A DNA stretch of 64,000 nucleotides from Desulfarculia bacterium. Its GTDB lineage: Bacteria; Desulfobacterota; Desulfarculia; G963662305. The DNA lies in contig OY759352.1 of NCBI GenBank assembly GCA_963662305.1, positions 818,746-882,745 of the forward strand, in the 5' to 3' direction. The notes beneath the pieces are model-generated. The model saw only the letters and a program-made list of their open reading frames with translations, was not told the DNA's origin and did not search any database. Positions 1 through 64,000 of the stretch are shown in pieces (the first letter of the stretch is position 1; each line of letters starts with the position of its first letter). The translations under genes were made by a program, and so were the position numbers.

Positions 1-630
1 CAGGGCTTTGATCAGCTCCTCCGCATTGCGGGCCTCCAGCAGCATTCCGCCCGAGGGCTCGGTGAGGCACTTGAGCTTGGCCATCTCCTCTTTTTTCAAG
101 TCAAAGCCGACCACATGGAGGGTGATGTCAAGACCGGCCTCGGCCAGTTCCCGGGCCAAACGGCAGGGGTCGCCGCCGCAGGTCTCCAGGCCGTCAGTGA
201 TTATAACCACGCTCCGGACCCGCGGGGTCTTCAGGTCGAAATCGCGGCCGGCCTCCCCCAGGGAGAAGGCCAGGGGGGTGTACCCCTGGGGTTTGATCCT
301 CTTCAGCAGGCTTCTTATCCTGGACGGGTCCACCCGGCCGAAGGGGATCTCCAGCCTGCTGTCCCGGCAGTTTTTCTCTTTGGTGGGGTACTGGTGGCCG
401 TATATCCGGAGGGCCAGAGCCAGATCGCTCCGGGAGGAGATCTGGTCCGCCAGCTTGAGCAGGGTCTGCTCCGCGATCTCCATCTTGGTCTGACTGCCGA
501 TCCGGCCCCGCATGGAGCCCGAGGCGTCCAGGATTATCTCCAGGTCCTGGGTTACCTCCGAGGCCGAAAAGACGGGGCCGGCGGCCGCTGCCACAACCAG
601 GCCCAGTATCAGGGCGACGATTCTATTCAT
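1..630 (-). CDS. Exported von Willebrand factor A (VWA) domain protein, partial (runs off left edge)
   Basis: Not in ORF track; manual minus-strand translation from ATG at 630 (RBS AGGGGGAG): MNRIVALILGLVVAAAAGPVFSA signal peptide, then LEIILDASGSM (MIDAS DxSxS), GYTPLA, VVIITDGLETCGGDPC, LHVVGF. Confidence 0.85.
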   Translation of the reverse strand, partial: MNRIVALILGLVVAAAAGPVFSASEVTQDLEIILDASGSMRGRIGSQTKMEIAEQTLLKLADQISSRSDLALALRIYGHQYPTKEKNCRDSRLEIPFGRVDPSRIRSLLKRIKPQGYTPLAFSLGEAGRDFDLKTPRVRSVVIITDGLETCGGDPCRLARELAEAGLDITLHVVGFDLKKEEMAKLKCLTEPSGGMLLEARNAEELIKAL

Positions 631-669
631 GGCTCCCCCTCGTAATAGGACGGGTTCCGCGGGACCCGG

Positions 670-1233
670 TTATTTCGCCTTCAGACGCGGCAGGATGTAT
701 TTCCTGGCAACGGCAAGAGACTGATCCTTGCGGTAGGCGGATACTTTCCGGTCCAACTCGGCCCTGTCCGGGGCCGACATTTTGGTGAGATCCTTAATCT
801 CCAGAGTGAGGTAAAGATCGCCCACCAGGAAGTGGAGGGTGTCGCTGCCGGGGGTCCATTTGGCCTCATCGCCCAGGCCGGGGACAACTTCCACCTGTCC
901 GCTCCTCCGGGCCTTGAAAAATTTCTCGAAAAAAGCCCTGGGTGAGTCGAAGAGGCTGTCGTTCTCCTTCATGGTTTGGGTATCGTAGACGATTATCCTG
1001 ATGGTTCCGACCCCGCCCCGCTGGGACAGGGGGGCCGCGGTCCGATAGAGGCAGCTCCGGCCGACCGCCATGCCTCGGACCAGTTTTGGCCGGGGAGCGG
1101 CGACCTCTTCGCCCAGAATCTGTCGGGCCTCCTCTCCGGTGATCAAGCTGCAAGGCTCGGTCGGGCCGATGCCGGCCGCCACGGCCGGCCAGAGAATTAA
1201 AAGGCTCATGCACAGAAGTCTCAAGAAATTCAT
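670..1233 (-). CDS. Hypothetical exported protein
   Basis: ATG at 1233 after AGGAGG; signal peptide MNFLRLLCMSLLILWPAVAA; PCSLIT..EA..ILG and a second Cys (SCLY) reminiscent of DUF3558-like exported proteins; co-oriented with VWA gene. Confidence 0.65.
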   Translation of the reverse strand: MNFLRLLCMSLLILWPAVAAGIGPTEPCSLITGEEARQILGEEVAAPRPKLVRGMAVGRSCLYRTAAPLSQRGGVGTIRIIVYDTQTMKENDSLFDSPRAFFEKFFKARRSGQVEVVPGLGDEAKWTPGSDTLHFLVGDLYLTLEIKDLTKMSAPDRAELDRKVSAYRKDQSLAVARKYILPRLKAK

Positions 1234-1513
1234 CAGTTGGCCCCTCCTATTGACTGTTGTTCCAAACCCTACCCGTTTCCTCAAATCCTTTAACAGAGCC
1301 TCGGTTTCAGCGCGGGGGTGTCCCGGATGAAACAGCGCGGCCGGCCGATCAGGCCGGGGGAACCGGCAAACCCAGGCCATTAAACCAATTTTTTCACGGC
1401 AAAACAACCTGATCTGCAGCCGGCGCTGTTTCGGGCCGGGAAAGAGACGGCCCTTTGTCCCGGCGATTCCGGCCCGGCCTCTCCCCCTTCTAAACGGAAG
1501 ATTGTTTTTTGTA

Positions 1514-1545
1514 TTGACTGACCGGCCTAAATAATTCTATATATT
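1514..1545 (+). promoter_or_regulatory. Possible sigma70 promoter for crystallin-repeat gene
   Basis: TTGACT (1514-1519) followed ~18 bp later by TATATA/TATATT in an AT-rich patch. Confidence 0.35.
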
Positions 1546-1612
1546 GATTAATAAGAATTCGTCCCACAATATGTGGGTTTTATAAACTCGATTGTATTGG
1601 GGGAGATACAAG

Positions 1613-3058
1613 ATGAGACGATTTTTCTTAAAAGCCTTGATTTCGGTCCTTGTCCTGGTCTTTCTGGGAACCCCGGGAACAGCCCGGGCCATCCAGGTGA
1701 AGATTGTCGGGGCCGACGGAATCGCCCGGGACGCCGGTTCGGTGACCCTTTACGAGGGGACCGGCTACACGGGCAACGGTGCCTCATTTCTGGACAGCGA
1801 TCCCAACCTGTGGGACAACGGCATCAATCCGGACGGCATCTCCTCCATCCAGATCAGCGGCAACCTCAAGGTCACCCTTTACAGCGACACCGGCTATTCA
1901 GGAAACGCGGCCTCCTTTTTCTCCTCCGACCCTGATATATCCGACAACGGCATGACCAGAGTCTCTTCCATCCTCATCGAGTATCTGGGCTCGACCCTCT
2001 CCGTGACCCTTTACCGGGACAGGGACTACGGCGGCAACGCCTCGACCTTCCTTTCCTCAGACCCCAACCTGGTGGACAACACGGTGGGGGACAACGAGGC
2101 CTCCTCCATCCTGATCAACGGCTCGGGCCAGGTGACCGTCTTCAGAGAGCCTGATTTTCGGGGCGACTCCGAGGTTTTCACCGTTTCAGACAGCAACCTC
2201 TCCGACAACGCGATCGGCAACGACACCATCTCCTCCCTGATCATCGAAGGCGGCGGCGGGGGCGGGACCGGTACGGTGACCCTCTACAACCAGGCCAATT
2301 ACGAGGGCACCTCAGCCACCTTTGCCGCCTCCGACCCTGATCTGGCCGACAACGACATCGGGGACAACACGGTTTCTTCTCTGGAGATCAGCGGATCGGC
2401 CGTGGTCACCCTGTTCGAACACCCGGACTACGCCGGCACCCAGGAGACCTTCACCGCCTCGGACCCGGATCTGTCCGACAACGCGATCGGCTCTGACACG
2501 ACCTCCTCCATCCAGATCGGCTTCGGTTCGTCGATAGTTCTTTATACCGATACGGATTACAAGGGGACCACCCAGACCATCTCCGAGGACATGCCCAGCC
2601 TCAGCGACCAGGAGGTCGGCGACAACACCGTCTCCTCGGTGGCCGTTCCCAGCGGGTCCCAGGCCATCCTCTACCGGGACGGCGATTACTCCGGAATCGC
2701 CGCGGTATTGGATCAAAGCGTGGCCAACCTGGACGAGACCGATGTCCGCCAGGATCAGCTCTCCTCGGTCAGAATCTTCGCCGGGCCCCTTGCGGTGGGC
2801 TGCGTTCTCTACAAACACTCCGATTATTATGGCGAAACCGAGACCCTCACCGCCTCCGATCCGGACCTGAGCGACAATCCGGTGGGCAGCGGGATCATCA
2901 CCTCCATTCGTCTCACCGGCGGGGCCATCGTGGAGCTGTATCCGGAGATCAATTACGGCGGACGGGGCGAAAGGCTCTACGCCTCCAACCGGGACTTGAG
3001 AAGCACGGAGATAGGCAACGACGGAATTATGTCCATCAAGATCCTGGGCGCGGAGTAG
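1613..3058 (+). CDS. Secreted betagamma-crystallin repeat protein (10 Greek-key motifs, ~5 domains), probable Ca2+ binding
   Basis: RBS GGGGAG + ATG 1613; signal peptide MRRFFLKALISVLVLVFLGTPGTARA; ten repeats of V-T-L-Y-x4-Y-x-G ... D/N-D/N-x-x-S-S-I-x-I. Confidence 0.85.
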   Translation: MRRFFLKALISVLVLVFLGTPGTARAIQVKIVGADGIARDAGSVTLYEGTGYTGNGASFLDSDPNLWDNGINPDGISSIQISGNLKVTLYSDTGYSGNAASFFSSDPDISDNGMTRVSSILIEYLGSTLSVTLYRDRDYGGNASTFLSSDPNLVDNTVGDNEASSILINGSGQVTVFREPDFRGDSEVFTVSDSNLSDNAIGNDTISSLIIEGGGGGGTGTVTLYNQANYEGTSATFAASDPDLADNDIGDNTVSSLEISGSAVVTLFEHPDYAGTQETFTASDPDLSDNAIGSDTTSSIQIGFGSSIVLYTDTDYKGTTQTISEDMPSLSDQEVGDNTVSSVAVPSGSQAILYRDGDYSGIAAVLDQSVANLDETDVRQDQLSSVRIFAGPLAVGCVLYKHSDYYGETETLTASDPDLSDNPVGSGIITSIRLTGGAIVELYPEINYGGRGERLYASNRDLRSTEIGNDGIMSIKILGAE

Positions 3059-3120
3059 TTCCGGTCCGGGGTCTGGTTTCACTCCCCTCTCGACCCTGGC
3101 CCCTCCTCTCCCTCCGGAAC

Positions 3121-3151
3121 GCCCCGCCGCTTGCGGCGGGGCGGACCTTTT
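3121..3151 (+). terminator. GC-rich hairpin downstream of crystallin gene
   Basis: GCCCCGCCGC-TT-GCGGCGGGGC inverted repeat followed by GGACCTTTT. Confidence 0.45.
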
Positions 3152-3243
3152 CCGGCCCGGTTGATGTTGACTCGGACCGGGGCGTCGTCTTAAAGTGACT
3201 CTTGGTCTGTCCGCCGGCTCCGCCATAACCCGTTAAGACGGAA

Positions 3244-3888
3244 TTGATAGTGCTTCTTCGCCGATCCGCCCTGTGGGCGGCCCTGGGAATCGGGATCGTA
3301 ATCGTCATCAGGACCTTGGGGGTCTTGACCCCGGCCCTGCTCCGGGCCTCTTCTCTGGTCGTCCGGCTTTCCGCGTTCCTTCTCCTGGCCTCCTCCCTGG
3401 CTTTGTTTCTCTTTTTTGTGGTGTTCCACAGACAAAATCCCTACGAGAGGGAGGAGGTCTTGACCCCCTCCTACCTGGCCGCCGTGGGAACGGGGATGGT
3501 CATCGTCCTTCACCTGAAGAACATCTTCCTGATTTACGGTTTTCATCCTCATTTTTTTTCGTCCTGGCCCAGGCAGCTGGAGGCCAGCATCCCCTGGGTG
3601 GCCGCTCTGTTCACCCTGGTTTATTTCTCCTCCTGGCCGGAGACCATGGCCGGAACCGGGGGTGAGGACAGAAGGAGATACGTTACCCCGGCCCTTTGGG
3701 GGGCGCTGATCGTGCTGCTGGTCCGGACCGTGGTCCTGATCAATTTTATTCTCAAGCCGGGCGTTCCCTGGTTCTCGGGCCTGCCCCGGCTGACGGCGGC
3801 GGTCCTGATTCCGGTCACAATCATCGGCTCGGGCCTGATCGTCCGTTTTTTACTTTGGATTTACCGCACCGGCGGCGGCCTCAAATAG
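3244..3888 (+). CDS. Hypothetical multi-pass membrane protein
   Basis: 214-aa ORF with ~6 hydrophobic segments; TTG start uncertain. Confidence 0.6.
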   Translation: MIVLLRRSALWAALGIGIVIVIRTLGVLTPALLRASSLVVRLSAFLLLASSLALFLFFVVFHRQNPYEREEVLTPSYLAAVGTGMVIVLHLKNIFLIYGFHPHFFSSWPRQLEASIPWVAALFTLVYFSSWPETMAGTGGEDRRRYVTPALWGALIVLLVRTVVLINFILKPGVPWFSGLPRLTAAVLIPVTIIGSGLIVRFLLWIYRTGGGLK

Positions 3889-4555
3889 GCTCGGAGAAAT
3901 CCCAGGGTTCCAGCCGGCCCTCCCGGAGGCGGACCGTACCTTCCACGATTCCTTCCAGCATGTCCCGACGGTGGGAGACGATGAGCATGGCCTGGTCCAG
4001 GTTTTGGAGGATCTCCCGGACCCTGGCCAGGGATTTTTCGTCCAGGCCCATGGCCGGTTCGTCCAGGAGCAGGACCAGGGGTTGCATGGCCAGGACCGCG
4101 GCCAGGGCCACCAGGCGTTTCTGCCCGCCCGATAAGCGGTAGGTGATCCGCTCCCCGTACCCGCCCAGGCCCAGGGATTCCAATGTCTCCAGGGCTATCT
4201 CCTTGGCCCTTTTGGGCCCCTTGCCCAGATTCAGGGGCCCGAAGGCCACATCCTCCAGCACGGTGGGGGAGAAAAGCTGATCCTCCGAATCCTGGAAAAG
4301 GAGCCCGGCCTTGGCCCGGACCTCCACGAAATCGGCCTCCTGCTTCCTTTCCCGGCCAAAGGCCAGGATGCTTCCGCCGGTGGGTTTGAGCAGGCCCACC
4401 ATGAGGTGGAGCAGGCTGGTTTTGCCCGAGCCGTTGTCCCCCACCAGGCCCAGGCGCTGGCCGGGGAAGAGATCTAAATCCAGATCACCGATGACCGTCC
4501 GGTCCGGGGAATAGGCGAAGCCGAGACTTCTGAGGCTGATCAGCGGTTCGGTCAT
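3881..4555 (-). CDS. cbiO: ECF (Co/Ni) transporter ATPase, CbiO-like
   Basis: Start MTEPLISL overlapping cbiQ stop; Walker A GDNGSGKT, FQDSEDQLF, LSGGQKR, LLLDEP, H-loop IVSH. Confidence 0.85.
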   Translation of the reverse strand: MTEPLISLRSLGFAYSPDRTVIGDLDLDLFPGQRLGLVGDNGSGKTSLLHLMVGLLKPTGGSILAFGRERKQEADFVEVRAKAGLLFQDSEDQLFSPTVLEDVAFGPLNLGKGPKRAKEIALETLESLGLGGYGERITYRLSGGQKRLVALAAVLAMQPLVLLLDEPAMGLDEKSLARVREILQNLDQAMLIVSHRRDMLEGIVEGTVRLREGRLEPWDFSEPI

Positions 4556-5301
4556 ACAAACTCCAGCCAGATCAGGGCGGCCCCGTACAGGACGGCCCCC
4601 CAGGCAAAGGCGCGGTCCCGGCCGTGGGTGTGGAAATGGTCCAGCATCCAGAACCGGCCGGTGAAGCCCCGGCACTTCATGGCCTGCATTATCCTCTCGG
4701 AGCGGTCCAGGGAGCGGATCAGCAGGACCGCCACCAGGTTGCCCAGGGTGCGGTAGGTGTGGCGATTCATCCCCACCCTGAAACAGCGGCATCTCATGGC
4801 CTGGCGCAAGCGCAGGTATTCGTGGTGGAGGACATCGATGTAGCGGACCGTGAAAAGGAACAGATGGATCAGCTTGTCCGGGACCTTTAGGTGGTTAAGG
4901 GCATGGCCCAGGGCCACGGTTTCGATGGTTGAGATCAGGGCGGTCAGGAGAATCACCACGGCGTTGCCCTTGGCCGTGATCGCCAGGGCCAAGATGAGCC
5001 CCTCCCGGGTGAAGGCCGCCGGCCCCAGCCGAAACAGGGGCGTTCCCGGCATGGAGAAGGGCACCAGAAGGAGGACCATGAGCATGAAGACGTTCAGTTC
5101 GATCAGCCGTCCCCAGACCACTCGCGGGCCCACTCGGGCCGTGATCAGCAAGGCCAGGGCCGCGGCCGACCCCAGACCGATGACCGGCCAGGAGTGGCTC
5201 AGGGCGACGATGATGGAGAGGCCGAACCCGGAGAGAATCCTGACCCTGGGGTCCAGAGCGTGGATAAAGGAGCGGCCCTGAAGGTGTTCGATAAGGTGCA
5301 C
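4552..5301 (-). CDS. cbiQ: ECF (Co/Ni) transporter T component, CbiQ-like
   Basis: Likely GTG start at 5301; SFIHALDPRVRI, LFTVRYI, RSLDRSERIMQAMKCRGF motifs. Confidence 0.85.
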   Translation of the reverse strand: MHLIEHLQGRSFIHALDPRVRILSGFGLSIIVALSHSWPVIGLGSAAALALLITARVGPRVVWGRLIELNVFMLMVLLLVPFSMPGTPLFRLGPAAFTREGLILALAITAKGNAVVILLTALISTIETVALGHALNHLKVPDKLIHLFLFTVRYIDVLHHEYLRLRQAMRCRCFRVGMNRHTYRTLGNLVAVLLIRSLDRSERIMQAMKCRGFTGRFWMLDHFHTHGRDRAFAWGAVLYGAALIWLEFV

Positions 5302-5410
5302 GGCCAGATGGTACCAGATAGGGACCGGCCCGGCAAACCGAGCGGCGGCGGGAATCATCTGAGGGGTCCCCAGCCCGGACCAACTGTGTTTCGCGGCGCT
5401 CACAAGCCGG

Positions 5411-5680
5411 ATGTGTTATAACCGAATCCGGGGAAAAGGGGGCCGCCGGAGTCAGCCTGGCGGTGCCGGTTCGGAATCGGGCAAGTCCGTCGGCTCGGTG
5501 GCCGTGGTTCCCCTGGCCATACCCATCTCGGCCGGACCGGTGTCCATCTCCTTGATCATCCTCTTTTCCGCCCGCTCCCCCTCCCTGACCCACGACCTGA
5601 TGGTCCTCATTCCCATCGCCTTGGTCTGCCTGATTCTGATGATAAGGCTGCTGGCCGCCCCGGCGCGGAGGCGGCTCTGA
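5411..5680 (+). pseudogene. Fragment of MarC-family membrane protein
   Basis: SVAVVPLAIPISAGPVSIS resembles the MarC VPLAIP..AGPG motif; only a central piece is present. Confidence 0.5.
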
Positions 5681-5711
5681 TTCGGGGTGTTTCCCGGTTT
5701 CGGCAGGGGGG

Positions 5712-7184
5712 TCAGTTCGGGCCGGATGATTTGCGGATGTCGATAATTCTGGAAGAGCCGGCATACTTCATGGTTTCGTACCTGGTTATGCCCTGGATCT
5801 TTTTGGTTATGGCCGCCATGCGGGACAGTTCCGCCATGATCGCCTCAGCCCTCCGGACCGTCTCCGCCCGGGCCATCCTATCCCCGGCCAAAAGTTCGGC
5901 CTGGCCGAACAGGACCTGGAGGGGCTGATTCAGTTCGTGGCAGGCCGCTCCGGCTATCTCAATGGCCCCTTCTATCCTGGCGCGCTCCCGGTTGCTCACC
6001 TCAGCCCTTTTCCGCTCGGTGATATCCATGGTCACCCCCACCACCCTGACCCTCCTCCTGCGCTGTTCCGGCCTGACCGTCCGGCCCAGGACCACCATCT
6101 CCTTCCAGTTACCGTCCGCGGCTTTGGCCCGGTATTCGAACTCGTAGTCGGAGATAGCGCCGCTGATCAGATCCTGGTAGACCTCCCGGAGGCGGACCAG
6201 GTCGTCGGGATGGATAAAGCCGGCCAACCACTTGCCCACTCCCTCGGGCCGGGGAACACTCCCGGGTTCTACCCCATGAAGGGTCAGCCAACTGGGGGAG
6301 ACGTATACGTCTTCCCTGATCGGCAGATTGTGCTCGAAGACCCCGGCTCTGCTTATCTCCACGGCCACGGCCAGCCGTTCCTCGCTGAGCCGGAGTTGTT
6401 CCTCGGCTTCGATCCTCAGTTCGATCTCCTCCTTGGCCAATCCCAGTTCTTCCTCCATCTCCATGAACCTGTTAATGATGGATAGAAGAGGACGGCTGCC
6501 AGGTTTGATCCCCTTGAGTTTTTCCTGCCAGGTCAGGTAGAGCCACAGCAAAGGCGCGGCGAAGAGGGGGATGATGGACCGGTTGAGAAAGGTTCCGCTC
6601 AGGGTGGACCAAAATTCGGGGCTGCCGGCAAAGGCGCCGGTGTTGAACAGAAGCACATCCAGCCACATCACTCCCAGAAGGGTGATGAAGGCGCTCAGGC
6701 CGGTATGGGCGTTCCCCAGCCTGGCATGAAAAAATTCCCAAGCCACGGCCAGTAAAACCAGATCGGCCAGGGTGGTCAGGACCGAGGCGGTGTTTATGCG
6801 CAGGCTGGGTAGGGGCACGTAGCCCAGGGGGGCGTAATTCATCAGTTTCATCTGAAGGTGGAGGCCCAGGGCGATGAGGGGCACCATGATCGAGACCCCG
6901 ACCACGGTGGAGATGGCGATTCTGGTGGCCCTGGGTCCGTCGAAGACATAGATCACAAAGACGCCCAGAAGGATGGCGGTGTAGAAGACGGTGGAACCCA
7001 CCAGGAAGGTGATTCCACCGGCCTTGACCGCGACTCCCGCGTCGGTGACCCAGGACATGACCGCGGTGAGGCCCCCCAGCAGGGCGTAAAAATGGGCCAG
7101 GCCGAAGCGGTGCCGCAGGGAGTGGGCTCCCAGGACCAGGCCGTAGACCGCAAAGGCTTCCAAGATAAGTATCCAGACCGCCAT
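5712..7184 (-). CDS. Membrane sensor: ~7-TM N-terminal domain + PAS + HisKA phosphoacceptor, no HATPase
   Basis: Hydrophobic first ~220 aa; PAS/PAC (IHPDD, EYR..DG, DITERKRAE); H-box ACHELNQPLQ; protein ends ~70 aa later with no N/G1/F/G2 boxes. Confidence 0.75.
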   Translation of the reverse strand: MAVWILILEAFAVYGLVLGAHSLRHRFGLAHFYALLGGLTAVMSWVTDAGVAVKAGGITFLVGSTVFYTAILLGVFVIYVFDGPRATRIAISTVVGVSIMVPLIALGLHLQMKLMNYAPLGYVPLPSLRINTASVLTTLADLVLLAVAWEFFHARLGNAHTGLSAFITLLGVMWLDVLLFNTGAFAGSPEFWSTLSGTFLNRSIIPLFAAPLLWLYLTWQEKLKGIKPGSRPLLSIINRFMEMEEELGLAKEEIELRIEAEEQLRLSEERLAVAVEISRAGVFEHNLPIREDVYVSPSWLTLHGVEPGSVPRPEGVGKWLAGFIHPDDLVRLREVYQDLISGAISDYEFEYRAKAADGNWKEMVVLGRTVRPEQRRRRVRVVGVTMDITERKRAEVSNRERARIEGAIEIAGAACHELNQPLQVLFGQAELLAGDRMARAETVRRAEAIMAELSRMAAITKKIQGITRYETMKYAGSSRIIDIRKSSGPN

Positions 7185-7283
7185 AAGGTCCTAAAGCTAC
7201 CACTTACAGACCCGCTTGCCAATCATCAGGTGTTTTTCCCGACAGGATAGGAAATGGGACAACAATGCCTTTATGCTACATGT

Positions 7284-8648
7284 TTATTTATTTTTCAAGG
7301 TTACGGCCTGAAGTCGGCGGAGTCTTTCTTCCGATAAATCGTAGCGCCTGATTACGGGCAGGCTGAGGATGAAAAGCAGGGCCGGAACAAGGGCGAAACC
7401 GACCAGGATTCCACCCAGGGCCGAAGGGGGCTGATCGAACTTCTGCCCGGCCACGGTCTCCACGAACCCGGACCAGTCCAGAACCGCTCCGGCCAGAAGC
7501 GCGCCCAGGGCCATGCCCGTCTTCTCCTGGGCGGTCCAGACCCCGGTGAAGATGCCCTCCCGCCGAAGTCCGGAATTGGCCGCGTCCACCTCGATGGTGT
7601 CGGGCAGCATGGAGAAGGGGAAGAGCTGGATTCCGGCGTAGGCCGTGCCGACCACGATCATCTGAAAGTAGAGGATTCCCGTCCGCTCGTTCGAGCCGAA
7701 GTACATGGAGGCCACGGCCAGCCCGAAGAGGAGGGAGGAGAGGAGGTAGGAACCCAATTTGCCCAAACGGCGGGAAAGGCGGACCCACAGGGGCATGAAA
7801 AAAATGGCCGGGAGCATGAGGCAGAGGAACATGACGGTCAGTTGGGCCTGGGAGCCCCCCAGGATGTATTTCATGTAAAAGGGGAGCATGGCCAGGGTGC
7901 AGCCCACTCCGATCTGCTGGGGAAAAAACCCGGCTACCAGAAGCAAAAAGGGCTTGTTTCGCAGGGCGACTTTAAACTGCTCCCGGAAAGGCATGGCCGT
8001 CTCCACCCGGTCCAGGAAGGGAGCCTTGGCGGTCCCCTTAAAGGACAGGAGCATGGCCGCCAGGCAGACTGCGGCCAGGGAGGAGGACATGACCGCATAG
8101 CCGGTCCGGCCCCCTCCGGCCAGGTCGATGATCAGCGGAGCTTCTCCCCCGGCCAGCAGAATACCCGCGGTCATGAAGACCATGCGGAAGCCCATGATGG
8201 TGGTCCGTTCCCGGTAGTCCGGGGTCATCTCCGCCGGCATGGCGATGTAGGGCACCTGGAACAGGGTGAATCCGGTGGCGGCCAGGATAAAGGCGACAAC
8301 CACATAGGCGAAGCCGTGGATGGGCGAGGAGAACTCCGGCACGGCGAAGAGAAGGGCGAAAAACAGGGGCAGGCTCAAGCTCCCGGCCAGGAGATAGGGC
8401 CTCCGCCGTCCCCAGGGGTGGCGAGTCCGGTCGGACAGGTTGCCCATCACCGGGTCGGTGATCACGTCCCAGAACTTGGGCAGAAAGACCCCCAACCCGG
8501 CCAGGGCGGGAGCTATTCCTAAGGTGTCGGTCATGAAGTAGAGCAACAGCAGCCCCGGAACCGCGGAGAACATGCCGGTGCCCAGGGAGCCGAGTCCGTA
8601 GCTGAGCCGGATGGATAAAGACAAGGCGGGGGGGCGTTCAGTTCCCAT
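7284..8648 (-). CDS. MFS transporter, glycoside-pentoside-hexuronide (GPH) family
   Basis: YGLGSLG, WDVITDPVMGNLSDRTRHPWGRRRPY, YIAMPAEMT..YRERT, MLPDTIEVD..RREG motifs; start at ATG 8648 assumed. Confidence 0.85.
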   Translation of the reverse strand: MGTERPPALSLSIRLSYGLGSLGTGMFSAVPGLLLLYFMTDTLGIAPALAGLGVFLPKFWDVITDPVMGNLSDRTRHPWGRRRPYLLAGSLSLPLFFALLFAVPEFSSPIHGFAYVVVAFILAATGFTLFQVPYIAMPAEMTPDYRERTTIMGFRMVFMTAGILLAGGEAPLIIDLAGGGRTGYAVMSSSLAAVCLAAMLLSFKGTAKAPFLDRVETAMPFREQFKVALRNKPFLLLVAGFFPQQIGVGCTLAMLPFYMKYILGGSQAQLTVMFLCLMLPAIFFMPLWVRLSRRLGKLGSYLLSSLLFGLAVASMYFGSNERTGILYFQMIVVGTAYAGIQLFPFSMLPDTIEVDAANSGLRREGIFTGVWTAQEKTGMALGALLAGAVLDWSGFVETVAGQKFDQPPSALGGILVGFALVPALLFILSLPVIRRYDLSEERLRRLQAVTLKNK

Positions 8649-9123
8649 TACATACCTCTCTGAAAAAAGGTGGGGCTGTTTCAATGGTTGTTTCTGCGCC
8701 ATCCCGGCTGGGCGCTTCGGCGCCCAACGACCCTTGTCTCCCGCCGCCGGGCCGGGCTCCCCTCTCTGCGGCGGAAAATTATGCCGGGGTTGCGGGGGAG
8801 CCGTTCGTCCAGAGCCCGAATCAAGAAAACCCCAACCAACGGGTTAAGATCAGCATCGCCCCTTTGTCCGGAGCAATAGGGCGGGGGAGTCCCTTTTGGT
8901 GTTGCCAAAGGGCCGATTCCAGGTTCGTCTTGCCTAGCCTCATTGGATTTGATAGGCTGGCCTCTTTCTTTGTTGCACCTGCTTGACGGAGCAACGGCTT
9001 AGCGAATGAATTTCGGCCGATAAGCCACCCGGCCGGATATTTGATTGAAATTAAACGGCATAGGAACGACTCCTGCTTTTGAGGATCCAAAAGTCATAAC
9101 GGGATACGATTGAGGAATTAGAC

Positions 9124-10956
9124 ATGGCCAGATGGAATGAAAGACGGCGGTTGATGGATCACGTTCATTCGGAGACCCACCAGCCCAGGCTCCAGGATGT
9201 CAAGGAGCCCAATCTCATGCGGGGGGTCTTCCCTTACGACAAGGTCCCCGTAATCGATTTCAATCACCGTTTCCTCATTCCCGAGCCCCCGGCCCGGATG
9301 CTCATCACCGACACCACCTTCCGCGACGGCCAGCAGGCCAGGCCCCCCTATCGGGCCAAGCAGATCGGTCAGATCTATAAGCTTATCTCCAAGCTTTCCG
9401 GACCCAGGGGGATAATCCGCCAGTCCGAGTTCTTCCTCTACTCGGACAAGGACCGCCGCGCCGTGGATTTCTGCCGGGAGCAGGACTGCCGCTTCCCGGA
9501 GATCACCGGCTGGATCAGGGCCGACCCCAAGGACATCAAGCTGGTCCGGGAGATGGAGATAGAGGAGACCGGGATCCTGACCTCGGTTTCAGACTACCAC
9601 ATTTTCCTCAAACTGGGTCTGGACCGCAAAAAAGCCTTTGAGAAATACACCGCCATCGTCAAGGAGGCCCTGGCCGCCGGGATTGCCCCCCGCTGTCACT
9701 TCGAGGACGCCACCCGCTCCGACATCTTCGGTTTCACCGTGCCCCTGGCCGTGGAACTGATGAACCTCTCCCGCGAGGCCAACATCGACGTCAAGATCAG
9801 AATCTGCGACACCATGGGCTACGGCGTCTCCTATCCCGGGGCAGCCCTGCCCCGCTCAGTGCCCAAGCTGGTCCGGACCCTCATCGATGAGGCCGGGGTG
9901 CCGGGCCACCTTCTGGAATGGCACGGCCATAACGATTTCCACAAGGTGGTGGCCAATGCGGCCACATCCTGGCTGTACGGCTGCGGGGTGGTCAACTGCT
10001 CCCTCTTCGGCTTTGGCGAACGGACCGGCAACGCGCCCCTGGAGGGGATGGTCATGGAGTACATCTCCCTGACCGGCAACGCCTCGGGCATGGACACCAC
10101 GGCCATCACCGAGCTGGCCCGCTACTTCGAGGAGGAGTTGGGAGTTCACATTCCGGCCAACTACCCCTTTGTGGGGGCCGACTTCAACGCCACCGCGGCC
10201 GGAGTCCACGCCGACGGCTTGGTCAAGAACGAGGAGATCTACAACATCTTCGACACCAAGACCATTCTTCATCGCCCTGTGGGGATCATTATCACCGACA
10301 AATCAGGGGCGGCCGGGGTGGCCTACTGGATCAACAGCAGGCTGGGGCTCGCAGGCGAAAGCAGAATCGACAAACGCCATCCCGGCATTGTCAAAATCCA
10401 CAAGAAGGTCATGGCCCAGTACCAGTCCGGGCGGACCACCTCCATCTCGGCCGAGGAGATGGAGCGCTGGTCGCGCAAGTATCTGCCCGATTATTTCGAG
10501 TCCCAGTTCGACGTGCTCAAGCGCCGGGCCGGGGAGATGGCCACCCACCTGGTGGAGGAACTCATCGAGCGTCCGGAGATGGCCGCCCTGGAAGGCGCTC
10601 CCATCAACGGATTATTGGAGGATCTCCTGAAGGAGAACCCCTTTATCCAGTTCGCCTATGTGGCCAACGCCGAGGGCAACCGTCTCCCCGGCTGGGCTGT
10701 TCAGGTCAAGGACAAGGCCTTCTTCAAGGGGCTTTCCGTGGACGAGGACGTCACGGACCGGTCCTGGTTCCAGGAGCCCCTGGCCGACGGCGCGGTCCAT
10801 GTCTCCAACTTCTATTCCTCCCGCTGGACCAACCGCCTGTGCATCACCGTCTCCGGCCCCGTCCGCAACCAGGAGGACGAGATCGTGGCCATCCTGGGAG
10901 CGGATATCCAGTTCGAGGATCTGGTCCGCATGGAGAAGAACGGAGATGGGGTGTAA
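9124..10956 (+). CDS. DRE-TIM metallolyase (HMGL-like), probable Re-citrate synthase, with C-terminal Cache/PDC domain
   Basis: ITDTTFRDGQQAR, EWHGHNDF, GFGERTGNAPLE, AGVHADGLVKNEEIYNIFDT; C-term DRSWF..VSNFYSS..LCITVSGPV..ILGADI; immediately upstream of icd. Confidence 0.75.
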   Translation: MARWNERRRLMDHVHSETHQPRLQDVKEPNLMRGVFPYDKVPVIDFNHRFLIPEPPARMLITDTTFRDGQQARPPYRAKQIGQIYKLISKLSGPRGIIRQSEFFLYSDKDRRAVDFCREQDCRFPEITGWIRADPKDIKLVREMEIEETGILTSVSDYHIFLKLGLDRKKAFEKYTAIVKEALAAGIAPRCHFEDATRSDIFGFTVPLAVELMNLSREANIDVKIRICDTMGYGVSYPGAALPRSVPKLVRTLIDEAGVPGHLLEWHGHNDFHKVVANAATSWLYGCGVVNCSLFGFGERTGNAPLEGMVMEYISLTGNASGMDTTAITELARYFEEELGVHIPANYPFVGADFNATAAGVHADGLVKNEEIYNIFDTKTILHRPVGIIITDKSGAAGVAYWINSRLGLAGESRIDKRHPGIVKIHKKVMAQYQSGRTTSISAEEMERWSRKYLPDYFESQFDVLKRRAGEMATHLVEELIERPEMAALEGAPINGLLEDLLKENPFIQFAYVANAEGNRLPGWAVQVKDKAFFKGLSVDEDVTDRSWFQEPLADGAVHVSNFYSSRWTNRLCITVSGPVRNQEDEIVAILGADIQFEDLVRMEKNGDGV

Positions 10957-10966
10957 TATTAAAAAC

Positions 10967-11101
10967 GGGGGGCATCTTTTTAAAAAGATTCCCCCCGGAC
11001 CCCCCTTCAAAACCTTATCCTGAATTTATCAGGCAGAGCCTGATAAATTCCTGAAAAGTTTCCGGAGGGGCCTGGGGAACCCTTTTCCAAAAGGGTTACC
11101 C
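10967..11101. repeat. Composite palindromic intergenic element (two imperfect inverted arms around a perfect 13-bp hairpin)
   Basis: Arms GGGGGGCATCTTTTTAAAAAGATTCCCCCCGGACCCCCCTTCAAAACCTT and AAAAGTTTCCGGAGGGGCCTGGGGAACCCTTTTCCAAAAGGGTTACCC; centre GAATTTATCAGGC-AGA-GCCTGATAAATTC. Confidence 0.7.
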
Positions 11102-11138
11102 ATCCTCGAAGACCCCTCAAACATATTGGAGAGCCGGC

Positions 11139-12341
<1,203 letters not shown>

Positions 12342-12371
12342 AGAGGGTGGTTGAAAGATAATGGCCATCAT

Positions 12372-12407
12372 AAGGTGTCGGGAGGTGCTCCCGACACCTT
12401 GCTTTTT
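12372..12407 (+). terminator. Rho-independent terminator after icd
   Basis: AAGGTGTCGGGAG-GTG-CTCCCGACACCTT followed by GCTTTTT. Confidence 0.85.
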
Positions 12408-13013
12408 AGTTAAGTCCGCATACTGGCCCGAATTGGCTCCGTAATTCCTTCTCTATCTCCCTACGGCCTGTAAAGTATCGGATCAGTGGTTTTTCTCCGA
12501 TAGCCCCTAATCGCCTCTGCTAATTTGTTCCAGAAAGGATCACGAAACCGTCAAGTGAGGGGCGCCCCGCGTGGGCTATCGGACCATGAGAGCTCATGCC
12601 GCTGAGTTTCGGGTTGGGTGGATGACTAAAGCGCTGGATGTTTCGACCAATGGATGTACTTGGCGGCGGTGTTGGACCTTCATTTCAGAAAAGCCGTCGG
12701 CTGGGCAATGAGTAACCGCATGACTATGCAACCGGCCATCAATGCCCTACTCATGGCGATCTGGAAAAAGAAGCCGCCCAAAGGCCTCCTCCATCGCTCC
12801 GATCGCGGCGGTCAATACCGCAGCGAGGAATACCGGAATTTACTGCCAAGACACGGCATCGTCTGCTCCATGTCCCGAAGGGGAGACTGCCGGGGCAATG
12901 CCCCCCGGAAAATTTCTTTCTTACTCTCAAAACCGAATTGATCCATAGAGGTGGACCCGGAGAACTGGACCAGGTGCTAAGGTGGACATATCAGCATCTG
13001 AGGAGAACTGAAT

Positions 13014-13301
13014 ATGTCCCGCAAGCGTAGAAATTTCAGTCCTGAGTTCAAGGCACGCGTGGCCCTGGAGGCTTTATCCAGTGAGCAGACTCTGTCGGAG
13101 TTGTCGTCCAAGTACGGAGTCCACCCTAACCAGATCTCGACTTGGAAGAAGCAGGCCAAGGAAGGGATTGTGGATTCCTTTTCCGGCCGCAGGAAGCGAG
13201 ATACCCAGGACAAAGATGCCCAGGTCAAGGAGCTTCACGCCAAGATCGGGCAGTTGACGGTTGAGAATGATTTTTTAGCCAAAGCCTTCGCCAAGATATG
13301 A
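13014..13301 (+). CDS. IS3-family transposase OrfA
   Basis: MSRKRRNFSPEFKARVALEA..GVHPNQISTWKK HTH; leucine zipper LHAKIGQLTVENDFL. Confidence 0.9.
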   Translation: MSRKRRNFSPEFKARVALEALSSEQTLSELSSKYGVHPNQISTWKKQAKEGIVDSFSGRRKRDTQDKDAQVKELHAKIGQLTVENDFLAKAFAKI

Positions 13302-14179
13302 GTATAGAGCGAAGGCGGGGTATGGTTGATAGGACCCATTCCGAACTGAGCATCCGGCGGCAATGCCAGATTCTCAGCATGAGGCGATCTTCCTATTATT
13401 ATAAGCCTGTTGGTGAGTCACCGTGCAACCTGGAGTTGATGAAAAAGATCGACGAGCTGTTCCTGGAATGCCCCTTTTATGGTTCCAGGCAGATACGGAC
13501 TTCACTGCGCGATCTGGGTTATGGAGTGGGCCGCAAAAGGGTTCAGCGGTTGATGCGTAAGATGGGGCTGATGGCCATCTACCGCAAGCCCAAAACCAGC
13601 CAGCCGCATCCTGACCACAAGGTCTATCCGTACCTGCTCAGGAACCTGGCGATCGATCGGCCCAACCAGGTGTGGTGCAGCGATATAACGTACATTCCCA
13701 TGAGACGTGGCTATATGTACCTGGTGGTGATCATGGACTGGCACACCCGGGCGGTGCTGTCCTGGCGGCTGTCCAACACCATGGATGCCGACTTCTGTGT
13801 GGATGCCCTGAACGAGGCCCTGTCCCGTTACGGGGTTCCCGAGATCTTCAACACCGACCAGGGCTCGCAGTTCACCAGTCGGGAGTTCACTAAAGGAGTC
13901 AAAGACGCCGGGGCCAGAATATCCATGGATAGCCGGGGCCGTTGGTTGGACAATGTGATGATCGAGCGTCTGTGGCGGTCGCTGAAATACGAATGCGTTT
14001 ATCTGAGGGAAGATGAGACCCTCAGCCAGTTGCGCGGCTTACTGAGATGGTGGTTCGACCTCTACAACTACCGTCGGCCCCACTCCGCCCTTGACGGAAA
14101 AAAGCCGATGATCGAATATCAAAAGGCCTTCAAGCCAGAGGGGGTACCCCCTCTGGCTTGCCAAAGAAAGGCGGCGTGA
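13298..14179 (+). CDS. IS3-family transposase OrfB (DDE integrase)
   Basis: PNQVWCSDITYI, FNTDQGSQFTS, DNVMIERLWRSLKYE; ATGA overlap with orfA. Confidence 0.92.
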   Translation: MSIERRRGMVDRTHSELSIRRQCQILSMRRSSYYYKPVGESPCNLELMKKIDELFLECPFYGSRQIRTSLRDLGYGVGRKRVQRLMRKMGLMAIYRKPKTSQPHPDHKVYPYLLRNLAIDRPNQVWCSDITYIPMRRGYMYLVVIMDWHTRAVLSWRLSNTMDADFCVDALNEALSRYGVPEIFNTDQGSQFTSREFTKGVKDAGARISMDSRGRWLDNVMIERLWRSLKYECVYLREDETLSQLRGLLRWWFDLYNYRRPHSALDGKKPMIEYQKAFKPEGVPPLACQRKAA

Positions 14180-14626
14180 TCCATAAAACTGTCCACCTTA
14201 AATGCGCCGCAAAGTGGTCCAAAGAAATGGGGCCACCTCTCCATCACATGAACTACAGGTTCAGGCAGGAGGCCAAGTCCGACATTTTTAACTACATCGA
14301 GTGGTTCTACAATCCAAAGTGACGCCTCTCATCTCCCGGCTATCCATCACCAGCCGAGTATGAACGAAACGCCAATGTGGCTTAACCCGTGCCCATTATT
14401 CCGGGGGAAGATCAGCTCGACGATCCTCAAGATAAAATTGACAGATACAGGACGGTAAGATAAACAAAGCTAACTTTAGGTCAGCCTAGATAGGCGTCTT
14501 CCTCGAAATGATCGGCCGACCTTATAGAGATGGAAATCGTTGCGGGCGAGTGGAACGGCATTACTGATTTTACGGGCTGAAAAGGGGACCGCCTGAGGGG
14601 CTTGTGCCCTTAAAAGGAGTTGAGCT

Positions 14627-16522
14627 ATCTGCGGAATATGCGGCTTCAGTGGATCTGGTGATCCGTCTGTGCTCAGGCGGATGAACCAGACTATTTTTCA
14701 CCGGGGACCGGACGATGAGGGTTTTTACGAGGAGAACGGGGCCAACCTGGCCATGCGCCGTTTATCTATCGTGGACCTGGGCACGGGCGGCCAGCCCATC
14801 AGCAATGAAGATGGTACCATCTGGGTTGTCTTCAACGGAGAAATTTACAATCATCAGACTCTTCGACATGACTTGATCGTCCGCGGCCATCGCTTTAAAA
14901 CAAGCCACAGCGATACTGAGACGATCGTGCATCTTTATGAGGAGTACGGACCGCTATGGCCCCATAAGGCCAAGGTCAACGGCATGTTCGGTCTGGCCTT
15001 GTGGGATAGCAGGGAAAGAAAACTGCTTCTTTACCGCGACCGGATCGGCAAAAAACCACTGTATTACGCCCTGGCCGGGGGAGAACTGATCTTCGGGTCA
15101 GAGATAAAAGCCGTTTTAGCCCATCCGGCGGTCACCTCTGATCTGGATTTCAACTCTCTCAGCAATTATTTCAGCCTGAAAAACACTAGCGCTCCGGCCA
15201 CCGCCTTCAAAAATGTTCGGCAGTTAATGCCCGGTCACTATCTTTCATTTTCTGATTCAAGGATTGTTGAAGAACCCTACTGGACTCTTAATTTCAGCAA
15301 TATAATTGAAGACCTCACCCCGCAGGAGGCGGCTCAGGAGCTGACCGGGCTTCTGGACGATGCCGTCCGCCTGAGAATGCAGTGCGATGCTCCCTTTGGA
15401 GCCTATCTCTCGGGAGGAGTCGACTCTTCATCGGTGGTGGCTCTCATGTGCCGTCATCACCATCTTCCGATTAAAACTTTCTGCCTGGGTTACGAAGACA
15501 AGGCCGACGGACAGTTTAAGGGCAAAGGCGAGGATATTAAACACGCCCGGGCCATGTCACGTCTGCTTCATACCGAGCATCATGAGTACATCCTGACAGC
15601 TGAAGAATTCGCTCGGCGACTGCCCGAAGTGCTGAGCTCCTTTGACGAACCCTTCTCCGGTACGGTGTCCACCTTTTTCTTGAGCATCCTGATCCACCAG
15701 CATGTTAAGGTGGCCCTCACCGGCGACGGTGCGGACGAGCTGTTCGGGTCCTACCTCAGCCACAGGCTGGCCTGGCCGATGCATCATTTTCTGGGGTTCA
15801 GCCCCAGGCCGCTTTTCGAACAGCTGTCGACAGTTCAGAAAAGCTTGATCAAGCCGTTCGACACGCCGCGGGGTTTTGCTTTTCTGAGTTCCCTGGCCGA
15901 TCCGCATCAGGAAAAATGGCGGAGCAGGCTCTTTGTTTTTGACAAGAAGGAAAAGGAGAGGCTGTTCAACCCTCTTTTCGCGGAGCAACTGGACGGTGTG
16001 GACAGCGAGGGCATGATGGCCGGCCTGTCAGATTCAGGCACCGCAATGGATCCCTTGAACCGGGTTCTGGAGGTGGACCAGCGGGAGCTGCTGGCCAACC
16101 AGGTTCTGCCCTTCATGGACCGTCTTTCCATGGCCCACTCCATAGAGGCCAGGTCGCCATTCCTTGATTACCGCATCATCGAGTTTGCCAACCGCCTGCC
16201 TGGAGATTTTAAGATCAACCAGGGGATAAACAAATATGTTCACAAGTTGGCTGTGGAAAAGCTTATTCCCAAGGAGCTGATCGAACGGCCCAAGGAGGGA
16301 TTTGTCCAGCCCATCTATTCTTGGATGAGAGGCAGTCTCCGGACCTGGGTGGAGGCGACCTTGAGCCGGGAAAGACTTGCCCGGCATGGGTTTCTAAACT
16401 ATAAAGAGGTGGACCGGCTGGTCAAAGAGCACCTGGAGGCCAAGTCTGATCACTCTGCCAAGATTTGGAGCCTGCTCTGTTTCCAAATTTGGTACGAGGG
16501 CTTGAAAGGAAAGCTTGAATAA
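14627..16522 (+). CDS. asnB: Asparagine synthase (glutamine-hydrolysing)-family amidotransferase, glycan-associated; ATC at expected start
   Basis: In frame from 14627: ATC TGC GGA ATA TGC GGC = (M)CGICG; HRGPD, RRLSIVDL, FNGEIYN, RDRIGKKPLYY, LSGGVDSS, GDGADELF, RPKEGF. Confidence 0.88.
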   Translation: MCGICGFSGSGDPSVLRRMNQTIFHRGPDDEGFYEENGANLAMRRLSIVDLGTGGQPISNEDGTIWVVFNGEIYNHQTLRHDLIVRGHRFKTSHSDTETIVHLYEEYGPLWPHKAKVNGMFGLALWDSRERKLLLYRDRIGKKPLYYALAGGELIFGSEIKAVLAHPAVTSDLDFNSLSNYFSLKNTSAPATAFKNVRQLMPGHYLSFSDSRIVEEPYWTLNFSNIIEDLTPQEAAQELTGLLDDAVRLRMQCDAPFGAYLSGGVDSSSVVALMCRHHHLPIKTFCLGYEDKADGQFKGKGEDIKHARAMSRLLHTEHHEYILTAEEFARRLPEVLSSFDEPFSGTVSTFFLSILIHQHVKVALTGDGADELFGSYLSHRLAWPMHHFLGFSPRPLFEQLSTVQKSLIKPFDTPRGFAFLSSLADPHQEKWRSRLFVFDKKEKERLFNPLFAEQLDGVDSEGMMAGLSDSGTAMDPLNRVLEVDQRELLANQVLPFMDRLSMAHSIEARSPFLDYRIIEFANRLPGDFKINQGINKYVHKLAVEKLIPKELIERPKEGFVQPIYSWMRGSLRTWVEATLSRERLARHGFLNYKEVDRLVKEHLEAKSDHSAKIWSLLCFQIWYEGLKGKLE

Positions 16523-16578
16523 AATTGGGTGACGAGGATAAGAGTTCTAACCCTTGCGGATGGGTTTGCCAAGGCAAG

Positions 16579-17112
16579 ATGAAAATCAGACGAGGCAGCG
16601 CAAACGATCTGGATTTTATCTGTGATTTGGAGTCGCGGATGGACTATAGGGGTTTATTTTATGTGTCCAGCCGCTCCGAGCACTTGGATAATATCTCTAA
16701 TCCTAATTATTATTATGTTATTGGGGAAAACGATAATAACCGACAGGTCGGATTCGTTATCCTCAGAGGCCTGGAATCTCCCAACCGATCAGTGGAATTA
16801 GCCCGAATAATCGTCTCCACGCCGGGCCAAGGATCGGGGCAGGGGCTTTTGCAGGCGGCGGCTGAAGTTGTTTTTGACGAATATGGGGCCAATCGGCTTT
16901 GGCTTAATGTTTTTGCCGACAACACCCGGGCAAGAAAGGCGTATTCCGCTGCGGGTTACAGAGCGGAAGGAATCTTACGGCAGGCGGTGATAATGGATGG
17001 CGTGTACAAAGACCTGGTGATGATGGCCATCCTGGCGGAGGAATATATTGAACTCCGAAACAAGCTTTCGGGCCCAGGGGGGCCGCAACTTGATCATAAT
17101 CCAGGTAACTAG
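16579..17112 (+). CDS. GNAT N-acetyltransferase (RimJ/RimL/SpeG-like)
   Basis: PGQGSG acetyl-CoA loop, RLWLNVFADNTRARKAY..GY.AEGILRQ; start at ATG 16579 assumed. Confidence 0.8.
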   Translation: MKIRRGSANDLDFICDLESRMDYRGLFYVSSRSEHLDNISNPNYYYVIGENDNNRQVGFVILRGLESPNRSVELARIIVSTPGQGSGQGLLQAAAEVVFDEYGANRLWLNVFADNTRARKAYSAAGYRAEGILRQAVIMDGVYKDLVMMAILAEEYIELRNKLSGPGGPQLDHNPGN

Positions 17113-17167
17113 CCACACCAGAAAGAGGTTTTCCCGGCTTCCGTCTCAAGGCAATTCGATAGTATAG

Positions 17168-18181
17168 GTGAATATGGATATTGAAAAATCCCAGCGTGAA
17201 TCGCTCGAAGAGGTGGAGGCCAGCCTGGTCGATCATCCTTTCCCTCCTCAGTTGGTGGTTGAAACAACCTCCCGCTGTAATATGAAGTGCCTCCACTGTT
17301 CCCACAAGGAGATGAAGAGGGAGCGGGCCGATATGGAGGGAGAGCTTTTCAAGAAAATCGCCCGAGAGGTGGTCCGGGAGAAGCCGGATTGCGAGATTTG
17401 GCCGACTTTTTACGGAGAGGCGCTGTTATTGGGGGAAAAATTGTGGCGCCTTTTGGACTACGCCGATGAAGTCGGCTGTACCAATATGGTTCTCAATTCC
17501 AATGGAATTATGCTCGCGCAACCCGGTGTCGTAGAGGCTGTGCTCGATTCTCCCTTGCGAAGGTTTATTTTGAGCCTTGATGGTTACAGCAAGGAGGTTT
17601 TTGAAAAAATCCGCGTCGGGGGCAACCGGGACAAGATTTACGCAGCCGTGGAGAGGCTTATCGCCACGAAAAAGGAGCGAAGTCAGGAGTTTCCGGTAAT
17701 TCAGTGCCAGTTTTCAATCCTGGATGAAAACGAACACGAACTGGAACCGTACCGGGAGCATTGGCAGTCCCTGGGGGCGGAGGTGAAAACTAGACGCAAG
17801 CTCACTTGGACTTCCACCGGCAGCATAACAGCCTCCTGGATGAATCCGGAACCCGATTTCAGGATTGCCTGCCCTTGGGGCAACAACGCTGCGGCCATCC
17901 TGCAAAACGGAGATATGGTCGCCTGCGCGGTGGACTATGAGGGCCGCTTCGTCGCCGGAAATGTGAACCGCGGTTCAATCAAGGAGATCTGGGCGGGCAG
18001 CCACAAGAGCAAACTCCGTATCCCCCACCGGGAACACCGCTGGGAGGATATCCCCGAAATATGCAGGACCTGTCCCGACTGGCAGGCCGTGGGGGCCAAA
18101 TACATAGGGCATGAGGGAAAAAGGAACGGGGCCCGGCCTTTTTGGCACAAAGAGCGTGAAAGCGAGATCAATAATGGATAA
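17168..18181 (+). CDS. Radical SAM enzyme with twitch (single auxiliary cluster) domain
   Basis: CNMKCLHC (CxxxCxxC), YGEALL, SLDG; C-term CPW..GDMVAC..GNV..SIKEIW..CRTC. Confidence 0.88.
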   Translation: MNMDIEKSQRESLEEVEASLVDHPFPPQLVVETTSRCNMKCLHCSHKEMKRERADMEGELFKKIAREVVREKPDCEIWPTFYGEALLLGEKLWRLLDYADEVGCTNMVLNSNGIMLAQPGVVEAVLDSPLRRFILSLDGYSKEVFEKIRVGGNRDKIYAAVERLIATKKERSQEFPVIQCQFSILDENEHELEPYREHWQSLGAEVKTRRKLTWTSTGSITASWMNPEPDFRIACPWGNNAAAILQNGDMVACAVDYEGRFVAGNVNRGSIKEIWAGSHKSKLRIPHREHRWEDIPEICRTCPDWQAVGAKYIGHEGKRNGARPFWHKERESEINNG

Positions 18182-19163
18182 ACCGGTCCATACCCTGGAA
18201 GAGTACGGCATACGTGAGCAGGCCCTTGAATTTCCGATGATGCTTGTTCTCTCATTCGTCTACATCTGCAATGCCAAATGCCCCAATTGTCCCTATACCA
18301 ACTCCTCCATCCGAGAAGACTACTCTGATTCGCTGATCATGTCGGAAGACATCTTCAAAAAAATCGCCGACGAGGCCGGTCCATACGGAGCCTGGTTGAG
18401 GGTTAGCGGCGGCGGGGAACCGATGCTTCATCCCCAGGCCGTTGAGTTGTTCGAATACGCCAAAAAGGCGGGCTGCCGGTTGGGGCTCATCACCAACGGT
18501 TCGCGGTTTGATAATGAAAAATTTGGTCGTCTTCTCAACGCCGGGGTGGACATGATCGAGTTTTCGGTGGATGCCGCAGACGAAGAGACCTATTCGCGGG
18601 TAAGGCCCGGACTCGATTGGAACAGGCTGGTGGAATCGGTTCGGAGCGTGGTCAAAATGCGCAACGAAAAGAAGGCGTCGACAAAAATTACTGCCAGCGG
18701 CATAAACCAGACCGGGGTGGACATCGATGCGGTGGCTTCCTTTTGGGAACCGCTGGTGGATAAATTCCAAAAGCGCAAGTACCTGACCTGGGGCATAAAT
18801 GAGGATCATTCCGCCGATCCGGTTCCTTATCTGCCGCCGGAGGAAAGGATACCCTGTCCCTTTCTGTTCGAGAGGCTGAACATAGACTCCAGAGGCAAGG
18901 TGATGGTTTGCGGTTTCGATATCAAGGCCGTTACCAACATGGGCAACATTTCCAAGCAGAGCATAAAGGATGTTTGGCAGGGGAAGGGGTTTGAGCATTT
19001 CCGCCGCCTGCATCTGGACCGGAAGGGCGACCGGATTCCCTTGTGTCGGGACTGCCCGGATTGGAAATACCGCTCCTGGAATTACAATTACTGGAATATA
19101 GTCAATAAGGCGGAGGAGAAAAGACAAGCCAGGCTGTCCCAGGAACCTTCAACAGCCAGCTAA
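18174..19163 (+). CDS. Second radical SAM enzyme with twitch domain
   Basis: CNAKCPNC, GGGEPMLHP, ITNGS, FSVDA; C-term CPF..GKVMVC..GNI..SIKDVW..CRDC; start MDKPV overlaps upstream stop. Confidence 0.88.
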   Translation: MDKPVHTLEEYGIREQALEFPMMLVLSFVYICNAKCPNCPYTNSSIREDYSDSLIMSEDIFKKIADEAGPYGAWLRVSGGGEPMLHPQAVELFEYAKKAGCRLGLITNGSRFDNEKFGRLLNAGVDMIEFSVDAADEETYSRVRPGLDWNRLVESVRSVVKMRNEKKASTKITASGINQTGVDIDAVASFWEPLVDKFQKRKYLTWGINEDHSADPVPYLPPEERIPCPFLFERLNIDSRGKVMVCGFDIKAVTNMGNISKQSIKDVWQGKGFEHFRRLHLDRKGDRIPLCRDCPDWKYRSWNYNYWNIVNKAEEKRQARLSQEPSTAS

Positions 19164-19166
19164 CTG

Positions 19167-19880
19167 ATGGTAATCGGAATTCTTCAACCAGGCTATCTGC
19201 CTTGGCTGGGCTTTTTTGAACAGATGATGAGGTCGGAGGTCTTCGTCATCCTCGACGACGTTCAATACGATAAGCACGGCTGGCGGAACCGGAATCGAAT
19301 CAAGGGCCCTCGGGGGCCGGTCTGGTTGAGCGTTCCTGTGCTGACCAAGGGCCAGCATAAGCCTTTGGTCAAGGAGGTCAGGATTGATCCGCATCAGCCC
19401 GGTTGGCCGAAAAAGCACCTGGGAACCATCCGCCAGCATTACTCTGGCGCGGCCTATTTCGACGAATACTTTCCGCATCTGGAACGCATTTTAACCAACT
19501 CCTGGGAGTACCTCATAGATCTGGACATGGCGTTGCTCCATCTTATGGCCGGGTGGTTTGGCCTTGATCCTAAAATCGTTTTTTCCTCCCGGCTGAATAT
19601 CAAGGAGGAGAATCCCAACGAGCGCCTTATCGAGATAATCGGATCCCTGGGGGGCAAGGTTTTTTATGAAGGTGCGGCCGGAAGGGACTATATTGACCTT
19701 TCGCCGTTTGATAGGGCCGGCCTAACAGTGGTTTTCCAAGACTACAAGCCCATGCCGTACCCGCAGCAATACGATGGATTTCACCCTTTTCTTTCCGCCC
19801 TGGACCTGCTTTTCAACTGCGGTCCCGACAGCTCCCGTTTTCTACCCGGATTGAGCGTCCCCAAACTGACGCTCACTTGA
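19167..19880 (+). CDS. WbqC-family protein (putative aminoacyl/glycine transferase in O-antigen-type clusters)
   Basis: ILQPGYLPWLGFF, LDDVQY..GWRNRNRIK, WLSVPV, GRDYID, YPQ..F.PFLSALDLLFNCG. Confidence 0.88.
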   Translation: MVIGILQPGYLPWLGFFEQMMRSEVFVILDDVQYDKHGWRNRNRIKGPRGPVWLSVPVLTKGQHKPLVKEVRIDPHQPGWPKKHLGTIRQHYSGAAYFDEYFPHLERILTNSWEYLIDLDMALLHLMAGWFGLDPKIVFSSRLNIKEENPNERLIEIIGSLGGKVFYEGAAGRDYIDLSPFDRAGLTVVFQDYKPMPYPQQYDGFHPFLSALDLLFNCGPDSSRFLPGLSVPKLTLT

Positions 19881-20797
19881 TAACGATTATAAGGAATAAT
19901 CATCTTTTGGGATCATATTTTACAAAAAAATTCGAGGGTTCCGTTTCCCTGCTCTCCTGGGCGTACAACGAAGAGGTATTGATCGCCTCTTTTTTAGAGC
20001 GGGCCGTGTCCTTGATGGAAGCTAACATAAGGGATTGGGAGATTGTTATAGTTAACGATGGGAGCACCGACCGTACGCCTGAAATCATAGCCCGGTATGC
20101 GGACCGCGAGCCCAGAATAAGGCTAATCAACCACGACAAAAACCTTAATGTGGGTTGGGCCTGCCGGACTGCGGTAGCCAATGCCGAAAAGAAATACTTG
20201 TTTTGGGAGACTGTCGATTGGTCTTATGATCTTAAGAATATCCGGATTTTTTTGGAGCTGTTGAAGCATTTTAACGTGGTCCAGGGGATTAGGCCGACGC
20301 CCATAAGGCTCTTAAGCTACATTCCGGTCATCCGTTCCATTTACCGGGTCAAGACCAGATCGGATAATGTGAAAAGCGCCCTGGTGAGCCTGACGAATTA
20401 CTACCATCTCAGGCTGCTTTACGGGGTGCCTTTCCATGATTTTCAGAATGTCACCTTCTATCCTACTAAATTGGCCCAATCAATAGACTTGACCGCAACC
20501 AGTGCCTTTGTTAACCCGGAACTTCTAATTAAATCATTCCACAAAGGAGCGACTTTCATTGAGGTTCCCATCCGCTTCATAAAACGAAGCGCCGGCCAAG
20601 CCAAGGGGATCAAACCCAGGGCTCTCTGGAATGCGTTTAAGGATGTTTGGCTCAACTGGTTCCGGTGGGGACTGGCTCTGAGGATAAAGAAAATCGACCA
20701 GGGGAATAGCCAAATAGCCAGGGTTTACCGCCAGTCTGGTTTCGGCGGAGAGATCGCTCAATTGATCGAACCCCTGTTAGCGGAATTCAACCGGTGA
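19877..20797 (+). CDS. GT2-family glycosyltransferase (polyprenol-phosphate GT-like)
   Basis: WAYNEE, EIVIVNDGSTDRT, HDKN, IEVPIRFIKRSAGQAK; canonical DxD region altered (WETVDWSY). Confidence 0.8.
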   Translation: MITIIRNNHLLGSYFTKKFEGSVSLLSWAYNEEVLIASFLERAVSLMEANIRDWEIVIVNDGSTDRTPEIIARYADREPRIRLINHDKNLNVGWACRTAVANAEKKYLFWETVDWSYDLKNIRIFLELLKHFNVVQGIRPTPIRLLSYIPVIRSIYRVKTRSDNVKSALVSLTNYYHLRLLYGVPFHDFQNVTFYPTKLAQSIDLTATSAFVNPELLIKSFHKGATFIEVPIRFIKRSAGQAKGIKPRALWNAFKDVWLNWFRWGLALRIKKIDQGNSQIARVYRQSGFGGEIAQLIEPLLAEFNR

Positions 20798-20956
20798 CTG
20801 GCGGTGAGGAGGCTTTTAAAAACAGTCTATCATCCCATTTAAGTGGAATTAGATTGAAAGAATGCAGCATCAAGAATAGATGCGGGAAATCATAAACTTT
20901 ATTAAGATAAAGAAACGGTGCTACCCAAAAGCCCCTGAAAAGGTGGATGAGTTGTT

Positions 20957-21970
20957 TTGAACATAAATGCAAATAAAGATTTATCATCCCCCGGCTCATC
21001 ACCGCAACGGTCTGGACGTCGACTTTACGGCCTGATCAGGGGAGTAATCGCCGCCGTTTTTTTGGGCGGATTGATTTTTTCCGGCAAATTAGATTTTCAC
21101 CTTTTCCCGGGCATTGTCTCTTCCGGGCGTCTGCCTTGGTTCGGCCTGGGAGTTTTCGTTTTCGTCCTTTCCCAGCTCGCGGCCGGTTACAGGATCTATC
21201 TGCTTTTGGCTTCCCAAGGATTGAAATATCCTTTTGCGGTCTGTCTAAGAGCTATTTGGGTGGGCTTGGTTTTTAATCATTTTCTGCCCGCCTCCATCGG
21301 CGGCGATGCGGCCAAGGTTTATTCGTTCTATGGTTCCAAGAAGGAGAGTCTCGCCTCGATAACGGCCGCGGTCGTTTTTGACCGGGCCATGGGCCTGCTG
21401 GGACTGTGCTTTTTAGCTCTCGGCGGGACGGTGATCTCCTACCTTTTTGTTCCCGGTGTGTCCCAGGGAAGTGAGAGGGGATGGCTTTATCAAAGTTTGG
21501 CCGCTCTAGTCGTGGTCGCCATGTTGGCCGCTATCTCCCTGATTGGGTTGTCCAGATTGAAGTTCATCACCAAAATTCCCGAATCAAGACGGTTTTTCCG
21601 AGTTATCAAGACGATTTTTCTGGACCTCGCTGTCTTTAGCCATCGCCTGTGGCTGTCCGGATACTGCTGTTTGATCTCGGTTTGCATTCATCTGTTGAGC
21701 GCCTTTGGGATATACAGCCTCACCAAGGCCCTTGCCGGCCAGGCGGACCTTGGAAAGACACTGATTTTGGGCCCGATTGTTTTTTTAGCCAATGTGGTTC
21801 CCGTAAGCATAGGAAACATCGGTTGGTCCGAATACGTCGGTTACTTGGTTTGGAGCGATCATGGGTTGGTATACGGCGGCCAAATTTGGTTGGCCCAGAG
21901 ATTGGTAGCCATCCTGGTCAGCCTTCCGGGCCTATTGTTTTTCCTGCAACACAAAAGACATGAAGGATAG
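20957..21970 (+). CDS. Lysylphosphatidylglycerol-synthase-TM (UPF0104) flippase-like membrane protein
   Basis: FNHFLPASIGGDAAK, VVFDRAMGL, VPVSIGNIGWSE; ~8 TM segments. Confidence 0.8.
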   Translation: MNINANKDLSSPGSSPQRSGRRLYGLIRGVIAAVFLGGLIFSGKLDFHLFPGIVSSGRLPWFGLGVFVFVLSQLAAGYRIYLLLASQGLKYPFAVCLRAIWVGLVFNHFLPASIGGDAAKVYSFYGSKKESLASITAAVVFDRAMGLLGLCFLALGGTVISYLFVPGVSQGSERGWLYQSLAALVVVAMLAAISLIGLSRLKFITKIPESRRFFRVIKTIFLDLAVFSHRLWLSGYCCLISVCIHLLSAFGIYSLTKALAGQADLGKTLILGPIVFLANVVPVSIGNIGWSEYVGYLVWSDHGLVYGGQIWLAQRLVAILVSLPGLLFFLQHKRHEG

Positions 21971-21972
21971 AG

Positions 21973-23109
21973 TTGATGAAGGTCGAGTTCTTTCGTCACG
22001 GCTTAAGCCAAAAAAACATCGGACAGATCAGCCGAGTAATAGAGACGCCGTTCCTCACCACGGGTGCCACCACTGCCGAATTCGAAAAACGGCTGGCCGG
22101 TTATTTGGGGCAGGCGGGTTGCGTCGGTCTGACCAGCGCCACCGCAGCCCTGCACCTCTCCCTTTTGGTTTTGGACGTGGGCCCGGGAGACGAGGTGATA
22201 ACAACGCCTCTGACCTTTGTCGCCACGGCCCTGGCGGTCATGCACGCCGGAGCCAAACCGGTCTTTGTAGACGTGGAGGAGGATACCGGGAATATCAACG
22301 CGGACCTGATCCCCGAGGCCATTACCGGGAACACAAAGGCCGTTATTCCGGTTCATCTCTATGGCCAAATGGTTGACATGGAGGCCTTAGCCTCCCTATC
22401 CAAAAAGTATGACCTGAAACTTATCGAAGATGCGGCTCATTGCCTGGAAGGCCAAAGAGACGGCCATCAGCCAGGGGATCTGGCCGATACGGCATGCTTC
22501 AGTTTTTACGCGACCAAGTCCATTACCTCCGGAGAGGGCGGCGCGGCGGCAACGAACAATTCCCGGTTGGAAAAAAGGCTGCGAACGCTGAGCATTCACG
22601 GTATGACAACGGACGCCGTCGCGCGGTATGATAAACTATACCGACATTATGACGTGGTCGAGCACGGCTGGAAATATAACATGAGCAACATCCAGGCGGC
22701 CTTACTGCTTGACCAGCTTGATGACGTGGAGGCCAAACGGCTTGAACGGGAACGGATCGCCTTGACATATCGGGAAGCCCTTTCCGGGCAACCAGGGATA
22801 GAGATGCCTTCCTTGAAACATGGCGTTAAGCAGGCGCATCATCTGTTCACCATATGGGTTGACCCCCACAAGAGAGACTCGATTTTGCACCAACTCCAGG
22901 AGGAGGGGGTGGGCGTTGCCGTGAACTACCGGGCCTGCCATCTTTACACTTTATTCAGGGAAAAGTTCGGTTGCAACGAGGGCCAGTTTCCCGTGGCCGA
23001 GGAGATCGGGGCCCGAACGATCAGCCTGCCCCTCTATCCAAGCTTGACCGATAAGGAACAGGATTACGTGATTTCCCGAGTGAAATGTATCGTATCAGCG
23101 AGGGGCTAG
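21973..23109 (+). CDS. DegT/DnrJ/EryC1/StrS-family PLP sugar aminotransferase (ArnB-like)
   Basis: SATAALHL, GDEVITTPLTFVAT, PVHLYG, IEDAAH, FSFYATKSITSGEGG, RTISLPLYP. Confidence 0.92.
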   Translation: MMKVEFFRHGLSQKNIGQISRVIETPFLTTGATTAEFEKRLAGYLGQAGCVGLTSATAALHLSLLVLDVGPGDEVITTPLTFVATALAVMHAGAKPVFVDVEEDTGNINADLIPEAITGNTKAVIPVHLYGQMVDMEALASLSKKYDLKLIEDAAHCLEGQRDGHQPGDLADTACFSFYATKSITSGEGGAAATNNSRLEKRLRTLSIHGMTTDAVARYDKLYRHYDVVEHGWKYNMSNIQAALLLDQLDDVEAKRLERERIALTYREALSGQPGIEMPSLKHGVKQAHHLFTIWVDPHKRDSILHQLQEEGVGVAVNYRACHLYTLFREKFGCNEGQFPVAEEIGARTISLPLYPSLTDKEQDYVISRVKCIVSARG

Positions 23110-23111
23110 CC

Positions 23112-24650
23112 GTGATAGAAGCCGACCGCCTGGGTATTGTTTTCGTAACCTGGGAACTTTCCCCCTACAGAAAAAACACCGGTGTGGCCGATCTTTTGAA
23201 AACAGTGATCTCTGATCTCAGAAAACGCGGGATTCCGGTTGGAATCATCGCCCCCGATTTCAATATTCCCCAGAATAGAATTGCCCAAGAGCAACCGATC
23301 TCCTTGATAAGCACTCTATCCGGCAGCGGATCAGAATCAATCCTAATCCATCACGGCATTGATGAGGAGGGGGTTCACCTTTTCATCGTAAATGGTCCGG
23401 AATACCGGAAATATTTCTCGGAAGAATCTTCTTCGCTAACTGAGGATCAGACGGGCCGAATGTGCCTTAAGTTTTGTTATTCGGCCTATCTATTGATCGA
23501 CCTTTTGGCCTCCCACAGGGGACCGCTAAACACGGACAAGATAGTGGTCCATGCCTTCCATTGGCAATCCGGGCCGCTCATGGAACTACTCAGGCGCAAA
23601 GAGTTCCCCATTCCGGTCAAAACGGTTATGACCGCCGACATCCTAGACCGACAGGGCCTGTTCGATTCCAGCATATTGGAGGCGCACGAAATTTTCCGCC
23701 ATCTCCAAAACCAATCAAGTGAAATCAATTTTTTAAAGCTAGGCCTCGAATCCAGCGATATTTTGCACACGGTCAGCCCTAATTTCGCCCGGGAGATACA
23801 GACGCCGCCCCACGGCAGAGGACTGGAAAAATTGTTTAACCAACGCTTTGAGGCTGGCCGTTTGATCGGTATCCTCAACGGGTTGAGTCATGAGGGCACC
23901 AGTTGGGACACAATAACTGAAGCCATCGGCGGTCAAGAGGCCACTGAGCCCAACGGGGCTGATCTGGATCTGATTATGAGATGGAAAAGCAACGCCAAGC
24001 TGTTTTTTCAAAAACAAGCATGCCTTTCCCCAAATCCGGATAGCTTCCTCATTAGTATGGGCCATAGGTTTGTTAAACAGAAAAATTTCGAGGTCGTGGG
24101 TGAGGCCTTGCCCAAACTAATGGAACTCGATCCCCGACCGCAAATATATCTCAGGACCTGGCCGGAACCTGAGCCCGGTGACAATAATTGGGATTTGTGG
24201 CTGAAGATAGTTAGGTTGGCCAAAAGGTACAGATTCAACGTGGCTTTTTTGTCGCCTTTTGACCGGGCGGAAGAGCTTATGGGAGAGGGGATATTTATTG
24301 ATCGCAATATTTATTACGCCGCTTCTGACCTTTTCCTTATGCCCTCCATATGGGAGCCTTGCGGATTATGCCAGCTGGAGGCAATGCGCTTCGGAGCGAT
24401 CCCCGTGGTAAACCCGGTCGGCGGGCTGGCCGACACGGTCAAATCCGTTGATGACGGTCCAGACGGTTGGGGCTTCTGGCTAAAGGAATCTTCTTCTCCC
24501 CAACAATTGGTGGAAGTGGTTGCCGAGGCCATGGATATTTGGAAGAGTGAACCCGAGAAATGGCGGGGCATGGTTAAGCGAGCCCTTAACTATGATTCCA
24601 AGATAAGCGTCACCGTTGATAGGTACCTGGAGTTCTTATACGGAACATGA
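23112..24650 (+). CDS. Divergent GT5 (glycogen/starch synthase-like) glycosyltransferase
   Basis: TVSPNFAREIQT..G.GL, LIGILNG, SDLFLMPSIWEPCGLCQLEAMRFGAIPVV..VGGLADTV; KTGG motif replaced by KNTG; GTG start at 23112 assumed. Confidence 0.8.
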   Translation: MIEADRLGIVFVTWELSPYRKNTGVADLLKTVISDLRKRGIPVGIIAPDFNIPQNRIAQEQPISLISTLSGSGSESILIHHGIDEEGVHLFIVNGPEYRKYFSEESSSLTEDQTGRMCLKFCYSAYLLIDLLASHRGPLNTDKIVVHAFHWQSGPLMELLRRKEFPIPVKTVMTADILDRQGLFDSSILEAHEIFRHLQNQSSEINFLKLGLESSDILHTVSPNFAREIQTPPHGRGLEKLFNQRFEAGRLIGILNGLSHEGTSWDTITEAIGGQEATEPNGADLDLIMRWKSNAKLFFQKQACLSPNPDSFLISMGHRFVKQKNFEVVGEALPKLMELDPRPQIYLRTWPEPEPGDNNWDLWLKIVRLAKRYRFNVAFLSPFDRAEELMGEGIFIDRNIYYAASDLFLMPSIWEPCGLCQLEAMRFGAIPVVNPVGGLADTVKSVDDGPDGWGFWLKESSSPQQLVEVVAEAMDIWKSEPEKWRGMVKRALNYDSKISVTVDRYLEFLYGT

Positions 24651-24819
24651 TTTTTAGGCCTTTGCTCTATGGATTGCCAAACCATTATATCCACAGATCG
24701 AATACCATCATGAAATTGCAAAATCAACATCCAGCGATTTTCTTGTGAACTTAATGGGTTTGATATCATTTCTGGTCAATCAAAACAGGCCGCTTAGTAG
24801 CGTTGAGGGATTTTGGTAA

Positions 24820-25440
24820 ATGATACGTGCTTTACTGAACGATGTCTGCCAAAGGGTAATTACATTCGATAAGCTGGATCAGCGGCGCTATCTGAGGAGA
24901 CGCCTAATTGAAATGGGGCTGGGCAAAAGCCACCAAGCTCTTGATTTCGGATGCGGAACGGCGTTGTTCGCGAGGGAATTCAAAAAATTAGGCATAAATT
25001 ACGTGGGCTATGATATCGATGCTGGCCTCCTTGCCTTCAACCGGATGAAACATCCCTGGGCCCGGTTTACGTCGTCCTTATCTTCCCTGGATCAAGGGGA
25101 AGCTTTTGATTTAATACTCAGCAACTGTTGTTTTCATCATGTAACCGATAAGGACCTCGACGAAATTTTAGGGTGGATGGCCTCCAGATTGACGGGTGAA
25201 GGTCGGTTGCTGATAATAGACGTATTCGAGGAGGGACCGGGAAAGAGCGCCCTCCGGCATTTGCTTTTAAAATTGGAGAGGGGGGCCTACTTCCGTCGTC
25301 TTGACAGCTATGCCGATTCGGTGAGGAAATTTTTCGACATTATCGACTTGCAGATATGCAAATGCAACTTGTTTCCCGGGCAGCGGGGGCCGACAGCGAG
25401 CAGTTTGGTGGTCTATAAATGCAAGGCGAGGAATAACTGA
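24820..25440 (+). CDS. Class I SAM-dependent methyltransferase
   Basis: ALDFGCGT, YVGYDID, FDLILSNCCFHHV, L..EGRLLI. Confidence 0.85.
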   Translation: MIRALLNDVCQRVITFDKLDQRRYLRRRLIEMGLGKSHQALDFGCGTALFAREFKKLGINYVGYDIDAGLLAFNRMKHPWARFTSSLSSLDQGEAFDLILSNCCFHHVTDKDLDEILGWMASRLTGEGRLLIIDVFEEGPGKSALRHLLLKLERGAYFRRLDSYADSVRKFFDIIDLQICKCNLFPGQRGPTASSLVVYKCKARNN

Positions 25441-25534
25441 CACCCTCGAGCAGGATCAGGCTTAGCCGACTCTTTCTTTTTTGCACCATTCTATCCCAAC
25501 CCAAGCCCATCGCTCGGATAGGACAGCCCCTCGT

Positions 25535-26224
25535 TTAGTTTTCGTCAAAAAAGATCATCGGATAGGCCAGCTCCTCCGTGGCCGGGGCGGTGGTGATCCT
25601 CAGCCCGTCCACGATGCTCTTTTTTATCTTGGCCAGGTGGCCGGTCACGGCGGCGGTGAGGCCCTCGAGATCTCGTTTGGCCAACTGCCGGGCGATATCC
25701 TGATGCTCGTCGGACGAGGTTTCGAACATGCTGTGGGAGACCAGGTCCTTGTTGTATTTGAGCAGCAGCCTGTCGAACAGGTCCTTTAGCAGCTTGGGTT
25801 GAATCCTCCGTTTGGACAGGCCGGCCAGAGTCAGGTGAAATTTCATGTCCGTCAGCAGACGGCGATAGTGATCTCCGTTGGCCGAAGCTTGGCTGTGATC
25901 CTCCACAGCCTTGAAGATGCTCCGGAGGCCGTCCTGGTCCAGATTCTTGACCACAAAGGGCAGAAGGGCCACCTCGAGGATAAGCCGGGTGTCGTAAATC
26001 TCCTCCACCTCGTCCACGGAGATGCCCTTGATAAAATAACCCCGGTTAGGTTCGTGCTGGACAATATCTATGAATTCCAGCCATTTCAAAGCATGAATCA
26101 CCGGCGTGGTGCTGAGGCCCAGCTTCTTGGCCAGATCTCGGTAGGATGTTTTCTGCCCGGGCGAAATCTCGTTGTTGAACAGCATCTGACACAGTCCGGC
26201 AAAGGCTTTTCGGTCCTGATTCAC
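25535..26224 (-). CDS. GntR-family transcriptional regulator (FCD domain)
   Basis: wHTH LAKKLGLSTTPVIHALKWLE..PNRGY; FCD EIYDTRLILE, DMKFH, EHQDI, GHL; divergent from downstream operon. Confidence 0.85.
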   Translation of the reverse strand: MNQDRKAFAGLCQMLFNNEISPGQKTSYRDLAKKLGLSTTPVIHALKWLEFIDIVQHEPNRGYFIKGISVDEVEEIYDTRLILEVALLPFVVKNLDQDGLRSIFKAVEDHSQASANGDHYRRLLTDMKFHLTLAGLSKRRIQPKLLKDLFDRLLLKYNKDLVSHSMFETSSDEHQDIARQLAKRDLEGLTAAVTGHLAKIKKSIVDGLRITTAPATEELAYPMIFFDEN

Positions 26225-26509
26225 CTTCCCTCGCTTTTTCCTGTAGGGTTTCCTGGGTTGATCAAACCGGTTTTAAACTGGCTTTTTTCCCGCAACCTTA
26301 TCACATTCTGACGAAAAATTTTGATTAAATAATTTATCACCGATTCAAGGCCTCTTTGGCGGAGTAGGAGCCAACCCCCGGCCACCGGTCGCCGCTGCCA
26401 AATCATTTTACCCCAACCGATGCACTAGTCCATCAATTGCTCATGTTTCAGGTCTGGGATCAGTTCCTCCTTTCCGTTCCGGTAAATAAAGCCCGGGCCA
26501 GAAAGGGTC

Positions 26510-26539
26510 TTGACAAGAGAGATCTCATATAAATAAAAT
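26510..26539 (+). promoter_or_regulatory. Putative sigma70 promoter of the catabolic operon
   Basis: TTGACA (26510-26515), 18-bp spacer, TAAAAT (26534-26539) in AT-rich intergenic region. Confidence 0.55.
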
Positions 26540-26592
26540 GACAAATGTTATAAGAAAAGAAACCAGGTTTTAAATATTCTTAGGTTTTAAAA

Positions 26593-28305
26593 ATGACTGG
26601 AGCCCGAGCTACCGTCGAAATGCTGAGGGGTTACGGGGTCGAAGCCATCTTCGGCGTTCCCGGGGACACCAGCCTTCCCCTTTACCAAGCTCTTTACCAG
26701 GCAGACGGCTCGCCGCGGCACATTATGGCCCGGGACGAGAGGTCGGCCTCTTTCATGGCCGACGCCTATGCCCGCCTGTCCCATAAGCCGGGCCTGTGTG
26801 AGTGTCCCAGCGGAGCCGGTCCCCTCTACGCCCTGCCCGGAGTGGCCGAGGCCAACGCCTCCTCCATTCCGGTCATCCTTCTCACCTCGGATATTCCCCT
26901 GGCCGGTCACGGCAAGCAGACCATCACCGAGCTGGAAACGGAGAGCCTTTTCCGGACGGTGACCAAGTGGTCCTGCCTGGTCACCGGCCCGGATAAGGTC
27001 CCGGAATCCCTGCGGCGGGCCTTCCGGATTGCGGTCAGCGGTCGACCGGGGGCGGTCCACCTGGCCCTGCCCAAGGAGGCCATGACCGGCCCGGTGCGCC
27101 CCGACGATTGTTATGCCGAGTCGGACTGCCGGTCCTATCCGGCCTTCCGCACCCGGGGGGCGCGGGAGATGCTGGAGAGGCTGGCCCGACTGCTGGTGGA
27201 GGCCGTTCGGCCGGTGGCGGTGGCCGGGGGCGGGGCCAACCACTCCCAGGCCGGCCAGGCGCTGACCGCCCTGGCCGAACACCTGGCCATGCCGGTGGTG
27301 ACCACCATCTCCGGCCAGGGGATCATGGCCGACACCCACCCCCTGGCCCTGGGGGTCATCGGCGACAACGGCTACCACCCCCACGCCCATCGGGCCATGG
27401 AGGAGAGCGACCTGCTGTTCTTCGTGGGCTGCAAGAGGGGTTCGGTGTCCACGGTCAACTGGACCATGCCTCGCCCCGACCCAAACCGCAAAATCGCCCA
27501 ACTGGACATCAATCCGAGCCTGCTGGGCAACAACGAACCCAACGACCTGAGCGTCTGCGGCGACGCCCGGCTGGTCCTTGAAGACCTGCTCATCCTGGTC
27601 CGGAAGGCGGCCGAGGCCGGGAAAACCTCGCCTTGGGTGGAGGGGCTGAACAGGGAGCGGGCCGCTTTCTGGGATCAGGCCGCCTCGTTCGCCTCGCCCG
27701 CCGGCCGACCCTTGGACCCCCGAACCGTCATCGCCGCCTTGAACCGCCATCTCGCCGGGCCCAGCGTGGTCATCGCCGACGCGGGAACCCCCACCCCCTA
27801 CACGGCCCGTTTTCTTAAACTGGAGGCTCCGGGCTCCCGGTTCCTGATTCCCCGGGCTTACGGCGGCCTGGGGTATGCCATTCCGGCCCTGGTGGGGGCC
27901 CATCTGGCCCGGCCCGGGGCCCGGCTGGCGGCCCTTTTCGGCGACGGCAGCCTGGGCATGTCGGCCGGCGAGTTGGAAACCCTGGCCCGGTTGGGCGTCC
28001 CTGCCGTCCTGATCCATTTCAACAACGGCTCCTTCGGCTGGATCAAGGCCCTTCAGAATCTGCACAGCCGGGGCCGGTACTTTTCGGTGGATTTTACCCC
28101 CGGCGATCCTGTTCTGGTGGCCCGGGGCTTCGGCCTGGAGGCCCGCCGGATTTCGGGCCCGGAGGAACTGGACCAGGGTCTGGCCTGGGCTTTCGCCTCG
28201 GCCGGTCCGGTCTTTTTGGACGTCCCATCCCTGCCCGAGACGGAGCAGCTCCCGCCGGTCAAGACCTGGGAACTGGCCGCCGCCGGGGAAGGGGAAGGAG
28301 CTTAG
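26593..28305 (+). CDS. Thiamine-diphosphate-dependent enzyme (acetolactate synthase-like fold)
   Basis: IFGVPG, RDERSASFMADAYAR, SGRPGAVHL, GGLGYAIP, ThDP motif GDGS..NNG. Confidence 0.88.
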   Translation: MTGARATVEMLRGYGVEAIFGVPGDTSLPLYQALYQADGSPRHIMARDERSASFMADAYARLSHKPGLCECPSGAGPLYALPGVAEANASSIPVILLTSDIPLAGHGKQTITELETESLFRTVTKWSCLVTGPDKVPESLRRAFRIAVSGRPGAVHLALPKEAMTGPVRPDDCYAESDCRSYPAFRTRGAREMLERLARLLVEAVRPVAVAGGGANHSQAGQALTALAEHLAMPVVTTISGQGIMADTHPLALGVIGDNGYHPHAHRAMEESDLLFFVGCKRGSVSTVNWTMPRPDPNRKIAQLDINPSLLGNNEPNDLSVCGDARLVLEDLLILVRKAAEAGKTSPWVEGLNRERAAFWDQAASFASPAGRPLDPRTVIAALNRHLAGPSVVIADAGTPTPYTARFLKLEAPGSRFLIPRAYGGLGYAIPALVGAHLARPGARLAALFGDGSLGMSAGELETLARLGVPAVLIHFNNGSFGWIKALQNLHSRGRYFSVDFTPGDPVLVARGFGLEARRISGPEELDQGLAWAFASAGPVFLDVPSLPETEQLPPVKTWELAAAGEGEGA

Positions 28306-28412
28306 ATTTGGGGTGTTTAACGCCTTGCGGGTCGGCCCCCGGGGGGTGGGGCTGCAGGGCGGTTTTGGGAACAAGCTGGTTTTTAACTCAGGGATTGAGG
28401 AGAGGACGGAAC

Positions 28413-29522
28413 ATGAAAAAATCCATATCTTTTTTGGCGGTGGGTCTGGCGATAATCTTCTGCCTGGCCACCGGAGCTCTGGCCGCCGATATCACCATAG
28501 CCCTGGTGGGGCCCATGACCGGCGACTTGGCCGATTACGGGCAGAGCATGAAGGGCGGCACGGCCCTGGCAGTGGCTAAATTCGAGCAGGGCGGGGACAA
28601 AGTCAAACTGATCACCGAGGACGACCGGGGCAATCCCCAGGAATCGGCCAACGTGGCCCAGAAGATAGCCGGCCGGAAGGAGATCCTGGGTGTGGTGGGC
28701 CCCTGGGGCACCCCCACTTCCCTGGCCGCCGCGCCCATCTATGAGCGGGCCAAGGTCACCGCCATCGCCTCGGCCACATCGGCCGTTAAATACAACGAGG
28801 CCGGCCCCTATCATTTTCGGGTCAACGTCACCAGCGAGGTTCACGTGCTGGGCACGGCCAAATTCATCAAGGACCGGCTCAAGGCCAAGAAGGTGGCCAT
28901 CATCTATGAGAAGACCGACTGGGGCATCGGCTACCGCAACGCCCTGGTCGAGAGCTTCAAAAAGGCCGGCGGCCTGGAGGTGGTTTACGACGAAGGCTTT
29001 GTCCGGGGCCCGACCACCGACTTCATGGCCATCCTGACCAAAATAAAGGAGGCCGGCCCGGAGGTCCTCTGCCACGCCACCTTGTACACCGAATCGGCTC
29101 TCATCGCCAAGCAGTCCAAGAAGCTGGGGCTCAAGGTCGTCCATCTGGGCAACCCCGGAACCCACTCCGACAAGCTGATGAAGCTGGGCGGGAAGGCGGT
29201 CGAGGGGGTGATCTGTGTGGGCGAGTTCCACGCCGACATGAAACGGCCCGAGGCCCAGGAGTTCGTCAAGGCCTACAAGGCCAAGTACAACAAAGAACCC
29301 GACGAGTTCGCCGCTCTGAACTACGACGCGACCATGATTTTGCTGGAGGCCATTAAAAAGGCCGGCTCCACCGACCGGGACAAGATCCGCGAGGCCGTGG
29401 CCGCCATCAAGAACTTCAAGGGCGTCACCGGAGACCTGTCCTTTGATGAAAAGGGCGATATCCCCTTCAAGGAAGTTACCTTCATGGTGGTGAAAGACGG
29501 CCGCTGGGCCTTCTACGAGTAG
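28413..29522 (+). CDS. LIV-type ABC transporter substrate-binding protein
   Basis: Signal peptide MKKSISFLAVG..ALA; GPMTG..YG, EDDRGNP, YDATMIL..AI, FKGVTGDLSFDEKGD. Confidence 0.9.
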   Translation: MKKSISFLAVGLAIIFCLATGALAADITIALVGPMTGDLADYGQSMKGGTALAVAKFEQGGDKVKLITEDDRGNPQESANVAQKIAGRKEILGVVGPWGTPTSLAAAPIYERAKVTAIASATSAVKYNEAGPYHFRVNVTSEVHVLGTAKFIKDRLKAKKVAIIYEKTDWGIGYRNALVESFKKAGGLEVVYDEGFVRGPTTDFMAILTKIKEAGPEVLCHATLYTESALIAKQSKKLGLKVVHLGNPGTHSDKLMKLGGKAVEGVICVGEFHADMKRPEAQEFVKAYKAKYNKEPDEFAALNYDATMILLEAIKKAGSTDRDKIREAVAAIKNFKGVTGDLSFDEKGDIPFKEVTFMVVKDGRWAFYE

Positions 29523-29679
29523 AGCAGGGACCAAGGCGGGGTTATGAGCCTGGCGGGTTCGCAAACCTCGCGGCCCGCAGGCCCCGCCTTCCAGACCGGG
29601 AACCGCCTGATACGGTTGCCGGGCCCTTTCCGGGCCGAACAATCGCTCCAGGGCGGGAGTCCGGTTTCGGCAAGACCGA

Positions 29680-29713
29680 CCGAACGCCGGTTATACGGCT
29701 GACCGGCGTTCGG
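29680..29713. repeat. Intercistronic stem-loop between binding-protein and permease genes
   Basis: CCGAACGCCGGT-(10 nt)-ACCGGCGTTCGG perfect 12-bp inverted repeat; typical position for differential mRNA stabilisation. Confidence 0.55.
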
Positions 29714-29781
29714 GCGGGCCGCCCGCGGCCCGTGTTTGAGAGCGGCCTGCAGCCCTCTCGACCCATGGGGAGGACCAACCT

Positions 29782-30657
29782 TTGTTTGCTCAGCAGATAA
29801 TCAACAGCCTGGTTCTGGGCAGCATCTACACCCTCATCGCTCTCGGCTTTACTCTCATTTTCGGGGTGGCCAAGCTGCTCCACATGGCCCACGGCGGGGT
29901 TCTCCTCTTCGGGGCTTATGTGGCCATGACCCTGACCTCCGGCCTGGGCTTCTCCCTGGCCGCGGCCGCGCCCATCGCCATCGCCGCGACCATCGTGGTG
30001 GGCGTGCTGGTGGAGCGGATCACCATCACCCCGCTTAGGACCTATCCGCCCATCGCCATTCTGATCGCCACCCTGGGGATGTCCTTTTTCTTGGAAAGCG
30101 CCATCGAAAACATTTGGGGAGCCGAGCGGCTGAGCTTTCCCAGCTTTCTGGAATCGCCGGCCATCTCCCTGGATAAACTGCAGGTGGCCTGGCTGGACGT
30201 GTTCATTGTGGGGGTTACGGTGGGCCTGATTCTGGCCCTCCAGATTCTGGTCAAGAAAACCCAGCTGGGCCGAGCCATCCGGGCCACGGCCGAGAATCCC
30301 CATGCGGCCGAACTCATGGGCGTGAAGGCCTCCCGGATGCTGACCATCGTCATCATCATCGGCTCGGCCCTGGGCGGCGTGGGGGGAATGATGATGGGTT
30401 CCTACTACGGCTCCCTCAGCCCGCCCATGGCCATGGCCGCCCTGCTCAAGGGCGTCACGGCGGTCATCCTGGGAGGGATGGGCAGCGTGCCCGGAGCCAT
30501 TGTGGGCGGCTTTTTCATCGCCTTTTCCGAGAACTTCGGGGTGGCCTACGTCTCCTCGGCCTTCCGGGACGTGAGCGCCTTCAGCGCCATGATTCTCATT
30601 TTACTGATCAGGCCGGCCGGCATGTTCGGCTCTACGGTTTTGGAGAGAAGGGGATGA
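29782..30657 (+). CDS. livH: LIV-type ABC transporter permease (LivH-like)
   Basis: QQIINSLVLGSIYTLIALGFTLIFG, TQLGRAIRATAEN..AELMG, ILGGMGSVPGA. Confidence 0.88.
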   Translation: MFAQQIINSLVLGSIYTLIALGFTLIFGVAKLLHMAHGGVLLFGAYVAMTLTSGLGFSLAAAAPIAIAATIVVGVLVERITITPLRTYPPIAILIATLGMSFFLESAIENIWGAERLSFPSFLESPAISLDKLQVAWLDVFIVGVTVGLILALQILVKKTQLGRAIRATAENPHAAELMGVKASRMLTIVIIIGSALGGVGGMMMGSYYGSLSPPMAMAALLKGVTAVILGGMGSVPGAIVGGFFIAFSENFGVAYVSSAFRDVSAFSAMILILLIRPAGMFGSTVLERRG

Positions 30658-31613
30658 GCGCTATATTGAGCCGCACTGGAAACAAGACCAAGACCGCCCT
30701 GGGCCTGGGCCTGGCTGCGGCGTTGCTGATTCTGCCGCTGGTGATCCGGGACGAGTACATCCTGCGCATCTGCGTCAGGGCGGGAATCTACGTTCTTCTG
30801 GCCGTGGGCCTTAACTTCGTGGCCGGGTTCACCGGCATGCTCAGCTGCGCCCAGGCGGCCTTTTTCGGGCTGGGGGCCTACTGTTCGGCCCTTCTGTCCC
30901 TGAATCTGGGACTCTCCTTCTGGGTGGCCATGCCCATCTCCGGGCTGTTCGCCGGGATTTTCGGCTTTCTCCTGGGTCTGCCGGCCATCCGGCTGGCCCA
31001 CTTCTACCTGGTTATGGTGACCATCGCCTTCGGGGAGATAGTGGGGCTGGTCTTCCTTAACTGGGAGAGCCTGACCAAGGGCCCCTTCGGCCTGCCGGGC
31101 ATCCCCCCGCCCCAGATCGGGTCTTACGTCTATGTGGACAACACTCCCTACTACTACACCATCCTGGCTCTGGCCGCTGTGGGGGTCTATGTGGCCTGGC
31201 GGGTCACCCAGACCCAGATGGGCAAGCTCTTCATCGCCCTCAAGGACGACCAGTTGGCCGCCGAAGCTTCCGGCGTGCCCGTCAGCAGATACAAAATCAC
31301 GGCCTTCACCCTTTCGGCCGTCTACGCCGGCGTGGCCGGCTCCTTCTTCGCCCATTACATGACTTTCATTTCTCCGGGCACCTTCTCCACCAACGAGTCG
31401 ATCATGATCCTGGCCATGGTGGTCCTGGGCGGGATGGGTTCCATCACCGGCTCGGTGATCAGCGCCGCGGTGTTGACCATCATTCCCGAGGCCATGCGCT
31501 TCATCCAGGACTACCGGATGATGTTCTTCGGAGGAATCATCGTGGCCATCATGCTCTTCAAGCCCGAGGGGCTGATGAGCAAGGGCCGGTACGCCCTGAA
31601 GCGGGAAACCTGA
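30654..31613 (+). CDS. livM: LIV-type ABC transporter permease (LivM-like)
   Basis: GLNFVAGFTG, YLVMVTIAFGEI, ALKDDQLAAEASG, MVVLGGMGS, KPEGL. Confidence 0.88.
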   Translation: MSAILSRTGNKTKTALGLGLAAALLILPLVIRDEYILRICVRAGIYVLLAVGLNFVAGFTGMLSCAQAAFFGLGAYCSALLSLNLGLSFWVAMPISGLFAGIFGFLLGLPAIRLAHFYLVMVTIAFGEIVGLVFLNWESLTKGPFGLPGIPPPQIGSYVYVDNTPYYYTILALAAVGVYVAWRVTQTQMGKLFIALKDDQLAAEASGVPVSRYKITAFTLSAVYAGVAGSFFAHYMTFISPGTFSTNESIMILAMVVLGGMGSITGSVISAAVLTIIPEAMRFIQDYRMMFFGGIIVAIMLFKPEGLMSKGRYALKRET

Positions 31614-31641
31614 CCGCCGGGAAGATACAGGAGACCGAGCC

Positions 31642-32406
31642 ATGTCCTTATTGGAAATACAAGACCTGACCATGACCTTCGGAGGGCTCAGGGCCCTTGA
31701 TCAGGTCAGCCTGAACGTGGAGGAGGGGGAGATCGTGTCCCTGATCGGCCCCAACGGGGCCGGCAAGACCACGGTCTTCAACATCATCTCCGGAATATAC
31801 AATCCGGCGGCGGGGCGGATCCTGTTTTGCGACCGGCCCCTTCACGGCCAGCCCATGTGGAAGATCGCCAGGAGCGGGATCGGGCGGACCTTCCAGAACA
31901 TCCGTCTCTTCAGCAGCCTCACCGCCCTGGAGAACGTCCGGATCAGCCTGACCGCCCACCTGCGCTATTCGGTCCTGGGCTCCGTGCTGCTTCTGCGTTC
32001 CTCCCGGACGGCGGAGAAACGGTTCGACAGCCGGGCCAGGGAGGTTCTGGACCTGATGGGCCTGGAGCAGCGGACCGAGACGGTGGCCTCCAGCCTGACC
32101 TACGGCCAGCAGCGCCGTCTGGAGATGGCCCGGGCCCTGGCCCTGGAGCCCAAGCTTCTGCTCCTGGACGAGCCTTCGGCCGGCATGCCGACCCATGAAA
32201 CCCTGGAGCTCATGGAGACGGTCAAGGGATTCAGAGAGCGGGGCATCACCATTTTTCTGGTGGAGCACGACATGAAGATGGTCATGGGCATCTCCGACCG
32301 GGTGGTTGTTTTGGACAACGGGATCAAGATCGCCGAAGGCACCCCCGACGGGGTCCGCAACAATCCCGAGGTCATCAGAGCCTATTTAGGGGAGGAAGAT
32401 CTGTGA
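31642..32406 (+). CDS. livG: LIV-type ABC transporter ATPase (LivG-like)
   Basis: FGGLRAL, GPNGAGKTT, RTFQNIRLF, YGQQRRLEMARAL, VEHDM, VIRAYLG. Confidence 0.92.
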   Translation: MSLLEIQDLTMTFGGLRALDQVSLNVEEGEIVSLIGPNGAGKTTVFNIISGIYNPAAGRILFCDRPLHGQPMWKIARSGIGRTFQNIRLFSSLTALENVRISLTAHLRYSVLGSVLLLRSSRTAEKRFDSRAREVLDLMGLEQRTETVASSLTYGQQRRLEMARALALEPKLLLLDEPSAGMPTHETLELMETVKGFRERGITIFLVEHDMKMVMGISDRVVVLDNGIKIAEGTPDGVRNNPEVIRAYLGEEDL

Positions 32407-33110
32407 CCCTCCTGCAAGTGGACGGAATCGTCGTCCGGTACGGAAACATCACCGCGGTCCATGGGGTCTCCTTCCAGGTCAGCCAGGGGGAGATAGTAAC
32501 CCTCATCGGAGCCAACGGAGCGGGCAAGACCACCTGCCTCAAGTCGATCATGGGGGTCCTGACCCCGGTCCAGGGGTCCATCAATTTCCTGGGCCAGGAG
32601 ATCGCCGGCCGGCCGGCCGTGGAGCTGGTTCAGAAAGGCCTGAGCCTGGTTCCCGAGGGCCGTCAGGTCTTCACCTCCCTGACCGTCCTGGAAAACCTGG
32701 AAATGGGCCGTTACCTCCGCCGGGACAAGGAGGGTGTGGTCCGGGACCTGAAGTGGGTCTTGGACCTTTTCCCGGTTCTGGCCCAGCGCTCGGGGCAACT
32801 GGCCGGGACCCTCTCCGGCGGGGAGCAGCAGATGCTGGCCATCGGCCGGGCCCTCATGGCCAAGCCCAAGCTGCTGCTTCTGGACGAGCCTTCCATGGGC
32901 CTCTCCCCCATCCTGGTGGCCCAGATTTTCGACCTCATTAAGAAAATCAACCAGGCCGGGACAACCATCCTCCTGGTGGAGCAGAACGCCGCTCTGGCCC
33001 TCAAGACGGCCGACCGGGGCTACGTCCTGGAAACCGGGCAGGTGGTTCTGGAGGGCCCGACCCGGGAACTGGCCTCCAACGCCAAAGTCCGGGAGGCTTA
33101 TCTGGGCTGA
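32403..33110 (+). CDS. livF: LIV-type ABC transporter ATPase (LivF-like)
   Basis: GANGAGKTT, VPEGRQVF, LSGGEQQMLAIGRALM, VEQNA, VREAYLG. Confidence 0.92.
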   Translation: MTLLQVDGIVVRYGNITAVHGVSFQVSQGEIVTLIGANGAGKTTCLKSIMGVLTPVQGSINFLGQEIAGRPAVELVQKGLSLVPEGRQVFTSLTVLENLEMGRYLRRDKEGVVRDLKWVLDLFPVLAQRSGQLAGTLSGGEQQMLAIGRALMAKPKLLLLDEPSMGLSPILVAQIFDLIKKINQAGTTILLVEQNAALALKTADRGYVLETGQVVLEGPTRELASNAKVREAYLG

Positions 33111-33153
33111 GACCGGGCGAGGGGTTTCAGCAGGAGTTTTAACTGATAGGTGA

Positions 33154-34221
33154 ATGACCATGAATCCCAAGGAGAATTACCTGGCCGCCTTGAGGGGTGT
33201 GAGGCCGGACCGGCTGCCCCTCCACGTGGCCAACATGAGCGATTTTCTGCAGTACTATTACGATATTTCGGCCCGCCAGTTCGTGGACGATCCGGCCCTG
33301 CACGCCGAGGTGACCATCAAGGGGGCCGATGAGTTCGGGTTCGCCTGCATCACTCCGGTGGCCTACATCCTGTTCGGGGCCGGGCCGGAGCTGGGCGTCG
33401 ACTGGCAGTTCAGCGGCGACAGCCTGCCCGGAGCCAGGGGCGGAATAATAAAGAACCGGGACGACGCGGTCCGGATCCTACCGCCCCGGGAGCCCTCGGG
33501 ATATTTCAAGAACTATCTGGCCATCCTGCAAACCCTCAAGGACCGGGCGGGCGATCGGGTCTTTTTCCTGGGCATGGGCCTGGGCCCCCATTCCACGGCC
33601 GTTTTCCTCCGGGGCATGCAGGAGGCCCTGACCGATCCCCTGACCCATCCGGACCTTTATCGCAGCTACATGGAACGCTGTGTGGAGTTGTCCGTCTTTT
33701 TCGGGACCCACGTGCTTGAGTTGGGCATGGCGGGCACGGTCATGCTGGAGGTGTTTCTCTCCCCGGACCTGATCAGCCCCGACTACTACCACAAACACAT
33801 CGCCGTTTATATCGACCGGGTGGTCCAGATCTTCCAGAAGCGGGGGCTCAGCCTGCCCAACAGCTTCGGAGCCTTCATGGGCCGACCCGGCGACCGGGAG
33901 AGCCAGCGTCTGGGCCGTCTGATGTACGACCATTTCTACGGCAGCAAAGAGTCCCTGGAAGTGGTCCGCCAGGCCGTGGAGCACGCCCTGCCCGGCTTCC
34001 CGGCCACCATCACCCTGTCCGGGCGGATGATGTTCCAGTGGCCCAAGGAAGACATAGTCGATTTCCTGAAGCAGGGGCTGGACATCATCGTCCGCCGTCA
34101 CGGCCTCTATCCCTCTGTCCGTCTGACCTCCCTCCAACCGCCGGACCGTCCGGCCGCCCTGGCCATGGCCGACAAAGTCAGGGCCGTGATGGATACGGTG
34201 AACTCCTATCCCCTGCCCTGA
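33154..34221 (+). CDS. Divergent uroporphyrinogen decarboxylase (URO-D/MtaA)-fold protein
   Basis: N-term G.RPDRLP, GPHSTAVFLRGMQEAL.D..HPD, DLISPDYY; C-terminal half strongly divergent. Confidence 0.6.
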   Translation: MTMNPKENYLAALRGVRPDRLPLHVANMSDFLQYYYDISARQFVDDPALHAEVTIKGADEFGFACITPVAYILFGAGPELGVDWQFSGDSLPGARGGIIKNRDDAVRILPPREPSGYFKNYLAILQTLKDRAGDRVFFLGMGLGPHSTAVFLRGMQEALTDPLTHPDLYRSYMERCVELSVFFGTHVLELGMAGTVMLEVFLSPDLISPDYYHKHIAVYIDRVVQIFQKRGLSLPNSFGAFMGRPGDRESQRLGRLMYDHFYGSKESLEVVRQAVEHALPGFPATITLSGRMMFQWPKEDIVDFLKQGLDIIVRRHGLYPSVRLTSLQPPDRPAALAMADKVRAVMDTVNSYPLP

Positions 34222-34268
34222 GGGTGGACAGAATCATCATCAAACCAAGCTGATATCTTTCCCAAGGA

Positions 34269-35264
34269 GTGAACGTGAATTACTACCAACGAATCCAAGC
34301 CGTCTTGGGAGGGCGCCCCACCGACCGACCGGCCTGGGGCTACTGGCAACATTTCCCCAACCGGGACCGTTCTCCCCGGCGGCTGAGCGAACTGATGCTG
34401 GCCCATCAACGGGAGCTGGATCTGGATTTCATCAAGTTGATGCCCTACGGGCTTTTTTCGGTGGTGGACTGGGGGGTGGAGCTGGAGTTTTTCAGCGGCC
34501 TTCTGGACTCGCCGAAACAGCGTCGCATGGCCATCCGGGAGCCCGGTGACTGGCCCAAGCTTAAGCCCATCGACGGCGGCAGCGGCGAATTCGCCATGGC
34601 CCTGGAGGCCCAGCGGTTGACTATGGCGGAGGCCCACGACACGGTGCCCATTATCCAGACCATTTTCAGCCCCCTGACCTCGGCCCTGAAGATGTCCGGC
34701 CAGGAGACCCTGCTGCGGCATCTGAGGGAGAATCCGGGGGAGGTGGAGGCCGGCCTGGAGGTGATCACCGAGACCACCCGCCAGTTCGCCGAGTTGGCCG
34801 TGGACGGAGGAGCGGATGGGGTGTTCTACGCCACCCAGATGACCAACGACGGGGTGCTGAGTGAGGCCGAGCACGACCGGTTCGTCAAAAAATACGACCT
34901 GGCCGTCCTGGAGGAGATCAAGGACGGGACCTGGTTCAACATCCTCCACATTCACGGCGACGGGCCGCGGATCGACCTGGTGGAGGACTATCCGGTCCAG
35001 GCCCTCAGCTGGCACGACCGGGACTCGGGACCGGACATCGAAACGGTCCGGGCCAAGACGGACAAATGCCTGGTGGCTGGAGTGGGGCACATGGGAGCTC
35101 TGCTCAGGGGCACCCCCGAGATGGTGGCCGACCAGGTGAAGGACGCCTGGCGACAGGCCCAGGGGCTGGGGCTCATCATCGCTCCGGGCTGCGGCAACCA
35201 GACCCGGATTCCCCGGGAGAACATCCTGCAGATGAAAAAGAGCGTCCTGGCCCTGGGCCGATGA
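34269..35264 (+). CDS. URO-D-family protein of unknown substrate
   Basis: RIQAVLGGRPTDRP.WG.WQHF, DFIKLMP, IQTIFSPLT, GADGVFYA, NILHIHG, LIIAPGC. Confidence 0.8.
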   Translation: MNVNYYQRIQAVLGGRPTDRPAWGYWQHFPNRDRSPRRLSELMLAHQRELDLDFIKLMPYGLFSVVDWGVELEFFSGLLDSPKQRRMAIREPGDWPKLKPIDGGSGEFAMALEAQRLTMAEAHDTVPIIQTIFSPLTSALKMSGQETLLRHLRENPGEVEAGLEVITETTRQFAELAVDGGADGVFYATQMTNDGVLSEAEHDRFVKKYDLAVLEEIKDGTWFNILHIHGDGPRIDLVEDYPVQALSWHDRDSGPDIETVRAKTDKCLVAGVGHMGALLRGTPEMVADQVKDAWRQAQGLGLIIAPGCGNQTRIPRENILQMKKSVLALGR

Positions 35265-36454
35265 CCTTTCCGGGGCCGGTGACCGGCCGGGCCAGCGAAA
35301 CCGTCGTCATCGGCGGCGGGGTGATCGGGGCGTCCATAGCCTACCACCTGGCCCAACGGGGGGTGGAGACTCTGCTTCTGGAGGCCGGGGGCTTGGCCTC
35401 AGGCACCTCCGGAGCCTGCGACGGGATGGTCTTTCTCCAGTCTAAGAAACCGGGCCTCCATCTCAACCTGGCCCAGGCCGGCATCCGGAGCCTGGAACGC
35501 CTGGCCCGGGTCCTGCCCCGGGAGATAGAGTTTCAACGCTCCGGGGGCATGGTGGTGGCCTTTTCGGAGGAGGAGCTGGAGGCCCTGGCCCGGCTGGCGG
35601 ACCGGCAGCGGCGGGAGGGCCTGGCCGTGGACCTTCTGGACGCCCACCAGGCCAGGAGCCTGGAGGGTTGTCTGGGCCCGGAGGTCCGGGGGGCCACCCA
35701 CTGCGCCTCGGACGGGCAGGTGAACCCTCTGGCCCTGACCCTGGGTCTGGCCCAGGGGGCCCGGCTGCACGGGGCCAGGATTCACCAGGGGGAAAAGGTT
35801 ATTGCTCTCAGGCGGACCAAGGGGCGGATCGAGGCCGTGATCACCGATCAGGCCGCCTACCCCGCCCGGACCGTGATCAACGCCGCCGGGGTCCGTGCCC
35901 CGGAGATCGGCCGGATGGCGGGCCTGGACCTGCCCATCATCCCGCGGCGGGGCCAGCTTCTGGTTACCGAGCCCTCCGCCAAGCTGAAGCTGGGCTGCTG
36001 CCTGATCTCTGCGGGTTACCTTGCGGTCAAGTACAACCCCGAACTGTCCGGAAAGGACGACACAGGGGTCTCCATCGAACAGGCCCAGTCCGGCTCGCTT
36101 CTCCTGGGCTCCAGCCGGGAGTTCGTCGCTTTCGACCGCCGGACCACCCTGGACCAGATCAAAAAGATCGCCCGCCGGGCCTGCAGTCTGGTCCCCGGGC
36201 TCAAGGAGCTGAACCTGATCCGGACCTTCGCCGGCCTGCGTCCCTTCACCCGCGACGGACTGCCCCTCATCGGGCCGGTGGACTCCGTACCCGGTTTCAT
36301 CGTGGCCGCCGGTCACGAGGGCGACGGCATCGCTCTCTCGGCCATCACCGGGGAGCTGGTGGCCCAACTGGCGGCCGAGGACCGGACCGGATTCCCCCTG
36401 GATCAATTCGCCCCCGGACGGTTTGCGGAGGCGGGAGTCAAGGTTCATGACTGA
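35261..36454 (+). CDS. FAD-dependent D-amino-acid/glycine-oxidase-family subunit (HcnC/OoxB-like)
   Basis: VVIGGGVIGASIAYHLA, ASGTSGACDG, PRRGQLLVTEP, FAGLRP.T.DGLPLIG, AAGHEGDGI; ATG overlaps upstream stop. Confidence 0.88.
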   Translation: MTFPGPVTGRASETVVIGGGVIGASIAYHLAQRGVETLLLEAGGLASGTSGACDGMVFLQSKKPGLHLNLAQAGIRSLERLARVLPREIEFQRSGGMVVAFSEEELEALARLADRQRREGLAVDLLDAHQARSLEGCLGPEVRGATHCASDGQVNPLALTLGLAQGARLHGARIHQGEKVIALRRTKGRIEAVITDQAAYPARTVINAAGVRAPEIGRMAGLDLPIIPRRGQLLVTEPSAKLKLGCCLISAGYLAVKYNPELSGKDDTGVSIEQAQSGSLLLGSSREFVAFDRRTTLDQIKKIARRACSLVPGLKELNLIRTFAGLRPFTRDGLPLIGPVDSVPGFIVAAGHEGDGIALSAITGELVAQLAAEDRTGFPLDQFAPGRFAEAGVKVHD

Positions 36455-36731
36455 ACTGCGTCTGAAAAACTTCCAGCGAGGCCCGGCGGTCCGGATCCGG
36501 GTCAACGGCCGGGTGGTGGAGGCCTACCAGGGCGAAACGGTCCAGGCCGCCCTGCAGGCCGCCGGCCTGGTGACCCTCAACCGTTCTCCCCGGCTCGGGG
36601 AGAAACGGGGAGCTCTGTGCGGCATGGGCGTCTGCTACGGCTGCCTGGTGACCATCGACGGCCGGCCCAACCAGAGGGCCTGTCACACCCTGGTGCGGGA
36701 GGGCCTGGAGGTGCTCCTGGATGTCTCTTAG
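36447..36731 (+). CDS. [2Fe-2S] ferredoxin-like subunit (HcnA-like)
   Basis: GETVQAAL, RGALCGMGVCYGCLVTIDG..RAC. Confidence 0.88.
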   Translation: MTELRLKNFQRGPAVRIRVNGRVVEAYQGETVQAALQAAGLVTLNRSPRLGEKRGALCGMGVCYGCLVTIDGRPNQRACHTLVREGLEVLLDVS

Positions 36732-38148
36732 GCTTCAGGCGGCCGTCATCGGCGGCGGACCGGCAGGGCTGGCGGCCGGAGCGGAGCTGACCGCCAGAGG
36801 GGTCAAGGTCGCGGTTCTGGACGAGGGCCCCTATCCGGGCGGACCCACCCGCCACAGCCCGACCTCCGGATTCGCGCCCCGACCGAACGGGCCGGTCCGG
36901 GGGGAACTGGTCGGGCCGTTGGTGGAACAGGCCCGCCGAACCGGGACGGAGATCCTCTCCCAGGTCCAGGTGGTGGGCCTGGAGGAGGACGGGACCATCT
37001 GGGCCCAGCAGGGTCAGGACAGGTTGCTGGAACTCAAGGCCGAGTACGTTCTCTTCGCCACCGGGGCCAGGGAGAGATTCATTCCCTTTGCGGGCTGGAC
37101 TCTGCCCGGGGTGATCTCCACCGGCGCGGCCCAGATCCTCCTGGAGCGCCACGGCATTCTGCCCGGCCAAAGGATCGTGGTGGCCGGCTCCGGCCCCCTG
37201 CCTCTCCTCCTGGCCAGCCATCTGGCCGGGGCCGGAGGGCGGGTGGCGGCCCTCCTGGACCATTCCTCCTGGCGAAAACGGGCCGGGGCGATAAGGCATC
37301 TGGCCGGAGGCCGGACCAAGCTGCTCCAGGGCCTGGGCCTGCTGGCCGGCCTGCTTCGGGCCGGAATAAGGCCCCGGACCTCCACCACTGTGGCGGCGGC
37401 CAGGGGCGCGGACCGGCTGGAGGAGGTGGAGACGGTCCGCATCGACGGACGGGGCCGGCCCCTGCCGGGCTCCGAGCGGACCATCCCGGCCGACTGCCTG
37501 GCCCTGGGCCACGGCTTCAGCCCCAATATCGAGCTTCCCCAGCTGGCCGGCTGCGAAATCGTCCACGATCCTTTCCGGGGAGGCTGGCTGGTCCGGGTGG
37601 ACCGGACCCTCATGACCTCCCGGGAGGGATTTTACGCCGCCGGAGAGATAACCGGTCTGGGAGGGGGCCCCAAATCCGTGATCGAGGGGCGCCTGGCCGC
37701 TCTTCATCTGGCCGCCCGTCTGGGTGCGGCCAGGGGACGGGACCTGGACCGGCAGGTGGCTCGGCTGGCCGGGGCCCGCCGCCGGGAGGAGAGCTTCGGT
37801 CGGTTTCTGACCTCCCTTGCGGCCCCTCCTCCGGGGCTCTGGGACCTGATCGGCGGAGAGACGGTCATCTGCCGTTGCGAGGATGTGACCCTGAACCGGA
37901 TTCAGGAGGCCGTGGGCAAAGGCGCCGTCACCCTGGACTCCCTCAAGAAGGCCACCCGGTGCGGCATGGGGCGGTGCCAGGGCCGGATATGCGGGCCCAT
38001 CCTGGCCGGGGTTCTGGGCCGCCTGGTCGGTCCGGAAGCCGGAGCGGCCCAGCTCTCGCTGCGGCCGCCCCTCAAACCCATCCCCCTCAGCCTCCTGGTT
38101 GGGGAAGAGCCAGGTGATCCTACCCAGAAACAACGGACATTTTGTTAA
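36721..38148 (+). CDS. FAD/NAD(P)-binding subunit with BFD-like [2Fe-2S] (HcnB/OoxA-like); last residues supplied by IS end
   Basis: IGGGPAGLAA, ATGARER..PF.GWTLPGV, GSGPL, ICRCEDVT..TRCGMGRCQGRICG, RPPLKP. Confidence 0.88.
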   Translation: MSLRLQAAVIGGGPAGLAAGAELTARGVKVAVLDEGPYPGGPTRHSPTSGFAPRPNGPVRGELVGPLVEQARRTGTEILSQVQVVGLEEDGTIWAQQGQDRLLELKAEYVLFATGARERFIPFAGWTLPGVISTGAAQILLERHGILPGQRIVVAGSGPLPLLLASHLAGAGGRVAALLDHSSWRKRAGAIRHLAGGRTKLLQGLGLLAGLLRAGIRPRTSTTVAAARGADRLEEVETVRIDGRGRPLPGSERTIPADCLALGHGFSPNIELPQLAGCEIVHDPFRGGWLVRVDRTLMTSREGFYAAGEITGLGGGPKSVIEGRLAALHLAARLGAARGRDLDRQVARLAGARRREESFGRFLTSLAAPPPGLWDLIGGETVICRCEDVTLNRIQEAVGKGAVTLDSLKKATRCGMGRCQGRICGPILAGVLGRLVGPEAGAAQLSLRPPLKPIPLSLLVGEEPGDPTQKQRTFC

Positions 38149-38770
38149 GCAGCCATATTGGTTTCAAGGGCCAACGGGCTGATATGCCCATCGGCGCCGG
38201 GCCTACCGGTCCGGTTGCAGTCAACTTCAATGCCTCGAAGACAGCCCGGCGCATATCTTCACGGGTGGCAATGCTCTCGCCGTGGATCAGCTCGACCTTG
38301 AGGGGCTGGTTCGCCGCCGCAGGCAAATCGTGCTTGGAATCGGTTGGGGCCCTGAACTTCCTGGCCGCCTTGGCCACCAGCCTTGCCGACGCGTGCTTTT
38401 GGCCACGGTCTTGCGGTTGTATGAATGCTCCCGCTCATCAAGATCAAGGGTCGGCCCCACCGCGCCGCTGCGGCCTTTGCGGAAGGCGGAAACCTTTGCA
38501 ACCGGTCGGTCCAGCTTCACCCGACCAAACTGCCTTTGACTTGGGTTTTGAAGCCTATGCCGCCAGGCATAGAGCTGGGAGTCGTGCAGTCCCAACTGCT
38601 CGGCCGCGCCGGCCACTCCGACCTGCTCGGCCAAGCCCAGGGCCTCAGACTCATATTCCATTGAGTAGCGACTGCGTGTTGCTTGGGTCTGCTTTTTCTG
38701 GGAGGCATGGATCACTTCCATTGAGAAATTTACTCGCTTAACGGAGTGTCCGTCAAAATTGGGTAGATCA
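38115..38770 (-). mobile_element. Internally deleted IS3-type element (656 bp) with both terminal repeats
   Basis: Ends TGATCCTACCCAGAAACAACGGACA (38115) and GTGTCCGTCAAAATTGGGTAGATCA (38770); orfA piece EALGLAEQVGVAGAAEQLGL..SQLYAWR fused to orfB scraps; no target duplication. Confidence 0.78.
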
Positions 38771-39096
38771 CTTTTCGCCGAGAATATATTATCGCTCAAA
38801 ACATAATTTTATAATTACCTCCCATTGAAAAATTAGTTAACTCAGAATACAGTATAAATATTGGAGAGGAGAATTCTGAGACGAGTCAACTTCTCAATAC
38901 ATGGTGTCGATAGAATGCGGGCGGGATCGAAATAATTCGAAGGGATTTTTACTTCTTGAGCTATGTAACTTCTATTAAGTATGAAGCTTGCCCATGGCAA
39001 CGATAGACTCATAAAAACATGAAAAAATAAATAGTAAAATAATAATAATTTGATCAATGGCCAAGTAAACATGAAGGGTGGTTGAGGGAGGTTCTT

Positions 39097-40056
39097 ATGA
39101 CCCAGAGAGAAAAGAGGGACGCACTTACCGAAAACAGGATCTTATCAGCCGTAAACCAAATTTTTCAAAAGGCGGTCACCTGCGAGAGTGAGGAAGACCT
39201 GGTCAAGAAATGCCTCTCCGTTGCCGAAAAATTGACCCAAAGCGTTTTCGGCTTTATCGGCGAGATCAACCACCGGGGGCGTTTTGACACCATCGGACTG
39301 AGTGATCCGGGGTGGGACGATTGCACCATTAACAAAGGAGGCGCCACCAAGATGATCTTGGATATGGAACTCAGGGGCATATGGTCCAGGGTGCTTTTGG
39401 ATGAAGAATCGATAATCGTCAATGACCCTGCCAGCCATCCGGACAGCGTGGGCGTTCCCGCAAACCATCCGCCTCTCATCCGGTTTTTGGGTGTGCCCCT
39501 CAAATCGGGAGGAAAAGTGACGGGCATGATCGCCCTGGCCAACAAACCGGAGGATTATACCGAGGAAGACCGCGTGACTATTGAGGCCTTGAACCTGCCC
39601 ATAATGGAGGCCCTTACCCGGAATCGGGCCGAACAGGCTCTGGCCAGGCAGGCCCAGGAGATACTGGAACTTTCCATTCCGGTGATCCAGATCTGGGAGG
39701 GAATAATCATCGCTCCCTTGATTGGCACTCTGGATTCGGAACGGACCCAGGGCTTCCTGGAAAAGTTCCTGTCAGGGATCGTCGAAACCAAATCCTCGCT
39801 GGCCTTGCTGGATATCACCGGTGTCCCCACGGTGGATACCAGAACCGCTCAGCACCTGATCGAGGCTATCACCTCCGCCAAGCTTTTGGGAACCAAAGTA
39901 ATCTTAACCGGAGTTAGGCCCAGCATCGCCCAGACCTTGGTCCACTTGGGAATTGACTTGGAGGGGATTGAGACTAAAGCCTCCCTGTCCAGTGGATTTA
40001 AAAAGGCCATCGAATTAATCGGGTTGGAAATCAAAACCAAATCCAGTCAAGTCTGA
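39097..40056 (+). CDS. rsbR: Stressosome RsbR paralog 1: GAF + STAS
   Basis: GAF with NDPASHPDSVGVPANHPPLIRFLGVPL; STAS ELSIPVIQIWEGI..PLIGTLDSER..DITGVPTVDT..GVRPSIAQTLVHLGID. Confidence 0.85.
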   Translation: MTQREKRDALTENRILSAVNQIFQKAVTCESEEDLVKKCLSVAEKLTQSVFGFIGEINHRGRFDTIGLSDPGWDDCTINKGGATKMILDMELRGIWSRVLLDEESIIVNDPASHPDSVGVPANHPPLIRFLGVPLKSGGKVTGMIALANKPEDYTEEDRVTIEALNLPIMEALTRNRAEQALARQAQEILELSIPVIQIWEGIIIAPLIGTLDSERTQGFLEKFLSGIVETKSSLALLDITGVPTVDTRTAQHLIEAITSAKLLGTKVILTGVRPSIAQTLVHLGIDLEGIETKASLSSGFKKAIELIGLEIKTKSSQV

Positions 40057-40097
40057 ATTAGGTAAAGTTTAGTGTCGCAAAAGAAAGGAAGAACCGG

Positions 40098-40910
40098 ATG
40101 ACCTGTAAGGTTAAGAAAGACGATATCCACAAAACTGTCCTTGAGGCCATGGATGAGGTCATCTATGTGGCCGACCCTGATACCTATGAGGTTCTCTACG
40201 GCAACCCGGCCATGAAAAAGGTGTGGGGGGAGTGCGAGGGCCGGATCTGCCATGAGGTTCTCCAAAACAGATCCGATCCTTGCCCTTTCTGCACCAATGA
40301 TCTTATCTTCGGCGAATATTTGGGGCGTTCCTATGTCTGGGAATTCCAAAACGAGCTCAGCAAGGGTTGGTTCCGCTGCGTTGATAAGGCCATCGACTGG
40401 CCGGACGGGCGGAAGGTCCGCTACGAGATGGCGGTTGATATCACCAAGCAAAAGGAGGCTGAGGAGGTAGTCACCCGGCAAAGCCAGGAGATAATGGCTC
40501 TTTCAACCCCGGTGATAACGGCCTGGGAGGGAATTATGGTCGCCCCCCTGATCGGTGTGCTGGATTCCCAGCGGGCCCAAAGGTTCATGGAAAGGCTGCT
40601 GTCCTCAGTGGTCGAAACCAAATCGCCTATTGCCCTGGTAGACATTACCGGCGTACCCGTCATCGACACCCAAACAGCCCAGTACCTGATCGAGGCGGTC
40701 ACGGCCACCAGGCTTTTGGGCTCCAAGGTGATCATAACCGGTATCAAGCCGGCCATAGCCCAAACCCTGACGCATCTTGGATTTTCCATGCCGGACGTCA
40801 TAACAGAGGCCTCTCTGGCAAATGGCTTTAAAAAGGCTCTCCAGATGCTGGGGCTGCATATATCCTCCGGAAACGGAGCGGCCCGACAAGAAACCCGGGA
40901 GGAGGATTAG
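40098..40910 (+). CDS. rsbR: Stressosome RsbR paralog 2: Cys-rich PAS + STAS
   Basis: PAS with CEGRICHEVLQNRSDPCPFC; STAS LSTPVI.AWEGI..PLIGVLDSQR..DITGVPVIDT. Confidence 0.85.
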   Translation: MTCKVKKDDIHKTVLEAMDEVIYVADPDTYEVLYGNPAMKKVWGECEGRICHEVLQNRSDPCPFCTNDLIFGEYLGRSYVWEFQNELSKGWFRCVDKAIDWPDGRKVRYEMAVDITKQKEAEEVVTRQSQEIMALSTPVITAWEGIMVAPLIGVLDSQRAQRFMERLLSSVVETKSPIALVDITGVPVIDTQTAQYLIEAVTATRLLGSKVIITGIKPAIAQTLTHLGFSMPDVITEASLANGFKKALQMLGLHISSGNGAARQETREED

Positions 40911-40914
40911 TCGA

Positions 40915-42243
40915 ATGCCTTGCAACTCGATAACCGCTCCCCTGGGAGAGGGCTTCTACCGGGAAATAGTTGAACAAACTGAAGATCTCATCACCATTGT
41001 TGACCGGGAAGGGAAGATCCTTTTCGTAAATAAGGCCGCCGAAAAGGTGTACGGCCATTCCCAGGAAGAGTGCATCGATAAGCCGGTCTTTAGTTTTATC
41101 CATCCCGATGATTCCCGAAAAACCCAGGAAGCCTTTCAGGACTGGTTGGCCCGGGGTTTGGACTCGACAACATTCGAAAATAGACAACTGAGCGCCACCG
41201 GCCGGGTAATCCACATGTATTGGACGATTTCCTTTATCAGAGACGACCGAGGAGAGCTTAAGACGGTCAAAGGCATCGCTCGGGATATAACCCAGCTCAA
41301 GGAAATGGAATCACAGCTCAAACAGAAATCGAGCGAACTCAATAAACGGGTCAAGGAGCTGACCTGCCTTTACCGGCTGGCCGAAGTAGTGGAAGAACCC
41401 GGAACTGATATTCCCACCATCATGACCAAGGCGGTCCAGTTGCTCCCTTCCGGGTGGAAGTATTCGAATATCGCCTCCGCCCGGATCGTTATTGAGGGGC
41501 GTGAATATATCGCACCGGGATTCAACCCTTCTCCCTGGCGGATATCCCGAAGGCTCATGGTAAATAAAGAAGAGATCGGCGAGGTGGAAATCTATTACCA
41601 CGAGAAAATGCCAGATGCCGACGAAGGGCCGTTTTCCAAGGATGAGAGGTCTCTCATCAATGCAATCGCCGAGCGTTTATCCAGAGCCTGGGATCGTATC
41701 AGGACCCAGAAGTTGCTGAAAGAACATAAGGACTCCTTGGAGGAATTGGTCGCCCAACGAACCGCCGAGCTTGAACACAAAATAAACGAGATAGAAGAAA
41801 GAGAAGAGACCATCACCCAACAAGCCGTCGAGATCATGGAGCTATCGACTCCGGTCATCCAGGCTTGGGAAGGGCTGGTTGTGGTACCCATGATCGGAAT
41901 CCTGGACAGCCAGCGGACCCAGCAACTTCTGGATCGTTTTTTGGAGCAGGTGGTGGAGACAAAAGCGTCGATCGCCCTCATGGATATCACCGGCGTTCCC
42001 ACCATCGATACCCAGACCGCACACCACCTGATCGAGGCAGTCACCTCAGCCAGGCTTCTTGGAACAAGAGTGATAATCACGGGCGTCAGGGCCAGCATCG
42101 CCCAAACCTTGGTCCAACTGGGTGTTGATCTCAGCTGGATTGAAACAAATTCATCCCTGATATCCGGAATGCGATCCGCATTCAGACAACTAGGTTACAG
42201 GATAAGCGGTGGGATGTCTTCTGGAATGGAGGTACCACAATGA
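40915..42243 (+). CDS. rsbR: Stressosome RsbR paralog 3: PAS + GAF-like + STAS
   Basis: PAS (IHPDD..ARDIT), RVKELTCLY..LPSGW.Y domain, coiled coil LEELVAQRTAEL, STAS ELSTPVIQAWEG. Confidence 0.85.
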   Translation: MPCNSITAPLGEGFYREIVEQTEDLITIVDREGKILFVNKAAEKVYGHSQEECIDKPVFSFIHPDDSRKTQEAFQDWLARGLDSTTFENRQLSATGRVIHMYWTISFIRDDRGELKTVKGIARDITQLKEMESQLKQKSSELNKRVKELTCLYRLAEVVEEPGTDIPTIMTKAVQLLPSGWKYSNIASARIVIEGREYIAPGFNPSPWRISRRLMVNKEEIGEVEIYYHEKMPDADEGPFSKDERSLINAIAERLSRAWDRIRTQKLLKEHKDSLEELVAQRTAELEHKINEIEEREETITQQAVEIMELSTPVIQAWEGLVVVPMIGILDSQRTQQLLDRFLEQVVETKASIALMDITGVPTIDTQTAHHLIEAVTSARLLGTRVIITGVRASIAQTLVQLGVDLSWIETNSSLISGMRSAFRQLGYRISGGMSSGMEVPQ

Positions 42244-42629
42244 CGGTCGAGTCGGTTTCAGTCAATAAGGTGAGGAATGTTCTTCTCGTTTCTGTTCCGC
42301 CTGATCCGGAGGATGGCATTATTTCCAGCCTTCAAGAAAAAATCCTGGACAGCATGGAGAGATACCATGATCTGCAAGGACTCATAATCGATATATCGAT
42401 GGTCGACACCATGGACTCCTACTTTGCCCGGACCATCATAGAGACGGCCGAGATGGTCCGTTTGATGGGCGGGTTGACCATTGTGGCCGGGATGGCGCCC
42501 AGCGTGGCCATTACCGCCACCCAATTGGGGCTGACTTTCGAAAACCTGTCAACAGCCCTGGATGTTGATTTAGCCCTGGATATGATGCTTGAGAAAAAGG
42601 GCGTGGGGGTTTTTGGTGAAAATTATTGA
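42240..42629 (+). CDS. rsbS: Stressosome scaffold RsbS (single STAS)
   Basis: GLIIDISMVDTMDSYFARTI (phospho-Ser position as in DSF of RsbS), RLMG..TIVAGM.PSVAIT..LGL..TALD. Confidence 0.9.
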   Translation: MTVESVSVNKVRNVLLVSVPPDPEDGIISSLQEKILDSMERYHDLQGLIIDISMVDTMDSYFARTIIETAEMVRLMGGLTIVAGMAPSVAITATQLGLTFENLSTALDVDLALDMMLEKKGVGVFGENY

Positions 42630-43041
42630 CAGTGATTCCCAGGGGCAGACTGAGATTAAGGCTGAAAGCGACATGGTCGCTGTCCGGAAAATCGTTCGGG
42701 AGAGGGCTCAGACCTTGGGGTTTTCTATGACCGAAGTGACCAAAGTCGTCACCGCCGCCTCGGAGCTGGCCCGTAATATTTACAGATACGCCGACAAAGG
42801 GATCATGAAATGGTACCTTTTGCGCAGGGATTCGCAGCAGGGCTTGGAATTGGAGTTCGTGGACAACGGGCCGGGCATTGATAATGTTGAACTGGCCATG
42901 TCACCGGGATTCAGCACCGCCAAGGGTTTGGGATTGGGCTTGTCAGGGGCCAAACGCTTGATGGACGAAATGGAGTTGGACAGCAGATCCGGGCAGGGAA
43001 CCAGAGTGGTCATCCGGAAATGGGTAAGTAATGCGAGATAA
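42616..43041 (+). CDS. rsbT: Ser/Thr kinase RsbT
   Basis: TKVVTAASELARNIYRYA, DNGPGI, GFST..GLGLGLSGAKRLMDE, GQGT.V...KW; GTG start 42616 assumed. Confidence 0.9.
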   Translation: MKIIDSDSQGQTEIKAESDMVAVRKIVRERAQTLGFSMTEVTKVVTAASELARNIYRYADKGIMKWYLLRRDSQQGLELEFVDNGPGIDNVELAMSPGFSTAKGLGLGLSGAKRLMDEMELDSRSGQGTRVVIRKWVSNAR

Positions 43042-44095
43042 GCAACAGCCGGATGAGCAGGAGTCGGGTGACGAATCATTGTCCCGAATTTCCCGCAGGT
43101 TCACCGTCAATACTTCCTCAGACGTGATTGTCGCCCGCCGGGCCTGGCGAAGCCCTATAGCGGATCTTGGCTTTAATGAAAACGCCCAGGCGGAAATCCA
43201 GTTGGTGATTACGGAACTGGGAACCAACCTGGTCAAGCACGCCGGTGGAGGAGAAATATTAATCGAAGGAGTCAGCGACGGCGAACGCCGAGGACTAAGA
43301 ATAGAGACAAGGGATGAAGGCCCCGGCATAGCCTGCCCGGATGAGGCCCTGTCGGATGGATTCTCCACCTCCGGCGGTTTGGGTTACGGGCTGGGGACAG
43401 TCTGCCGTCTTGCCAGCGAGTTTCATATCTCCCCTCCTTCAATGGATAAGCGGGGGGCGCACTTGGTGGCGATTCGGTGGCTGGATCCAGACCCGAAACT
43501 TCAAAAGCGGCCTCCCTTGGATATTGGAGTGGCGACCCGTCACCATCCCGGCATGAAAGTCAACGGGGACGGGTACGTGTTCGAAAATTGGAACGGCTCG
43601 ACCTTGGCCGGGGTAATAGACGGTTTGGGACACGGCCACTTTGCTCACAAGGCAACAGTTACCGCGATCACCCACATTCGCCAATGTTACCGAGATGATC
43701 TGCCTACCCTTTTTCGGGGCGTGGCCAGGGCTTGCCGGCCCACCAGGGGCGTGGTCATGACTCTGGCCCGGTTCGACTCGGAATCGGCCGGGTTGACTCT
43801 GTCCGGGATCGGGAATGTGGAAGCCAGGCTGATAAGGGAGGACGTCTCAACCAGCTTTGTCTCCAGGAGGGGCATTTTGGGGGTGCGCAGTCCAAACCCC
43901 TCCAGCGAAAATTACGTTTGGAGAGCGGACTACATTCTGGTTATCCATTCAGACGGTCTAAGCGCCAGCTGGCGGCCGCGCGATTTCGGCAGTTTATGGG
44001 ACGGCTCCGCCCAATTGATCGCCCGTGACCTTTTAAAGGCCAAATCAAGAGATCATGACGATGCCACGGTTATGGTTATCAAGGGGTCAAAATGA
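43031..44095 (+). CDS. rsbX: RsbT-like HATPase fused to SpoIIE/PP2C phosphatase (RsbX-like)
   Basis: TELGTNLVKHAGGG, DEGPGI, GLGYGL; NGDG, VIDGLGHG, GIGNV, HSDGL, DDAT. Confidence 0.82.
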   Translation: MRDKQQPDEQESGDESLSRISRRFTVNTSSDVIVARRAWRSPIADLGFNENAQAEIQLVITELGTNLVKHAGGGEILIEGVSDGERRGLRIETRDEGPGIACPDEALSDGFSTSGGLGYGLGTVCRLASEFHISPPSMDKRGAHLVAIRWLDPDPKLQKRPPLDIGVATRHHPGMKVNGDGYVFENWNGSTLAGVIDGLGHGHFAHKATVTAITHIRQCYRDDLPTLFRGVARACRPTRGVVMTLARFDSESAGLTLSGIGNVEARLIREDVSTSFVSRRGILGVRSPNPSSENYVWRADYILVIHSDGLSASWRPRDFGSLWDGSAQLIARDLLKAKSRDHDDATVMVIKGSK

Positions 44096-47000
44096 AAGGT
44101 AAAAAAGAGGGCAACGGGTTCCCTGAGCCGTCACTGGGAAGCGGGGATAAAGCCGGGGCTGATCCCAATTTGAGTCTTAAAAAAGCCCTGGATCTCATAG
44201 TGTCCCTAAGGGCCGAACTGTCGGAGGCCCATAGCGAATTGGCCCAGACCAATCAGGAGTTGCTCCAACTCACCCTTGAATTTGAGGATCGGGTGGAGGA
44301 ACGGACAAACGAACTGTTCAATTCACGCGAAAAGCTAAAGAAGGAGATCGAAGAAAGAAAAGCCGCTCAAAAAAAATTGAAAGAGAGCGAAAGATATTAT
44401 CGCTCCATGATCGCCAAACTCCATGAGGATATCATGGTTATCGATCGTGATTATGTGGTAGTTGACATCAATAACTCGTTTCTCCAGACCTATGGTGCTA
44501 CCCGGAAGGAAGTAATTGGGAAATATTGTTACAAGGTAGCGGCCGGTCATCCCGGGCCATGCTGGCAACATGGGATTGACTGTCGTATCGAGAGCGTTTT
44601 CTCCTCCGGAGAACCAAGCCAATGCATCATCAAACAACAACGCCTAAACGGCTCTGAGCTGTATCTGGACACCATTCTCTCCCCCTTAAAGGATAACAAC
44701 GGAGAGGTGATACAGACCATAGTAGCGGTCAGGGATATAACCCCTCTGATTCGCGCTCAGGAGGAGTTGGCCCTCCAAGAGGAAAAGTACCGGAATCTGG
44801 TGGAGACTTCACCCGATGCGATATTAGTATTTGATAAAAAAGGAATCATTGAATTCGCCAATAAAACCGCCGGTTTGTTGTTCAGTAAAGGAAAACAGAA
44901 AGAGCTGATCGGTTGCAGGTACTTCGATTTTATTCCGCCTTCCAACCGGGAGCTGTCCAAAGAGCGGGTTAATGAGCTCTCCCGAGGGAATAACGTATCT
45001 TTCCGGGAGCACAAGGTAAAGGCTTTTGACGGGCGGGAGCTGGAGGTCGAATCCAGCGGTACCGCCTTCAAATATCGGGACAGAGTCCTTTTCCAGGTGA
45101 TAATCAGGGATATTACGGAACGTAAGGCCGGAGAAAGAAAACTCAAAAAGGCCCTGGCTGATTCCAGGTCCCGCCGGAGAGAGATTTCGGCTCTTCTGGA
45201 GGGCGCGGAAGCCTTACTTGCCCAAAAGGATTTCGAAGTAGCGGCCAAAGGGCTATTCAACTCCTGTTGTAAGGCAATAGGCGCTACGGCCGGCTATATG
45301 GCTCTTCTTAACGAGGACACAGGAAACAATGAAGTTTTTTTTCTTGAGTCCGATGGAAAGGAATGCGTGGTCGACCCGGAGTTGCCCATGCCCATCAGGG
45401 GATTGCGCGAGGTGGCCTACCGGAAAAAACAACCTGTGGTGGAGAACGATTTCTCTGAAAGCCGTTGGATGGAGCTCATGCCTGCCGGTCATATCCGCCT
45501 GGACAATGTCCTTTTCGCTCCGCTTATAATGGGAAACCGGGCCGTGGGTCTCATCGGCCTGGCCAATAAACCCGGAGGGTTCAACGATGAGGACAAAAAA
45601 CTGGCGGCCGGATTCGGCGAGTTCGCTGCGCTGGCCCTGAGCCAAAGTCTGGCCGATTCGAGATTGAAAGAGAGCGAGGAACGTTACAGGTCTCTCTACG
45701 ATGACGCTCCCAGCGGCTACTTTTCCGTCAGTGCCCATGACGGCAGAATTATAAGAAGCAACAAAATGGCCCAGCGGATGTTGGGCTATAGTGCGGAAGG
45801 GTTGTCTGGAAGTAATTTAATGGATATTTATGCGGACACTCCCGCAGGCAAGCCCCGGGCAGCGGAAAGGTTTAAAAAAATCCTGGAGGGAGAATCGATT
45901 CGCGACGAAGAAGTAGAGTTGCTGAGGTCGGATAAACAGACCATATGGGGCAGCCTCCAGGTCACCCCCATTTTCGACAAAGATGGAAAGGTGGTGGAGA
46001 GTCGTTCGGTGGTCATCGACATCACTGAAAGGAAAAACCTGGAGGGACAACTTAGGCAGGCCCAAAAGATGGAGGCCATCGGAACCCTGGCCGGAGGCAT
46101 AGCCCACGACTTTAATAATATTCTAACTCCTATCATGGGATACTCCGAACTGCTTCTCAGCGAAACGCCCCAGGATCACATGAATTATCACATGTTGGAG
46201 CAGATTACCAAAGCCAGCCGGAGAGCGCGTCAATTGGTCCACCAAATCCTCACTTTCAGCCGTCAATCGGTGGAGGAGAGAAAACCGCTGATTTTAAATC
46301 CTACCGTTAAAGAGCCCATAAAACTCCTCAGGGCCTCCTTGCCCGCCAGCATTGAGATAAGAGAAGGTATCACCTCCCAAGACCTGGTTGTTTTGGCTGA
46401 CCCGGTTCAGGTGCATCAGATAACCATGAACCTTTGCACCAACGCGGCCCACGCCATGCCCCAGGGCGGAACCCTGGGGATAAAACTAGAAAAAAGAAAA
46501 ATAGAGAATGCAAACGAAGAAGATAGAGCCCTTCCAAGGGGGGATTACGCCTGTCTGACCGTCAGCGACACTGGCACCGGGATCCCGCCGGAGATTATCG
46601 ACCGGATTTTCGAGCCTTATTTCACCACAAAGCCTACAGGGAAAGGCACCGGCCTGGGACTGTCTATAATCCACGGCATCATTAAGAATATGGGCGGAAA
46701 TATCGCCGTACAGAACGATCCCGGTCAGGGTGCCAGCTTCCGGGTATTGCTCCCCCTGTATCAGGAAGAGACCACGGATCAGGACAATAAAAAGGCAATT
46801 CGGGTGGAGGGCTCCGGCAGTATCCTTTTTGTGGATGATGATGAGATGATCGTGGAGATGGTCTGCCATCGACTCTCCAAATGGGGCTTCAGGGTAACCG
46901 GACTTACCGATTGCCGCCAGGCTCTGGACCTGATTGAAAAGGACCCCTACTCATTCGATCTGGTTATCACGGATCTTAGCATGCCCCATATGGAAGGCAC

Positions 47001-47196
47001 GGAAGTAGCCCAACGCATCAGAAAGCTGAACCCTGATGTCCCCATCATCTTGAGCACGGGATTCAGCCGCGATCTGAGCGAGGACGATTTGAACAGCTTC
47101 GGCATCAACGCCCTAATCATGAAGCCGGTGGTGGATCAAGAATTGACTGCCTTAATAGACAAGCTGCTGGCTGGAAAAAAACTAGGCGGGAGCTAA
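44092..47196 (+). CDS. Cytoplasmic hybrid histidine kinase (coiled coil-PAS-PAS-GAF-PAS-HisKA-HATPase-REC), stressosome output
   Basis: QAQKMEAIGTLAGGIAHDFNN, NLCTNA, DTGTGI, FEPYFTTK..GTGLGL, REC VDDD..ITDLSMP..KP; ATGA-type overlap with rsbX. Confidence 0.92.
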   Translation: MKGKKEGNGFPEPSLGSGDKAGADPNLSLKKALDLIVSLRAELSEAHSELAQTNQELLQLTLEFEDRVEERTNELFNSREKLKKEIEERKAAQKKLKESERYYRSMIAKLHEDIMVIDRDYVVVDINNSFLQTYGATRKEVIGKYCYKVAAGHPGPCWQHGIDCRIESVFSSGEPSQCIIKQQRLNGSELYLDTILSPLKDNNGEVIQTIVAVRDITPLIRAQEELALQEEKYRNLVETSPDAILVFDKKGIIEFANKTAGLLFSKGKQKELIGCRYFDFIPPSNRELSKERVNELSRGNNVSFREHKVKAFDGRELEVESSGTAFKYRDRVLFQVIIRDITERKAGERKLKKALADSRSRRREISALLEGAEALLAQKDFEVAAKGLFNSCCKAIGATAGYMALLNEDTGNNEVFFLESDGKECVVDPELPMPIRGLREVAYRKKQPVVENDFSESRWMELMPAGHIRLDNVLFAPLIMGNRAVGLIGLANKPGGFNDEDKKLAAGFGEFAALALSQSLADSRLKESEERYRSLYDDAPSGYFSVSAHDGRIIRSNKMAQRMLGYSAEGLSGSNLMDIYADTPAGKPRAAERFKKILEGESIRDEEVELLRSDKQTIWGSLQVTPIFDKDGKVVESRSVVIDITERKNLEGQLRQAQKMEAIGTLAGGIAHDFNNILTPIMGYSELLLSETPQDHMNYHMLEQITKASRRARQLVHQILTFSRQSVEERKPLILNPTVKEPIKLLRASLPASIEIREGITSQDLVVLADPVQVHQITMNLCTNAAHAMPQGGTLGIKLEKRKIENANEEDRALPRGDYACLTVSDTGTGIPPEIIDRIFEPYFTTKPTGKGTGLGLSIIHGIIKNMGGNIAVQNDPGQGASFRVLLPLYQEETTDQDNKKAIRVEGSGSILFVDDDEMIVEMVCHRLSKWGFRVTGLTDCRQALDLIEKDPYSFDLVITDLSMPHMEGTEVAQRIRKLNPDVPIILSTGFSRDLSEDDLNSFGINALIMKPVVDQELTALIDKLLAGKKLGGS

Positions 47197-47289
47197 CGAG
47201 ATTATGAATCCGACGTCTGAAAAAGTCTTGTTCGATGACGACGAGCCTAACATGCCTTAGTCAAGAAAAACGTTTACAGCCAGCCCCTG

Positions 47290-47582
47290 CCAGTGCATGC
47301 TTTGGGTCACGGTCTTGCGGTTGTATGTATGCCCTGCTCATCAAGATCAAGGGCTGGCCCCACTGCGCCGCGACAGCCTTTGCGGGAGGCGAAAACCTCT
47401 GCAACCAGTCGGTCCGGCTTCTCATGAAAAAGCTGCTGACGACTGGGGTTTTGAAGCCTATACCGCCAGGCATAATAGCCCCTGCGCGGCACCCCAAATG
47501 CCTCGCACTGGGCGCTGATGCTGAATTTGCCTGCCTTCTCCTCCATAAACGCGTACTTCACGTCAGGCTTTTCGCGAAGTAC
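47290..47582 (-). mobile_element. IS3-family orfB N-terminal fragment
   Basis: MKYAFMEEKAGKFSISAQCEAFGVPRRGYYAWR; DNA similar to 38395-38580; cut by IS66 left end. Confidence 0.7.
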
Positions 47583-49091
47583 GTAAGCGTCTTATTGGGT
47601 GCTTCTACTCCGATTGAAATTTATCTGTCATATTGAGTTCCATCGCATGGAGGGTCTCAATATGGCGACAAGTAAGCGAGCGAAGGAACTGGCAGCGAAG
47701 GGCAAGTATTGGAGGAGTCATGTAGCTGCCTGGTCCGACAGCGGTCTGAGCCAGGCCGAGTATTGGCGGCGGTATGGGCTTAAGGCGCACAATTTGTGCT
47801 ACTTGGGTGGAGAAGTTGGGAGGGGCGCGGCCGGTCGGGCTTTCGGCCCCGGAGGCGACTTCATCGGTTGAGATGGTGGAAGTGGATTTCCGGGGAGCAG
47901 GCGAAGCAGTCCCCATGGCCGAATCATCTCCCTTGCGGATAGCCATCGGCGAACGCTTCCGGATCGAGGTAAGAGGCGATTTCGATGCGGCCGTTTTTGA
48001 GAAACTGGCCCTGAGCCTGGCCCTGATTTCGGATCGTCTGGCGTGATCGGGTTGGGCCCGAACAGCCGGGTCTATCTGGCCTTGGGCGCAACAGACATGC
48101 GCAAGGCCATCAACGGGCTGTCGCTCCTGGGGTGGGCGGCCATCTGGATTTAGACGTCTTCACGGGCCGCCTGTTCGCTTTTTGTAACCGGGCCCGGACG
48201 ATCATCAAAATCCTGTACTGGGACCGGAACGGCTTTTGCCTGTGGCAGAAACGGTTGGAGAAACATCTCTTCCAGTGGCCCGAAAGCCGGGACCAGGTCT
48301 TGGAGATAGGCTTCCGGGAACTGGCCTGGCTGTTGGAAGGTCTCGATATAGAACGGGCCAAGGGTCATCCGAGAATAAGTTATTCAACCCTGTTCTAAGG
48401 CTGAAATAGATTGCCCAAACTGACTGATTGGTGTATGTATACAGTCAGTTATGAACACTTCATCCCTGCCGGATAATCCTGATCGGGACACCATAATCGC
48501 CGACCGCGAGGCTGAGATATATCGCTTGGCCGAGCAGGTCCGCCTTCTCAAGGCGCTCCGTTTTCAGGCCCAGTCGGAGAAATCCAGGCCTCATGGCCAC
48601 GAAGTCCAATACTCGCTCTTCAACGAGGCCGAGATGGTCGCGGATGAAGCCGAGGAAGACGACGACAAGGAAACCCAAGTCGGCGCCCATACCCGCAAAA
48701 AGCCTGGCCGGCGGCCCATCTCGCCCGACTATCCCAGGGTCGAGGTGGTTCATGACATCCCGGAAGATGAAAAGGTATGTGGCTGCGGCTGTGAACTGAC
48801 CCGGATCGGCGAGGACGTCAGCTAAAAGCCGGACATCACCCCCCAAAAGATCCAGGTCATCCGCCACATCCGGCCGAAATACGCATGCAAATCATGCGAG
48901 GGCGTGGAGGACGAAGGCCCGACCATCAAAATAGCGGCCATGCCGCCCCAGATCATCCCCCAAGGCATTGTAACCCCGTCCCTTCTGGCCTACATCCTGG
49001 TCAACAAGTTTGCCGACGGGCTGCCTTTCTACCGCCAATCGGCCCTGTTCGACCGCCTGGGCGTGGATCTTTCCCGGGCGACCATGCCCGG
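47583..49091 (+). mobile_element. IS66-family element, 5' half (tnpA, tnpB, tnpC N-terminus; all degraded)
   Basis: TIR GTAAGCGTCTTATTGGGTGCTTCT; tnpA 47662-48046 and tnpB 48043-48398 (TDMRKAING, KILYWDRNGFCLWQKRLEK) frameshifted; tnpC from 48451 with in-frame TAA 48823, ends at SRATM at the IS21 junction. Confidence 0.85.
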
Positions 49092-49971
49092 TGTAAAAGG
49101 CGGAGAGAGAATGTACCAGTGGACGGCCGAAAAGGAGGCGAGAAGGCCGGTTGAAAAATGTACCACTGGCGCCCACTCCATAGTTCGAGTTGAATCGAGC
49201 GTTGGAGGGGTGGAGGATGTACGGCATGGAGATATACGGGAAGGTCCGCCGGGCCTGTATGGTGGAGGGGATGAGCCGCCGGGAGGCGGCGCGTAGATTC
49301 GGGATAGATCGCCGGACGGTATCCAAGATGCTGGAGCATTCGATTCCGCCGGGATATTGTCGAGAGAAGCCGGCCAGGCGGCCCAAAACGAGGCCATTCC
49401 TTGGGATAATCAAACAGATATTGGAATAAGACAAGGATCGCCCGAAGAAGCAGCGTCACACGGTGAAGCGGATCTTCGAGCGGTTACGGGACGAGTTCGG
49501 ATATACGGGCGGCTTGACAATGGTCAAGGATTACGTCCGCGAACTGCGCTTTTGATCCAAGGAGATGTTTGTGCCCTTGGATCATCCACCGGGCGATGCC
49601 CAGGTCGATTTTGGAGAGGCCCGGGTAATAATCGACGGCGTTTTACAAAAGGCCCATTATTTATGCCTCAGCCTGCCCCAGAGCGACGATATGTCCGTGA
49701 CCGCGTTTCCGGCCGAGAGGATCGAGGGTTTGTGCGAAGGGCACAATCTGGCCTTTGCCCATTTCAGTCGAGGAGTCAACCAGGGTCCGCTCAACCTCTC
49801 TGGTCCGATTCAAGGCATGCGACTACTCGGTCCCGTCTGTTTACGGCCACCAGGAAGTCCTGGTCAAGGGCTATGTCCACCAGGTGGTGATCGTCTGCCA
49901 AGGCAAGGAGATCGTCCGTTATCCCCGGTCTTACGAAAAAGAGGACCTGGTTTATAATCCCTTGCACTATA

Positions 49972-50126
49972 TAGAGCGGTTTCATAAATATGTTTCGAAA
50001 GAAGACCGCTCTAAGCGGACCGGACACGGGCCGCCGGTCGCTAAGCGACCGTAAGCCGGGCCAAAACCGCGCTTTTGGCCCGGCGGTCCCTCAAAAACAC
50101 GGAACGTGTTTTTGAGGCTTACTCTA
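49972..50126 (+). mobile_element. Multi-hairpin MITE inserted at a TA in istA
   Basis: Bounded by TAGAG..CTCTA; removal (153 bp) restores CAC TAT ATA AAG ATC (PLHY-I-KILERKP); four internal hairpins. Confidence 0.75.
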
Positions 50127-50518
50127 AAGATCCTGGAGCGTAAACCAAATGCCCTGGACCAGGCCGCGCCGCTCAAGGGCTGGGAGCCGCCTCAAGAGTT
50201 CAACCGCTTGCGCCGGCTCCTGGAACGGCGCTCGGGGAAAAAGGGAAAGCGGGAGTATATCCAGATCCTGAGGTTGCTGGAGATCTTTGACCAGGCCGAG
50301 GTCAGGGCCGGGATCAAAGCGGCCCTCGGCTTGGGTGCGGTCTCCTACGACGCGGTCAAGCATCTGGTCCTGTGCCGGATAGAAGATAAAACGCCCCGGC
50401 TGGACCTTCAAAACTACCCCCATCTGCCCAGGGCCAGGGTCGAGACCACCTCGGCCAAATCCTACACGGCTCTCATGCCCGGGGCGAGTTCATCAACAGG
50501 CGGGAGAATGTCCTGGCC

Positions 50519-50953
50519 GTGGGCAACTCCGGAACAGGCAAGACCCACCTGGCCTTGGCCCTGGGCCTCAGCGCCTGTCAGAACGGCTTTAAGGCCAAGT
50601 TCACCACCGCCGCCGCCCTGGTCAACGAGATGATCGAGGCCAGGGATGAAAAACGGCTCCTTAGGCTTCAAAAACAGATGGCCGGGGTTAATCTCCTGAT
50701 CATCGACGAGCTGGGCTTCGTGCCCTTCTCCAAGACCGGGGCTGAACTACTCTTTGAACTGATCCCGCAAAGATATGAACGCGGCTCGATCCTGATCACC
50801 ACAAACCTGCCCTTTGACCAGTGGCCCGACGTGTTCGGCTCTGAACGCCTCACCGGTGCTCTCCTGGACCGCCTCACCCATCATGTTCACATCCTAATGA
50901 ACGGCCACAGCTATCGCCTCAAGGAATCCAAACGGCTAACAGGCAATACCTGA
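50519..50953 (+). pseudogene. istB: IstB ATPase, N-terminally truncated
   Basis: Walker A GNSGTGKT, Walker B LIIDE; N-terminal part deleted and fused to istA end. Confidence 0.8.
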
Positions 50954-51562
50954 TGGACGCCTCTAACCTCATCAGGCGGCCTTAAGGCCCCCTGATGATC
51001 AACTACCCAACCGGTACACTTTTACTCCGCCCTTGACACAAATCAGCCCTGAAACTGAATAGTGTCCTGGAAAGACTTAACGAAGTGCCCAATTGAATCA
51101 ACAATGCTATTCAAGCATCACAGATGAGGCATTGAGGAGAGAATGTAGCTATTACAAATGCTGATTACTTAGTATTACATCCGCTATTCTTTTCTTTTTC
51201 GACAGTATTTAATTTACAGATAGGATAATTATTATTGAGTTTTCCAGCTCTTCATTTTTTTGTCTTACGCTCACATTCTCTGGTTTTTAAGATCAGCACA
51301 ATTATTGACTGCTGCAATATTCAGAATCCCCAAAATAGATCACTACTTTGGCATACAGTTGTATTGGCAGGTTTATTTTTGATCGGAACTGTGCACTAAT
51401 TTTTGCAACAAAGAGATTTTCAACCCTATAAAAGCTCTCGAAAAAAACCAAGAGTAACGCAGATACTTAAGTGTAGCCGACTATGTCATATTGGACAAAC
51501 CTTATTGGGTTTCAGGAGTATCTGTAAGCCACACCGACTGGGTGCGCTTGAATGGGGGGAAA

Positions 51563-54268
51563 TCATCCGTCCAGCACATCTCGTACAGTCTTCAGCATCT
51601 CGGCTTGGGTGAACGGTTTCGGCACAAATCCGGCCGCCCCCAAAGACTCTATATCCTTCGACTGACCTTCGCTCGAATAGCCGCTGGAGATAACCACCCT
51701 TGCCTTGGGATTAATTTTTAGCAATTCCTGGAGGCACTTGTTGCCGCCCATGCCCGGCATGCTGACGTCGAGGACGACGAGGTCTATACCTGCCGCTGTC
51801 TCCCGGTAAATCTCAAGAGCCTCTTCCCCGGTTCCGGCAAGAAGAATCAGGTAACCTTGGCGAGTCAGTATCTGTTTCCCCAGATCCCGGATGCTTTCCT
51901 CGTCATCAACCAGGAGGATGGTCTCCCGGCCGCCCGATATCTTCGTGTCCACCAACCTTTCGTAAATAACGGCTTCATCGGTTGCCTGGACGGCAGGTAG
52001 GTAAATCTTAAAAATGGTTCCCTGGCCTGTACCGCTTTCACAGGTGATGTGCCAACCGTGGCCGACAACTATTCCCTGGACCACCGAAAGGCCCAACCCG
52101 GTTCCTTCACCGACTTTTTTGGTGGTAAAGAAAGGGTCGAACATCTGTTTGATAGTGGCCTTATCCATGCCGATTCCACTGTCCGATATACTTACCAGGA
52201 TGTACTCTCCGGAAAAAATTTGGCCGCAGATTAAACACAACTCGCCTTCGGCCATCACGGATTCGGTTTTGATGCAAATCGATCCACCGGCGGGCATGGC
52301 TTGGTAGGCGTTGGAACACAAGTTCACCATAACTTGTTCAAGCTGATTGGGGTCAGCCTTGGTCATTTTTATCTCTTTGGACAAATTCAGACTGACCTCG
52401 ACCATTTTGGGCATGGTTTTTTCAATAAATCCCAGCGACCTGGTCACGACCTTATTGATATCTATCGGCTGTTGGACGGATTTGTGCTTATGGCTGAAGA
52501 TGAGTATTTGTTTTACCAGGTCCCGGGCGCGTTTGGCTGACTTGAGGATAATGTTTAATTGGTTGGTAGTTGGTTTCCCGGCCCTATTCCCATCCAGGGC
52601 CAGTTCGGTGTAGCCCATTATGGCCGTCAGAATATTGTTGAACTCGTGGGCCACGCCGCCGGCCAAGGTGCCGACGGAAGCCATCTTTTCGGACTGATGG
52701 AGCTGAGACTCCAAGCGTGCCTTTTCTTCCTCGGCCAGCTTGCGTTGGGTGATGTCCCGGGCGAAGAGAACGGCTTTGCCCTTCAGTTCCGAGGGCCTGG
52801 TCAGGCTGATCTCCAAGTCGACTATCGCCCCGTCCTTGCAACGCCAGCTTTTTTCAAATCGCTCGGTCCCGTTGGCGGCGATTTGCCAGAAACGTTCAAG
52901 GGCCTCCTCGGCCTCCTCTTCGACCAGGACATCCTCCAGCGACAGGGCCAACAATTCTTCCCGGCTGTAGCCGCTCTTCTGGCAGACGGCCTCGTTGACA
53001 TCAATGAACCGGCCGGCCGGGTCGAGGAGCATGAAACCGTCGCTGGTGGTGGCCAGGATGTTGTTCCTTTCGGCCAGGGCGATCCGCTCCGCCTCCCGGG
53101 CCTGCTGCTCGGCCAGGACCGGGGCCAGTTGATCGGTCAGCCTCTCCAGCATGGCCATCACCTCCGGCGTGAACCGATCCGGACGGGTGTCATTGAGCTG
53201 GAGCAGCCCCAAGGTGCGTCTCCAGGCCCTTAGGGGAATGAGGGCGACCGACTCGTAGCCCTCCCCGTGACAGCGATTCCTGGTTCGGGCCTGACGGTCG
53301 GCCTCTGTGGTAGAGGCCAATAAAGCGGTGGTGCTGTTGGTCCAGAAGCTTCCGTTTTGGGTGAAGAAGGGCAGGTCGGGGTCAAACCGGCCGGAGATGA
53401 CGTTACCGCACATGCATTCCAGCACCGGGTTCCCCAGGTCGTCCCTGATCGTCCGCCCCGACCCGTCGGTGGCGCAGAGATGATTCTCGGCCGCGACAAA
53501 GCCTTTTGGAAGGCCCTGGGTTTCGAAATAGGGGTAGTCATCGCCCTTCTTCAATCTCAGGCCGACCGCCTCGATATTCAGCCACTTCCGCAAATAGCTG
53601 GTCACCCGCCAAGCCGCGGTTTTGTCATCAATCGAGTTATTGACCAAACCGATTAACTCAAGGGTGTTTTCCCGCTCCTCTTCCAGTCTCTTGCGCGCGG
53701 TGATGTCGATCAGGGTCGAGCGGCAGCCGGTTATCCGCTCCGCTTCGTCCCTGATAGGCCGGCTGTCCAGGCGGACCCATTTCACCGGAAGGTCCTTTGG
53801 GGTGAATTTCAGTTCGCAGGGCTCGTCGGCGCCTTTCTCCAGGACCTGTTGCCTGTGCCTGACCAGACGCGACAGGTTTTCCGGATCGAGAAGGGGGGAC
53901 AGGCCGAATTTCAGGAGATACTGGCGTTCCTGTTCCAACATCATGGTCAGGGTAAGGTTGGCCTCGGTAACCTTGCCGTTTTGGTCGAAGATCAGGTAGC
54001 CCACCGGGGCGAATTCGAAGAGATCCTGGTATCGCTCACTAGTTCTGGCCAGGTCCTCCTGGGTGGCGATCAATTCCTCGTTCTGGAGCCTGAGCTCGAT
54101 CTGGTGAACCTCCAGCTCGTGGATAAGCTCCAGGACCCTGTCGTCTTCCGGCTGAACCGCTTCCCGGGGCCGGCGGCGCAGGATATCCTCGGCCAGGCCT
54201 CTCAGCTCGTCCAGCCGGCGGTCTGGCGGGTGGTCCCGGTCCAATTGGTTTTCCTTTTTTGGGGTCAC
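51563..54268 (-). CDS. Hybrid histidine kinase (coiled coil-PAS-Cys-rich GAF-PAS-HisKA-HATPase-REC)
   Basis: LIHELEVHQIELRLQNEEL N-term; GAF NHLC..ECMCGNV..RNRC; HEFNN H-box; FFTTK..GTGLGL; REC LDVSMP. Confidence 0.92.
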   Translation of the reverse strand: MTPKKENQLDRDHPPDRRLDELRGLAEDILRRRPREAVQPEDDRVLELIHELEVHQIELRLQNEELIATQEDLARTSERYQDLFEFAPVGYLIFDQNGKVTEANLTLTMMLEQERQYLLKFGLSPLLDPENLSRLVRHRQQVLEKGADEPCELKFTPKDLPVKWVRLDSRPIRDEAERITGCRSTLIDITARKRLEEERENTLELIGLVNNSIDDKTAAWRVTSYLRKWLNIEAVGLRLKKGDDYPYFETQGLPKGFVAAENHLCATDGSGRTIRDDLGNPVLECMCGNVISGRFDPDLPFFTQNGSFWTNSTTALLASTTEADRQARTRNRCHGEGYESVALIPLRAWRRTLGLLQLNDTRPDRFTPEVMAMLERLTDQLAPVLAEQQAREAERIALAERNNILATTSDGFMLLDPAGRFIDVNEAVCQKSGYSREELLALSLEDVLVEEEAEEALERFWQIAANGTERFEKSWRCKDGAIVDLEISLTRPSELKGKAVLFARDITQRKLAEEEKARLESQLHQSEKMASVGTLAGGVAHEFNNILTAIMGYTELALDGNRAGKPTTNQLNIILKSAKRARDLVKQILIFSHKHKSVQQPIDINKVVTRSLGFIEKTMPKMVEVSLNLSKEIKMTKADPNQLEQVMVNLCSNAYQAMPAGGSICIKTESVMAEGELCLICGQIFSGEYILVSISDSGIGMDKATIKQMFDPFFTTKKVGEGTGLGLSVVQGIVVGHGWHITCESGTGQGTIFKIYLPAVQATDEAVIYERLVDTKISGGRETILLVDDEESIRDLGKQILTRQGYLILLAGTGEEALEIYRETAAGIDLVVLDVSMPGMGGNKCLQELLKINPKARVVISSGYSSEGQSKDIESLGAAGFVPKPFTQAEMLKTVRDVLDG

Positions 54269-57200
54269 GCTCCACCGGGTCCTTCCCGCCCTGGTAGAGC
54301 CACCAAGGCGATAGTGATGCCCACCACATGGCCGGACGCATTGCGCAACGGCTCCACGGTCAAGTCGAAATGCCTTTGTTCGCCCTGGACGGTCAGGGTT
54401 GCTGCTCGCCTCTCACCGACCCCGGTGTCGATGACCCCGGCCTTGATTCTCTTCAGCTCGGCGGCCTCGTCGGGAGGGAACAGATCGGCGTCGGTCCGGC
54501 CGATGAGGGCCTTGTCGCTCCAGAGCGACGCCCCGTCAGGCGCCCAGGTGTAGCGCAGGTCCAGGTCCTGGTTAAAAACCATGGTCCGGGAGGCTGTCAG
54601 GGCCACCCGGAATCTCTCTTCGCTGACGATCAGCTTTTCCTGGGTTTTCTTCTGAGCGGTGATGTCGCTGAAAGTGAGCACCACCCCGTCGATGACGTTA
54701 TCCGTGGTCCGATAGGGCATGATCCTCATCTGGTACCAGTTGCCGTCCCTCGATCTGACCTCCGCCTTCCTGGTCGCCAGGGTTTGCAGAACGTTTTCCG
54801 CGTCCTTAATCAGCGCTCCGTATTCCAGGTTGTGGACGATGTGCTCCAAGGGCCGGCCGATATCCGTTTCGATCAGGTTGACGATGGCCGTTGCCTTGGG
54901 GGTGAAACGCCTGACGGACAGCTTCTGGTTCAGGAAAATGGTGGCTATCTCCGTGGCGTTGAGCAGGTTCCGCATGTCGTCGTGGACCAGGGTGAGTTCA
55001 TCGATCTTGGCCTGCAACTCGGCGTTGACCGTGACCAACTCCTCGTTGAGGGACTGCTGTTCCTCCTTGGACGACTCCAACTCCTCGTTGGTCGACTGGA
55101 GCTCCTCGTTGGTCGATTTAAGCTCCTCGTTGGCGCTCTCCATCGCCTCCACGGTGGCATGATGGACCTCGTGGCTGTACTGCAACTCCTTTTCCAGATC
55201 TTCCCGGCGTTGGCGGTCCCCATCATTGCCCTTTTTTCGTTTTTTGGTCTTGGTCGGGGTTGGCAGGACCGCCTTTTCCTCAAAGACCACCAGCAAAAGG
55301 CCCCCGCCCGCGTTCGGTTGAACGAGCGGCTCCACGGTCAGGTCGACCAGCCGGGAATCGCCGTTGGCTTTGACCGCCAGGTCCGGCCGACGGGCTTTTT
55401 CGCGGGTGGCCGCGGCCCGGCGGATGAGCGAGCTAAGCTCCCCCCGCAAGCCCTCCCGGGCCATGTCCAGAATATTGAAGTTGGCCGGCCCGGAGGCGGG
55501 CTCAAGGTAGTTGCCGGTGCGGCCCTGGATGAAACGGATGTTGCCCTGGTTGTCGATGACGACCCCGGCCGGGGTGTATTCGCGGAGCATTATTTGCTGG
55601 GTCACGGCGGCCAGGTCGGGGAGGGCGGGATGCGGGACCAGTCTGGATGTCGGATTGGTCACGGGCTGGGCTGTCCATGGCCCGGTGGGGAAATCGATCA
55701 CCGGCTGGGCCAAGGGAGACGGTTCCTTGCGGCGGAATATCTTGGCCTTGCCGTCGAGGGCTTCGAACAGGTCGCCGAATCGCCCGATGGATTCTGACGA
55801 GCCGATGACCAGGAGGCCAGCCGGCTTGAGGGTGTAGTGGAACAGCGGTATTACCTTTTTCTGGGCCGGGGTGTCGAGATAGATCAATAGGTTGCGGCAA
55901 CAGAGAAGGTCGAGTCTGGAGAACGGCGGGTCCTTGAGAATGTCCTGAACCGAAAAGACGATGTCGTCCCTTATCTCCTTCTTGACCCTGTAGGTGGAGT
56001 TTTCCTTGATGAAGTACCGCTGCAGCCGCTCCGGACTTATATCGGCGGCGACGCTGCCGGGGTAGATTCCGGCCCTGGCCTTTTCGATGGCGTAGGGATC
56101 TATATCGGTGGCAAAGACCTGCAGCCCGAGCTCCTGGCCGAACTGGGCCATGACCTCCCGCAAAACCATGGCCAGGCTGTAGGCCTCCTCCCCGGTGGAG
56201 CATCCGGGAACCCACACCCGCATCGTTTCGCCGGGGCCCAGCCCGGCCAGACTGCCCGGCAGGACCTTCTCTTGCAGGGAAACGAAGGACTTCGGGTCCC
56301 TGAAAAAGCCGGTCACCCCGATCAGGATTTCATGGAACAGGAGCTCCACCTCGGCCGGGTTCTCGGTAAGATAGCGAACGTAGGTCGAGATTTTATCGAT
56401 CTTGTTGACGCTCAGCCGCTTCTCGATGCGGCGGCGGATGGTGTTGGTTTTGTAAAGAGAGAAATCGTGGCCTGTCTGCCGGCGCAACTGCAGAAAAATC
56501 TTGGCCAGGGAGCCCTCGGTTTTTTCTTGGAGCACGGTTCTCTTTTTCCCTCGCGACATAGCTGGATGGCTGAAATATCCGGCCAGCCGGGCCGGCATCT
56601 GCTCGGGCGGCAGGGCCAGGTCCACCAAGCCGGTGGCCCGGGCGGCCTGGGGCATGCCGTCGTACTTGGCCGAGGCCTCGTCCTGGGCCATCACCAGCCC
56701 ACCCCGCCCCTTTATCTCCCTTATCCCCAGGGTGCCGTCGGAGCCGGTCCCGGACAGGATTATCCCGGTAGCCCTTTCGCCCAAGTCCTCGGCCAGGGAG
56801 CGGAAAAAGCTGTCTATGGGCAACCGGAGACCGCCGGTCGCCGCAGGCGCAAGCAGGTGGAACACGCCCTTGAACAGGGCCATGTCCCGGTCGGACGGGG
56901 AGACATAGACCGTGTTGGGGCGAAGCTTTGCCCCGTCCTCGGCCAGTTGGACCTTCATCCCGGTGTGCTTCTGAAGCAATCCGGGAAGGATAGTTTTTCG
57001 GGAGGGGTCGTGGTGGACCACGACGCAAAAAGCCATGCCGGTGTCGTCGGGCAAGGCGGTGAAGAACCTCTCCAGCGCCTCCAGGCCGCCCGCAGAAGCG
57101 CCCAGGCCGATAACGGGAAAGGTTGCCGCCGTATTCGATTCGGGGTTCAGGGACGGATCGGCGGCCGGGCCGTTCTTTTTCCTTCCGGAAGATGTCGTCC

Positions 57201-57303
57201 TCGTTTTCCGCTCACCAGCGGGATCAGGGGCGGTTTCTTGGCCAGCTCCGACCGAGACGGCTTTATGTTTGTTATCTCTGCTGTTAGGTGGCTTGACCGC
57301 CAT
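54265..57303 (-). CDS. CheB methylesterase-CheR methyltransferase fusion with PAS domains
   Basis: GASAGG, VVHH, ILSGTGSDG (CheB); VTGFFRD, WVPGCSTGEEAYS, ATDID, CRNLLIY (CheR); NEELQSTNEEL heptads; PAS. Confidence 0.92.
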   Translation of the reverse strand: MAVKPPNSRDNKHKAVSVGAGQETAPDPAGERKTRTTSSGRKKNGPAADPSLNPESNTAATFPVIGLGASAGGLEALERFFTALPDDTGMAFCVVVHHDPSRKTILPGLLQKHTGMKVQLAEDGAKLRPNTVYVSPSDRDMALFKGVFHLLAPAATGGLRLPIDSFFRSLAEDLGERATGIILSGTGSDGTLGIREIKGRGGLVMAQDEASAKYDGMPQAARATGLVDLALPPEQMPARLAGYFSHPAMSRGKKRTVLQEKTEGSLAKIFLQLRRQTGHDFSLYKTNTIRRRIEKRLSVNKIDKISTYVRYLTENPAEVELLFHEILIGVTGFFRDPKSFVSLQEKVLPGSLAGLGPGETMRVWVPGCSTGEEAYSLAMVLREVMAQFGQELGLQVFATDIDPYAIEKARAGIYPGSVAADISPERLQRYFIKENSTYRVKKEIRDDIVFSVQDILKDPPFSRLDLLCCRNLLIYLDTPAQKKVIPLFHYTLKPAGLLVIGSSESIGRFGDLFEALDGKAKIFRRKEPSPLAQPVIDFPTGPWTAQPVTNPTSRLVPHPALPDLAAVTQQIMLREYTPAGVVIDNQGNIRFIQGRTGNYLEPASGPANFNILDMAREGLRGELSSLIRRAAATREKARRPDLAVKANGDSRLVDLTVEPLVQPNAGGGLLLVVFEEKAVLPTPTKTKKRKKGNDGDRQRREDLEKELQYSHEVHHATVEAMESANEELKSTNEELQSTNEELESSKEEQQSLNEELVTVNAELQAKIDELTLVHDDMRNLLNATEIATIFLNQKLSVRRFTPKATAIVNLIETDIGRPLEHIVHNLEYGALIKDAENVLQTLATRKAEVRSRDGNWYQMRIMPYRTTDNVIDGVVLTFSDITAQKKTQEKLIVSEERFRVALTASRTMVFNQDLDLRYTWAPDGASLWSDKALIGRTDADLFPPDEAAELKRIKAGVIDTGVGERRAATLTVQGEQRHFDLTVEPLRNASGHVVGITIALVALPGREGPGGA

Positions 57304-57649
57304 GGGAAACCTCTTGGGGGATATAATTTTTAATATATCATGGGAATTGAGCGGCCGCCAGGGTCGCCGAGGCTCCTTCCAACCGGGCCGGAGGAACCGG
57401 CCGCCTTAAAACTTGGGTAGGATCTGCAAGTGTTGATGAACCATGGAATATGCGAGTAATGGTTATGCTAAGGAAGTTTCACTATCCAGATTCAATTCTT
57501 TGGAAACCTTATATTGGTAAGTTCACATGGTCATTGCCATAGAGATCGGCATTGTAACAGGCGATCTCGTTCACGGTTATATAGGCTCCTGGGTATTTGG
57601 GGGCATTCGGGAAGATTCCAAATCGAATCTAAATCAACAGTCAACATAC

Positions 57650-58923
57650 CAGTCCTGTCCGGCTAAGAGTCAAGAAAAAGGCCCGATTCATCCGGCATTC
57701 CGATATAATGGTGTTGCGCATAACTCACCGATCGGAAAGGACAAATCAGGCCATGGCTCATTGTAACACGATCCTCTCTCAGATGCTCAAGATTGTTCCG
57801 AGACATGTTTTCAGCACCCTGGACAAGGCCCACGGAACCGGTCGTGCAGCCCGCAAATTCAGCCGCTGGGATCAGTTCGTTCACCTCATGTCTATCCAAC
57901 TGACCGGCCGGGTATCGCTCCGTGACGGGGTCAGGTCCATGCGCTCCAGGAGCAATAATCTCTACCATTTAGGCACCCAACCGGTAGCCCGGTCCACCTT
58001 TGCCGAGGCCAACGAGAAACGGCCGGCTTCCTTCTTCGAGGCCTTGTTCGGACATGTCTACGGTCGTTGTCAACCCGTTGCTCCCAAGCACAAGTTCAGG
58101 TTCAAAAACAAGCTCTTTTCCTTGGACGCAACCACGATAAGCCTCTGTCTTAGCCTCTTCCCCTGGGCCAAGTTCAGAAAGACCAAGGCCGGTATTAAAA
58201 TCAACACCCTGCTGGACCATGACGGCTATCTGCCCGCTTTTGTTTCAATTTCCGAAGCCAAACGTCATGAGTCCAAGACCGCCAAAGCAATTCACCTTCC
58301 CAAGGGTTCGATCGTGGCCATGGATAAGGCCTACATCGCCTTTGCCTGGCTCTTTTCCCTGACCGGCCAAGGTGTCTTCTTTGTCACCAGGATGAAAAAA
58401 GGCGCCCGCTTAAAGGTCGTCAAGCGCAACAGAGTCAACCGCCGTTTGGACGTCACCTCCGCCCAGGTCATTTGGCTTACAGGGGCCAAATGGGCCGATT
58501 ACCCAGTGGCCTTGCGAAGAGTCGGCTACCGCGACAAGGAGGCCGGTAAGCATTACGTCTTTTTGACCAACAACTTCGATCTCTCGGCCAGGACCATCGC
58601 CGACATCTACAAGGAACGCTGGCAGATAGAGACCTTCTTCCGCTTCATCAAGCAGAACCTGAAGATCGAATCCTTTATCGGCAACTCCCCCAATGCCGTT
58701 CTTTCTCAGGTCTATGTGGCCTTGATTGCTTACCTTTTGCTCTGCTATCTCAAGTTCCTTTGTCGCCTCGGATTAAGCCTTCAGCAACTGGCTCAACTCC
58801 TTCAACTCAACCTCTTCAGACGCTGCACCATCCAGGAATTACTTCAACCGCCCGGCTTTAATAATCAATTAACCCATAATAACAATCAGTTAAATCTATG
58901 CTTCGCTTAGCCGGACAGAACTG
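57650..58923 (+). mobile_element. IS4-family element (1274 bp), apparently intact, no target duplication
   Basis: TIRs CAGTCCTGTCCGGCTAAG / CTTAGCCGGACAGAACTG (17/18 match). Confidence 0.88.
57753..58910 (+). CDS. IS4-family transposase
   Basis: SLDATTI, AMDKAY, FLTNN, YKERWQIETFFRFIKQNLKI (YREK motif). Confidence 0.9.
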   Translation: MAHCNTILSQMLKIVPRHVFSTLDKAHGTGRAARKFSRWDQFVHLMSIQLTGRVSLRDGVRSMRSRSNNLYHLGTQPVARSTFAEANEKRPASFFEALFGHVYGRCQPVAPKHKFRFKNKLFSLDATTISLCLSLFPWAKFRKTKAGIKINTLLDHDGYLPAFVSISEAKRHESKTAKAIHLPKGSIVAMDKAYIAFAWLFSLTGQGVFFVTRMKKGARLKVVKRNRVNRRLDVTSAQVIWLTGAKWADYPVALRRVGYRDKEAGKHYVFLTNNFDLSARTIADIYKERWQIETFFRFIKQNLKIESFIGNSPNAVLSQVYVALIAYLLLCYLKFLCRLGLSLQQLAQLLQLNLFRRCTIQELLQPPGFNNQLTHNNNQLNLCFA

Positions 58924-60422
58924 CCGCTCAGTACAAATCCACCGACAGCTTTGTGAAGAATATTTATTTGGATGACGATGAATCGGCCGCCGGTCACCGC
59001 TTCAACGGCCGGGCCACCCTGCGCTGGACCCCGACGGAGCAGTGGGACATATCCTTTATTGCGGACATGCTGGACTCCGATGACAAAACCGGCTTTATGC
59101 GCTATGCCGTCGGCCCCAACACCACGGACCGCTTTGAGGTCAGCCACGACGAGGAGACTGAAAAACGCATAGAAGAGAACAACAGCCAGATTCTGAAAAT
59201 CAACTATAAATCAGAATCCTTCAAGGTCACTTCGCTGACCGGGGTGACTTACGGTTCATACGCAAAATCAAACGATTCCGACATGTATAGTAACCCGAAA
59301 AAAAGAATATACAATGAGTATTCCTACGACGCCCGCCAATATTCCCAGGAAATCAGGGTAAACTCCCTGAACGAGGGTAACTTCCAGTGGTTGGCCGGTC
59401 TGTTCGGTTTTCTGGAGGAAAACAGTCGCGATCACAAGAATACCAATAAAACCAAAGGAAAACTGGTTCACAACCACGTCTTTGACATGGAGGCCCAGGG
59501 CTTTGCCGCCTTTGGTCAGGCCACTTATACTATGTTGGACAGGTTGCATGTCATGGCCGGGTTGCGTTTCGATTATCAGGATATGCAGGGCGATTACGTA
59601 AACAAGGCCACTGGGTTGGAACTGCAACAGGATCTGGAGTGCAGGGAGCTTTTGCCCAAGTTCTCGCTTTCCTACGATGTGGCCGACGGGGTGATGGCCT
59701 ACGCCACGGTGGCCAAGGGCTACCTGGTGGGCGGCTACAACTGGCGCAGGGACCCTGAGGAGAATACCTTTGACTACGAGCCCGAGTACAGTTGGAACTA
59801 CGAGGCCGGACTAAAATCCACCTGGCTGAACAACAGGCTCATGGCCAACCTGTCACTGTTCTATATAACCGTGGACGACAAGCAGGTCTCCATCGTGGAC
59901 CCGGATACCACTCTATACACCATTGAAAACGCGGCCAAAGCCTACTCTTATGGTCTTGAGGTCGAGTTGAAAGCACGGCCTGTTTCAGGCTTGGAACTGT
60001 TCGCCAACTTCGGCTTCAACCAATGCAAGTTCGATGAGTTTATCTCCACGGGATGGAACTCCTCTTACACGGAAGTGGTAACCCAGGACATGGCCGGCAA
60101 TTATCTACCCTATGCCCCTCCCTACACCTTTAGCGCCGGGATTCAATACCGGGCCGAATGCGGTTTCATGGCCCGGGCCGATGTGTTCGGAACAGGCAAG
60201 TTCTATGCCGACGCGGCCAATACCGTGGAGCAGGAAGGATATGAACTGGTAAACCTGAAGATCGGTTATGAAGGTAAGAACTGGGATATCTATTTTTGGG
60301 TGAAGAACCTGTTCGACCAGGAGTACTTCGTCATGATGGGCGCCCAAAGTGGTGGTTCAAACTTCTACGCCACAGATGGAGGCCCCAGGACTTTTGGCGT
60401 AACAGTGGCCTACCGGTTCTAA
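58924..60422 (+). pseudogene. TonB-dependent receptor, 5'-truncated by IS4
   Basis: Beta-barrel features YSQEIRV, GLRFD, PEYSWNYEAGLK, KNLFD..Y, terminal PRTFGVTVAYRF; no signal peptide or plug; open frame begins at IS4 right end. Confidence 0.82.
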
Positions 60423-60433
60423 GGAGAAAGACA

Positions 60434-61555
60434 ATGGCACTGCCCGAAGTGGAAATAAGCTCGAGTAAACTGCGCTGGATGCTTCTGGGATCAACCCTGA
60501 CCAGGCTCCTGACCACCGGCATCAGGCTGGGCGTATTCGATCATTTGACGGAGCCGTCTGATGCTGACCGGATAGCCCGGACCGTTGGATGCGATACGCT
60601 CAATGCCGAGCGGTTTCTCAACATGTTGACGGCCTCCGGCCTGCTGGAAAAAAAGAACGGCCTCTATAAAAACCTACCCATTGCCGAAATCTTCTTGGTT
60701 AAGGAAAGTCCCTCTTACCTGGGTAAACTCTTCCTGATGCAGGCCGGTAAGCGCGACTTGATGACCAAGGACCTGTACAAACTGGTCAAGGAAGGCCCGC
60801 CCTCGGACTCCAAGGATATGTTCAGCAACACCGAGGAGTATTGGGGGCGATGCTCCGAATCCGCAGCCATTGTGGCCAGGTCGGGCATCGCCCAGAAGAT
60901 GTCCGGGATCGTCTCCCGGTTGCCGGAATTTCCTTCCTTCCGCAATATGATGGATCTGGGAGGCGGCCCGGGCATTTTTGGTATCGCCATGGTTTTAGCC
61001 CACCCCAGTATGACCGGGGTTGTCTTTGATCTTAAGCCCGCCGCCGAATCGGCAAAAAAATACATCGCCGAATACGGCGTAGAGGACCGGATGGATGTTC
61101 GGGCCGGCGACTACAACCAGGATCCCCTGGGTGGGCCTTATGATTTCATCTGGGCCAGCTCGACCCTCAATTTCGCCCGGCCCGGCATGGACCCGGTTCT
61201 GAAGAAAATATATAATGCTCTGAACCCGGGAGGCGTATTCGTTAATTTTTCGGAAGGGCTCACCCACGAAAAGACCCAGCCGGATTTCATGGTTCTTTCC
61301 ACAACCCCCGGGGCGATGAACAATCGGCCCTGGAGGCCCTTTGACCAGGGGGTTATTGCCGAAGCCATGCTCAAGGCTGGGTTCAAGTCGGTAAGATCAC
61401 AGACCGTGGAAGACGGTTGGAGCGCCACGGATCTGATATCGCCAGAAAATAAATCCTTTCCCGGACCGGGCCAGACTATGAATTGGGGCCTGGTTCCAAT
61501 GAACTACCCCGCAGCAAACTGCGGAGTATTGGGGAATCAGAATATTTCCGATTGA
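60434..61555 (+). CDS. SAM-dependent O-methyltransferase (dimerisation domain + Methyltransf_2); C-terminus probably frameshifted
   Basis: RBS AAGGAG, ATG 60434; LGVFDHL, MMDLGGGPG, GVVFDL, AGDY, YDFIWAS, ALNPGG. Confidence 0.82.
   Translation: MALPEVEISSSKLRWMLLGSTLTRLLTTGIRLGVFDHLTEPSDADRIARTVGCDTLNAERFLNMLTASGLLEKKNGLYKNLPIAEIFLVKESPSYLGKLFLMQAGKRDLMTKDLYKLVKEGPPSDSKDMFSNTEEYWGRCSESAAIVARSGIAQKMSGIVSRLPEFPSFRNMMDLGGGPGIFGIAMVLAHPSMTGVVFDLKPAAESAKKYIAEYGVEDRMDVRAGDYNQDPLGGPYDFIWASSTLNFARPGMDPVLKKIYNALNPGGVFVNFSEGLTHEKTQPDFMVLSTTPGAMNNRPWRPFDQGVIAEAMLKAGFKSVRSQTVEDGWSATDLISPENKSFPGPGQTMNWGLVPMNYPAANCGVLGNQNISD
61499..61530. repeat. Palindromic motif resembling IS200/IS605-type subterminal hairpin
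   Basis: ATGAACTACCCCGCAGCAAACTGCGGAGTATT (TACCCCGCAG / CTGCGGAGTA stem); no linked tnpA/tnpB. Confidence 0.45.
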
Positions 61556-61639
61556 TGCTCTTGCTGTGGGGGATTACATGCATTATTCACGAGTTGCGTT
61601 GTCAGTCGGCCCTCCGGTGGGATGATTTCAGCTTACTAT

Positions 61640-61779
61640 CAGGCTGTTGAAAAACACCGTTTAGGGCTTGAATCCATGGAGTCTGACTGCTAGCCTTGTC
61701 CCAGTTGAGGAGGAGACTGGGATGAGAGGAATAAACGATAGCCAAGACGGGATGTTCAGCTACATATCACCGGAGCAGC
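61640..61779 (+). mobile_element. 5' stub of an IS5/IS1182-like element
   Basis: End-like CAGGCTGTTGAAAAAC; RBS GAGGAG and ATG 61722: MRGINDSQDGMFSYISPEQR, cut by IS66 end. Confidence 0.6.
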
Positions 61780-62618
61780 GTAACCGTCAAATAGGCTGCA
61801 TCTGTTCAGGCCCGCATCGGAATGATATTTGTGGGAGTAATGTTTTACGCCGCGCTGGACTTGGCGGGGATGCGACCGGGCAGTAGTTGGCGGAGGTCCT
61901 GTTCTGATTTGGCCTTGGGCAGTTTATCAAAGAGATTGTTGAGGTAATCGAGGGGATTGAGGCCGTTTGCCTTGGCGGATTCGATGAGGCTGTAGATGGC
62001 GGCGGAGGCCTTTGCACCGCGGGGGGAACCGGCGAAGAGCCAGTTCTTTCGGCCCACGGCGAATGGCCTGATGGCGTTCTCGGCGGCGTTGTTGTCCGGG
62101 GTCAGATCGGGGTTCTCCAGGTAGGCGGTGATGCGGGGCCGCTGGCCCAGGGCGTAGGAGGCGGCCTTGCCCAGCAGGCTTTTGGGCGGGGTTAGCGGTC
62201 CTTTTTCGAACAGGATATTCTTTATTTTGTCCAGCAGCGGCTTGATCTCCTTTTGGCGCATGGCCAGGATTTCAGGGGGCGTCGACCCTTGTTGCCGGGC
62301 CTGCTTCTCCTTTTTGTAGACCTTGGCGATGAGGTTGAGGACGGCCTGGGCGACTCCGCCCTTTTTCTTTTTGCCGCCGGCCTTGAGCACGTCGTGAAAC
62401 TTACGCCTGACATGGGCCAGGCAGCCGACGTGGATGATTGATTCCCGACCGCCCCGGGCCACCCACATGTATGATTTGGTAGTGTTTTCCCGGCCTGGCT
62501 CACGGAGGACCTGGACCGGGTTTTCGTCCATGTTGATTATGGGTCCGGACCGGATCTCCCGGTGCAGCAGGTCAAGGAGCGGCTCGACAGCCCGTCCGGC
62601 TCTAATCGCCCAGCTGGA
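61780..62618 (-). mobile_element. IS66-family element, 3' half (tnpC C-terminus, internally deleted, plus terminal repeat)
   Basis: SSWAIRAG..MDENPV..CLAHVRRKF..DNNAAENAIRP..GRKNWLF..YSLIESAKANG; TIR GTAACCGTCAAATAGGCTGCATCT at 61780. Confidence 0.85.
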
Positions 62619-63670
62619 TGTCAAGGGCGGAGTAAAAATGTACCAGTGGGGCGGAGTAAAAGTGTACCGGTTTTGAAGTTGATCATCAGGGGGCCTTAAG
62701 GCCGCCTGATGAGGATAGAGGCGTGCATCAGGTATTGCCTTTTAGCCGTTTGGATTGTTTGAGGCGATAGCTGTGGCCGTTCATTAGGATGTGAACATGA
62801 TGGGTGAGGCGGTCCAGGAGAGCACCGGTGAGGCGTTCGGAGCCGAACACGTCGGGCCACTGGTCAAAGGGCAGGTTTGTGGTGATCAGGATCGAGCCGC
62901 GTTCATATCTTTGCGGGATCAGTTCAAAGAGCAGCTCAGCCCCGGTCTTGGAGAAGGGCACGAAGCCCAGCTCGTCGATGATCAGGAGATTAACCCCGGC
63001 CATCTGTTTTTGAAGCCTAAGGAGCCGTTTTTCATCCCTGGCCTCGATCATCTCGTTGACCAGGGCGGCGGCGGTGGTGAACTTGGCCTTGAAGCCGTTC
63101 TGACAGGCGCTGAGGCCCAGGGCCAAGGCCAGGTGGGTCTTGCCTGTTCCGGAGTTGCCCACGGCCAGGACATTCTCCCGCCTGTTGATGAACTCGCCCC
63201 GGGCATGAGAGCCGTGTAGGATTTGGCCGAGGTGGTCTCGACCCTGGCCCTGGGCAGATGGGGGTAGTTTTGAAGGTCCAGCCGGGGCGTTTTATCTTCT
63301 ATCCGGCACAGGACCAGATGCTTGACCGCGTCGTAGGAGACCGCACCCAAGCCGAGGGCCGCTTTGATCCCGGCCCTGACCTCGGCCTGGTCAAAGATCT
63401 CCAGCAACCTCAGGATCTGGATATACTCCCGCTTTCCCTTTTTCCCCGAGCGCCGTTCCAGGAGCCGGCGCAAGCGGTTGAACTCTTGGGGCGGCTCCCA
63501 GCCCTTGAGCGGCGCGGCCTGGTCCAGGGCATTTGGTTTACGCTCCAGGATCTTTAGAGTAAGCCTCAAAAACACGTTCCGTGTTTTTGAGGGACCGCCG
63601 GGCCAAAAGCGCGGTTTTGGCCCGGCTTACGGTCGCTTAGCGACCGGCGGCCCGTGTCCGGTCCGCTTTA
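62619..63670 (-). mobile_element. Second degraded IS21 copy (inverted), with same istA/istB deletion and MITE; cut by IS3
   Basis: Right end TGTCAAGGGCGGAGTAAAAATGTACCA; ORFs 62728-63162 and 63048-63575 near-identical to 50519-50953 and 50106-50633; MITE at 63555-63670. Confidence 0.88.
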
Positions 63671-64000
63671 TGACCAGCCCCCCATATTTCGATCCAGGCT
63701 GAGAGTTGTATACTGTTTCGACCTGGATGTTGATGGGAGGTTTTTATGCCGAAGCGAGGAAATAGTGCGGAGCAGATAATCGGTATGCTTCGCGAGGCGG
63801 AAGTTCTTAACGGTCAGGGTCAGAGCAACGAGCAGATCTGCCGTGGGTTGGGAGTCACCCCCACCACCTATTACCGATGGCGCAAGGAGTATGGTGGGTT
63901 AAAGATCAGCCAGGCCAAGAGGTTGAAGGAGTTGGAGAAAGAGAACGCCCGGTTGAGGAAGGCTGTTTCTGATTTGAGCCTGGACAAAGTAATCCTGAAG
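63671..64000 (+). mobile_element. IS3-family (IS407-group-like) element, partial; orfA from 63746
   Basis: Left end TGACCAGCCCCCC; GGGAGG RBS; MPKRGNSAEQIIGMLREAE..TYYRWRKEYGG..RLKELEKENARLRKAVSDLSLDK. Confidence 0.85.

Follow-up and report, generated by a model that had tools for sequence, protein, structure and literature searches.

A putatively acquired island in a Desulfarculia bacterium carries a widespread, uncharacterised cassette proposed to tailor amino sugars with paired twitch radical SAM proteins

Loci for N-acylated 4-amino-4,6-dideoxyhexoses and uronamides are known from Escherichia coli O121 and Shigella dysenteriae 7 (VioA, WbqC, WbqG) and from Francisella (WbtH/WbtI/WbtJ/WbtM), and they encode a DegT aminotransferase, WbqC and an AsnB-like amidotransferase (or a formyltransferase with RmlB); to our knowledge, these clusters hold no pair of radical SAM enzymes. 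BtrN, the 2-deoxy-scyllo-inosamine dehydrogenase of butirosin biosynthesis, combines a radical SAM core with a single-cluster twitch domain and converts an alcohol to a ketone, which is then aminated by a DegT-family aminotransferase. BlsE, the cytosylglucuronate decarboxylase of blasticidin S biosynthesis, is a twitch/SPASM-type radical SAM enzyme that acts on a sugar. The Arn system (Ara4N, lipid A) employs a DegT-family aminotransferase, a GT2 glycosyltransferase, a flippase step and an N-formyl or N-acyl intermediate, and the bacillithiol (BshC) and mycothiol (MshC/MshD) pathways pass from an amino sugar through aminoacyl ligation to a GNAT cap. We compared with these systems an island of ten genes, all on the + strand, that occupies positions 14627-25440 of a 64-kb stretch of DNA (64,000 nucleotides, the window) from a Desulfarculia bacterium. 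Pfam and NCBIfam searches of its ORFs gave the following order.

14627/14669-16522, + strand: AsnB-like protein (Asn_synthase, GATase_7)
16525-17112, + strand: GNAT N-acetyltransferase (Acetyltransf_1, 2.3e-10)
17168-18181, + strand: rSAM1, twitch-type radical SAM protein (Radical_SAM and SPASM domains)
18174-19163, + strand: rSAM2, twitch-type radical SAM protein (Radical_SAM and SPASM domains)
19167-19880, + strand: WbqC family protein (PF08889, 2.5e-70)
19877-20797, + strand: GT2 glycosyltransferase, soluble type (Glycos_transf_2, 1.1e-19)
20957-21970, + strand: LPG_synthase_TM, MprF-flippase-like polytopic membrane protein (PF03706, 3e-23)
21973-23109, + strand: DegT/PseC/ArnB-type PLP sugar aminotransferase (PF01041, 1e-111)
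23085-24650, + strand: GT5, GlgA-like GT-B glycosyltransferase (Glyco_transf_5, 5.6e-25)
24820-25440, + strand: class I SAM-dependent methyltransferase (Methyltransf_23, _12, _11)

The domains and their order agree with the original prediction, whose observations (genes, base composition, IS3 elements) held, whereas its interpretation was only partly supported. Neighboring genes mostly overlap or lie 2-55 nt apart, apart from two wider gaps of ~160-170 nt each, and all ten frames are open over their full length. The predicted lack of a nucleotidyltransferase and of an NAD-dependent dehydratase/epimerase was confirmed, as neither a nucleotidyltransferase nor an SDR was found among ORFs of at least 80 aa across the entire 64-kb window. 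Priming transferase, Wzx and Wzy were likewise not found within the window, island included, and scans for promoters, terminators, Rfam families and tRNAs gave nothing informative on island boundaries or regulation.

The SAM-cluster motif CX3CX2C is present in both radical SAM proteins (CNMKCLHC in rSAM1, CNAKCPNC in rSAM2) and is invariant across 41 and 50 aligned sequences, respectively. The C-terminal parts, which match Pfam SPASM at 1.1e-11 and 1.4e-13, each hold exactly four more invariant cysteines, with the spacing C-x17-C-x44/45-C-x2-C that we take to resemble that of BtrN. The invariant residues are C37/C41/C44 and C235/C253/C299/C302 in rSAM1 and C32/C36/C39 and C228/C246/C291/C294 in rSAM2. 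Judged by these ligands, predicted to hold one auxiliary cluster (four cysteines, not seven), both proteins are twitch-type, as had been proposed. They are paralogues with 26% identity, and rSAM2, whose start had been placed at 18111, most likely begins at the ATG at 18174. The wider rSAM2-like family comprised 1181 clusters (50% identity) at E values up to 1e-30.

We used profile ranks against the PDB to place the pair among solved enzymes. BtrN was the top match of both families, at E 2e-19 for rSAM1, against 3.4e-5 for the anaerobic sulfatase maturase (anSME), and at 7.4e-14 for rSAM2, for which BlsE came second (8.4e-9) and anSME gave 1.3e-4; by single-sequence search BtrN was reached only at E about 1e-8, with the match confined to the N-terminal core. 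No NCBIfam radical SAM model reached its cut-off for either protein, and NF033640 (twitch domain-containing radical SAM protein) scored 32 bits for rSAM1 and 64 for rSAM2 against a cut-off of 170. By these profiles the nearest relatives of the pair would be BtrN and BlsE, both sugar/cyclitol enzymes, and not the peptide or sulfatase maturases. The predicted fold of rSAM2 does not discriminate, as SuiB (Z 20.1), BtrN (PDB 4m7s/4m7t; Z 19.7, rmsd 2.5 over 206 residues), BlsE (PDB 7vob; 19.4), anSME (19.4), DesII (19.0) and SkfB lie within 1.1 Z units, with sugar and peptide enzymes tied. This tie is what favors a reading in which the target of the pair is a peptide (RiPP) or sulfatase-like protein to be matured and the nearby sugar genes have no part in this, but the lead of BtrN in the profiles, the conservation of four auxiliary cysteines and no more, the linkage to sugar enzymes across phyla and the fusion of radical SAM domains to such enzymes (see below) all argue against it, and we regard it as extremely unlikely. 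Like the island proteins, BtrN is partnered with a DegT-type aminotransferase; it differs in its low identity to them, in being one enzyme instead of two paralogues and in its context of aminocyclitol antibiotic genes rather than NDP-sugar and polysaccharide genes. BlsE is set apart by its NCBIfam model, which gives 43 bits where 400 are required, and the island has no uronic-acid-forming gene.

Searches with rSAM2 recovered 80 loci (51-74% identity), all of which were probed by tblastn, and counts were restricted to the 45 flanked by at least 7 kb on each side. rSAM1 was present in 42 of these, the AsnB-like gene in 43, and WbqC and DegT in 40 each; the complete five-gene core (these four plus rSAM2) was found in 34/45. 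GT2 was detected in 18 and LPG_synthase_TM in 12, and GT5 accompanies the cassette in only 2 of all 80. GNAT occurred in 20 loci and a formyltransferase in 13, with both in 1 and neither in 13, the last of which we count against the pathway proposed below. An RmlB-like SDR was detected by tblastn in 42/45 loci, a number that may include unrelated SDRs, and in 36/45 by a stricter cluster count. The core genes thus travel together across phyla, usually with an RmlB-like 4,6-dehydratase and either GNAT or a formyltransferase. Domain fusions were seen in 14 long rSAM2-type representatives (to formyltransferase in 3, GNAT in 1 and WbqC in 1) and in 16 long WbqC homologues (to AsnB in 1, methyltransferase in 3, SDR in 2, radical SAM in 2 and GNAT in 3), and these fusions link the cassette members to one another. 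In one genome the cassette lies inside a Wzx/UGDH/RmlA/RmlC polysaccharide locus, in keeping with the predicted role in sugar tailoring. Literature searches (WbqC; twitch radical SAM with O-antigen, BtrN or nucleotide sugar) returned no description of the cassette or of a matching pathway.

The original prediction held that the radical SAM pair replaces the dehydratase/epimerase and makes a keto/deoxy sugar without oxygen, which an Arn/Gtr-like GT2 and flippase then load on polyprenol. An RmlB-like SDR is indeed lacking from the island and from L009, its closest counterpart of full length, BtrN as the nearest solved relative makes a ketone for an aminotransferase of the DegT family, and a flippase-like membrane protein is present. 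However, because an SDR accompanies the pair in 42/45 loci, including a close relative (L003), the radical SAM proteins probably do not replace a dehydratase. The host genome also encodes a bona fide RmlB (440 bits, cut-off 365), as well as RmlD, and the island most likely uses this RmlB. Nor is the cassette confined to anaerobes, since it occurs in records of Methylocapsa and Nitrospira, which are aerobes.

The lipid-loading part of this scheme fared no better. ArnC/GtrB-type polyprenyl-phosphate glycosyltransferases have C-terminal membrane helices, whereas the island GT2 has no transmembrane-like segment (maximum Kyte-Doolittle value of 0.99 over 19 residues, none reaching 1.6). It scored 24 bits against the ArnC model (cut-off 529), and in the PDB search chondroitin synthase and TagF were its best matches, with ArnC, matched along residues 21-93, at no better than E about 1e-3. 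On this evidence the GT2 is not ArnC-like, and its resemblance, with the flippase, to Arn/Gtr systems is weak. The DegT protein (PF01041, 374 bits) likewise fell below the cut-offs of both the ArnB (291.2 vs 631 bits) and PseC (331.4 vs 423.5 bits) models, and no ArnA-, ArnD- or ArnT-like domain was among the Pfam matches of the window. Taken together, we consider it unlikely that the radical SAM pair supplies the sugar for Arn/Gtr-like loading. The membrane protein, with about eight hydrophobic segments, matched PF03706 at 83.2 bits (gathering threshold 33.4) but missed the bifunctional MprF model (33 vs 600 bits) and TIGR00374 (22 vs 43 bits). We dropped a hopanoid (HpnI/J/L-like) reading, as the Hpn matches were far under their cut-offs and came from other loci, not from the island GT2 or membrane protein. 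GT5 gave 236 bits with TIGR02095 (GlgA; cut-off 328) and resembled E. coli GlgA along its entire length (E 7e-33).

WbqC exceeded the PF08889 gathering threshold by a wide margin (237 vs 21.3 bits), yet its profile found no PDB chain at E values up to 10, a protein atlas search returned WbqC clusters alone, and none of the papers listed in the literature searches concerned WbqC function. Its predicted structure (pLDDT 93.5) matched BshC (4wbd) at a Foldseek E of 3e-4 and a VIA Z of 14.0 over 222 residues, followed by class I LysRS (11.1), GluRS (8-9) and MshC (6.6), and the modeled fold is of the BshC/class I aaRS-like type. The Rossmann-like core common to both covers 222 of the 237 residues of WbqC; BshC itself is a 540-aa chain, of which the core fold alone matches, with no detectable sequence similarity. 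BshC is the presumed enzyme for the attachment of Cys to GlcN-malate, an amino sugar, in a reaction that was never reconstituted (PMC5790435). Since WbqC has no sequence match to a solved protein and the BshC reaction has that status, it is the fold and gene context that lead us to propose WbqC as a putative amide ligase. The bacillithiol and mycothiol pathways also obtain their amino sugar by a deacetylase, whereas the island would use a transaminase.

The AsnB-like protein gave strong matches to Asn_synthase (2e-91) and TIGR01536 (430.5 bits, cut-off 267.1), and remained under the cut-off of TIGR03108 (XrtA/PEP-CTERM amidotransferase; 496.3 vs 816.9 bits). The best NCBIfam match of the GNAT was PseH, at 43 bits (cut-off 93). 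These two genes also bear on the proposal that the product is a soluble or lipid-anchored small glycoside, made by the logic of mycothiol/bacillithiol or N-acetylglutaminylglutamine amide, and not a surface polymer. The former logic takes a GT-B transferase, an aaRS-like ligase and a GNAT cap, the latter a ligase, a GNAT and an AsnB-like amidotransferase. Finding a GT-B transferase beside a GNAT and a BshC-like WbqC would suit such a product, as would the missing Wzx, Wzy and priming transferase; the AsnB-like protein does score 353 bits with the N-acetylglutaminylglutamine amidotransferase model, but the cut-off is 570. The rarity of GT5 beside the cassette and the polysaccharide loci that hold it in other genomes point the other way, and a second, paralogous WbqC of the same genome sits in a Maf-type locus. 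We judge a small glycoside distinctly unlikely.

The start of the AsnB-like gene, placed at 14627 in the original prediction, is an ATC, a non-standard start codon, that precedes CGICGF. The codon is ATG or GTG in 57/57 orthologues, and the N-terminal Cys of the glutamine amidotransferase domain is kept in all orthologues compared. The ATC may leave the gene poorly expressed or inactive. Upstream of it, as predicted for the left edge of the island, lie IS3 elements, here nested, with a complete element inside an older IS3-family remnant.

12630-12941, + strand: older IS3-family transposase, 5' piece, cut by the later IS (Pfam rve, 3.4e-16; stop-to-stop frame)
12942-14239, + strand: complete IS3-family element of 1298 bp (HTH_Tnp_1, HTH_21, rve, rve_3), with orfA at 13014-13301 and orfB at 13298-14179
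~14222-14385, + strand: older IS3-family transposase, 3' remnant (frame ends ...FNYIEWFYNPK)

Contigs from runs X3 and X4 (one each) join 12941 straight to 14240, a jump of 1298 bases with 5 letters in common, and the 3' remnant is contiguous with 12941 in them. The complete element is therefore missing from this second strain, sampled in another study, which keeps the island at roughly 97-99% identity. One X1 contig joins 11282 to 27256, but the shorter side of this joint comprises only 21 letters and it was disregarded. Base composition also marks the region: GC in 1-kb windows was 0.47-0.56 over 13-27 kb, compared with 0.57-0.64 upstream and 0.61-0.71 downstream, and GC3 was 0.54-0.67 in the island against 0.75-0.89 in seven flanking genes, so the predicted AT-richness relative to the flanks was upheld by both GC and GC3. 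rSAM2 was detected in 2/30 relatives and in 0/2 genomes of the same family. Because of the lower GC and GC3, the IS3 elements and this patchy occurrence, the island looks horizontally acquired. The nested elements, the ATC start and the absence of the usual dehydratase could also mark a non-functional island in decay, carried along by mobile elements, but the ten intact frames, a good Shine-Dalgarno sequence (GGAG) 7 nt before the ATC and the retention of the island in the second strain make this highly unlikely; among the 40 listed of 395 differences in that strain, the indels, at 17163 (intergenic) and 26348-26378 (past the last gene), fall outside the ten frames.

We favor, with confidence a little better than even, a horizontally acquired island that holds a widespread, uncharacterised amino-sugar tailoring cassette and acts by the following pathway; the product of the gene set is most likely a decorated amino sugar that is unusual and of undescribed structure. 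The host RmlA/RmlB pair would supply an NDP-4-keto-6-deoxyhexose, a source invoked because the island has no dehydratase of its own, and DegT would aminate it to an NDP-amino-deoxyhexose. WbqC, as a minimal BshC/class I aaRS-like enzyme, would join an amino acid (we would guess an acidic one) or another carboxylate to the amine of the sugar, and the glutamine-dependent AsnB-like enzyme would convert the remaining carboxylate to an amide. The free amine would be capped by GNAT, or by the formyltransferase in other genomes. These enzymes could instead act on the sugar amine directly, which would leave WbqC and AsnB without their proposed substrate. The two BtrN-like twitch proteins may act on unactivated positions, in the sugar or in its substituent, by oxidation or epimerisation, and the methyltransferase would add a methyl group. 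GT2 and the GlgA-like transferase would attach the sugar to an acceptor, and the MprF-like membrane protein may carry a lipid-linked form across the membrane. More tentatively, and as a possibility that we would not yet expect to hold, WbqC, as a minimal tRNA-synthetase-like ligase, aminoacylates a nucleotide-activated amino sugar and the dedicated radical SAM pair performs two radical steps on that nucleotide sugar or its amino-acid substituent. If true, both enzyme activities would be new, radical SAM enzymes could epimerise or oxidise carbons out of reach for ordinary NAD- or PLP-dependent sugar enzymes, and bacteria of many phyla would display the product, an undescribed N-(N-acyl-aminoacyl-amide) deoxyamino sugar, on their surfaces.

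Clusters that tailor amino sugars are common; what distinguishes this cassette is its strong conservation and breadth, with rSAM2 keeping 51-74% identity in many phyla, and its three enzymes whose reactions are uncharacterised. Compact and self-contained, the island version of the cassette could be cloned in one piece. Solving the cassette would give the WbqC family its first function, extend the repertoire of twitch radical SAM enzymes to nucleotide-sugar chemistry and provide an account of a surface-glycan decoration that may matter in phage and immune recognition.

Between 14627 and 25440, the + strand of the window carries ten genes arranged head to tail, with IS3 sequences adjoining them on the left:

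12630-12941 and about 14222-14385: two remaining halves of an older IS3-family transposase, split by the complete IS3 element
12942-14239: complete 1298-bp IS3 element with orfA and orfB (13014-14179), left of the island
From 14627, +: AsnB-like glutamine amidotransferase (gene 1)
+: GNAT (gene 2)
17168-18181 and 18174-19163, +: two radical SAM/SPASM-domain proteins, rSAM1 and rSAM2 (genes 3 and 4)
19167-19880, +: WbqC-family protein (gene 5)
+: GT2 (gene 6)
+: LPG_synthase_TM (MprF-flippase-like) membrane protein, LPG_TM (gene 7)
+: DegT aminotransferase (gene 8)
+: GlgA-like GT5 (gene 9)
Ending at 25440, +: SAM methyltransferase (gene 10)

The junctions are mainly overlaps or gaps of 2-55 nt, with two exceptions of ~160-170 nt. 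GC content is 0.47-0.56 across 13-27 kb, compared with 0.57-0.64 upstream and 0.61-0.71 downstream, and at third codon positions the ten island genes have a GC of 0.54-0.67 and seven flanking genes one of 0.75-0.89. The original prediction of a ten-gene island with these domains, more AT-rich than its flanks and with IS3 at its left edge, was thus borne out by gene calls, both composition measures, and the IS3 structure. Among ORFs of at least 80 aa in the whole window, we found no SDR, nucleotidyltransferase, Wzx, Wzy, or priming transferase, in agreement with its statement that the cluster holds no nucleotidyltransferase or dehydratase.

In X3 and X4, two public sequencing runs from one sample that represent a second strain, one contig each joins position 12941 directly to 14240, with 5 shared letters. 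The 1298-bp IS3 is thus missing from these contigs, which marks its insertion as recent and polymorphic. The island itself is present in public runs of a second study at roughly 97-99% identity; the perfectly matching run, X1, may be the assembly's own source and is therefore not independent. A search of 30 relatives found rSAM2 in just 2, and it was found in neither of the two genomes from the same family. Composition, IS elements, and this rarity of rSAM2 among relatives support horizontal acquisition of the island. Elsewhere in the window, a second low-GC stretch (38000-53000; 0.46-0.58) holds STAS/GAF/PAS partner-switching proteins, HATPase and SpoIIE-like genes, hybrid histidine kinases, and IS66 fragments, and is probably another acquired region. 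We also note a 488-aa protein with beta/gamma-crystallin and peptidase-inhibitor I36 repeats (1592-3058), a 1012-aa CheB-CheR fusion with PAS domains (54265-57303), and a 610-aa frame (9124-10956) with the unusual pairing of an HMGL-like (aldolase/carboxylase TIM-barrel) domain and a C-terminal Cache/PDC sensor domain.

We scanned for rSAM2 in one genome per species and kept 80 of 82 confirmed places, which are 51-74% identical and come from a wide range of phyla; judged by record titles, they belong to Thermodesulfobacteriota, Nitrospirota, Alpha-, Beta-, and Gammaproteobacteria, Planctomycetota, Elusimicrobia, and other groups. Cultured carriers include Methylocapsa acidiphila B2 and Magnetospirillum sp. 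LM-5 (loci L031 and L055). The wider rSAM2-like family comprises 1181 clusters (50% identity) at E values up to 1e-30. All 80 loci were probed by tblastn with the window proteins and representatives of recurrent neighbors, and gene counts were restricted to the 45 loci that have 7 kb or more of sequence in each direction.

Gene occurrence at the 45 rSAM2 loci
AsnB: 43/45
rSAM1-type: 42/45
RmlB-like SDR: 42/45 by tblastn, 36/45 by stricter all-against-all clustering
WbqC: 40/45
DegT: 40/45
GNAT: 20/45
GT2: 18/45
Formyltransferase: 13/45
B12-rSAM: 13/45
LPG_TM: 12/45
GT5: 1/45

The complete five-gene core (rSAM1, rSAM2, AsnB-like, WbqC, and DegT) was found at 34 of these loci. GNAT and formyltransferase occur together at only one, and 13 have neither. 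The rSAM1 partner takes two forms: in the first it immediately precedes rSAM2 and shares about 50-70% identity, in the second it precedes AsnB and shares about 35%. On the dTDP-glucose 4,6-dehydratase model, the cassette SDR reaches 349 bits, slightly below the cut-off of 365. At one related locus (L014), the cassette is flanked by a Wzx-type flippase, a UDP-glucose dehydrogenase-family gene, RmlA, and RmlC.

Predicted gene fusions also link cassette members. The partners in 16 long WbqC homologs, all but one of whose clusters are single-member and some of which may be gene-calling artifacts, were AsnB (1), methyltransferase (3), SDR (2), rSAM (2), and GNAT (3), with WbqC alone in 5. Fourteen long rSAM2-like representatives yielded formyltransferase domains in three, GNAT in one, and WbqC in one. 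In the database proteins P0027, P0029, and P0030, a sugar-type formyltransferase is fused N-terminally to an rSAM2-type enzyme (374-436 bits on the rSAM2 profile).

rSAM1 and rSAM2 are paralogs (26% identity), and both carry the CX3CX2C motif. Exactly four C-terminal cysteines are invariant in each family alignment, C235/C253/C299/C302 among 41 rSAM1-type and C228/C246/C291/C294 among 50 rSAM2-type sequences. Because four such cysteines form the ligand set of a single auxiliary cluster, both enzymes are assigned from sequence to the twitch-domain type. With family profiles run against all solved chains, rSAM1 ranked BtrN first (2e-19), followed by GDGT-MAS (3.3e-8), MoaA (1.4e-6), anaerobic sulfatase maturase (3.4e-5), and BlsE (3.9e-5). 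rSAM2 likewise placed BtrN at the top (7.4e-14), followed by BlsE (8.4e-9), 7wzv, a chain titled SpeY (4.3e-5), PqqE (6.6e-5), and anaerobic sulfatase maturase (1.3e-4). Since BtrN leads both rankings, the pair does not group at the sequence level with peptide or sulfatase maturases, the affiliation that the original prediction had set against its own reading. The fold does not discriminate, as the rSAM2 model (pLDDT 90.9) gave tied scores for SuiB (20.1), BtrN (19.7), BlsE/ChlB/SkfB/anSME (19.4), and DesII (19.0), and neither protein reached the cut-off of any NCBIfam rSAM model. BtrN-type and related enzymes provide a model for oxidation or epimerization at unactivated carbons, and by analogy we favor such a role for the pair.

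The original prediction went further and had the rSAMs make the keto/deoxy sugar anaerobically in place of a dehydratase. This is unlikely, because the pair is normally accompanied by an NDP-hexose 4,6-dehydratase, including at L003, a close relative of the island. The island type found here, common to loci L005 and L009 and in part to L001 and L002, is without the dehydratase (lost or never had) and has GT5, the LPG_TM protein, and the methyltransferase instead. A bona fide RmlB (440 bits; cut-off 365) is encoded next to RmlD in the host genome, which also has several nucleotidyltransferases and a LegB/LegC-like pair. The simpler reading is that the host would supply the 4-keto-6-deoxy intermediate. 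The suggested likeness to Arn/Gtr lipid-linked modification is also weak, as GT2 lacks a hydrophobic segment, reaches 24 bits against the ArnC model's cut-off of 529, and has chondroitin synthase and TagF as best solved relatives. Of the mechanism as first proposed, sugar tailoring and, at the sequence level, BtrN-like twitch rSAMs are thus supported, but dehydratase replacement and the Arn/Gtr likeness are not.

The AsnB-like gene has ATC, 7 nt downstream of a GGAG, at the position where its 57 examined orthologs have ATG (54) or GTG (3) directly before the catalytic cysteine, a residue kept in all 57. The next standard start, a GTG at 14669, would remove this cysteine; therefore, either a rare start is used in translation or glutaminase function may be impaired. 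The protein scores 353 bits on the N-acetylglutaminylglutamine amidotransferase model, under the cut-off of 570. Taken together, the island's proposed ligase, its GNAT, and its AsnB-like amidotransferase also resemble the enzyme set for N-acetylglutaminylglutamine amide synthesis.

The WbqC model (49 sequences; pLDDT 93.5) matched BshC best (Foldseek E 3e-4, probability 0.99), and an independent all-against-representatives alignment gave Z 14.0 over 222 of 237 residues. Class I lysyl-tRNA synthetase followed at 11.1, glutamyl-tRNA synthetases at 8-9, then arginyl- and cysteinyl-tRNA synthetases, and MshC at 6.6. The modeled WbqC and BshC have a common fold without sequence-level similarity, and a profile search gave WbqC no sequence-level match among solved chains. 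The host genome has two further WbqC genes. One (32% identical) lies in a Maf (MptE-like plus TPR) locus (L101, G000:C2:2506000-2525999, about 7524-16708) with a cytidylyltransferase, class III aminotransferase, rSAM/SPASM protein, GNAT fusion, B12-rSAM, and methyltransferase, probably a flagellin-glycan tailoring set. The other (L100, G000:C1:2507000-2526999, 10138-10842; 33% identical) stands alone near a serine recombinase and a Prok-E2/ThiF-JAB gene pair, a mobile-element/defence-like context with no sugar genes nearby.

BshC is regarded as the enzyme that attaches cysteine to the amino sugar GlcN-malate, a reaction that has never been reconstituted (PMC5790435). Based on the BshC-like fold and this presumed amino-sugar reaction, we propose that WbqC may join a carboxylate, probably an amino acid, as an amide to a sugar amine that DegT would install. 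WbqC as amide former would give roles to the glutamine-dependent AsnB-like enzyme, which could amidate a second carboxylate, and to GNAT or formyltransferase, which as near-exclusive alternatives could cap a free amine. The island is a copy of a widespread, uncharacterized cassette, most likely for amino-sugar tailoring.

Follow-up and report, generated by a model that had tools for sequence, protein, structure and literature searches.

A seven-gene operon with three RsbR-like sensors, a kinase-phosphatase fusion and a hybrid histidine kinase as the likely output of a stressosome-type module in a Desulfarculia bacterium

Seven tightly packed and co-oriented genes were identified on the plus strand (39097-47196) of a 64,000-nucleotide stretch from a Desulfarculia bacterium (C2:818746-882745; the whole stretch is called the window here). 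Pfam searches resolved them into three RsbR-like proteins (R1 to R3), RsbS, RsbT, an RsbT-like/RsbX fusion (TX) and a hybrid histidine kinase with PAS and GAF domains (HK). We consider it likely that they make up an intact, probably horizontally acquired operon that operates by stressosome-type partner switching, with the hybrid kinase as its output. This reading is based on direct observation of the genes present and their homology, of the conservation of residues and gene order, and of motif specificity. In known stressosomes, RsbR and RsbS build a pseudo-icosahedral assembly, about 1.8 MDa in size, in which RsbT is sequestered. The features of the locus are as follows.

38742-39096, plus strand: AT-rich leader, likely promoter region (GC 0.352 vs 0.527 for the operon)
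39097-40056, plus strand: rsbR1, DosS/DosT-like GAF and RsbR-type STAS (Pfam GAF_2 9e-22, STAS 1.8e-12)
40098-40910, plus strand: rsbR2, three-cysteine PAS and STAS (Pfam PAS_8 2.7e-5, STAS 8.8e-14)
40915-42243, plus strand: rsbR3, PAS, GAF-like 'CLY' domain, helical linker and STAS (Pfam PAS 5e-17, STAS 7.6e-12)
42240-42629, plus strand: rsbS, single-STAS scaffold protein (Pfam STAS only)
42616-43041, plus strand: rsbT, GHKL-type switch serine kinase (Pfam HATPase_c_2)
43031-44095, plus strand: TX, RsbT-like kinase domain fused to an RsbX-type PP2C phosphatase (Pfam HATPase_c_2, SpoIIE/PP2C)
44092-47196, plus strand: output hybrid HK with an N-terminal motif, three PAS domains and one GAF (order PAS, PAS, GAF, PAS), HisKA, HATPase_c and REC (Pfam)
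44179-44316, plus strand: N-terminal helical output motif of HK, residues about 30-75 (motif HMM, alignment)

The initial annotation had described a co-oriented and mostly overlapping seven-gene operon, and the reading frames, Pfam domains and junctions bear this out: R3/S, S/T, T/TX and TX/HK overlap, and the remaining junctions are gaps of 41 and 4 nt. Starts were chosen within longer open reading frames for R1 (39082-40056), R3 (40822-42243) and RsbT (42589-43041). The likely starts are ATG 39097 for R1 (GGAGG ahead; the same start as in the initial annotation), ATG 40915 for R3 (ribosome-binding site GGAGGAGG ahead, 4 nt past the R2 stop) and GTG 42616 for RsbT. Three sigma-70-like hexamer pairs in the leader, at 38825, 38907 and 39019, are consensus matches only. 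Whole-genome family searches gave no further STAS, no further HATPase_c_2 and no Sigma70_r2 match in the window, and neither a sigma factor nor an RsbV/W pair lies within it, in agreement with the earlier statement that sigB, rsbV and rsbW are missing there. The whole-genome STAS search likewise found no RsbR elsewhere in the genome beyond the operon.

The stressosome-type RsbR/S/T/X module that had been proposed is supported by PDB matches of RsbS, RsbR and RsbX and by the retained phospho-acceptors. The best PDB matches of RsbS were from B. subtilis (6jhk, 3.1e-16), Listeria (6qcm), Moorella (MtS, 2vy9) and Vibrio (7o0i), and its Ser60 aligns with Listeria RsbS Ser56. The R1 STAS domain matched the RsbR of Listeria (1.8e-31) and Vibrio (1.8e-26), with Ser219, Thr253 and Thr285 (numbered in the 324-aa ORF starting at 39082) aligning with Listeria T175, T209 and T241. 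In all three RsbRs the T175 position is occupied by Ser and T209 by Thr; these sites are Ser157 and Thr191 in R2, and Ser363 and Thr397 in R3 (numbered from the ORF start at 40822). The rsbT product shows PDB similarity to SpoIIAB only (about 1e-5, a family-level match). Its N63, D92-G94-G96 and G115-G117 do not vary among 67 orthologues, and its gene sits between S and TX in related loci; by family, position and conserved motifs it is a candidate RsbT.

The predicted T/X fusion proved correct, as HATPase_c_2 and SpoIIE domains are found in one ORF. The only PDB matches of its PP2C half were MtX (3zt9, 6.6e-13) and RsbX (3w40, 1.9e-5). Both halves retain their key residues, with N66, D95/G97/G99 and G118/G120/G122 in the kinase-like domain, and D197, D308 and D343/D344 in the PP2C domain (metal-binding Asp included), invariant in the same 26 homologues. 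There are 2278 TX homologues of similar length, and the fusion gene has 465 genomic relatives in bacteria and archaea, a large class whose members normally have the kinase and phosphatase fused. Related loci in many phyla show the same order R(n)-S-T-TX (74 of 80; contig ends interrupt the remaining six), an arrangement far beyond chance. The gene directly after TX encodes histidine-kinase domains in 53 of 57 scanned loci, and in the four others it encodes c-di-GMP domains. Conserved synteny of this kind, together with a motif specific to the output proteins, supports the link between module and kinase that had been drawn earlier.

This motif is helical, about 40 residues long and N-terminal. 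Of the 63 proteins encoded downstream, 62 of them in other loci and one being the window kinase, its HMM matched 59 regardless of output domain, and its 71 matches among 4350 locus ORFs all lie just after TX. Within the organism's own genome, the single match among 18750 ORFs was the window kinase (residues 48-75, E 2.5e-6). An HMM of the N-terminal part of the motif also found the window kinase only (E 0.011), with the match split in two by a 7-residue insert; the window kinase is thus at the weak end of the family. An alignment of 56 sequences showed conservation of L39, E49, L50, T53, N54, L60 and E63, and we take the C-terminal half of the motif to resemble a generic signalling helix. No RsbU_N-type docking domain was found in HK: its residues 1-103 gave no RsbU_N match even at E<=10, and a different conserved motif occupies that place. 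The catalytic and receiver residues of HK are present (His672, N-box at 780, G1 at 826, G2 at 852, REC Asp961). By analogy, we propose the N-terminal motif as a candidate docking site for the released kinase.

In 6 of 13 same-phylum loci, a T-like domain is fused ahead of the motif and kinase. It is possible, if rather unlikely, that the messenger is the RsbT-like N-domain of TX, with RsbT phosphorylating only the scaffold and TX both resetting the system and gating the kinase through the motif. The TX gene always directly adjoins the output gene (here with a 4-nt overlap with HK), the TX N-domain retains all ATP-binding residues, and the motif was seen only with TX-type modules in a survey made up entirely of TX-type loci. 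Two of the six fused outputs score equally with T and TX-N profiles; the tethered domain is, however, closer to T than to TX-N in the other four, and the released partner in studied systems is RsbT, as far as the excerpted sources describe it (PMC12143880, PMC9237108).

With regard to the sensors, the only PDB matches of the R1 GAF domain were DosT (2vzw, 2e-9) and DevS GAF-A, in a range of 2e-9 to 9e-8. Its His129-Pro130 is shared by all 10 GAF-RsbR orthologues compared, and His129 aligns with the heme-ligand His, presumably His149 in DosS/DosT-type GAF-A domains. R1 thus resembles DosS (DevS) and DosT of M. tuberculosis in having a GAF-A domain with an HPP segment and a ligand-aligned His that is invariant across the RsbR family, but its GAF is joined to STAS instead of a kinase. 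It also has Ala at the position of the DevS distal Tyr (Tyr171), which we take to be the residue that tunes ligand discrimination, so that ligand selectivity would differ if heme were bound. Judged from these alignments, R1 probably senses gas or redox state through heme.

The R2 head carries C51, C62 and C65, which are conserved without exception in the 11 aligned modules, and its AlphaFold2 (AF2) model has a PAS fold (pLDDT 91.5) with LOV/PAS domains as top Foldseek matches. According to excerpts of PMC8359166, OrpR of Desulfovibrio vulgaris has three conserved PAS cysteines (C52, C61, C65) together with D/E54, and binds a [4Fe-4S] cluster. Both PAS domains have an acidic residue two positions past the first Cys (E53 in R2), and the cysteine spacing differs (C-x8-C-x3-C in OrpR vs C-x10-C-x2-C in R2; excerpts of PMC8359166). 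The 120 best-matching relatives of the R2 head included no sigma-54 activator, so kinship with OrpR is an analogy only, by which R2 is probably a metal or Fe-S redox sensor. The R3 head has about 170 residues outside Pfam domains between PAS and STAS, and its middle 148 residues gave no Pfam match even at E<=10. The AF2 model of this region (CLY; pLDDT 93.2) has GAF domains as its best Foldseek matches (E about 2e-3, TM about 0.6), which suggests a reduced GAF-like domain; CLY has 8548 representative homologues. The heme and Fe-S heads of the initial annotation are in line with the DosT/DevS kinship of R1 and the OrpR-like cysteines of R2, while cofactor binding itself is something that we infer.

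A neighbourhood search for loci with three adjacent RsbRs, as the initial annotation had suggested, showed that three in tandem recur, although not often (4 of 72 other loci). The RsbRs of this class most commonly have PAS heads rather than globins. Where a locus starts with a GAF-RsbR, a further RsbR was present in 8 of 8 complete loci and bore the Cys-PAS module in 7 of 8; the GAF and Cys-PAS combination thus recurs in at least seven other loci. The non-globin composition, earlier put forward as perhaps undescribed, is unstudied rather than unique, given this recurrence and the prevalence of PAS heads.

These patterns suggest that the three sensors may act together and could share a single heteromeric particle. 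STAS domains of co-resident paralogues often group by locus in the tree, which fits co-assembly and recent duplication equally well. It is also conceivable, albeit unlikely, that the RsbRs share no particle and form separate RsbS complexes, or small non-icosahedral ones, that compete for the RsbT pool. In the tree, the R2 STAS is separated from the R1 and R3 domains; a single RsbR is also the usual number in related loci (62 of 72), and the Vibrio system also runs on one in the available part of its description (PMC9237108). Against this, translational coupling joins the genes here into one operon that has only one rsbS and one rsbT; the GAF, Cys-PAS, PAS and CLY modules, borne by separate RsbRs here and in some other loci, are fused in one RsbR elsewhere; the STAS domains share 60-68% identity with each other's nearest relatives, and both phospho-sites are present in all of them; and Bacillus RsbR paralogues were reported in common stressosomes (PMC9237128, in excerpt).

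In the mechanism that we prefer, with a shared particle and a released switch kinase, the cofactors, the single-particle assembly, the docking step and the sign of regulation are what we infer. The three heads would read separate inputs (heme gas or redox for R1, metal or Fe-S redox for R2 and a third input for R3). Upon a signal, RsbT would phosphorylate the conserved Ser/Thr of RsbS and the RsbRs and then be released. Free RsbT, or the RsbT-like half of TX, would bind the N-terminal helical motif of the kinase dimer and alter kinase autophosphorylation, comparable to the action of RsbT on RsbU, whose N-domain and coiled-coil linker it is described as binding in an excerpted source (PMC12143880). 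The PP2C half of TX would dephosphorylate the STAS proteins and so reset the system. More tentatively, and with rather less than even confidence, we suggest that TX-type rsbRST modules could be a large unstudied stressosome branch of bacteria and archaea, in which a dedicated N-terminal helix of ~40 residues on the output (a histidine kinase or a c-di-GMP enzyme) would take over from RsbU_N as the receiver of the released switch kinase. The window would be a three-input version (heme GAF, Fe-S PAS, GAF-like) by which a sulfate reducer merges gas and redox signals into one phosphorelay.

The host genome encodes dsrAB and the organism is a sulfate-reducing bacterium, so the earlier description as an anaerobe is fair. 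The operon has a GC of 0.527, compared with 0.600 for the genome and 0.645 for its upstream neighbours, and is flanked on both sides by transposase fragments. It is rare among relatives: the fusion gene was found in one of 40, and 12 of 400 further genomes from the phylum had RsbS. The operon was probably imported horizontally. These observations would also suit a recently imported passenger outside host physiology, silent or orphaned in the absence of an accompanying phosphotransfer partner for the hybrid kinase; Pfam found no Hpt domain in the operon, which also has no response regulator gene. We regard this as improbable, considering that none of the seven reading frames is disrupted, that catalytic and phospho-acceptor residues are retained and ribosome-binding sites present, and that related loci also often finish at the kinase gene. 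Hybrid kinases, moreover, commonly work with unlinked partners.

The operon is compared here with known systems. The earlier interpretation is supported with regard to the module, the T/X fusion, the kinase linkage and the anaerobic host, and needs correction in the novelty of the sensor composition, as described above. The kind of system is known, rsbRSTX modules with two-component outputs having been described for Vibrio (PMC9237108, in part). The literature searched held no description of the fusion class, its HK linkage, the output motif, the tandem RsbRs or the GAF/Cys-PAS pairing.

As described in the excerpted source (PMC9237108), the rsbRSTX modules of Vibrio vulnificus/V. brasiliensis, whose two-component output is D1/D2, are like the window in having RsbR-RsbS-RsbT-RsbX with a hybrid sensor kinase immediately after them, with no sigma factor, no RsbU/V/W and no RsbU_N on the output in either case. 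The same excerpts describe one Vibrio RsbR that lacks paralogues and has a heme globin as its head, in contrast to the three RsbRs here, whose heads are GAF, Cys-PAS, and PAS plus GAF-like, and a single-domain PP2C RsbX, in contrast to one fused to a second kinase-like domain (PMC9237108). The systems of B. subtilis and Listeria (RsbRA-RD, YtvA, RsbS, RsbT, RsbX) share with the window RsbR paralogues with varied heads and conserved STAS, the RsbS phospho-Ser, the two RsbR sites and RsbX as reset phosphatase. Their paralogues are, however, scattered in the genome instead of tandem in one operon, their heads are non-heme globin or LOV, their first RsbR phospho-site is Thr where the window has Ser, and their output runs through RsbU/V/W to SigB rather than to a histidine kinase. 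The MtR-MtS-MtT-MtX-MtG set of Moorella thermoacetica is likewise an RSTX module, a minimal one, with an enzymatic non-sigma output. Among solved structures, MtX is nearest to the TX PP2C half, but it is a single domain of 193 residues. The GGDEF protein MtG is said in the excerpted source to have RsbU_N (PMC12143880), where the window output has its different N-terminal motif of ~40 residues.

The seven genes of the initial annotation were recovered head to tail on the forward strand between positions 39097 and 47196. They encode three RsbR-like proteins (R1, R2, and R3), RsbS (S), the switch serine kinase RsbT (T), an RsbT-like kinase domain fused to an RsbX-type PP2C phosphatase (TX), and an output hybrid histidine kinase (HK). 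NCBIfam models returned nothing more specific for these proteins than the Pfam domains listed here.

Pfam domains of the seven operon proteins, in gene order
R1: GAF_2 and STAS
R2: PAS_8 (weak match) and STAS
R3: PAS, then ~170 residues without assignment, then STAS
S: STAS, nothing else
T: HATPase_c_2
TX: HATPase_c_2 and SpoIIE/PP2C
HK (1034 residues): PAS 114-218, PAS 231-340, GAF 380-516, PAS 530-646
HK, C-terminal part: HisKA 664-725, HATPase_c 770-890, REC 911-1022

Reading of the gene junctions upheld ATG 39097, preceded by GGAGG, as the likely start of R1, and placed the likely starts of R3 and T at ATG 40915 (preceded by GGAGGAGG, four bases beyond the R2 stop) and GTG 42616, respectively. 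Overlaps of a few bases occur at R3/S, S/T, T/TX, and TX/HK. The leader before R1 is 355 nt long (35% GC) and contains three sigma-70-like sites, and no terminator-like site was detected on the forward strand ahead of 48162. Whole-genome family searches (STAS, HATPase_c_2, and Sigma70_r2) yielded no match in the window beyond the operon, and the initial statement that the window carries no sigB, rsbV, or rsbW was therefore right. The STAS search also revealed no RsbR-like proteins elsewhere in the genome.

The operon belongs to a known kind of system, namely the stressosome-type rsbRSTX module. The best solved relatives of S in the PDB were the RsbS proteins of B. subtilis (3.1e-16), Listeria, Moorella, and Vibrio, and Ser60 of S aligned with Ser56 of Listeria RsbS, given in the cited text as the phosphorylation target (PMC9237128). 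The STAS half of R1 matched the RsbR structures of Listeria (1.8e-31) and Vibrio (1.8e-26), and all three RsbRs retain Ser at the position of Listeria T175 and Thr at that of T209. In the PDB, the PP2C half of TX had just two matches, MtX from Moorella (6.6e-13) and RsbX from B. subtilis (1.9e-5), and its metal-binding aspartates were invariant among 26 homologues. For T, whose sole solved relatives were SpoIIAB proteins, the identity rests on family, position, and the invariant N, G1, and G2 residues of 67 orthologues. The kinase retains His672, the ATP-binding boxes, and Asp961.

TX homologues of similar length numbered 2278 among 7340 word-sharing candidates, and 465 relatives were confirmed in contigs from one genome per species, spanning many bacterial phyla and several archaea. 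Among the loci of the best 80 of these 465 relatives, 74 showed the order R-like, S-like, T-like, TX, and the remaining six ended at contig ends. The reset phosphatase usually bears its own kinase-like domain; short relatives of the PP2C half came to 17 proteins from just 38 word-sharing candidates, too thin a sample for a fused-to-unfused ratio. According to Pfam searches of 90 RsbR-like ORFs, RsbRs of this TX-fusion class usually carry a PAS rather than a globin head. The usual RsbR was a single PAS-STAS protein of ~280 residues; GAF heads were found in 10 loci, protoglobin in 6, and REC and NMT1-like heads in a few, and the Bacillus RsbR_N family gave no match among these ORFs at E<=1e-4. 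The first gene after TX was scanned in 57 loci (those with a short or no called ORF there were excluded). Histidine-kinase domains were encoded in 53 of these genes and GGDEF-EAL or GGDEF-HD in the other four, three of which accompany protoglobin RsbRs. Hybrid kinases made up 15 of the 57, and one of these (L060) is almost identical to the window kinase in architecture and length.

Two Dehalococcoidales loci (L006:3562-4432 and L017:9247-10117) have two separate tandem rsbT-like genes ahead of the TX fusion. The order R-S-T-TX-kinase was also found on archaeal contigs (L014, L037, L038, L045, L062, and L074) from haloarchaea, Methanotrichaceae, a Helarchaeota MAG, and an uncultured archaeon; in the Helarchaeota MAG the locus encodes a pair of RsbRs, and one member of the pair bears an NMT1-like head of periplasmic-binding type.

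With regard to the sensor heads, the only PDB matches of the R1 GAF domain were the heme-binding GAF-A domains of DosT and DevS. The R1 His that aligned with their HPP segment, which we take to be the heme ligand position, was invariant in 10 GAF-RsbRs (51-58% identical) across phyla, and the position of the DevS Tyr that presumably tunes ligand choice is occupied by Ala. The R2 head was modeled as a PAS fold (pLDDT 91.5; top Foldseek matches LOV and PAS domains) and has three invariant cysteines, C51, C62, and C65. The PAS domain of OrpR from Desulfovibrio is described, in the cited text, as binding a redox-sensitive [4Fe-4S] cluster via C52, C61, and C65 together with acidic residue 54 (PMC8359166); the likeness of R2 to OrpR lies in the cysteine pattern only. 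The best 120 relatives of the R2 head were fused to STAS, kinase, GerE, GGDEF, PocR, or REC, and included no sigma-54 activators. Heme and Fe-S are plausible and testable candidate ligands of RsbR heads of the operon. The R2-type three-cysteine PAS is also present in two large proteins of the same genome (1533 aa, G000:C1:2960476-2965077; 1297 aa, C1:2763537-2767430). The first PAS domain of the window kinase has its own three-Cys cluster with neighboring His residues (residues 146-165; window 44527-44586), with a spacing unlike the R2 module and no match there in the R2-head search.

In R3, an ordinary PAS domain is accompanied by a second domain of 148 residues, here called CLY (R3 residues 166-313; window 41317-41760), for which a Pfam search at E<=10 gave no match. 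Its model, built from a 20-sequence alignment (pLDDT 93.2), had GAF domains as best structural matches with borderline scores, and CLY is predicted to fold as a reduced GAF. CLY had 8548 representative homologues at E<=1e-3, often with multiple copies (up to five) per protein, and its invariant features are one Cys and an EGPF-type segment. Another CLY copy lies in the same genome (C2:1479837-1481720).

We counted RsbRs in the 72 other loci whose sequence reaches 1 kb or more upstream of the first RsbR, after removal of two ORF-overlap artefacts. One RsbR was present in 62 loci, two in 6, and three in 4. All eight complete loci that start with a GAF-RsbR had a further RsbR, which bore the three-cysteine PAS head of R2 (Cys-PAS) in seven of the eight.

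RsbR heads of tandem loci
L001, L009, L031, L077: GAF; Cys-PAS
L073: GAF; Cys-PAS-CLY
L010: GAF; CLY; Cys-PAS
L041: GAF; CLY-Cys-PAS; PAS
Window: GAF; Cys-PAS; PAS-CLY

The STAS-domain tree was poorly resolved, and paralogues of the same locus often clustered while their heads differed. A recent tandem duplication as the source of the three RsbRs was rejected, given that the heads are different folds, with orthologues of 50-60% identity for each of them in other phyla. Sensor modules are exchanged among RsbR paralogues, the four found here recurring in other arrangements. Because modules encoded as separate proteins in one genome are joined in a single protein elsewhere, they would be expected to act jointly in one complex. 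This is the strongest support, albeit indirect, for the multi-input particle suggested in the initial annotation.

The N-termini of the downstream proteins have in common a helical segment of ~40 residues (hereafter the motif), which we propose as a docking site for the released kinase. An HMM made from 22 seeds matched 59 of 63 downstream proteins (62 from other loci and the window kinase). The four c-di-GMP enzymes were all among the matches, as was the window kinase, at residues 48-75. When this HMM was run against 4350 ORFs from the 80 loci and part of the window, 71/71 matches lay on the operon strand directly after TX, and these included nine loci whose output gene the first ORF selection had overlooked. 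A search of 18750 ORFs from the genome that contains the window gave the window kinase as its sole match (E 2.5e-6). A second HMM used the N-terminal 30 motif columns and omitted the part that, we assume, resembles a generic signaling helix; its sole match in the genome was again the window kinase, at a modest E of 0.011 and split in two pieces by a seven-residue insert. Residues 1-103 of the kinase had no Pfam match, RsbU_N included. Chance adjacency of the kinase was rejected in view of the synteny and the motif.

In a sample of 13 loci from the window's own phylum, T was followed by TX in 12, and six loci have an output kinase that begins with a T-like domain directly before the motif. By profile scores, this tethered domain was nearer to RsbT than to the N-domain of TX in four of the six, with a tie in two.

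Output kinases with RsbT-like HATPase_c_2, motif, and HisKA-HATPase_c
L084:7556-9166
L087:6353-7711
L090:183-2303, two REC domains added
L092:3999-5342
L093:5470-7650, two REC domains added
L094:6415-7758

As the output kinase has its own T-like domain after R-S-T-TX, each of these six loci has three T-like domains. We argue that the T-like domain and the motif may function together, because natural fusions join them. An alignment-based complex prediction of RsbT with two copies of kinase residues 28-105 gave a median of 0.44, compared with 0.35 for one control, and speaks neither for nor against this. The motif, which occurs in the window operon and most related loci examined, is a concrete and mutable candidate for the missing link from stressosome to output, and the natural T-like fusions add support. 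Within the same phylum sample, one locus (L083:5486-8071) has the order R-S-X-T, where X is 339 aa long with no Pfam match in its N-terminal half; a motif search downstream detected none.

The genome encodes dsrA above the curated cut-off with an adjoining dsrB-like gene, which makes the host a sulfate or sulfite reducer. At 52.7%, the GC content of the operon is below the genome value (60.0%) and that of the genes directly upstream (64.5%), and transposase debris flanks the operon on both sides.

Transposase debris and other insertion-sequence elements in the window
38287-38799, minus strand: upstream debris, weak HTH_Tnp_1 ORF
48132-50953: downstream debris, three IS66 pieces (TnpB, leucine-zipper, DDE N-fragment), Mu-transposase C-terminal fragment, IstB (IS21) fragment
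13298-14179: IS3
57708-58910: IS4
61845-62624: IS66

Of 40 relatives, 1 carried the TX fusion gene, at only 37% identity, and a sample of 400 other genomes of the phylum had RsbS-like genes in 12. Horizontal acquisition of the operon is the simplest reading. A second low-GC stretch (window 12000-26000, 49-56% GC) contains an IS3 transposase, an asparagine-synthase-like amidotransferase, two radical SAM/SPASM proteins, a sugar aminotransferase, and a glycogen-synthase-like glycosyltransferase. This stretch resembles a further imported island that may serve a surface polysaccharide. At 51563-57303, two overlapping genes on the minus strand encode a further hybrid kinase of 901 aa (GAF-PAS-HisKA-HATPase_c-REC), which lacks the motif, and a 1012-aa protein in which CheB methylesterase and CheR methyltransferase are fused with two PAS domains.

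The four-gene rsbRSTX module has been described as widely distributed, archaea included, with two-component or c-di-GMP outputs, most of them without RsbU_N according to the cited text (PMC9237108). This Vibrio work reports no detected RsbT-D1 interaction and treats signal transfer from non-Firmicutes stressosomes to RsbU_N-less outputs as an open question (PMC9237108). For RsbU, the cited text describes binding of RsbT to the N-domain and ordering of a coiled-coil linker that leads to activation, a scheme put forward more generally for kinases and cyclases (PMC12143880). Our literature search returned, provisionally and within the texts it covered, no PAS-, GAF-, or Cys-PAS-headed RsbRs, no tandem RsbR operons, no kinase-PP2C fusion, and no output motif; stressosome surveys may already describe PAS/GAF heads and fused RsbX. 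To our knowledge, the activating signals of classical RsbR paralogues are mostly unknown. The related loci expose a large unstudied class with a fused reset phosphatase, an output motif, and a shuffled sensor toolkit, which together make the stressosome-to-kinase question directly testable. PAS heads, a kinase-bearing reset phosphatase, and shuffled modules each broaden the view of possible stressosomes. The window operon is a three-sensor, non-globin stressosome variant, for which we infer the cofactors, the assembly, and the docking step. This differs from the Vibrio system as described, where the RsbRs are globin-headed and RsbX is called a single-domain PP2C (PMC9237108): the window operon has three sensors, and these are non-globin.

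What the first reader, a model, noticed from the sequence alone, without database searches (positions are those of the whole stretch)
39097..40056. RsbR with a DosS/DosT-like heme-GAF signature
Seen: NDPASHPDSVGVPANHPPLIRFLGVPL. Known (recalled, not aligned): M. tuberculosis DosS GAF-A has [22 protein letters not shown], whose second His is the proximal heme ligand. Inference: a heme-GAF replaces the sensor globin as O2/NO/CO input of a stressosome. Many GAFs share this motif without proven heme binding.
Basis: partly seen in the sequence, partly recalled or inferred. Interest (0 to 1): 0.7.

Follow-up and report, generated by a model that had tools for sequence, protein, structure and literature searches.

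The report
Stressosome sensor with Cys/His GAF domain
This gene encodes a stress-complex sensor protein whose input domain belongs to a very large, unstudied family that resembles the heme-binding gas sensors of mycobacteria, so it may be a new redox or gas input, but heme binding is unproven.

Summary
ORF 39097-40056 (+) encodes a 319-aa GAF-STAS protein. It is the first of three RsbR paralogues, followed by RsbS, RsbT, a HATPase-PP2C protein and a hybrid histidine kinase. The quoted motif is at 39421-39501. By sequence, the GAF's best solved relatives are DosT and DosS GAF-A (profile E 6e-11 and 5e-10; next GAF 5.5e-4). His124 falls in the column of the proximal heme ligand, DosS His149.

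- The match covers only the C-terminal half of the domain.
- The distal Tyr171 column is Ala here (Ala/Gly/Ser in the family).
- Fold searches do not separate DosS from non-heme GAFs.
- No tool here could test heme binding.

New points:
- The domain belongs to a large, highly conserved, uncharacterised GAF subtype: 1,604 cluster representatives at E<=1e-30, about 50-60% identical across kinases, cyclases, phosphatases and RsbRs.
- His124 and a Cys that the DosS/DosT alignment does not cover (Cys76) are nearly invariant.
- Members occur in Methanobacteriaceae, an order reported to lack protoheme synthesis, which argues against obligate heme.

Best reading, about 0.45: an Fe-tetrapyrrole redox/gas sensor using His124 and Cys76. 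Rivals are a thiol or metal sensor and a small-ligand sensor.

The parts
39097..40056 (+). rsbR-like gene, 319 aa: N-terminal helix + GAF (aa 1-178), linker helix, STAS (aa 197-288)
   Evidence: ORF. Pfam GAF_2 E 8.7e-22 and STAS E 1.7e-12. STAS half matches Listeria innocua RsbR 7b0u at E 1.7e-31. AF2 model has mean pLDDT 87.1.
39184..39591 (+). GAF_2 domain (aa 30-165), member of the Cys/His GAF subtype
   Evidence: GAF-only AF2 model has pLDDT 89.6 and pTM 0.85.
39421..39501 (+). the reported motif NDPASHPDSVGVPANHPPLIRFLGVPL (aa 109-135): loop between strands 3 and 4, plus strand 4
   Evidence: Translation. Alignment to DosT and DosS.
39466..39468 (+). His124 codon, in the column of DosS His149 / DosT His147 (proximal heme ligand)
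   Evidence: Conserved in 349 of 352 high-scoring domains.
39322..39324 (+). Cys76 codon (PGW..C loop after strand 2), near-invariant in the subtype; this part of the domain is not covered by the alignment to DosS/DosT
   Evidence: Conserved in 347 of 352 high-scoring domains. Lies in the lower-confidence loop of the model.
39685..39960 (+). STAS domain; Ser214 and Thr248 lie in the columns of the Listeria RsbR phospho-sites T175 and T209
   Evidence: Alignment, counted by hand. Phospho-sites from 10.1101/2025.03.04.640944 (passages).
40098..40910 (+). second RsbR paralogue, PAS_8 (Cys-rich) + STAS, 270 aa
   Evidence: 51% identical to the first paralogue over linker + STAS.
40822..42243 (+). 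third RsbR paralogue, PAS + unassigned middle region + STAS, 473 aa as the longest ORF (start uncertain; overlaps the previous gene)
42240..42629 (+). RsbS (single STAS, 129 aa); Ser60 lies in the column of Listeria RsbS Ser56
   Evidence: PDB RsbS 6jhk E 3.1e-16 and 6qcm_A E 6.7e-16, with alignment.
42589..43041 (+). RsbT-like switch kinase (HATPase_c_2, 150 aa)
   Evidence: Assigned by domain content and position after RsbS; no PDB sequence match at E<=1e-5.
43031..44095 (+). HATPase_c + SpoIIE/PP2C protein (354 aa), in the position of the feedback phosphatase RsbX
   Evidence: The same fused form follows RsbT in L005.
44092..47196 (+). hybrid histidine kinase (PAS x3, GAF_2, HisKA, HATPase_c, REC; 1034 aa), likely output module
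   Evidence: HK + REC genes follow the module in L005 and L007.
38287..38799 (-). transposase-type HTH ORF (HTH_Tnp_1) just upstream of the operon
48451..50953 (+). IS remnants downstream: IS66 leucine-zipper piece, IS66 DDE piece, IstB/IS21 piece

Best explanation
The gene encodes one of three alternative sensor subunits (RsbR paralogues) of a stressosome.

Shown by homology: its STAS domain should co-assemble with RsbS into the core that holds the kinase RsbT. It keeps both RsbT target residues (Ser214, Thr248).

Inferred: its N-terminal GAF domain projects from the core as the input. The GAF belongs to a large, highly conserved, uncharacterised subtype. Its strand3-strand4 loop and following strands are homologous to the heme-proximal segment of DosS/DosT GAF-A. 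His124 would ligate the iron of a heme or related Fe-tetrapyrrole. The near-invariant Cys76, on the flexible loop over the pocket, would act either as a switchable sixth (thiolate) ligand or as a covalent anchor. The small residue at the DosS Tyr171 position would leave room for that loop.

Proposed signalling (inferred): a change in redox state, or binding of a small ligand (O2, NO, CO, H2S) in this sulfite-reducer-type anaerobe, would change the GAF conformation. This would alter RsbT-dependent phosphorylation of RsbR/RsbS and release RsbT. The signal would pass to the adjacent hybrid histidine kinase, and the HATPase-PP2C protein would reset the complex.

Confidence differs by part: about 0.9 that it is an RsbR-type subunit with this GAF subtype, and about 0.45 that the cofactor is heme or an Fe-tetrapyrrole.
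For: RsbR identity:
- STAS half versus Listeria innocua RsbR, E 1.7e-31; versus Vibrio vulnificus 7o0i_B, E 1.7e-26.
- The phospho-site columns are kept.
- RsbS (E 3e-16, Ser60 = Ser56 column), RsbT and PP2C genes follow.
- The same gene order, with a GAF-STAS or PAS-GAF-STAS gene first, occurs in a Myxococcota MAG (L005) and a Kapabacteria MAG (L007).

DosS/DosT link:
- Single sequence: E 2.3e-9 and 6e-8.
- Profile of 20 family GAFs: DosT 5.8e-11, DosS 5e-10. The next solved GAFs are Nlh1 5.5e-4, NreA 0.04, PtsP 0.05, fRMsr 0.5.
- His124 lies in the His149 column. Mutation of that His abolishes heme binding in DosS (PMC4082495 passages).
- Structure: DosS 2w3d_B Z 18.5, rmsd 2.4 A, 141 residues aligned, 22% identity, model 31-178 = DosS 63-205. 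DosT 2vzw_B Z 18.3, 24% identity. These are the highest identities among the listed rows.

Conservation among 352 near-full-length domains scoring >=200 bits: His124 349, Cys76 347, Trp73 343, Asn149 347. Among 393 near-full-length domains, Cys76 and His124 occur together in 368, both are absent in 9, His only in 11, Cys only in 5.

Context:
- The genome has DsrA above the curated cut-off (587 bits against 392.85).
- It has ALAD, so tetrapyrrole synthesis is present.
- A heme-binding RsbR (sensor globin) is an established precedent in Vibrio (PMC9237108, PMC4976288, passages).
Against: - No test of cofactor binding was possible. The structure tools return no coordinates, so the orientation of His124 and the position of Cys76 relative to the pocket are unverified.
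- Only the C-terminal half aligns with DosS/DosT. The N-terminal half aligns with a negative score (-3.2 bits).
- The distal Tyr171 column is Ala146. In the family it is Ala 185, Gly 126, Ser 38, Thr 2, Cys 1 of 352.
- The fold does not discriminate: PtsP GAF 3trc has Z 18.8, against DosS 18.5, and Foldseek ranks PtsP first among GAFs.
- The subtype, with Cys76 and His124 intact, occurs in Methanobacteriaceae/Methanobacterium records (P0168; the cluster of P0206). A survey found AhbABCD, the protoheme pathway, in 0 of 102 Methanobacteriales genomes (PMC8351635, Table 2 rows seen in passages).
- His in this column is not unique to heme GAFs: 2 other GAF_2 domains of this genome have it.
- A few family members replace His124 with Tyr, Phe, Pro or Arg.
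Confidence: 0.45

Rival explanations
1. Thiol/imidazole redox or metal sensor without heme. Cys76 would be a reactive thiol (oxidised, nitrosylated, persulfidated or alkylated) tuned by His124. Alternatively Cys76 and His124, perhaps with His114, would bind a metal ion. The modification or metal would change the GAF conformation and so the stressosome output.
For: - Cys76 and His124 are the two most conserved side chains with chemistry in the subtype (347 and 349 of 352) and are mostly gained or lost together.
- The subtype occurs in Methanobacteriaceae records, an order where 0 of 102 genomes surveyed encode protoheme synthesis (PMC8351635).
- GAF_2 also contains the thiol enzyme fRMsr, which is a structural match (3mmh Z 16.8).
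- RdmS of Methanosarcina is described in a review as a thiol-based redox sensor with PAS/GAF domains (PMC6944256 passages).
Against: - Sequence similarity to fRMsr is at chance level (profile E 0.5), against 1e-10 for DosS/DosT.
- Only two strongly conserved potential ligands lie on the pocket side. Cys39 lies in the helix that corresponds to DosS helix 1 behind the sheet (inference; no coordinates).
- The loop shared with DosS/DosT is the heme-proximal one.
Confidence: 0.3
2. Small-molecule (metabolite or nucleotide) binding GAF. His124, Cys76, Trp73, Asn149 and Asp158 would simply line a ligand pocket, as in the NreA, PtsP, Nlh or PDE GAF domains.
For: - Most characterised GAFs bind small ligands.
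- The structural matches to PtsP, PDE, Lcd1 and Nlh2 GAFs are as good as those to DosS (Z 16-19).
- The very high conservation across all output types fits any universal ligand.
Against: - There is no sequence-level relation to any ligand-binding GAF of known specificity (E 5.5e-4 or worse).
- No nucleotide-binding signature was identified; this was not specifically tested.
- Near-invariant Cys plus His is unusual for plain metabolite pockets. This last point is inference.
Confidence: 0.15
3. Exactly DosS/DosT-like: a five-coordinate heme b on His124 that binds O2/NO/CO directly, with Cys76 irrelevant.
For: - Same evidence as for the DosS/DosT link.
- The Glu87 column appears to be Gly55, as in the O2-binding DosT (Gly85). 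That alignment is weak (PMC4082495 passages).
Against: - The distal Tyr needed for ligand discrimination in DosS is absent (PMC4082495).
- Near-invariance of Cys76 would be left unexplained.
- The N-terminal half is not alignable.
Confidence: 0.1

Closest known systems
DosS (DevS) and DosT GAF-A heme domains of mycobacterial sensor kinases (PDB 2w3d, 2vzw and others)
   Same: - GAF fold.
- Best solved relatives by sequence.
- Shared loop HP.S.G.P..HPP...FLGVP, with the proximal His column kept.
- 22-24% identity over about 141 aligned residues.
   Different: - The distal Tyr171 column holds a small residue.
- The N-terminal half is unalignable and about 7 residues longer between model residues 31 and 124 (offsets).
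- There is an extra near-invariant Cys76 and a PGW..C loop.
- It is a single GAF fused to STAS, not tandem GAFs on a histidine kinase.
- Heme binding is unproven.
Sensor-globin RsbR of Vibrio vulnificus / V. brasiliensis (O2-sensing stressosome)
   Same: - RsbR-RsbS-RsbT-phosphatase module followed by two-component proteins.
- The STAS half matches 7o0i_B at E 1.7e-26.
- Shares the concept of a cofactor-bearing gas or redox input (PMC9237108, PMC4976288).
   Different: - The input domain is a GAF, not a globin.
- There are three RsbR paralogues with different sensors.
- The phosphatase carries an extra N-terminal HATPase-like domain.
MsmS / RdmS of Methanosarcina acetivorans (PAS/GAF kinases; heme reported covalently bound through a Cys of a GAF domain)
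   Same: Possibly the same Cys + His logic in a GAF. I recall Cys656 and His702, a spacing of 46 residues, against 48 between Cys76 and His124. This is recalled only: the primary papers are not held, and the reviews seen say only 'heme-based' and 'c-type heme'.
   Different: The output there is an H-box-less kinase, not STAS.
Bacillus/Listeria RsbR (non-heme globin) and YtvA (LOV-STAS)
   Same: C-terminal STAS with the same phospho-site columns. NCBIfam YtvA_fam matches the STAS part only, 78.5 bits against a cut-off of 250.
   Different: Different sensor domain. Here the output is a two-component system, not the RsbU/RsbV/RsbW/SigB route: no RsbU_N and no sigma factor gene was seen in the operon.

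Membership tests
RsbR-type stressosome co-antagonist | C-terminal STAS domain homologous to RsbR of solved stressosomes | tested here: met
   E 1.7e-31 to 7b0u_A over aa 177-315 and 1.7e-26 to 7o0i_B. Pfam STAS E 1.7e-12.
RsbR-type stressosome co-antagonist | Phospho-acceptor residues at the columns of Listeria RsbR T175 and T209 | tested here: met
   Ser214 and Thr248, by counting the printed alignment. Sites taken from 10.1101/2025.03.04.640944. Both are near-invariant in alignment A1.
RsbR-type stressosome co-antagonist | Encoded with RsbS, the RsbT kinase and a PP2C phosphatase | tested here: met
   Genes at 42240-44095. The same order is found in L005 and L007.
RsbR-type stressosome co-antagonist | Assembles with RsbS into the pseudo-icosahedral core and sequesters RsbT | not testable with these tools
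   Needs co-expression and size-exclusion or cryo-EM.
DosS/DosT-type heme GAF-A | GAF fold superposable on DosS/DosT GAF-A | tested here: met
   Z 18.3-18.5, rmsd 2.3-2.6 A, 139-143 residues aligned. Non-heme GAFs score the same.
DosS/DosT-type heme GAF-A | Proximal His (DosS His149 / DosT His147) | tested here: met
   His124 lies in that column. Numbering follows the construct described in PMC4082495.
DosS/DosT-type heme GAF-A | Distal Tyr (DosS Tyr171 / DosT Tyr169) that hydrogen-bonds the bound ligand | tested here: not met
   The column holds Ala146. In the family it is Ala/Gly/Ser in 349 of 352 and Tyr in none.
DosS/DosT-type heme GAF-A | Distal network residues Glu87/His89 (Gly85 in DosT) | tested here: inconclusive
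   Only a weak alignment (-3.2 bits) covers strand 1. It puts Gly55 in the Glu87 column.
DosS/DosT-type heme GAF-A | Binds heme b | not testable with these tools
   The models carry no ligand and no coordinates are returned.
DosS/DosT-type heme GAF-A | Tandem GAF-A/GAF-B on a histidine kinase paired with DosR | tested here: not met
   The architecture is GAF-STAS.
MsmS/RdmS-type covalent-heme GAF | A GAF Cys that binds the heme, plus a proximal His | not tested
   Cys76 and His124 exist and are near-invariant. No MsmS/RdmS sequence could be obtained and the primary papers are not held. The resemblance is recalled.
Free methionine-R-sulfoxide reductase (fRMsr, GAF_2) | Sequence membership, with catalytic and resolving Cys residues | tested here: inconclusive
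   Profile E 0.5 to 3mmh. The structural match of Z 16.8 is at fold level only.

The most novel reading that the evidence does not exclude
The GAF of this RsbR would represent a very large, still uncharacterised class of cofactor-bearing sensor modules: 1,604 cluster representatives at E<=1e-30, found in bacteria and methanogenic archaea. The module is plugged into Ser/Thr kinases, histidine kinases, c-di-GMP enzymes, PP2C phosphatases, LuxR-type regulators and stressosomes. It would use an invariant His (the DosS His149 position) and an invariant Cys as a switchable His/Cys (thiolate) or covalently anchored Fe-tetrapyrrole site. In heme-less methanogens the cofactor might be a tetrapyrrole other than protoheme, or a metal. 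This would be a redox/gas sensor class distinct from DosS/DosT, and it would give the first chemically defined non-globin input of a stressosome.
Probability: 0.35. Interest if true: 0.8.

Novelty: new variant of a known kind. Interest (0 to 1): 0.58.

Why it matters
For most stressosomes the activating signal is unknown. The only chemically defined input is the heme globin of Vibrio RsbR. A GAF-type RsbR with a conserved His/Cys site would give a second tractable input, in an anaerobe that also carries two PAS-type paralogues on the same core.

The domain is also one member of a widespread, nearly invariant sensor module with no solved structure and no known ligand. Identifying its cofactor once would annotate more than a thousand signalling-protein clusters across many phyla.

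Tried and rejected
- Complex prediction with two copies of the GAF (alignment A2) and two hemes riding along gave 'no answer' (score 0.00 in two runs, controls not folded, no contacts given). It says nothing either way.
- The structure tools return no coordinates, and /data holds no model file. The planned check of His124 orientation and the Cys76-iron distance could not be done.
- Primary papers on the DosS and DosT structures and on MsmS are not held. The heme-contact list and the MsmS residues therefore could not be checked.
- I found no way to reach a Methanosarcina genome. It appears only as an unnamed-handle-free control.
- The search of earlier findings by sequence and by words returned nothing.
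- The ESM Atlas returned only generic 'GAF domain-containing protein' clusters.
- Literature searches for a GAF-type RsbR or a heme GAF outside DosS/DosT/MsmS found none. In the two papers that I opened, GAF appears only as an abbreviation or in other contexts. The other papers were seen only in the listing.
- A FastTree of 360 GAF domains is poorly resolved. STAS-linked domains cluster: at least 17 changes on the tree, against 93-103 in the 5 shuffles printed of 200 run. The query slice was counted there as non-STAS. I draw no conclusion on the number of fusion events.
- Bilin as cofactor was considered and set aside. The subtype is common in strict anaerobes, and bilin formation from heme needs O2. 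This rests on established knowledge and was not tested.
Full report
**What is there.** The ORF 39097-40056 (+) starts at the ATG; the longest ORF would begin at a TTG at 39082. It encodes 319 aa, and an identical 319-aa protein is in the public protein collection (P0002). Pfam finds GAF_2 at aa 30-165 (E 8.7e-22) and STAS at aa 197-288 (E 1.7e-12).

**The stressosome context.** The C-terminal half matches the RsbR chains of solved stressosomes: Listeria innocua 7b0u at E 1.7e-31 over aa 177-315, and Vibrio vulnificus 7o0i_B at E 1.7e-26. Counting along the printed alignment, Ser214 and Thr248 fall in the columns of Listeria RsbR T175 and T209. These are the RsbT phosphorylation sites (10.1101/2025.03.04.640944, abstract and passages). 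Both residues are near-invariant among 31 aligned homologues.

Downstream on the same strand lie:
- A second RsbR paralogue (PAS_8 + STAS, 40098-40910), 51% identical to the first over linker and STAS.
- A third paralogue (PAS + STAS, 40822-42243).
- RsbS (42240-42629). It matches B. subtilis RsbS 6jhk at E 3.1e-16, and Ser60 lies in the column of Listeria RsbS Ser56.
- An RsbT-like HATPase_c_2 protein (42589-43041).
- A HATPase_c + SpoIIE/PP2C protein (43031-44095).
- A 1034-aa hybrid histidine kinase with PAS, GAF_2, HisKA, HATPase_c and REC (44092-47196).

The same order recurs in a Myxococcota MAG (L005) and a Kapabacteria MAG (L007): a GAF-STAS or PAS-GAF-STAS gene, further RsbR genes, RsbS, RsbT, the gene in the phosphatase position (a HATPase-PP2C protein in L005; a 336-aa protein with no Pfam match in L007), a histidine kinase and a receiver. 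This is the RSTX-plus-two-component layout described for sensor-globin stressosomes (PMC9237108, section 10 read in full). The differences here are that the sensor is a GAF and the phosphatase carries an extra N-terminal HATPase-like domain.

**The DosS/DosT resemblance.** The GAF half alone (aa 1-178) was searched against all PDB chains. The hits were DosT GAF-A (2vzw, E 2.3e-9) and DosS/DevS GAF-A (E 6e-8 to 8e-8). The next hits were Nlh1 (0.03) and PtsP (1).

A profile of 20 GAF domains of the same subtype, taken from proteins of different architecture (alignment A2), sharpens this. DosT scores 5.8e-11 and DosS 5e-10. Nlh1 scores 5.5e-4, NreA 0.04, PtsP 0.05 and fRMsr 0.5.

The aligned stretch runs from about aa 91 to 166, that is from before strand 3 into the last helix. 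It contains the shared loop.

The DosS crystal construct is Asp63-Arg210 behind five extra residues (PMC4082495, passages). The aligned DosS His is therefore chain position 92, which is His149, the proximal ligand whose mutation abolishes heme binding. The query residue in that column is His124.

**Limits of the resemblance.**
- By the same counting, DosS Tyr171 (chain position 114) aligns with Ala146.
- The N-terminal half aligns only with a negative score. That weak alignment puts Gly55 in the Glu87 column, which is Gly85 in DosT.
- Fold comparison does not discriminate. With the GAF-only AF2 model (pLDDT 89.6, pTM 0.85), PtsP GAF 3trc gives Z 18.8. DosS 2w3d_B gives Z 18.5 (rmsd 2.4 A, 141 aligned residues, 22% identity). 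DosT 2vzw_B gives Z 18.3 (24% identity). PDE, fRMsr and phytochrome GAFs follow at Z 15-18.
- Foldseek on the whole protein ranks PtsP GAFs just above DosS.
- The loop aa ~70-90 has the lowest confidence in both models.

**A large, nearly invariant GAF subtype.** Searching longer proteins with aa 1-178 found 252 proteins at E<=1e-3, of which the best 120 are listed. Their GAF is 46-60% identical to the query over 90-100% of the 178 residues. They include Ser/Thr kinases, histidine and hybrid kinases, GGDEF/HD-GYP proteins, SpoIIE phosphatases and LuxR-type proteins. Source names include Planctomycetota, Zixibacteria, Aminicenantia, Poribacteria, Omnitrophota, Nitrospirota, Thermodesulfobacteriota, Dehalococcoidia and Methanobacteriaceae.

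A full HMMER pass of profile A2 over 1.84 billion cluster representatives found 22,870 proteins at E<=1e-3, 9,903 at E<=1e-10 and 1,604 at E<=1e-30.

The GAF-STAS form itself is common. All 120 listed hits of the whole protein carry both GAF_2 and STAS, and by my reading of the table 30 of them also carry PAS families. Identity to the query is 36-82%, leaving out the window's own protein P0002 at 100%.

None of these proteins carries a functional name beyond 'GAF domain-containing' or 'anti-anti-sigma regulatory factor'. No member of the subtype appears among solved structures.

**Conserved residues.** In 122 GAF domains from the 120 GAF-STAS proteins, His124 is kept in 119, Cys76 in 117, His114 in 110, Cys39 in 107 and Trp73 in 112.

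In all 352 near-full-length domains scoring >=200 bits from the three searches, the counts are:

| Residue | Conserved (of 352) |
|---|---|
| His124 | 349 |
| Cys76 | 347 |
| Asn149 | 347 |
| Trp73 | 343 |
| Asp158 | 338 |
| Cys39 | 325 |
| His114 | 310 |

The Tyr171 column holds Ala 185, Gly 126, Ser 38, Thr 2 and Cys 1.

Over 393 near-full-length domains, Cys76 and His124 occur together in 368, both are absent in 9, His alone occurs in 11 and Cys alone in 5. These domains are related and are the top hits of my searches. The counts therefore describe the sample and are not a statistical test.

Cys76 sits in the PGW..C loop just after strand 2, in the part that the DosS/DosT alignment does not cover. 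By topology that loop lies on the pocket side of the sheet. Cys39 lies in the helix that corresponds to DosS helix 1, behind the sheet. Both placements are inferred from the secondary structure and the ranges, because no coordinates were available.

**Controls.** This genome has 21 GAF_2 domains. Only this one belongs to the subtype; the next best is 31% identical. When the 21 are aligned to the family HMM:
- The hydrophobic-Pro-hydrophobic end of the motif is present in nearly all that align.
- His in the His124 column occurs in 3: this protein, the operon's own kinase, and C2:431068.
- Cys in the Cys76 column occurs only here.

**Evidence bearing on heme.** In favour:
- The specific homology of the proximal loop.
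- The near-invariance of the His.
- A small residue where DosS has the distal Tyr, which could make room for the Cys-bearing loop.
- Tetrapyrrole synthesis in the genome (ALAD).
- A lifestyle in which redox, O2, NO, CO or sulfide sensing is plausible (DsrA at 587 bits, above the cut-off).
- The Vibrio precedent of a heme-loaded stressosome.

Against:
- Nothing here measures binding.
- The distal side differs from DosS/DosT.
- The subtype, with Cys76 and His124 intact, occurs in Methanobacteriaceae and Methanobacterium records (P0168, and the cluster of P0206). A survey found AhbABCD in 0 of 102 Methanobacteriales genomes (PMC8351635, Table 2 rows seen in passages). The same paper's abstract notes that some strains with heme-binding proteins lack heme synthesis, so this point weakens the heme reading but does not exclude it.

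From memory only, the heme of Methanosarcina MsmS is bound covalently by a Cys of a GAF domain, with a His about 46 residues downstream. That would resemble Cys76/His124, which are 48 residues apart. I could not obtain the sequence or the primary paper. This remains a lead, not a test.

**Origin of the operon.**
- The stretch from about 38 to 50 kb has GC 0.51-0.57, against 0.62-0.70 for 26-38 kb.
- It is bracketed by a transposase-type HTH ORF (38287-38799) and by IS66 and IS21 remnants (48451-50953).
- Among 40 relatives of the same class, 6 have a match at E<=1e-20. Five of these are 39-52% identical and lie in open frames of 929-1694 aa, so they are kinase-type proteins. The sixth is 33% identical, in an open frame of 1265 aa. 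No GAF-STAS form was found in those searched.

This is consistent with acquisition by transfer, but it does not prove it.

**Verdict.**
- The protein is an RsbR-type stressosome subunit with a GAF input (confidence about 0.9).
- The GAF is the nearest known sequence relative of the DosS/DosT heme domain. It is not a member of that family in the strict sense, because the distal Tyr and the architecture tests are not met.
- I put about 0.45 on an Fe-tetrapyrrole cofactor held by His124 with Cys76 involved, 0.3 on a heme-free thiol/metal sensor, 0.15 on a small-ligand pocket, and 0.1 on a plain DosS-like five-coordinate heme. These readings overlap.

No supplementary files were consulted. I found no paper in the held library that describes a GAF-type RsbR or this GAF subtype. 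Most of the listed papers were seen only as listings.

Noticed in passing
window 40098-40910 (+) and 44092-47196 (+): The PAS domain of the second RsbR paralogue carries a Cys cluster (C-x11-C-x2-C, around aa 51-66). The first PAS of the downstream hybrid kinase has a similar Cys-rich stretch (around aa 146-164). These may be a metal or Fe-S binding PAS type.
   Followed up: no
window 40822-42243 (+): The third RsbR paralogue, taken as the longest ORF, overlaps the previous gene by 89 nt, so its true start may be further downstream. About 150 residues between its PAS and STAS domains have no Pfam match.
   Followed up: no
window 43031-44095 (+); L005:9755-10783: The PP2C phosphatase in the RsbX position is fused to an N-terminal HATPase_c (RsbW/RsbT-like) domain. 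The same fusion is present in the Myxococcota MAG operon.
   Followed up: partly
window 38287-38799 (-), 48451-48825, 48904-49296, 50519-50953 (+); GC profile 38-50 kb: The operon sits in a lower-GC stretch (0.51-0.57, against 0.62-0.70 upstream) bracketed by transposase fragments (HTH_Tnp_1, IS66 pieces, IstB piece). It looks like an acquired island with decayed IS elements.
   Followed up: partly
window 44092-47196 (+), GAF at aa 380-516; genome C2:431068-431472 (L003): Two other GAF_2 domains of this genome have His in the His124 column but lack Cys76. One is in the operon's own kinase and one is in a 1327-aa open frame elsewhere; the latter has a DosS-like G-H-x-P ... YLGVPV loop.
   Followed up: partly
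P0116 and P0119 (alignment): These are tandem GAF-GAF-STAS relatives. The first GAF has lost Cys76 and His124 (Phe in the His column). The second GAF keeps a G-H-V-P loop.
   Followed up: no
window 47235-47636 (+): A 133-aa ORF directly after the hybrid kinase has no Pfam match.
   Followed up: no
P0243-P0252 and other rows: Many proteins carry two matched stretches of the Cys/His GAF profile, so the module also occurs in tandem.
   Followed up: no
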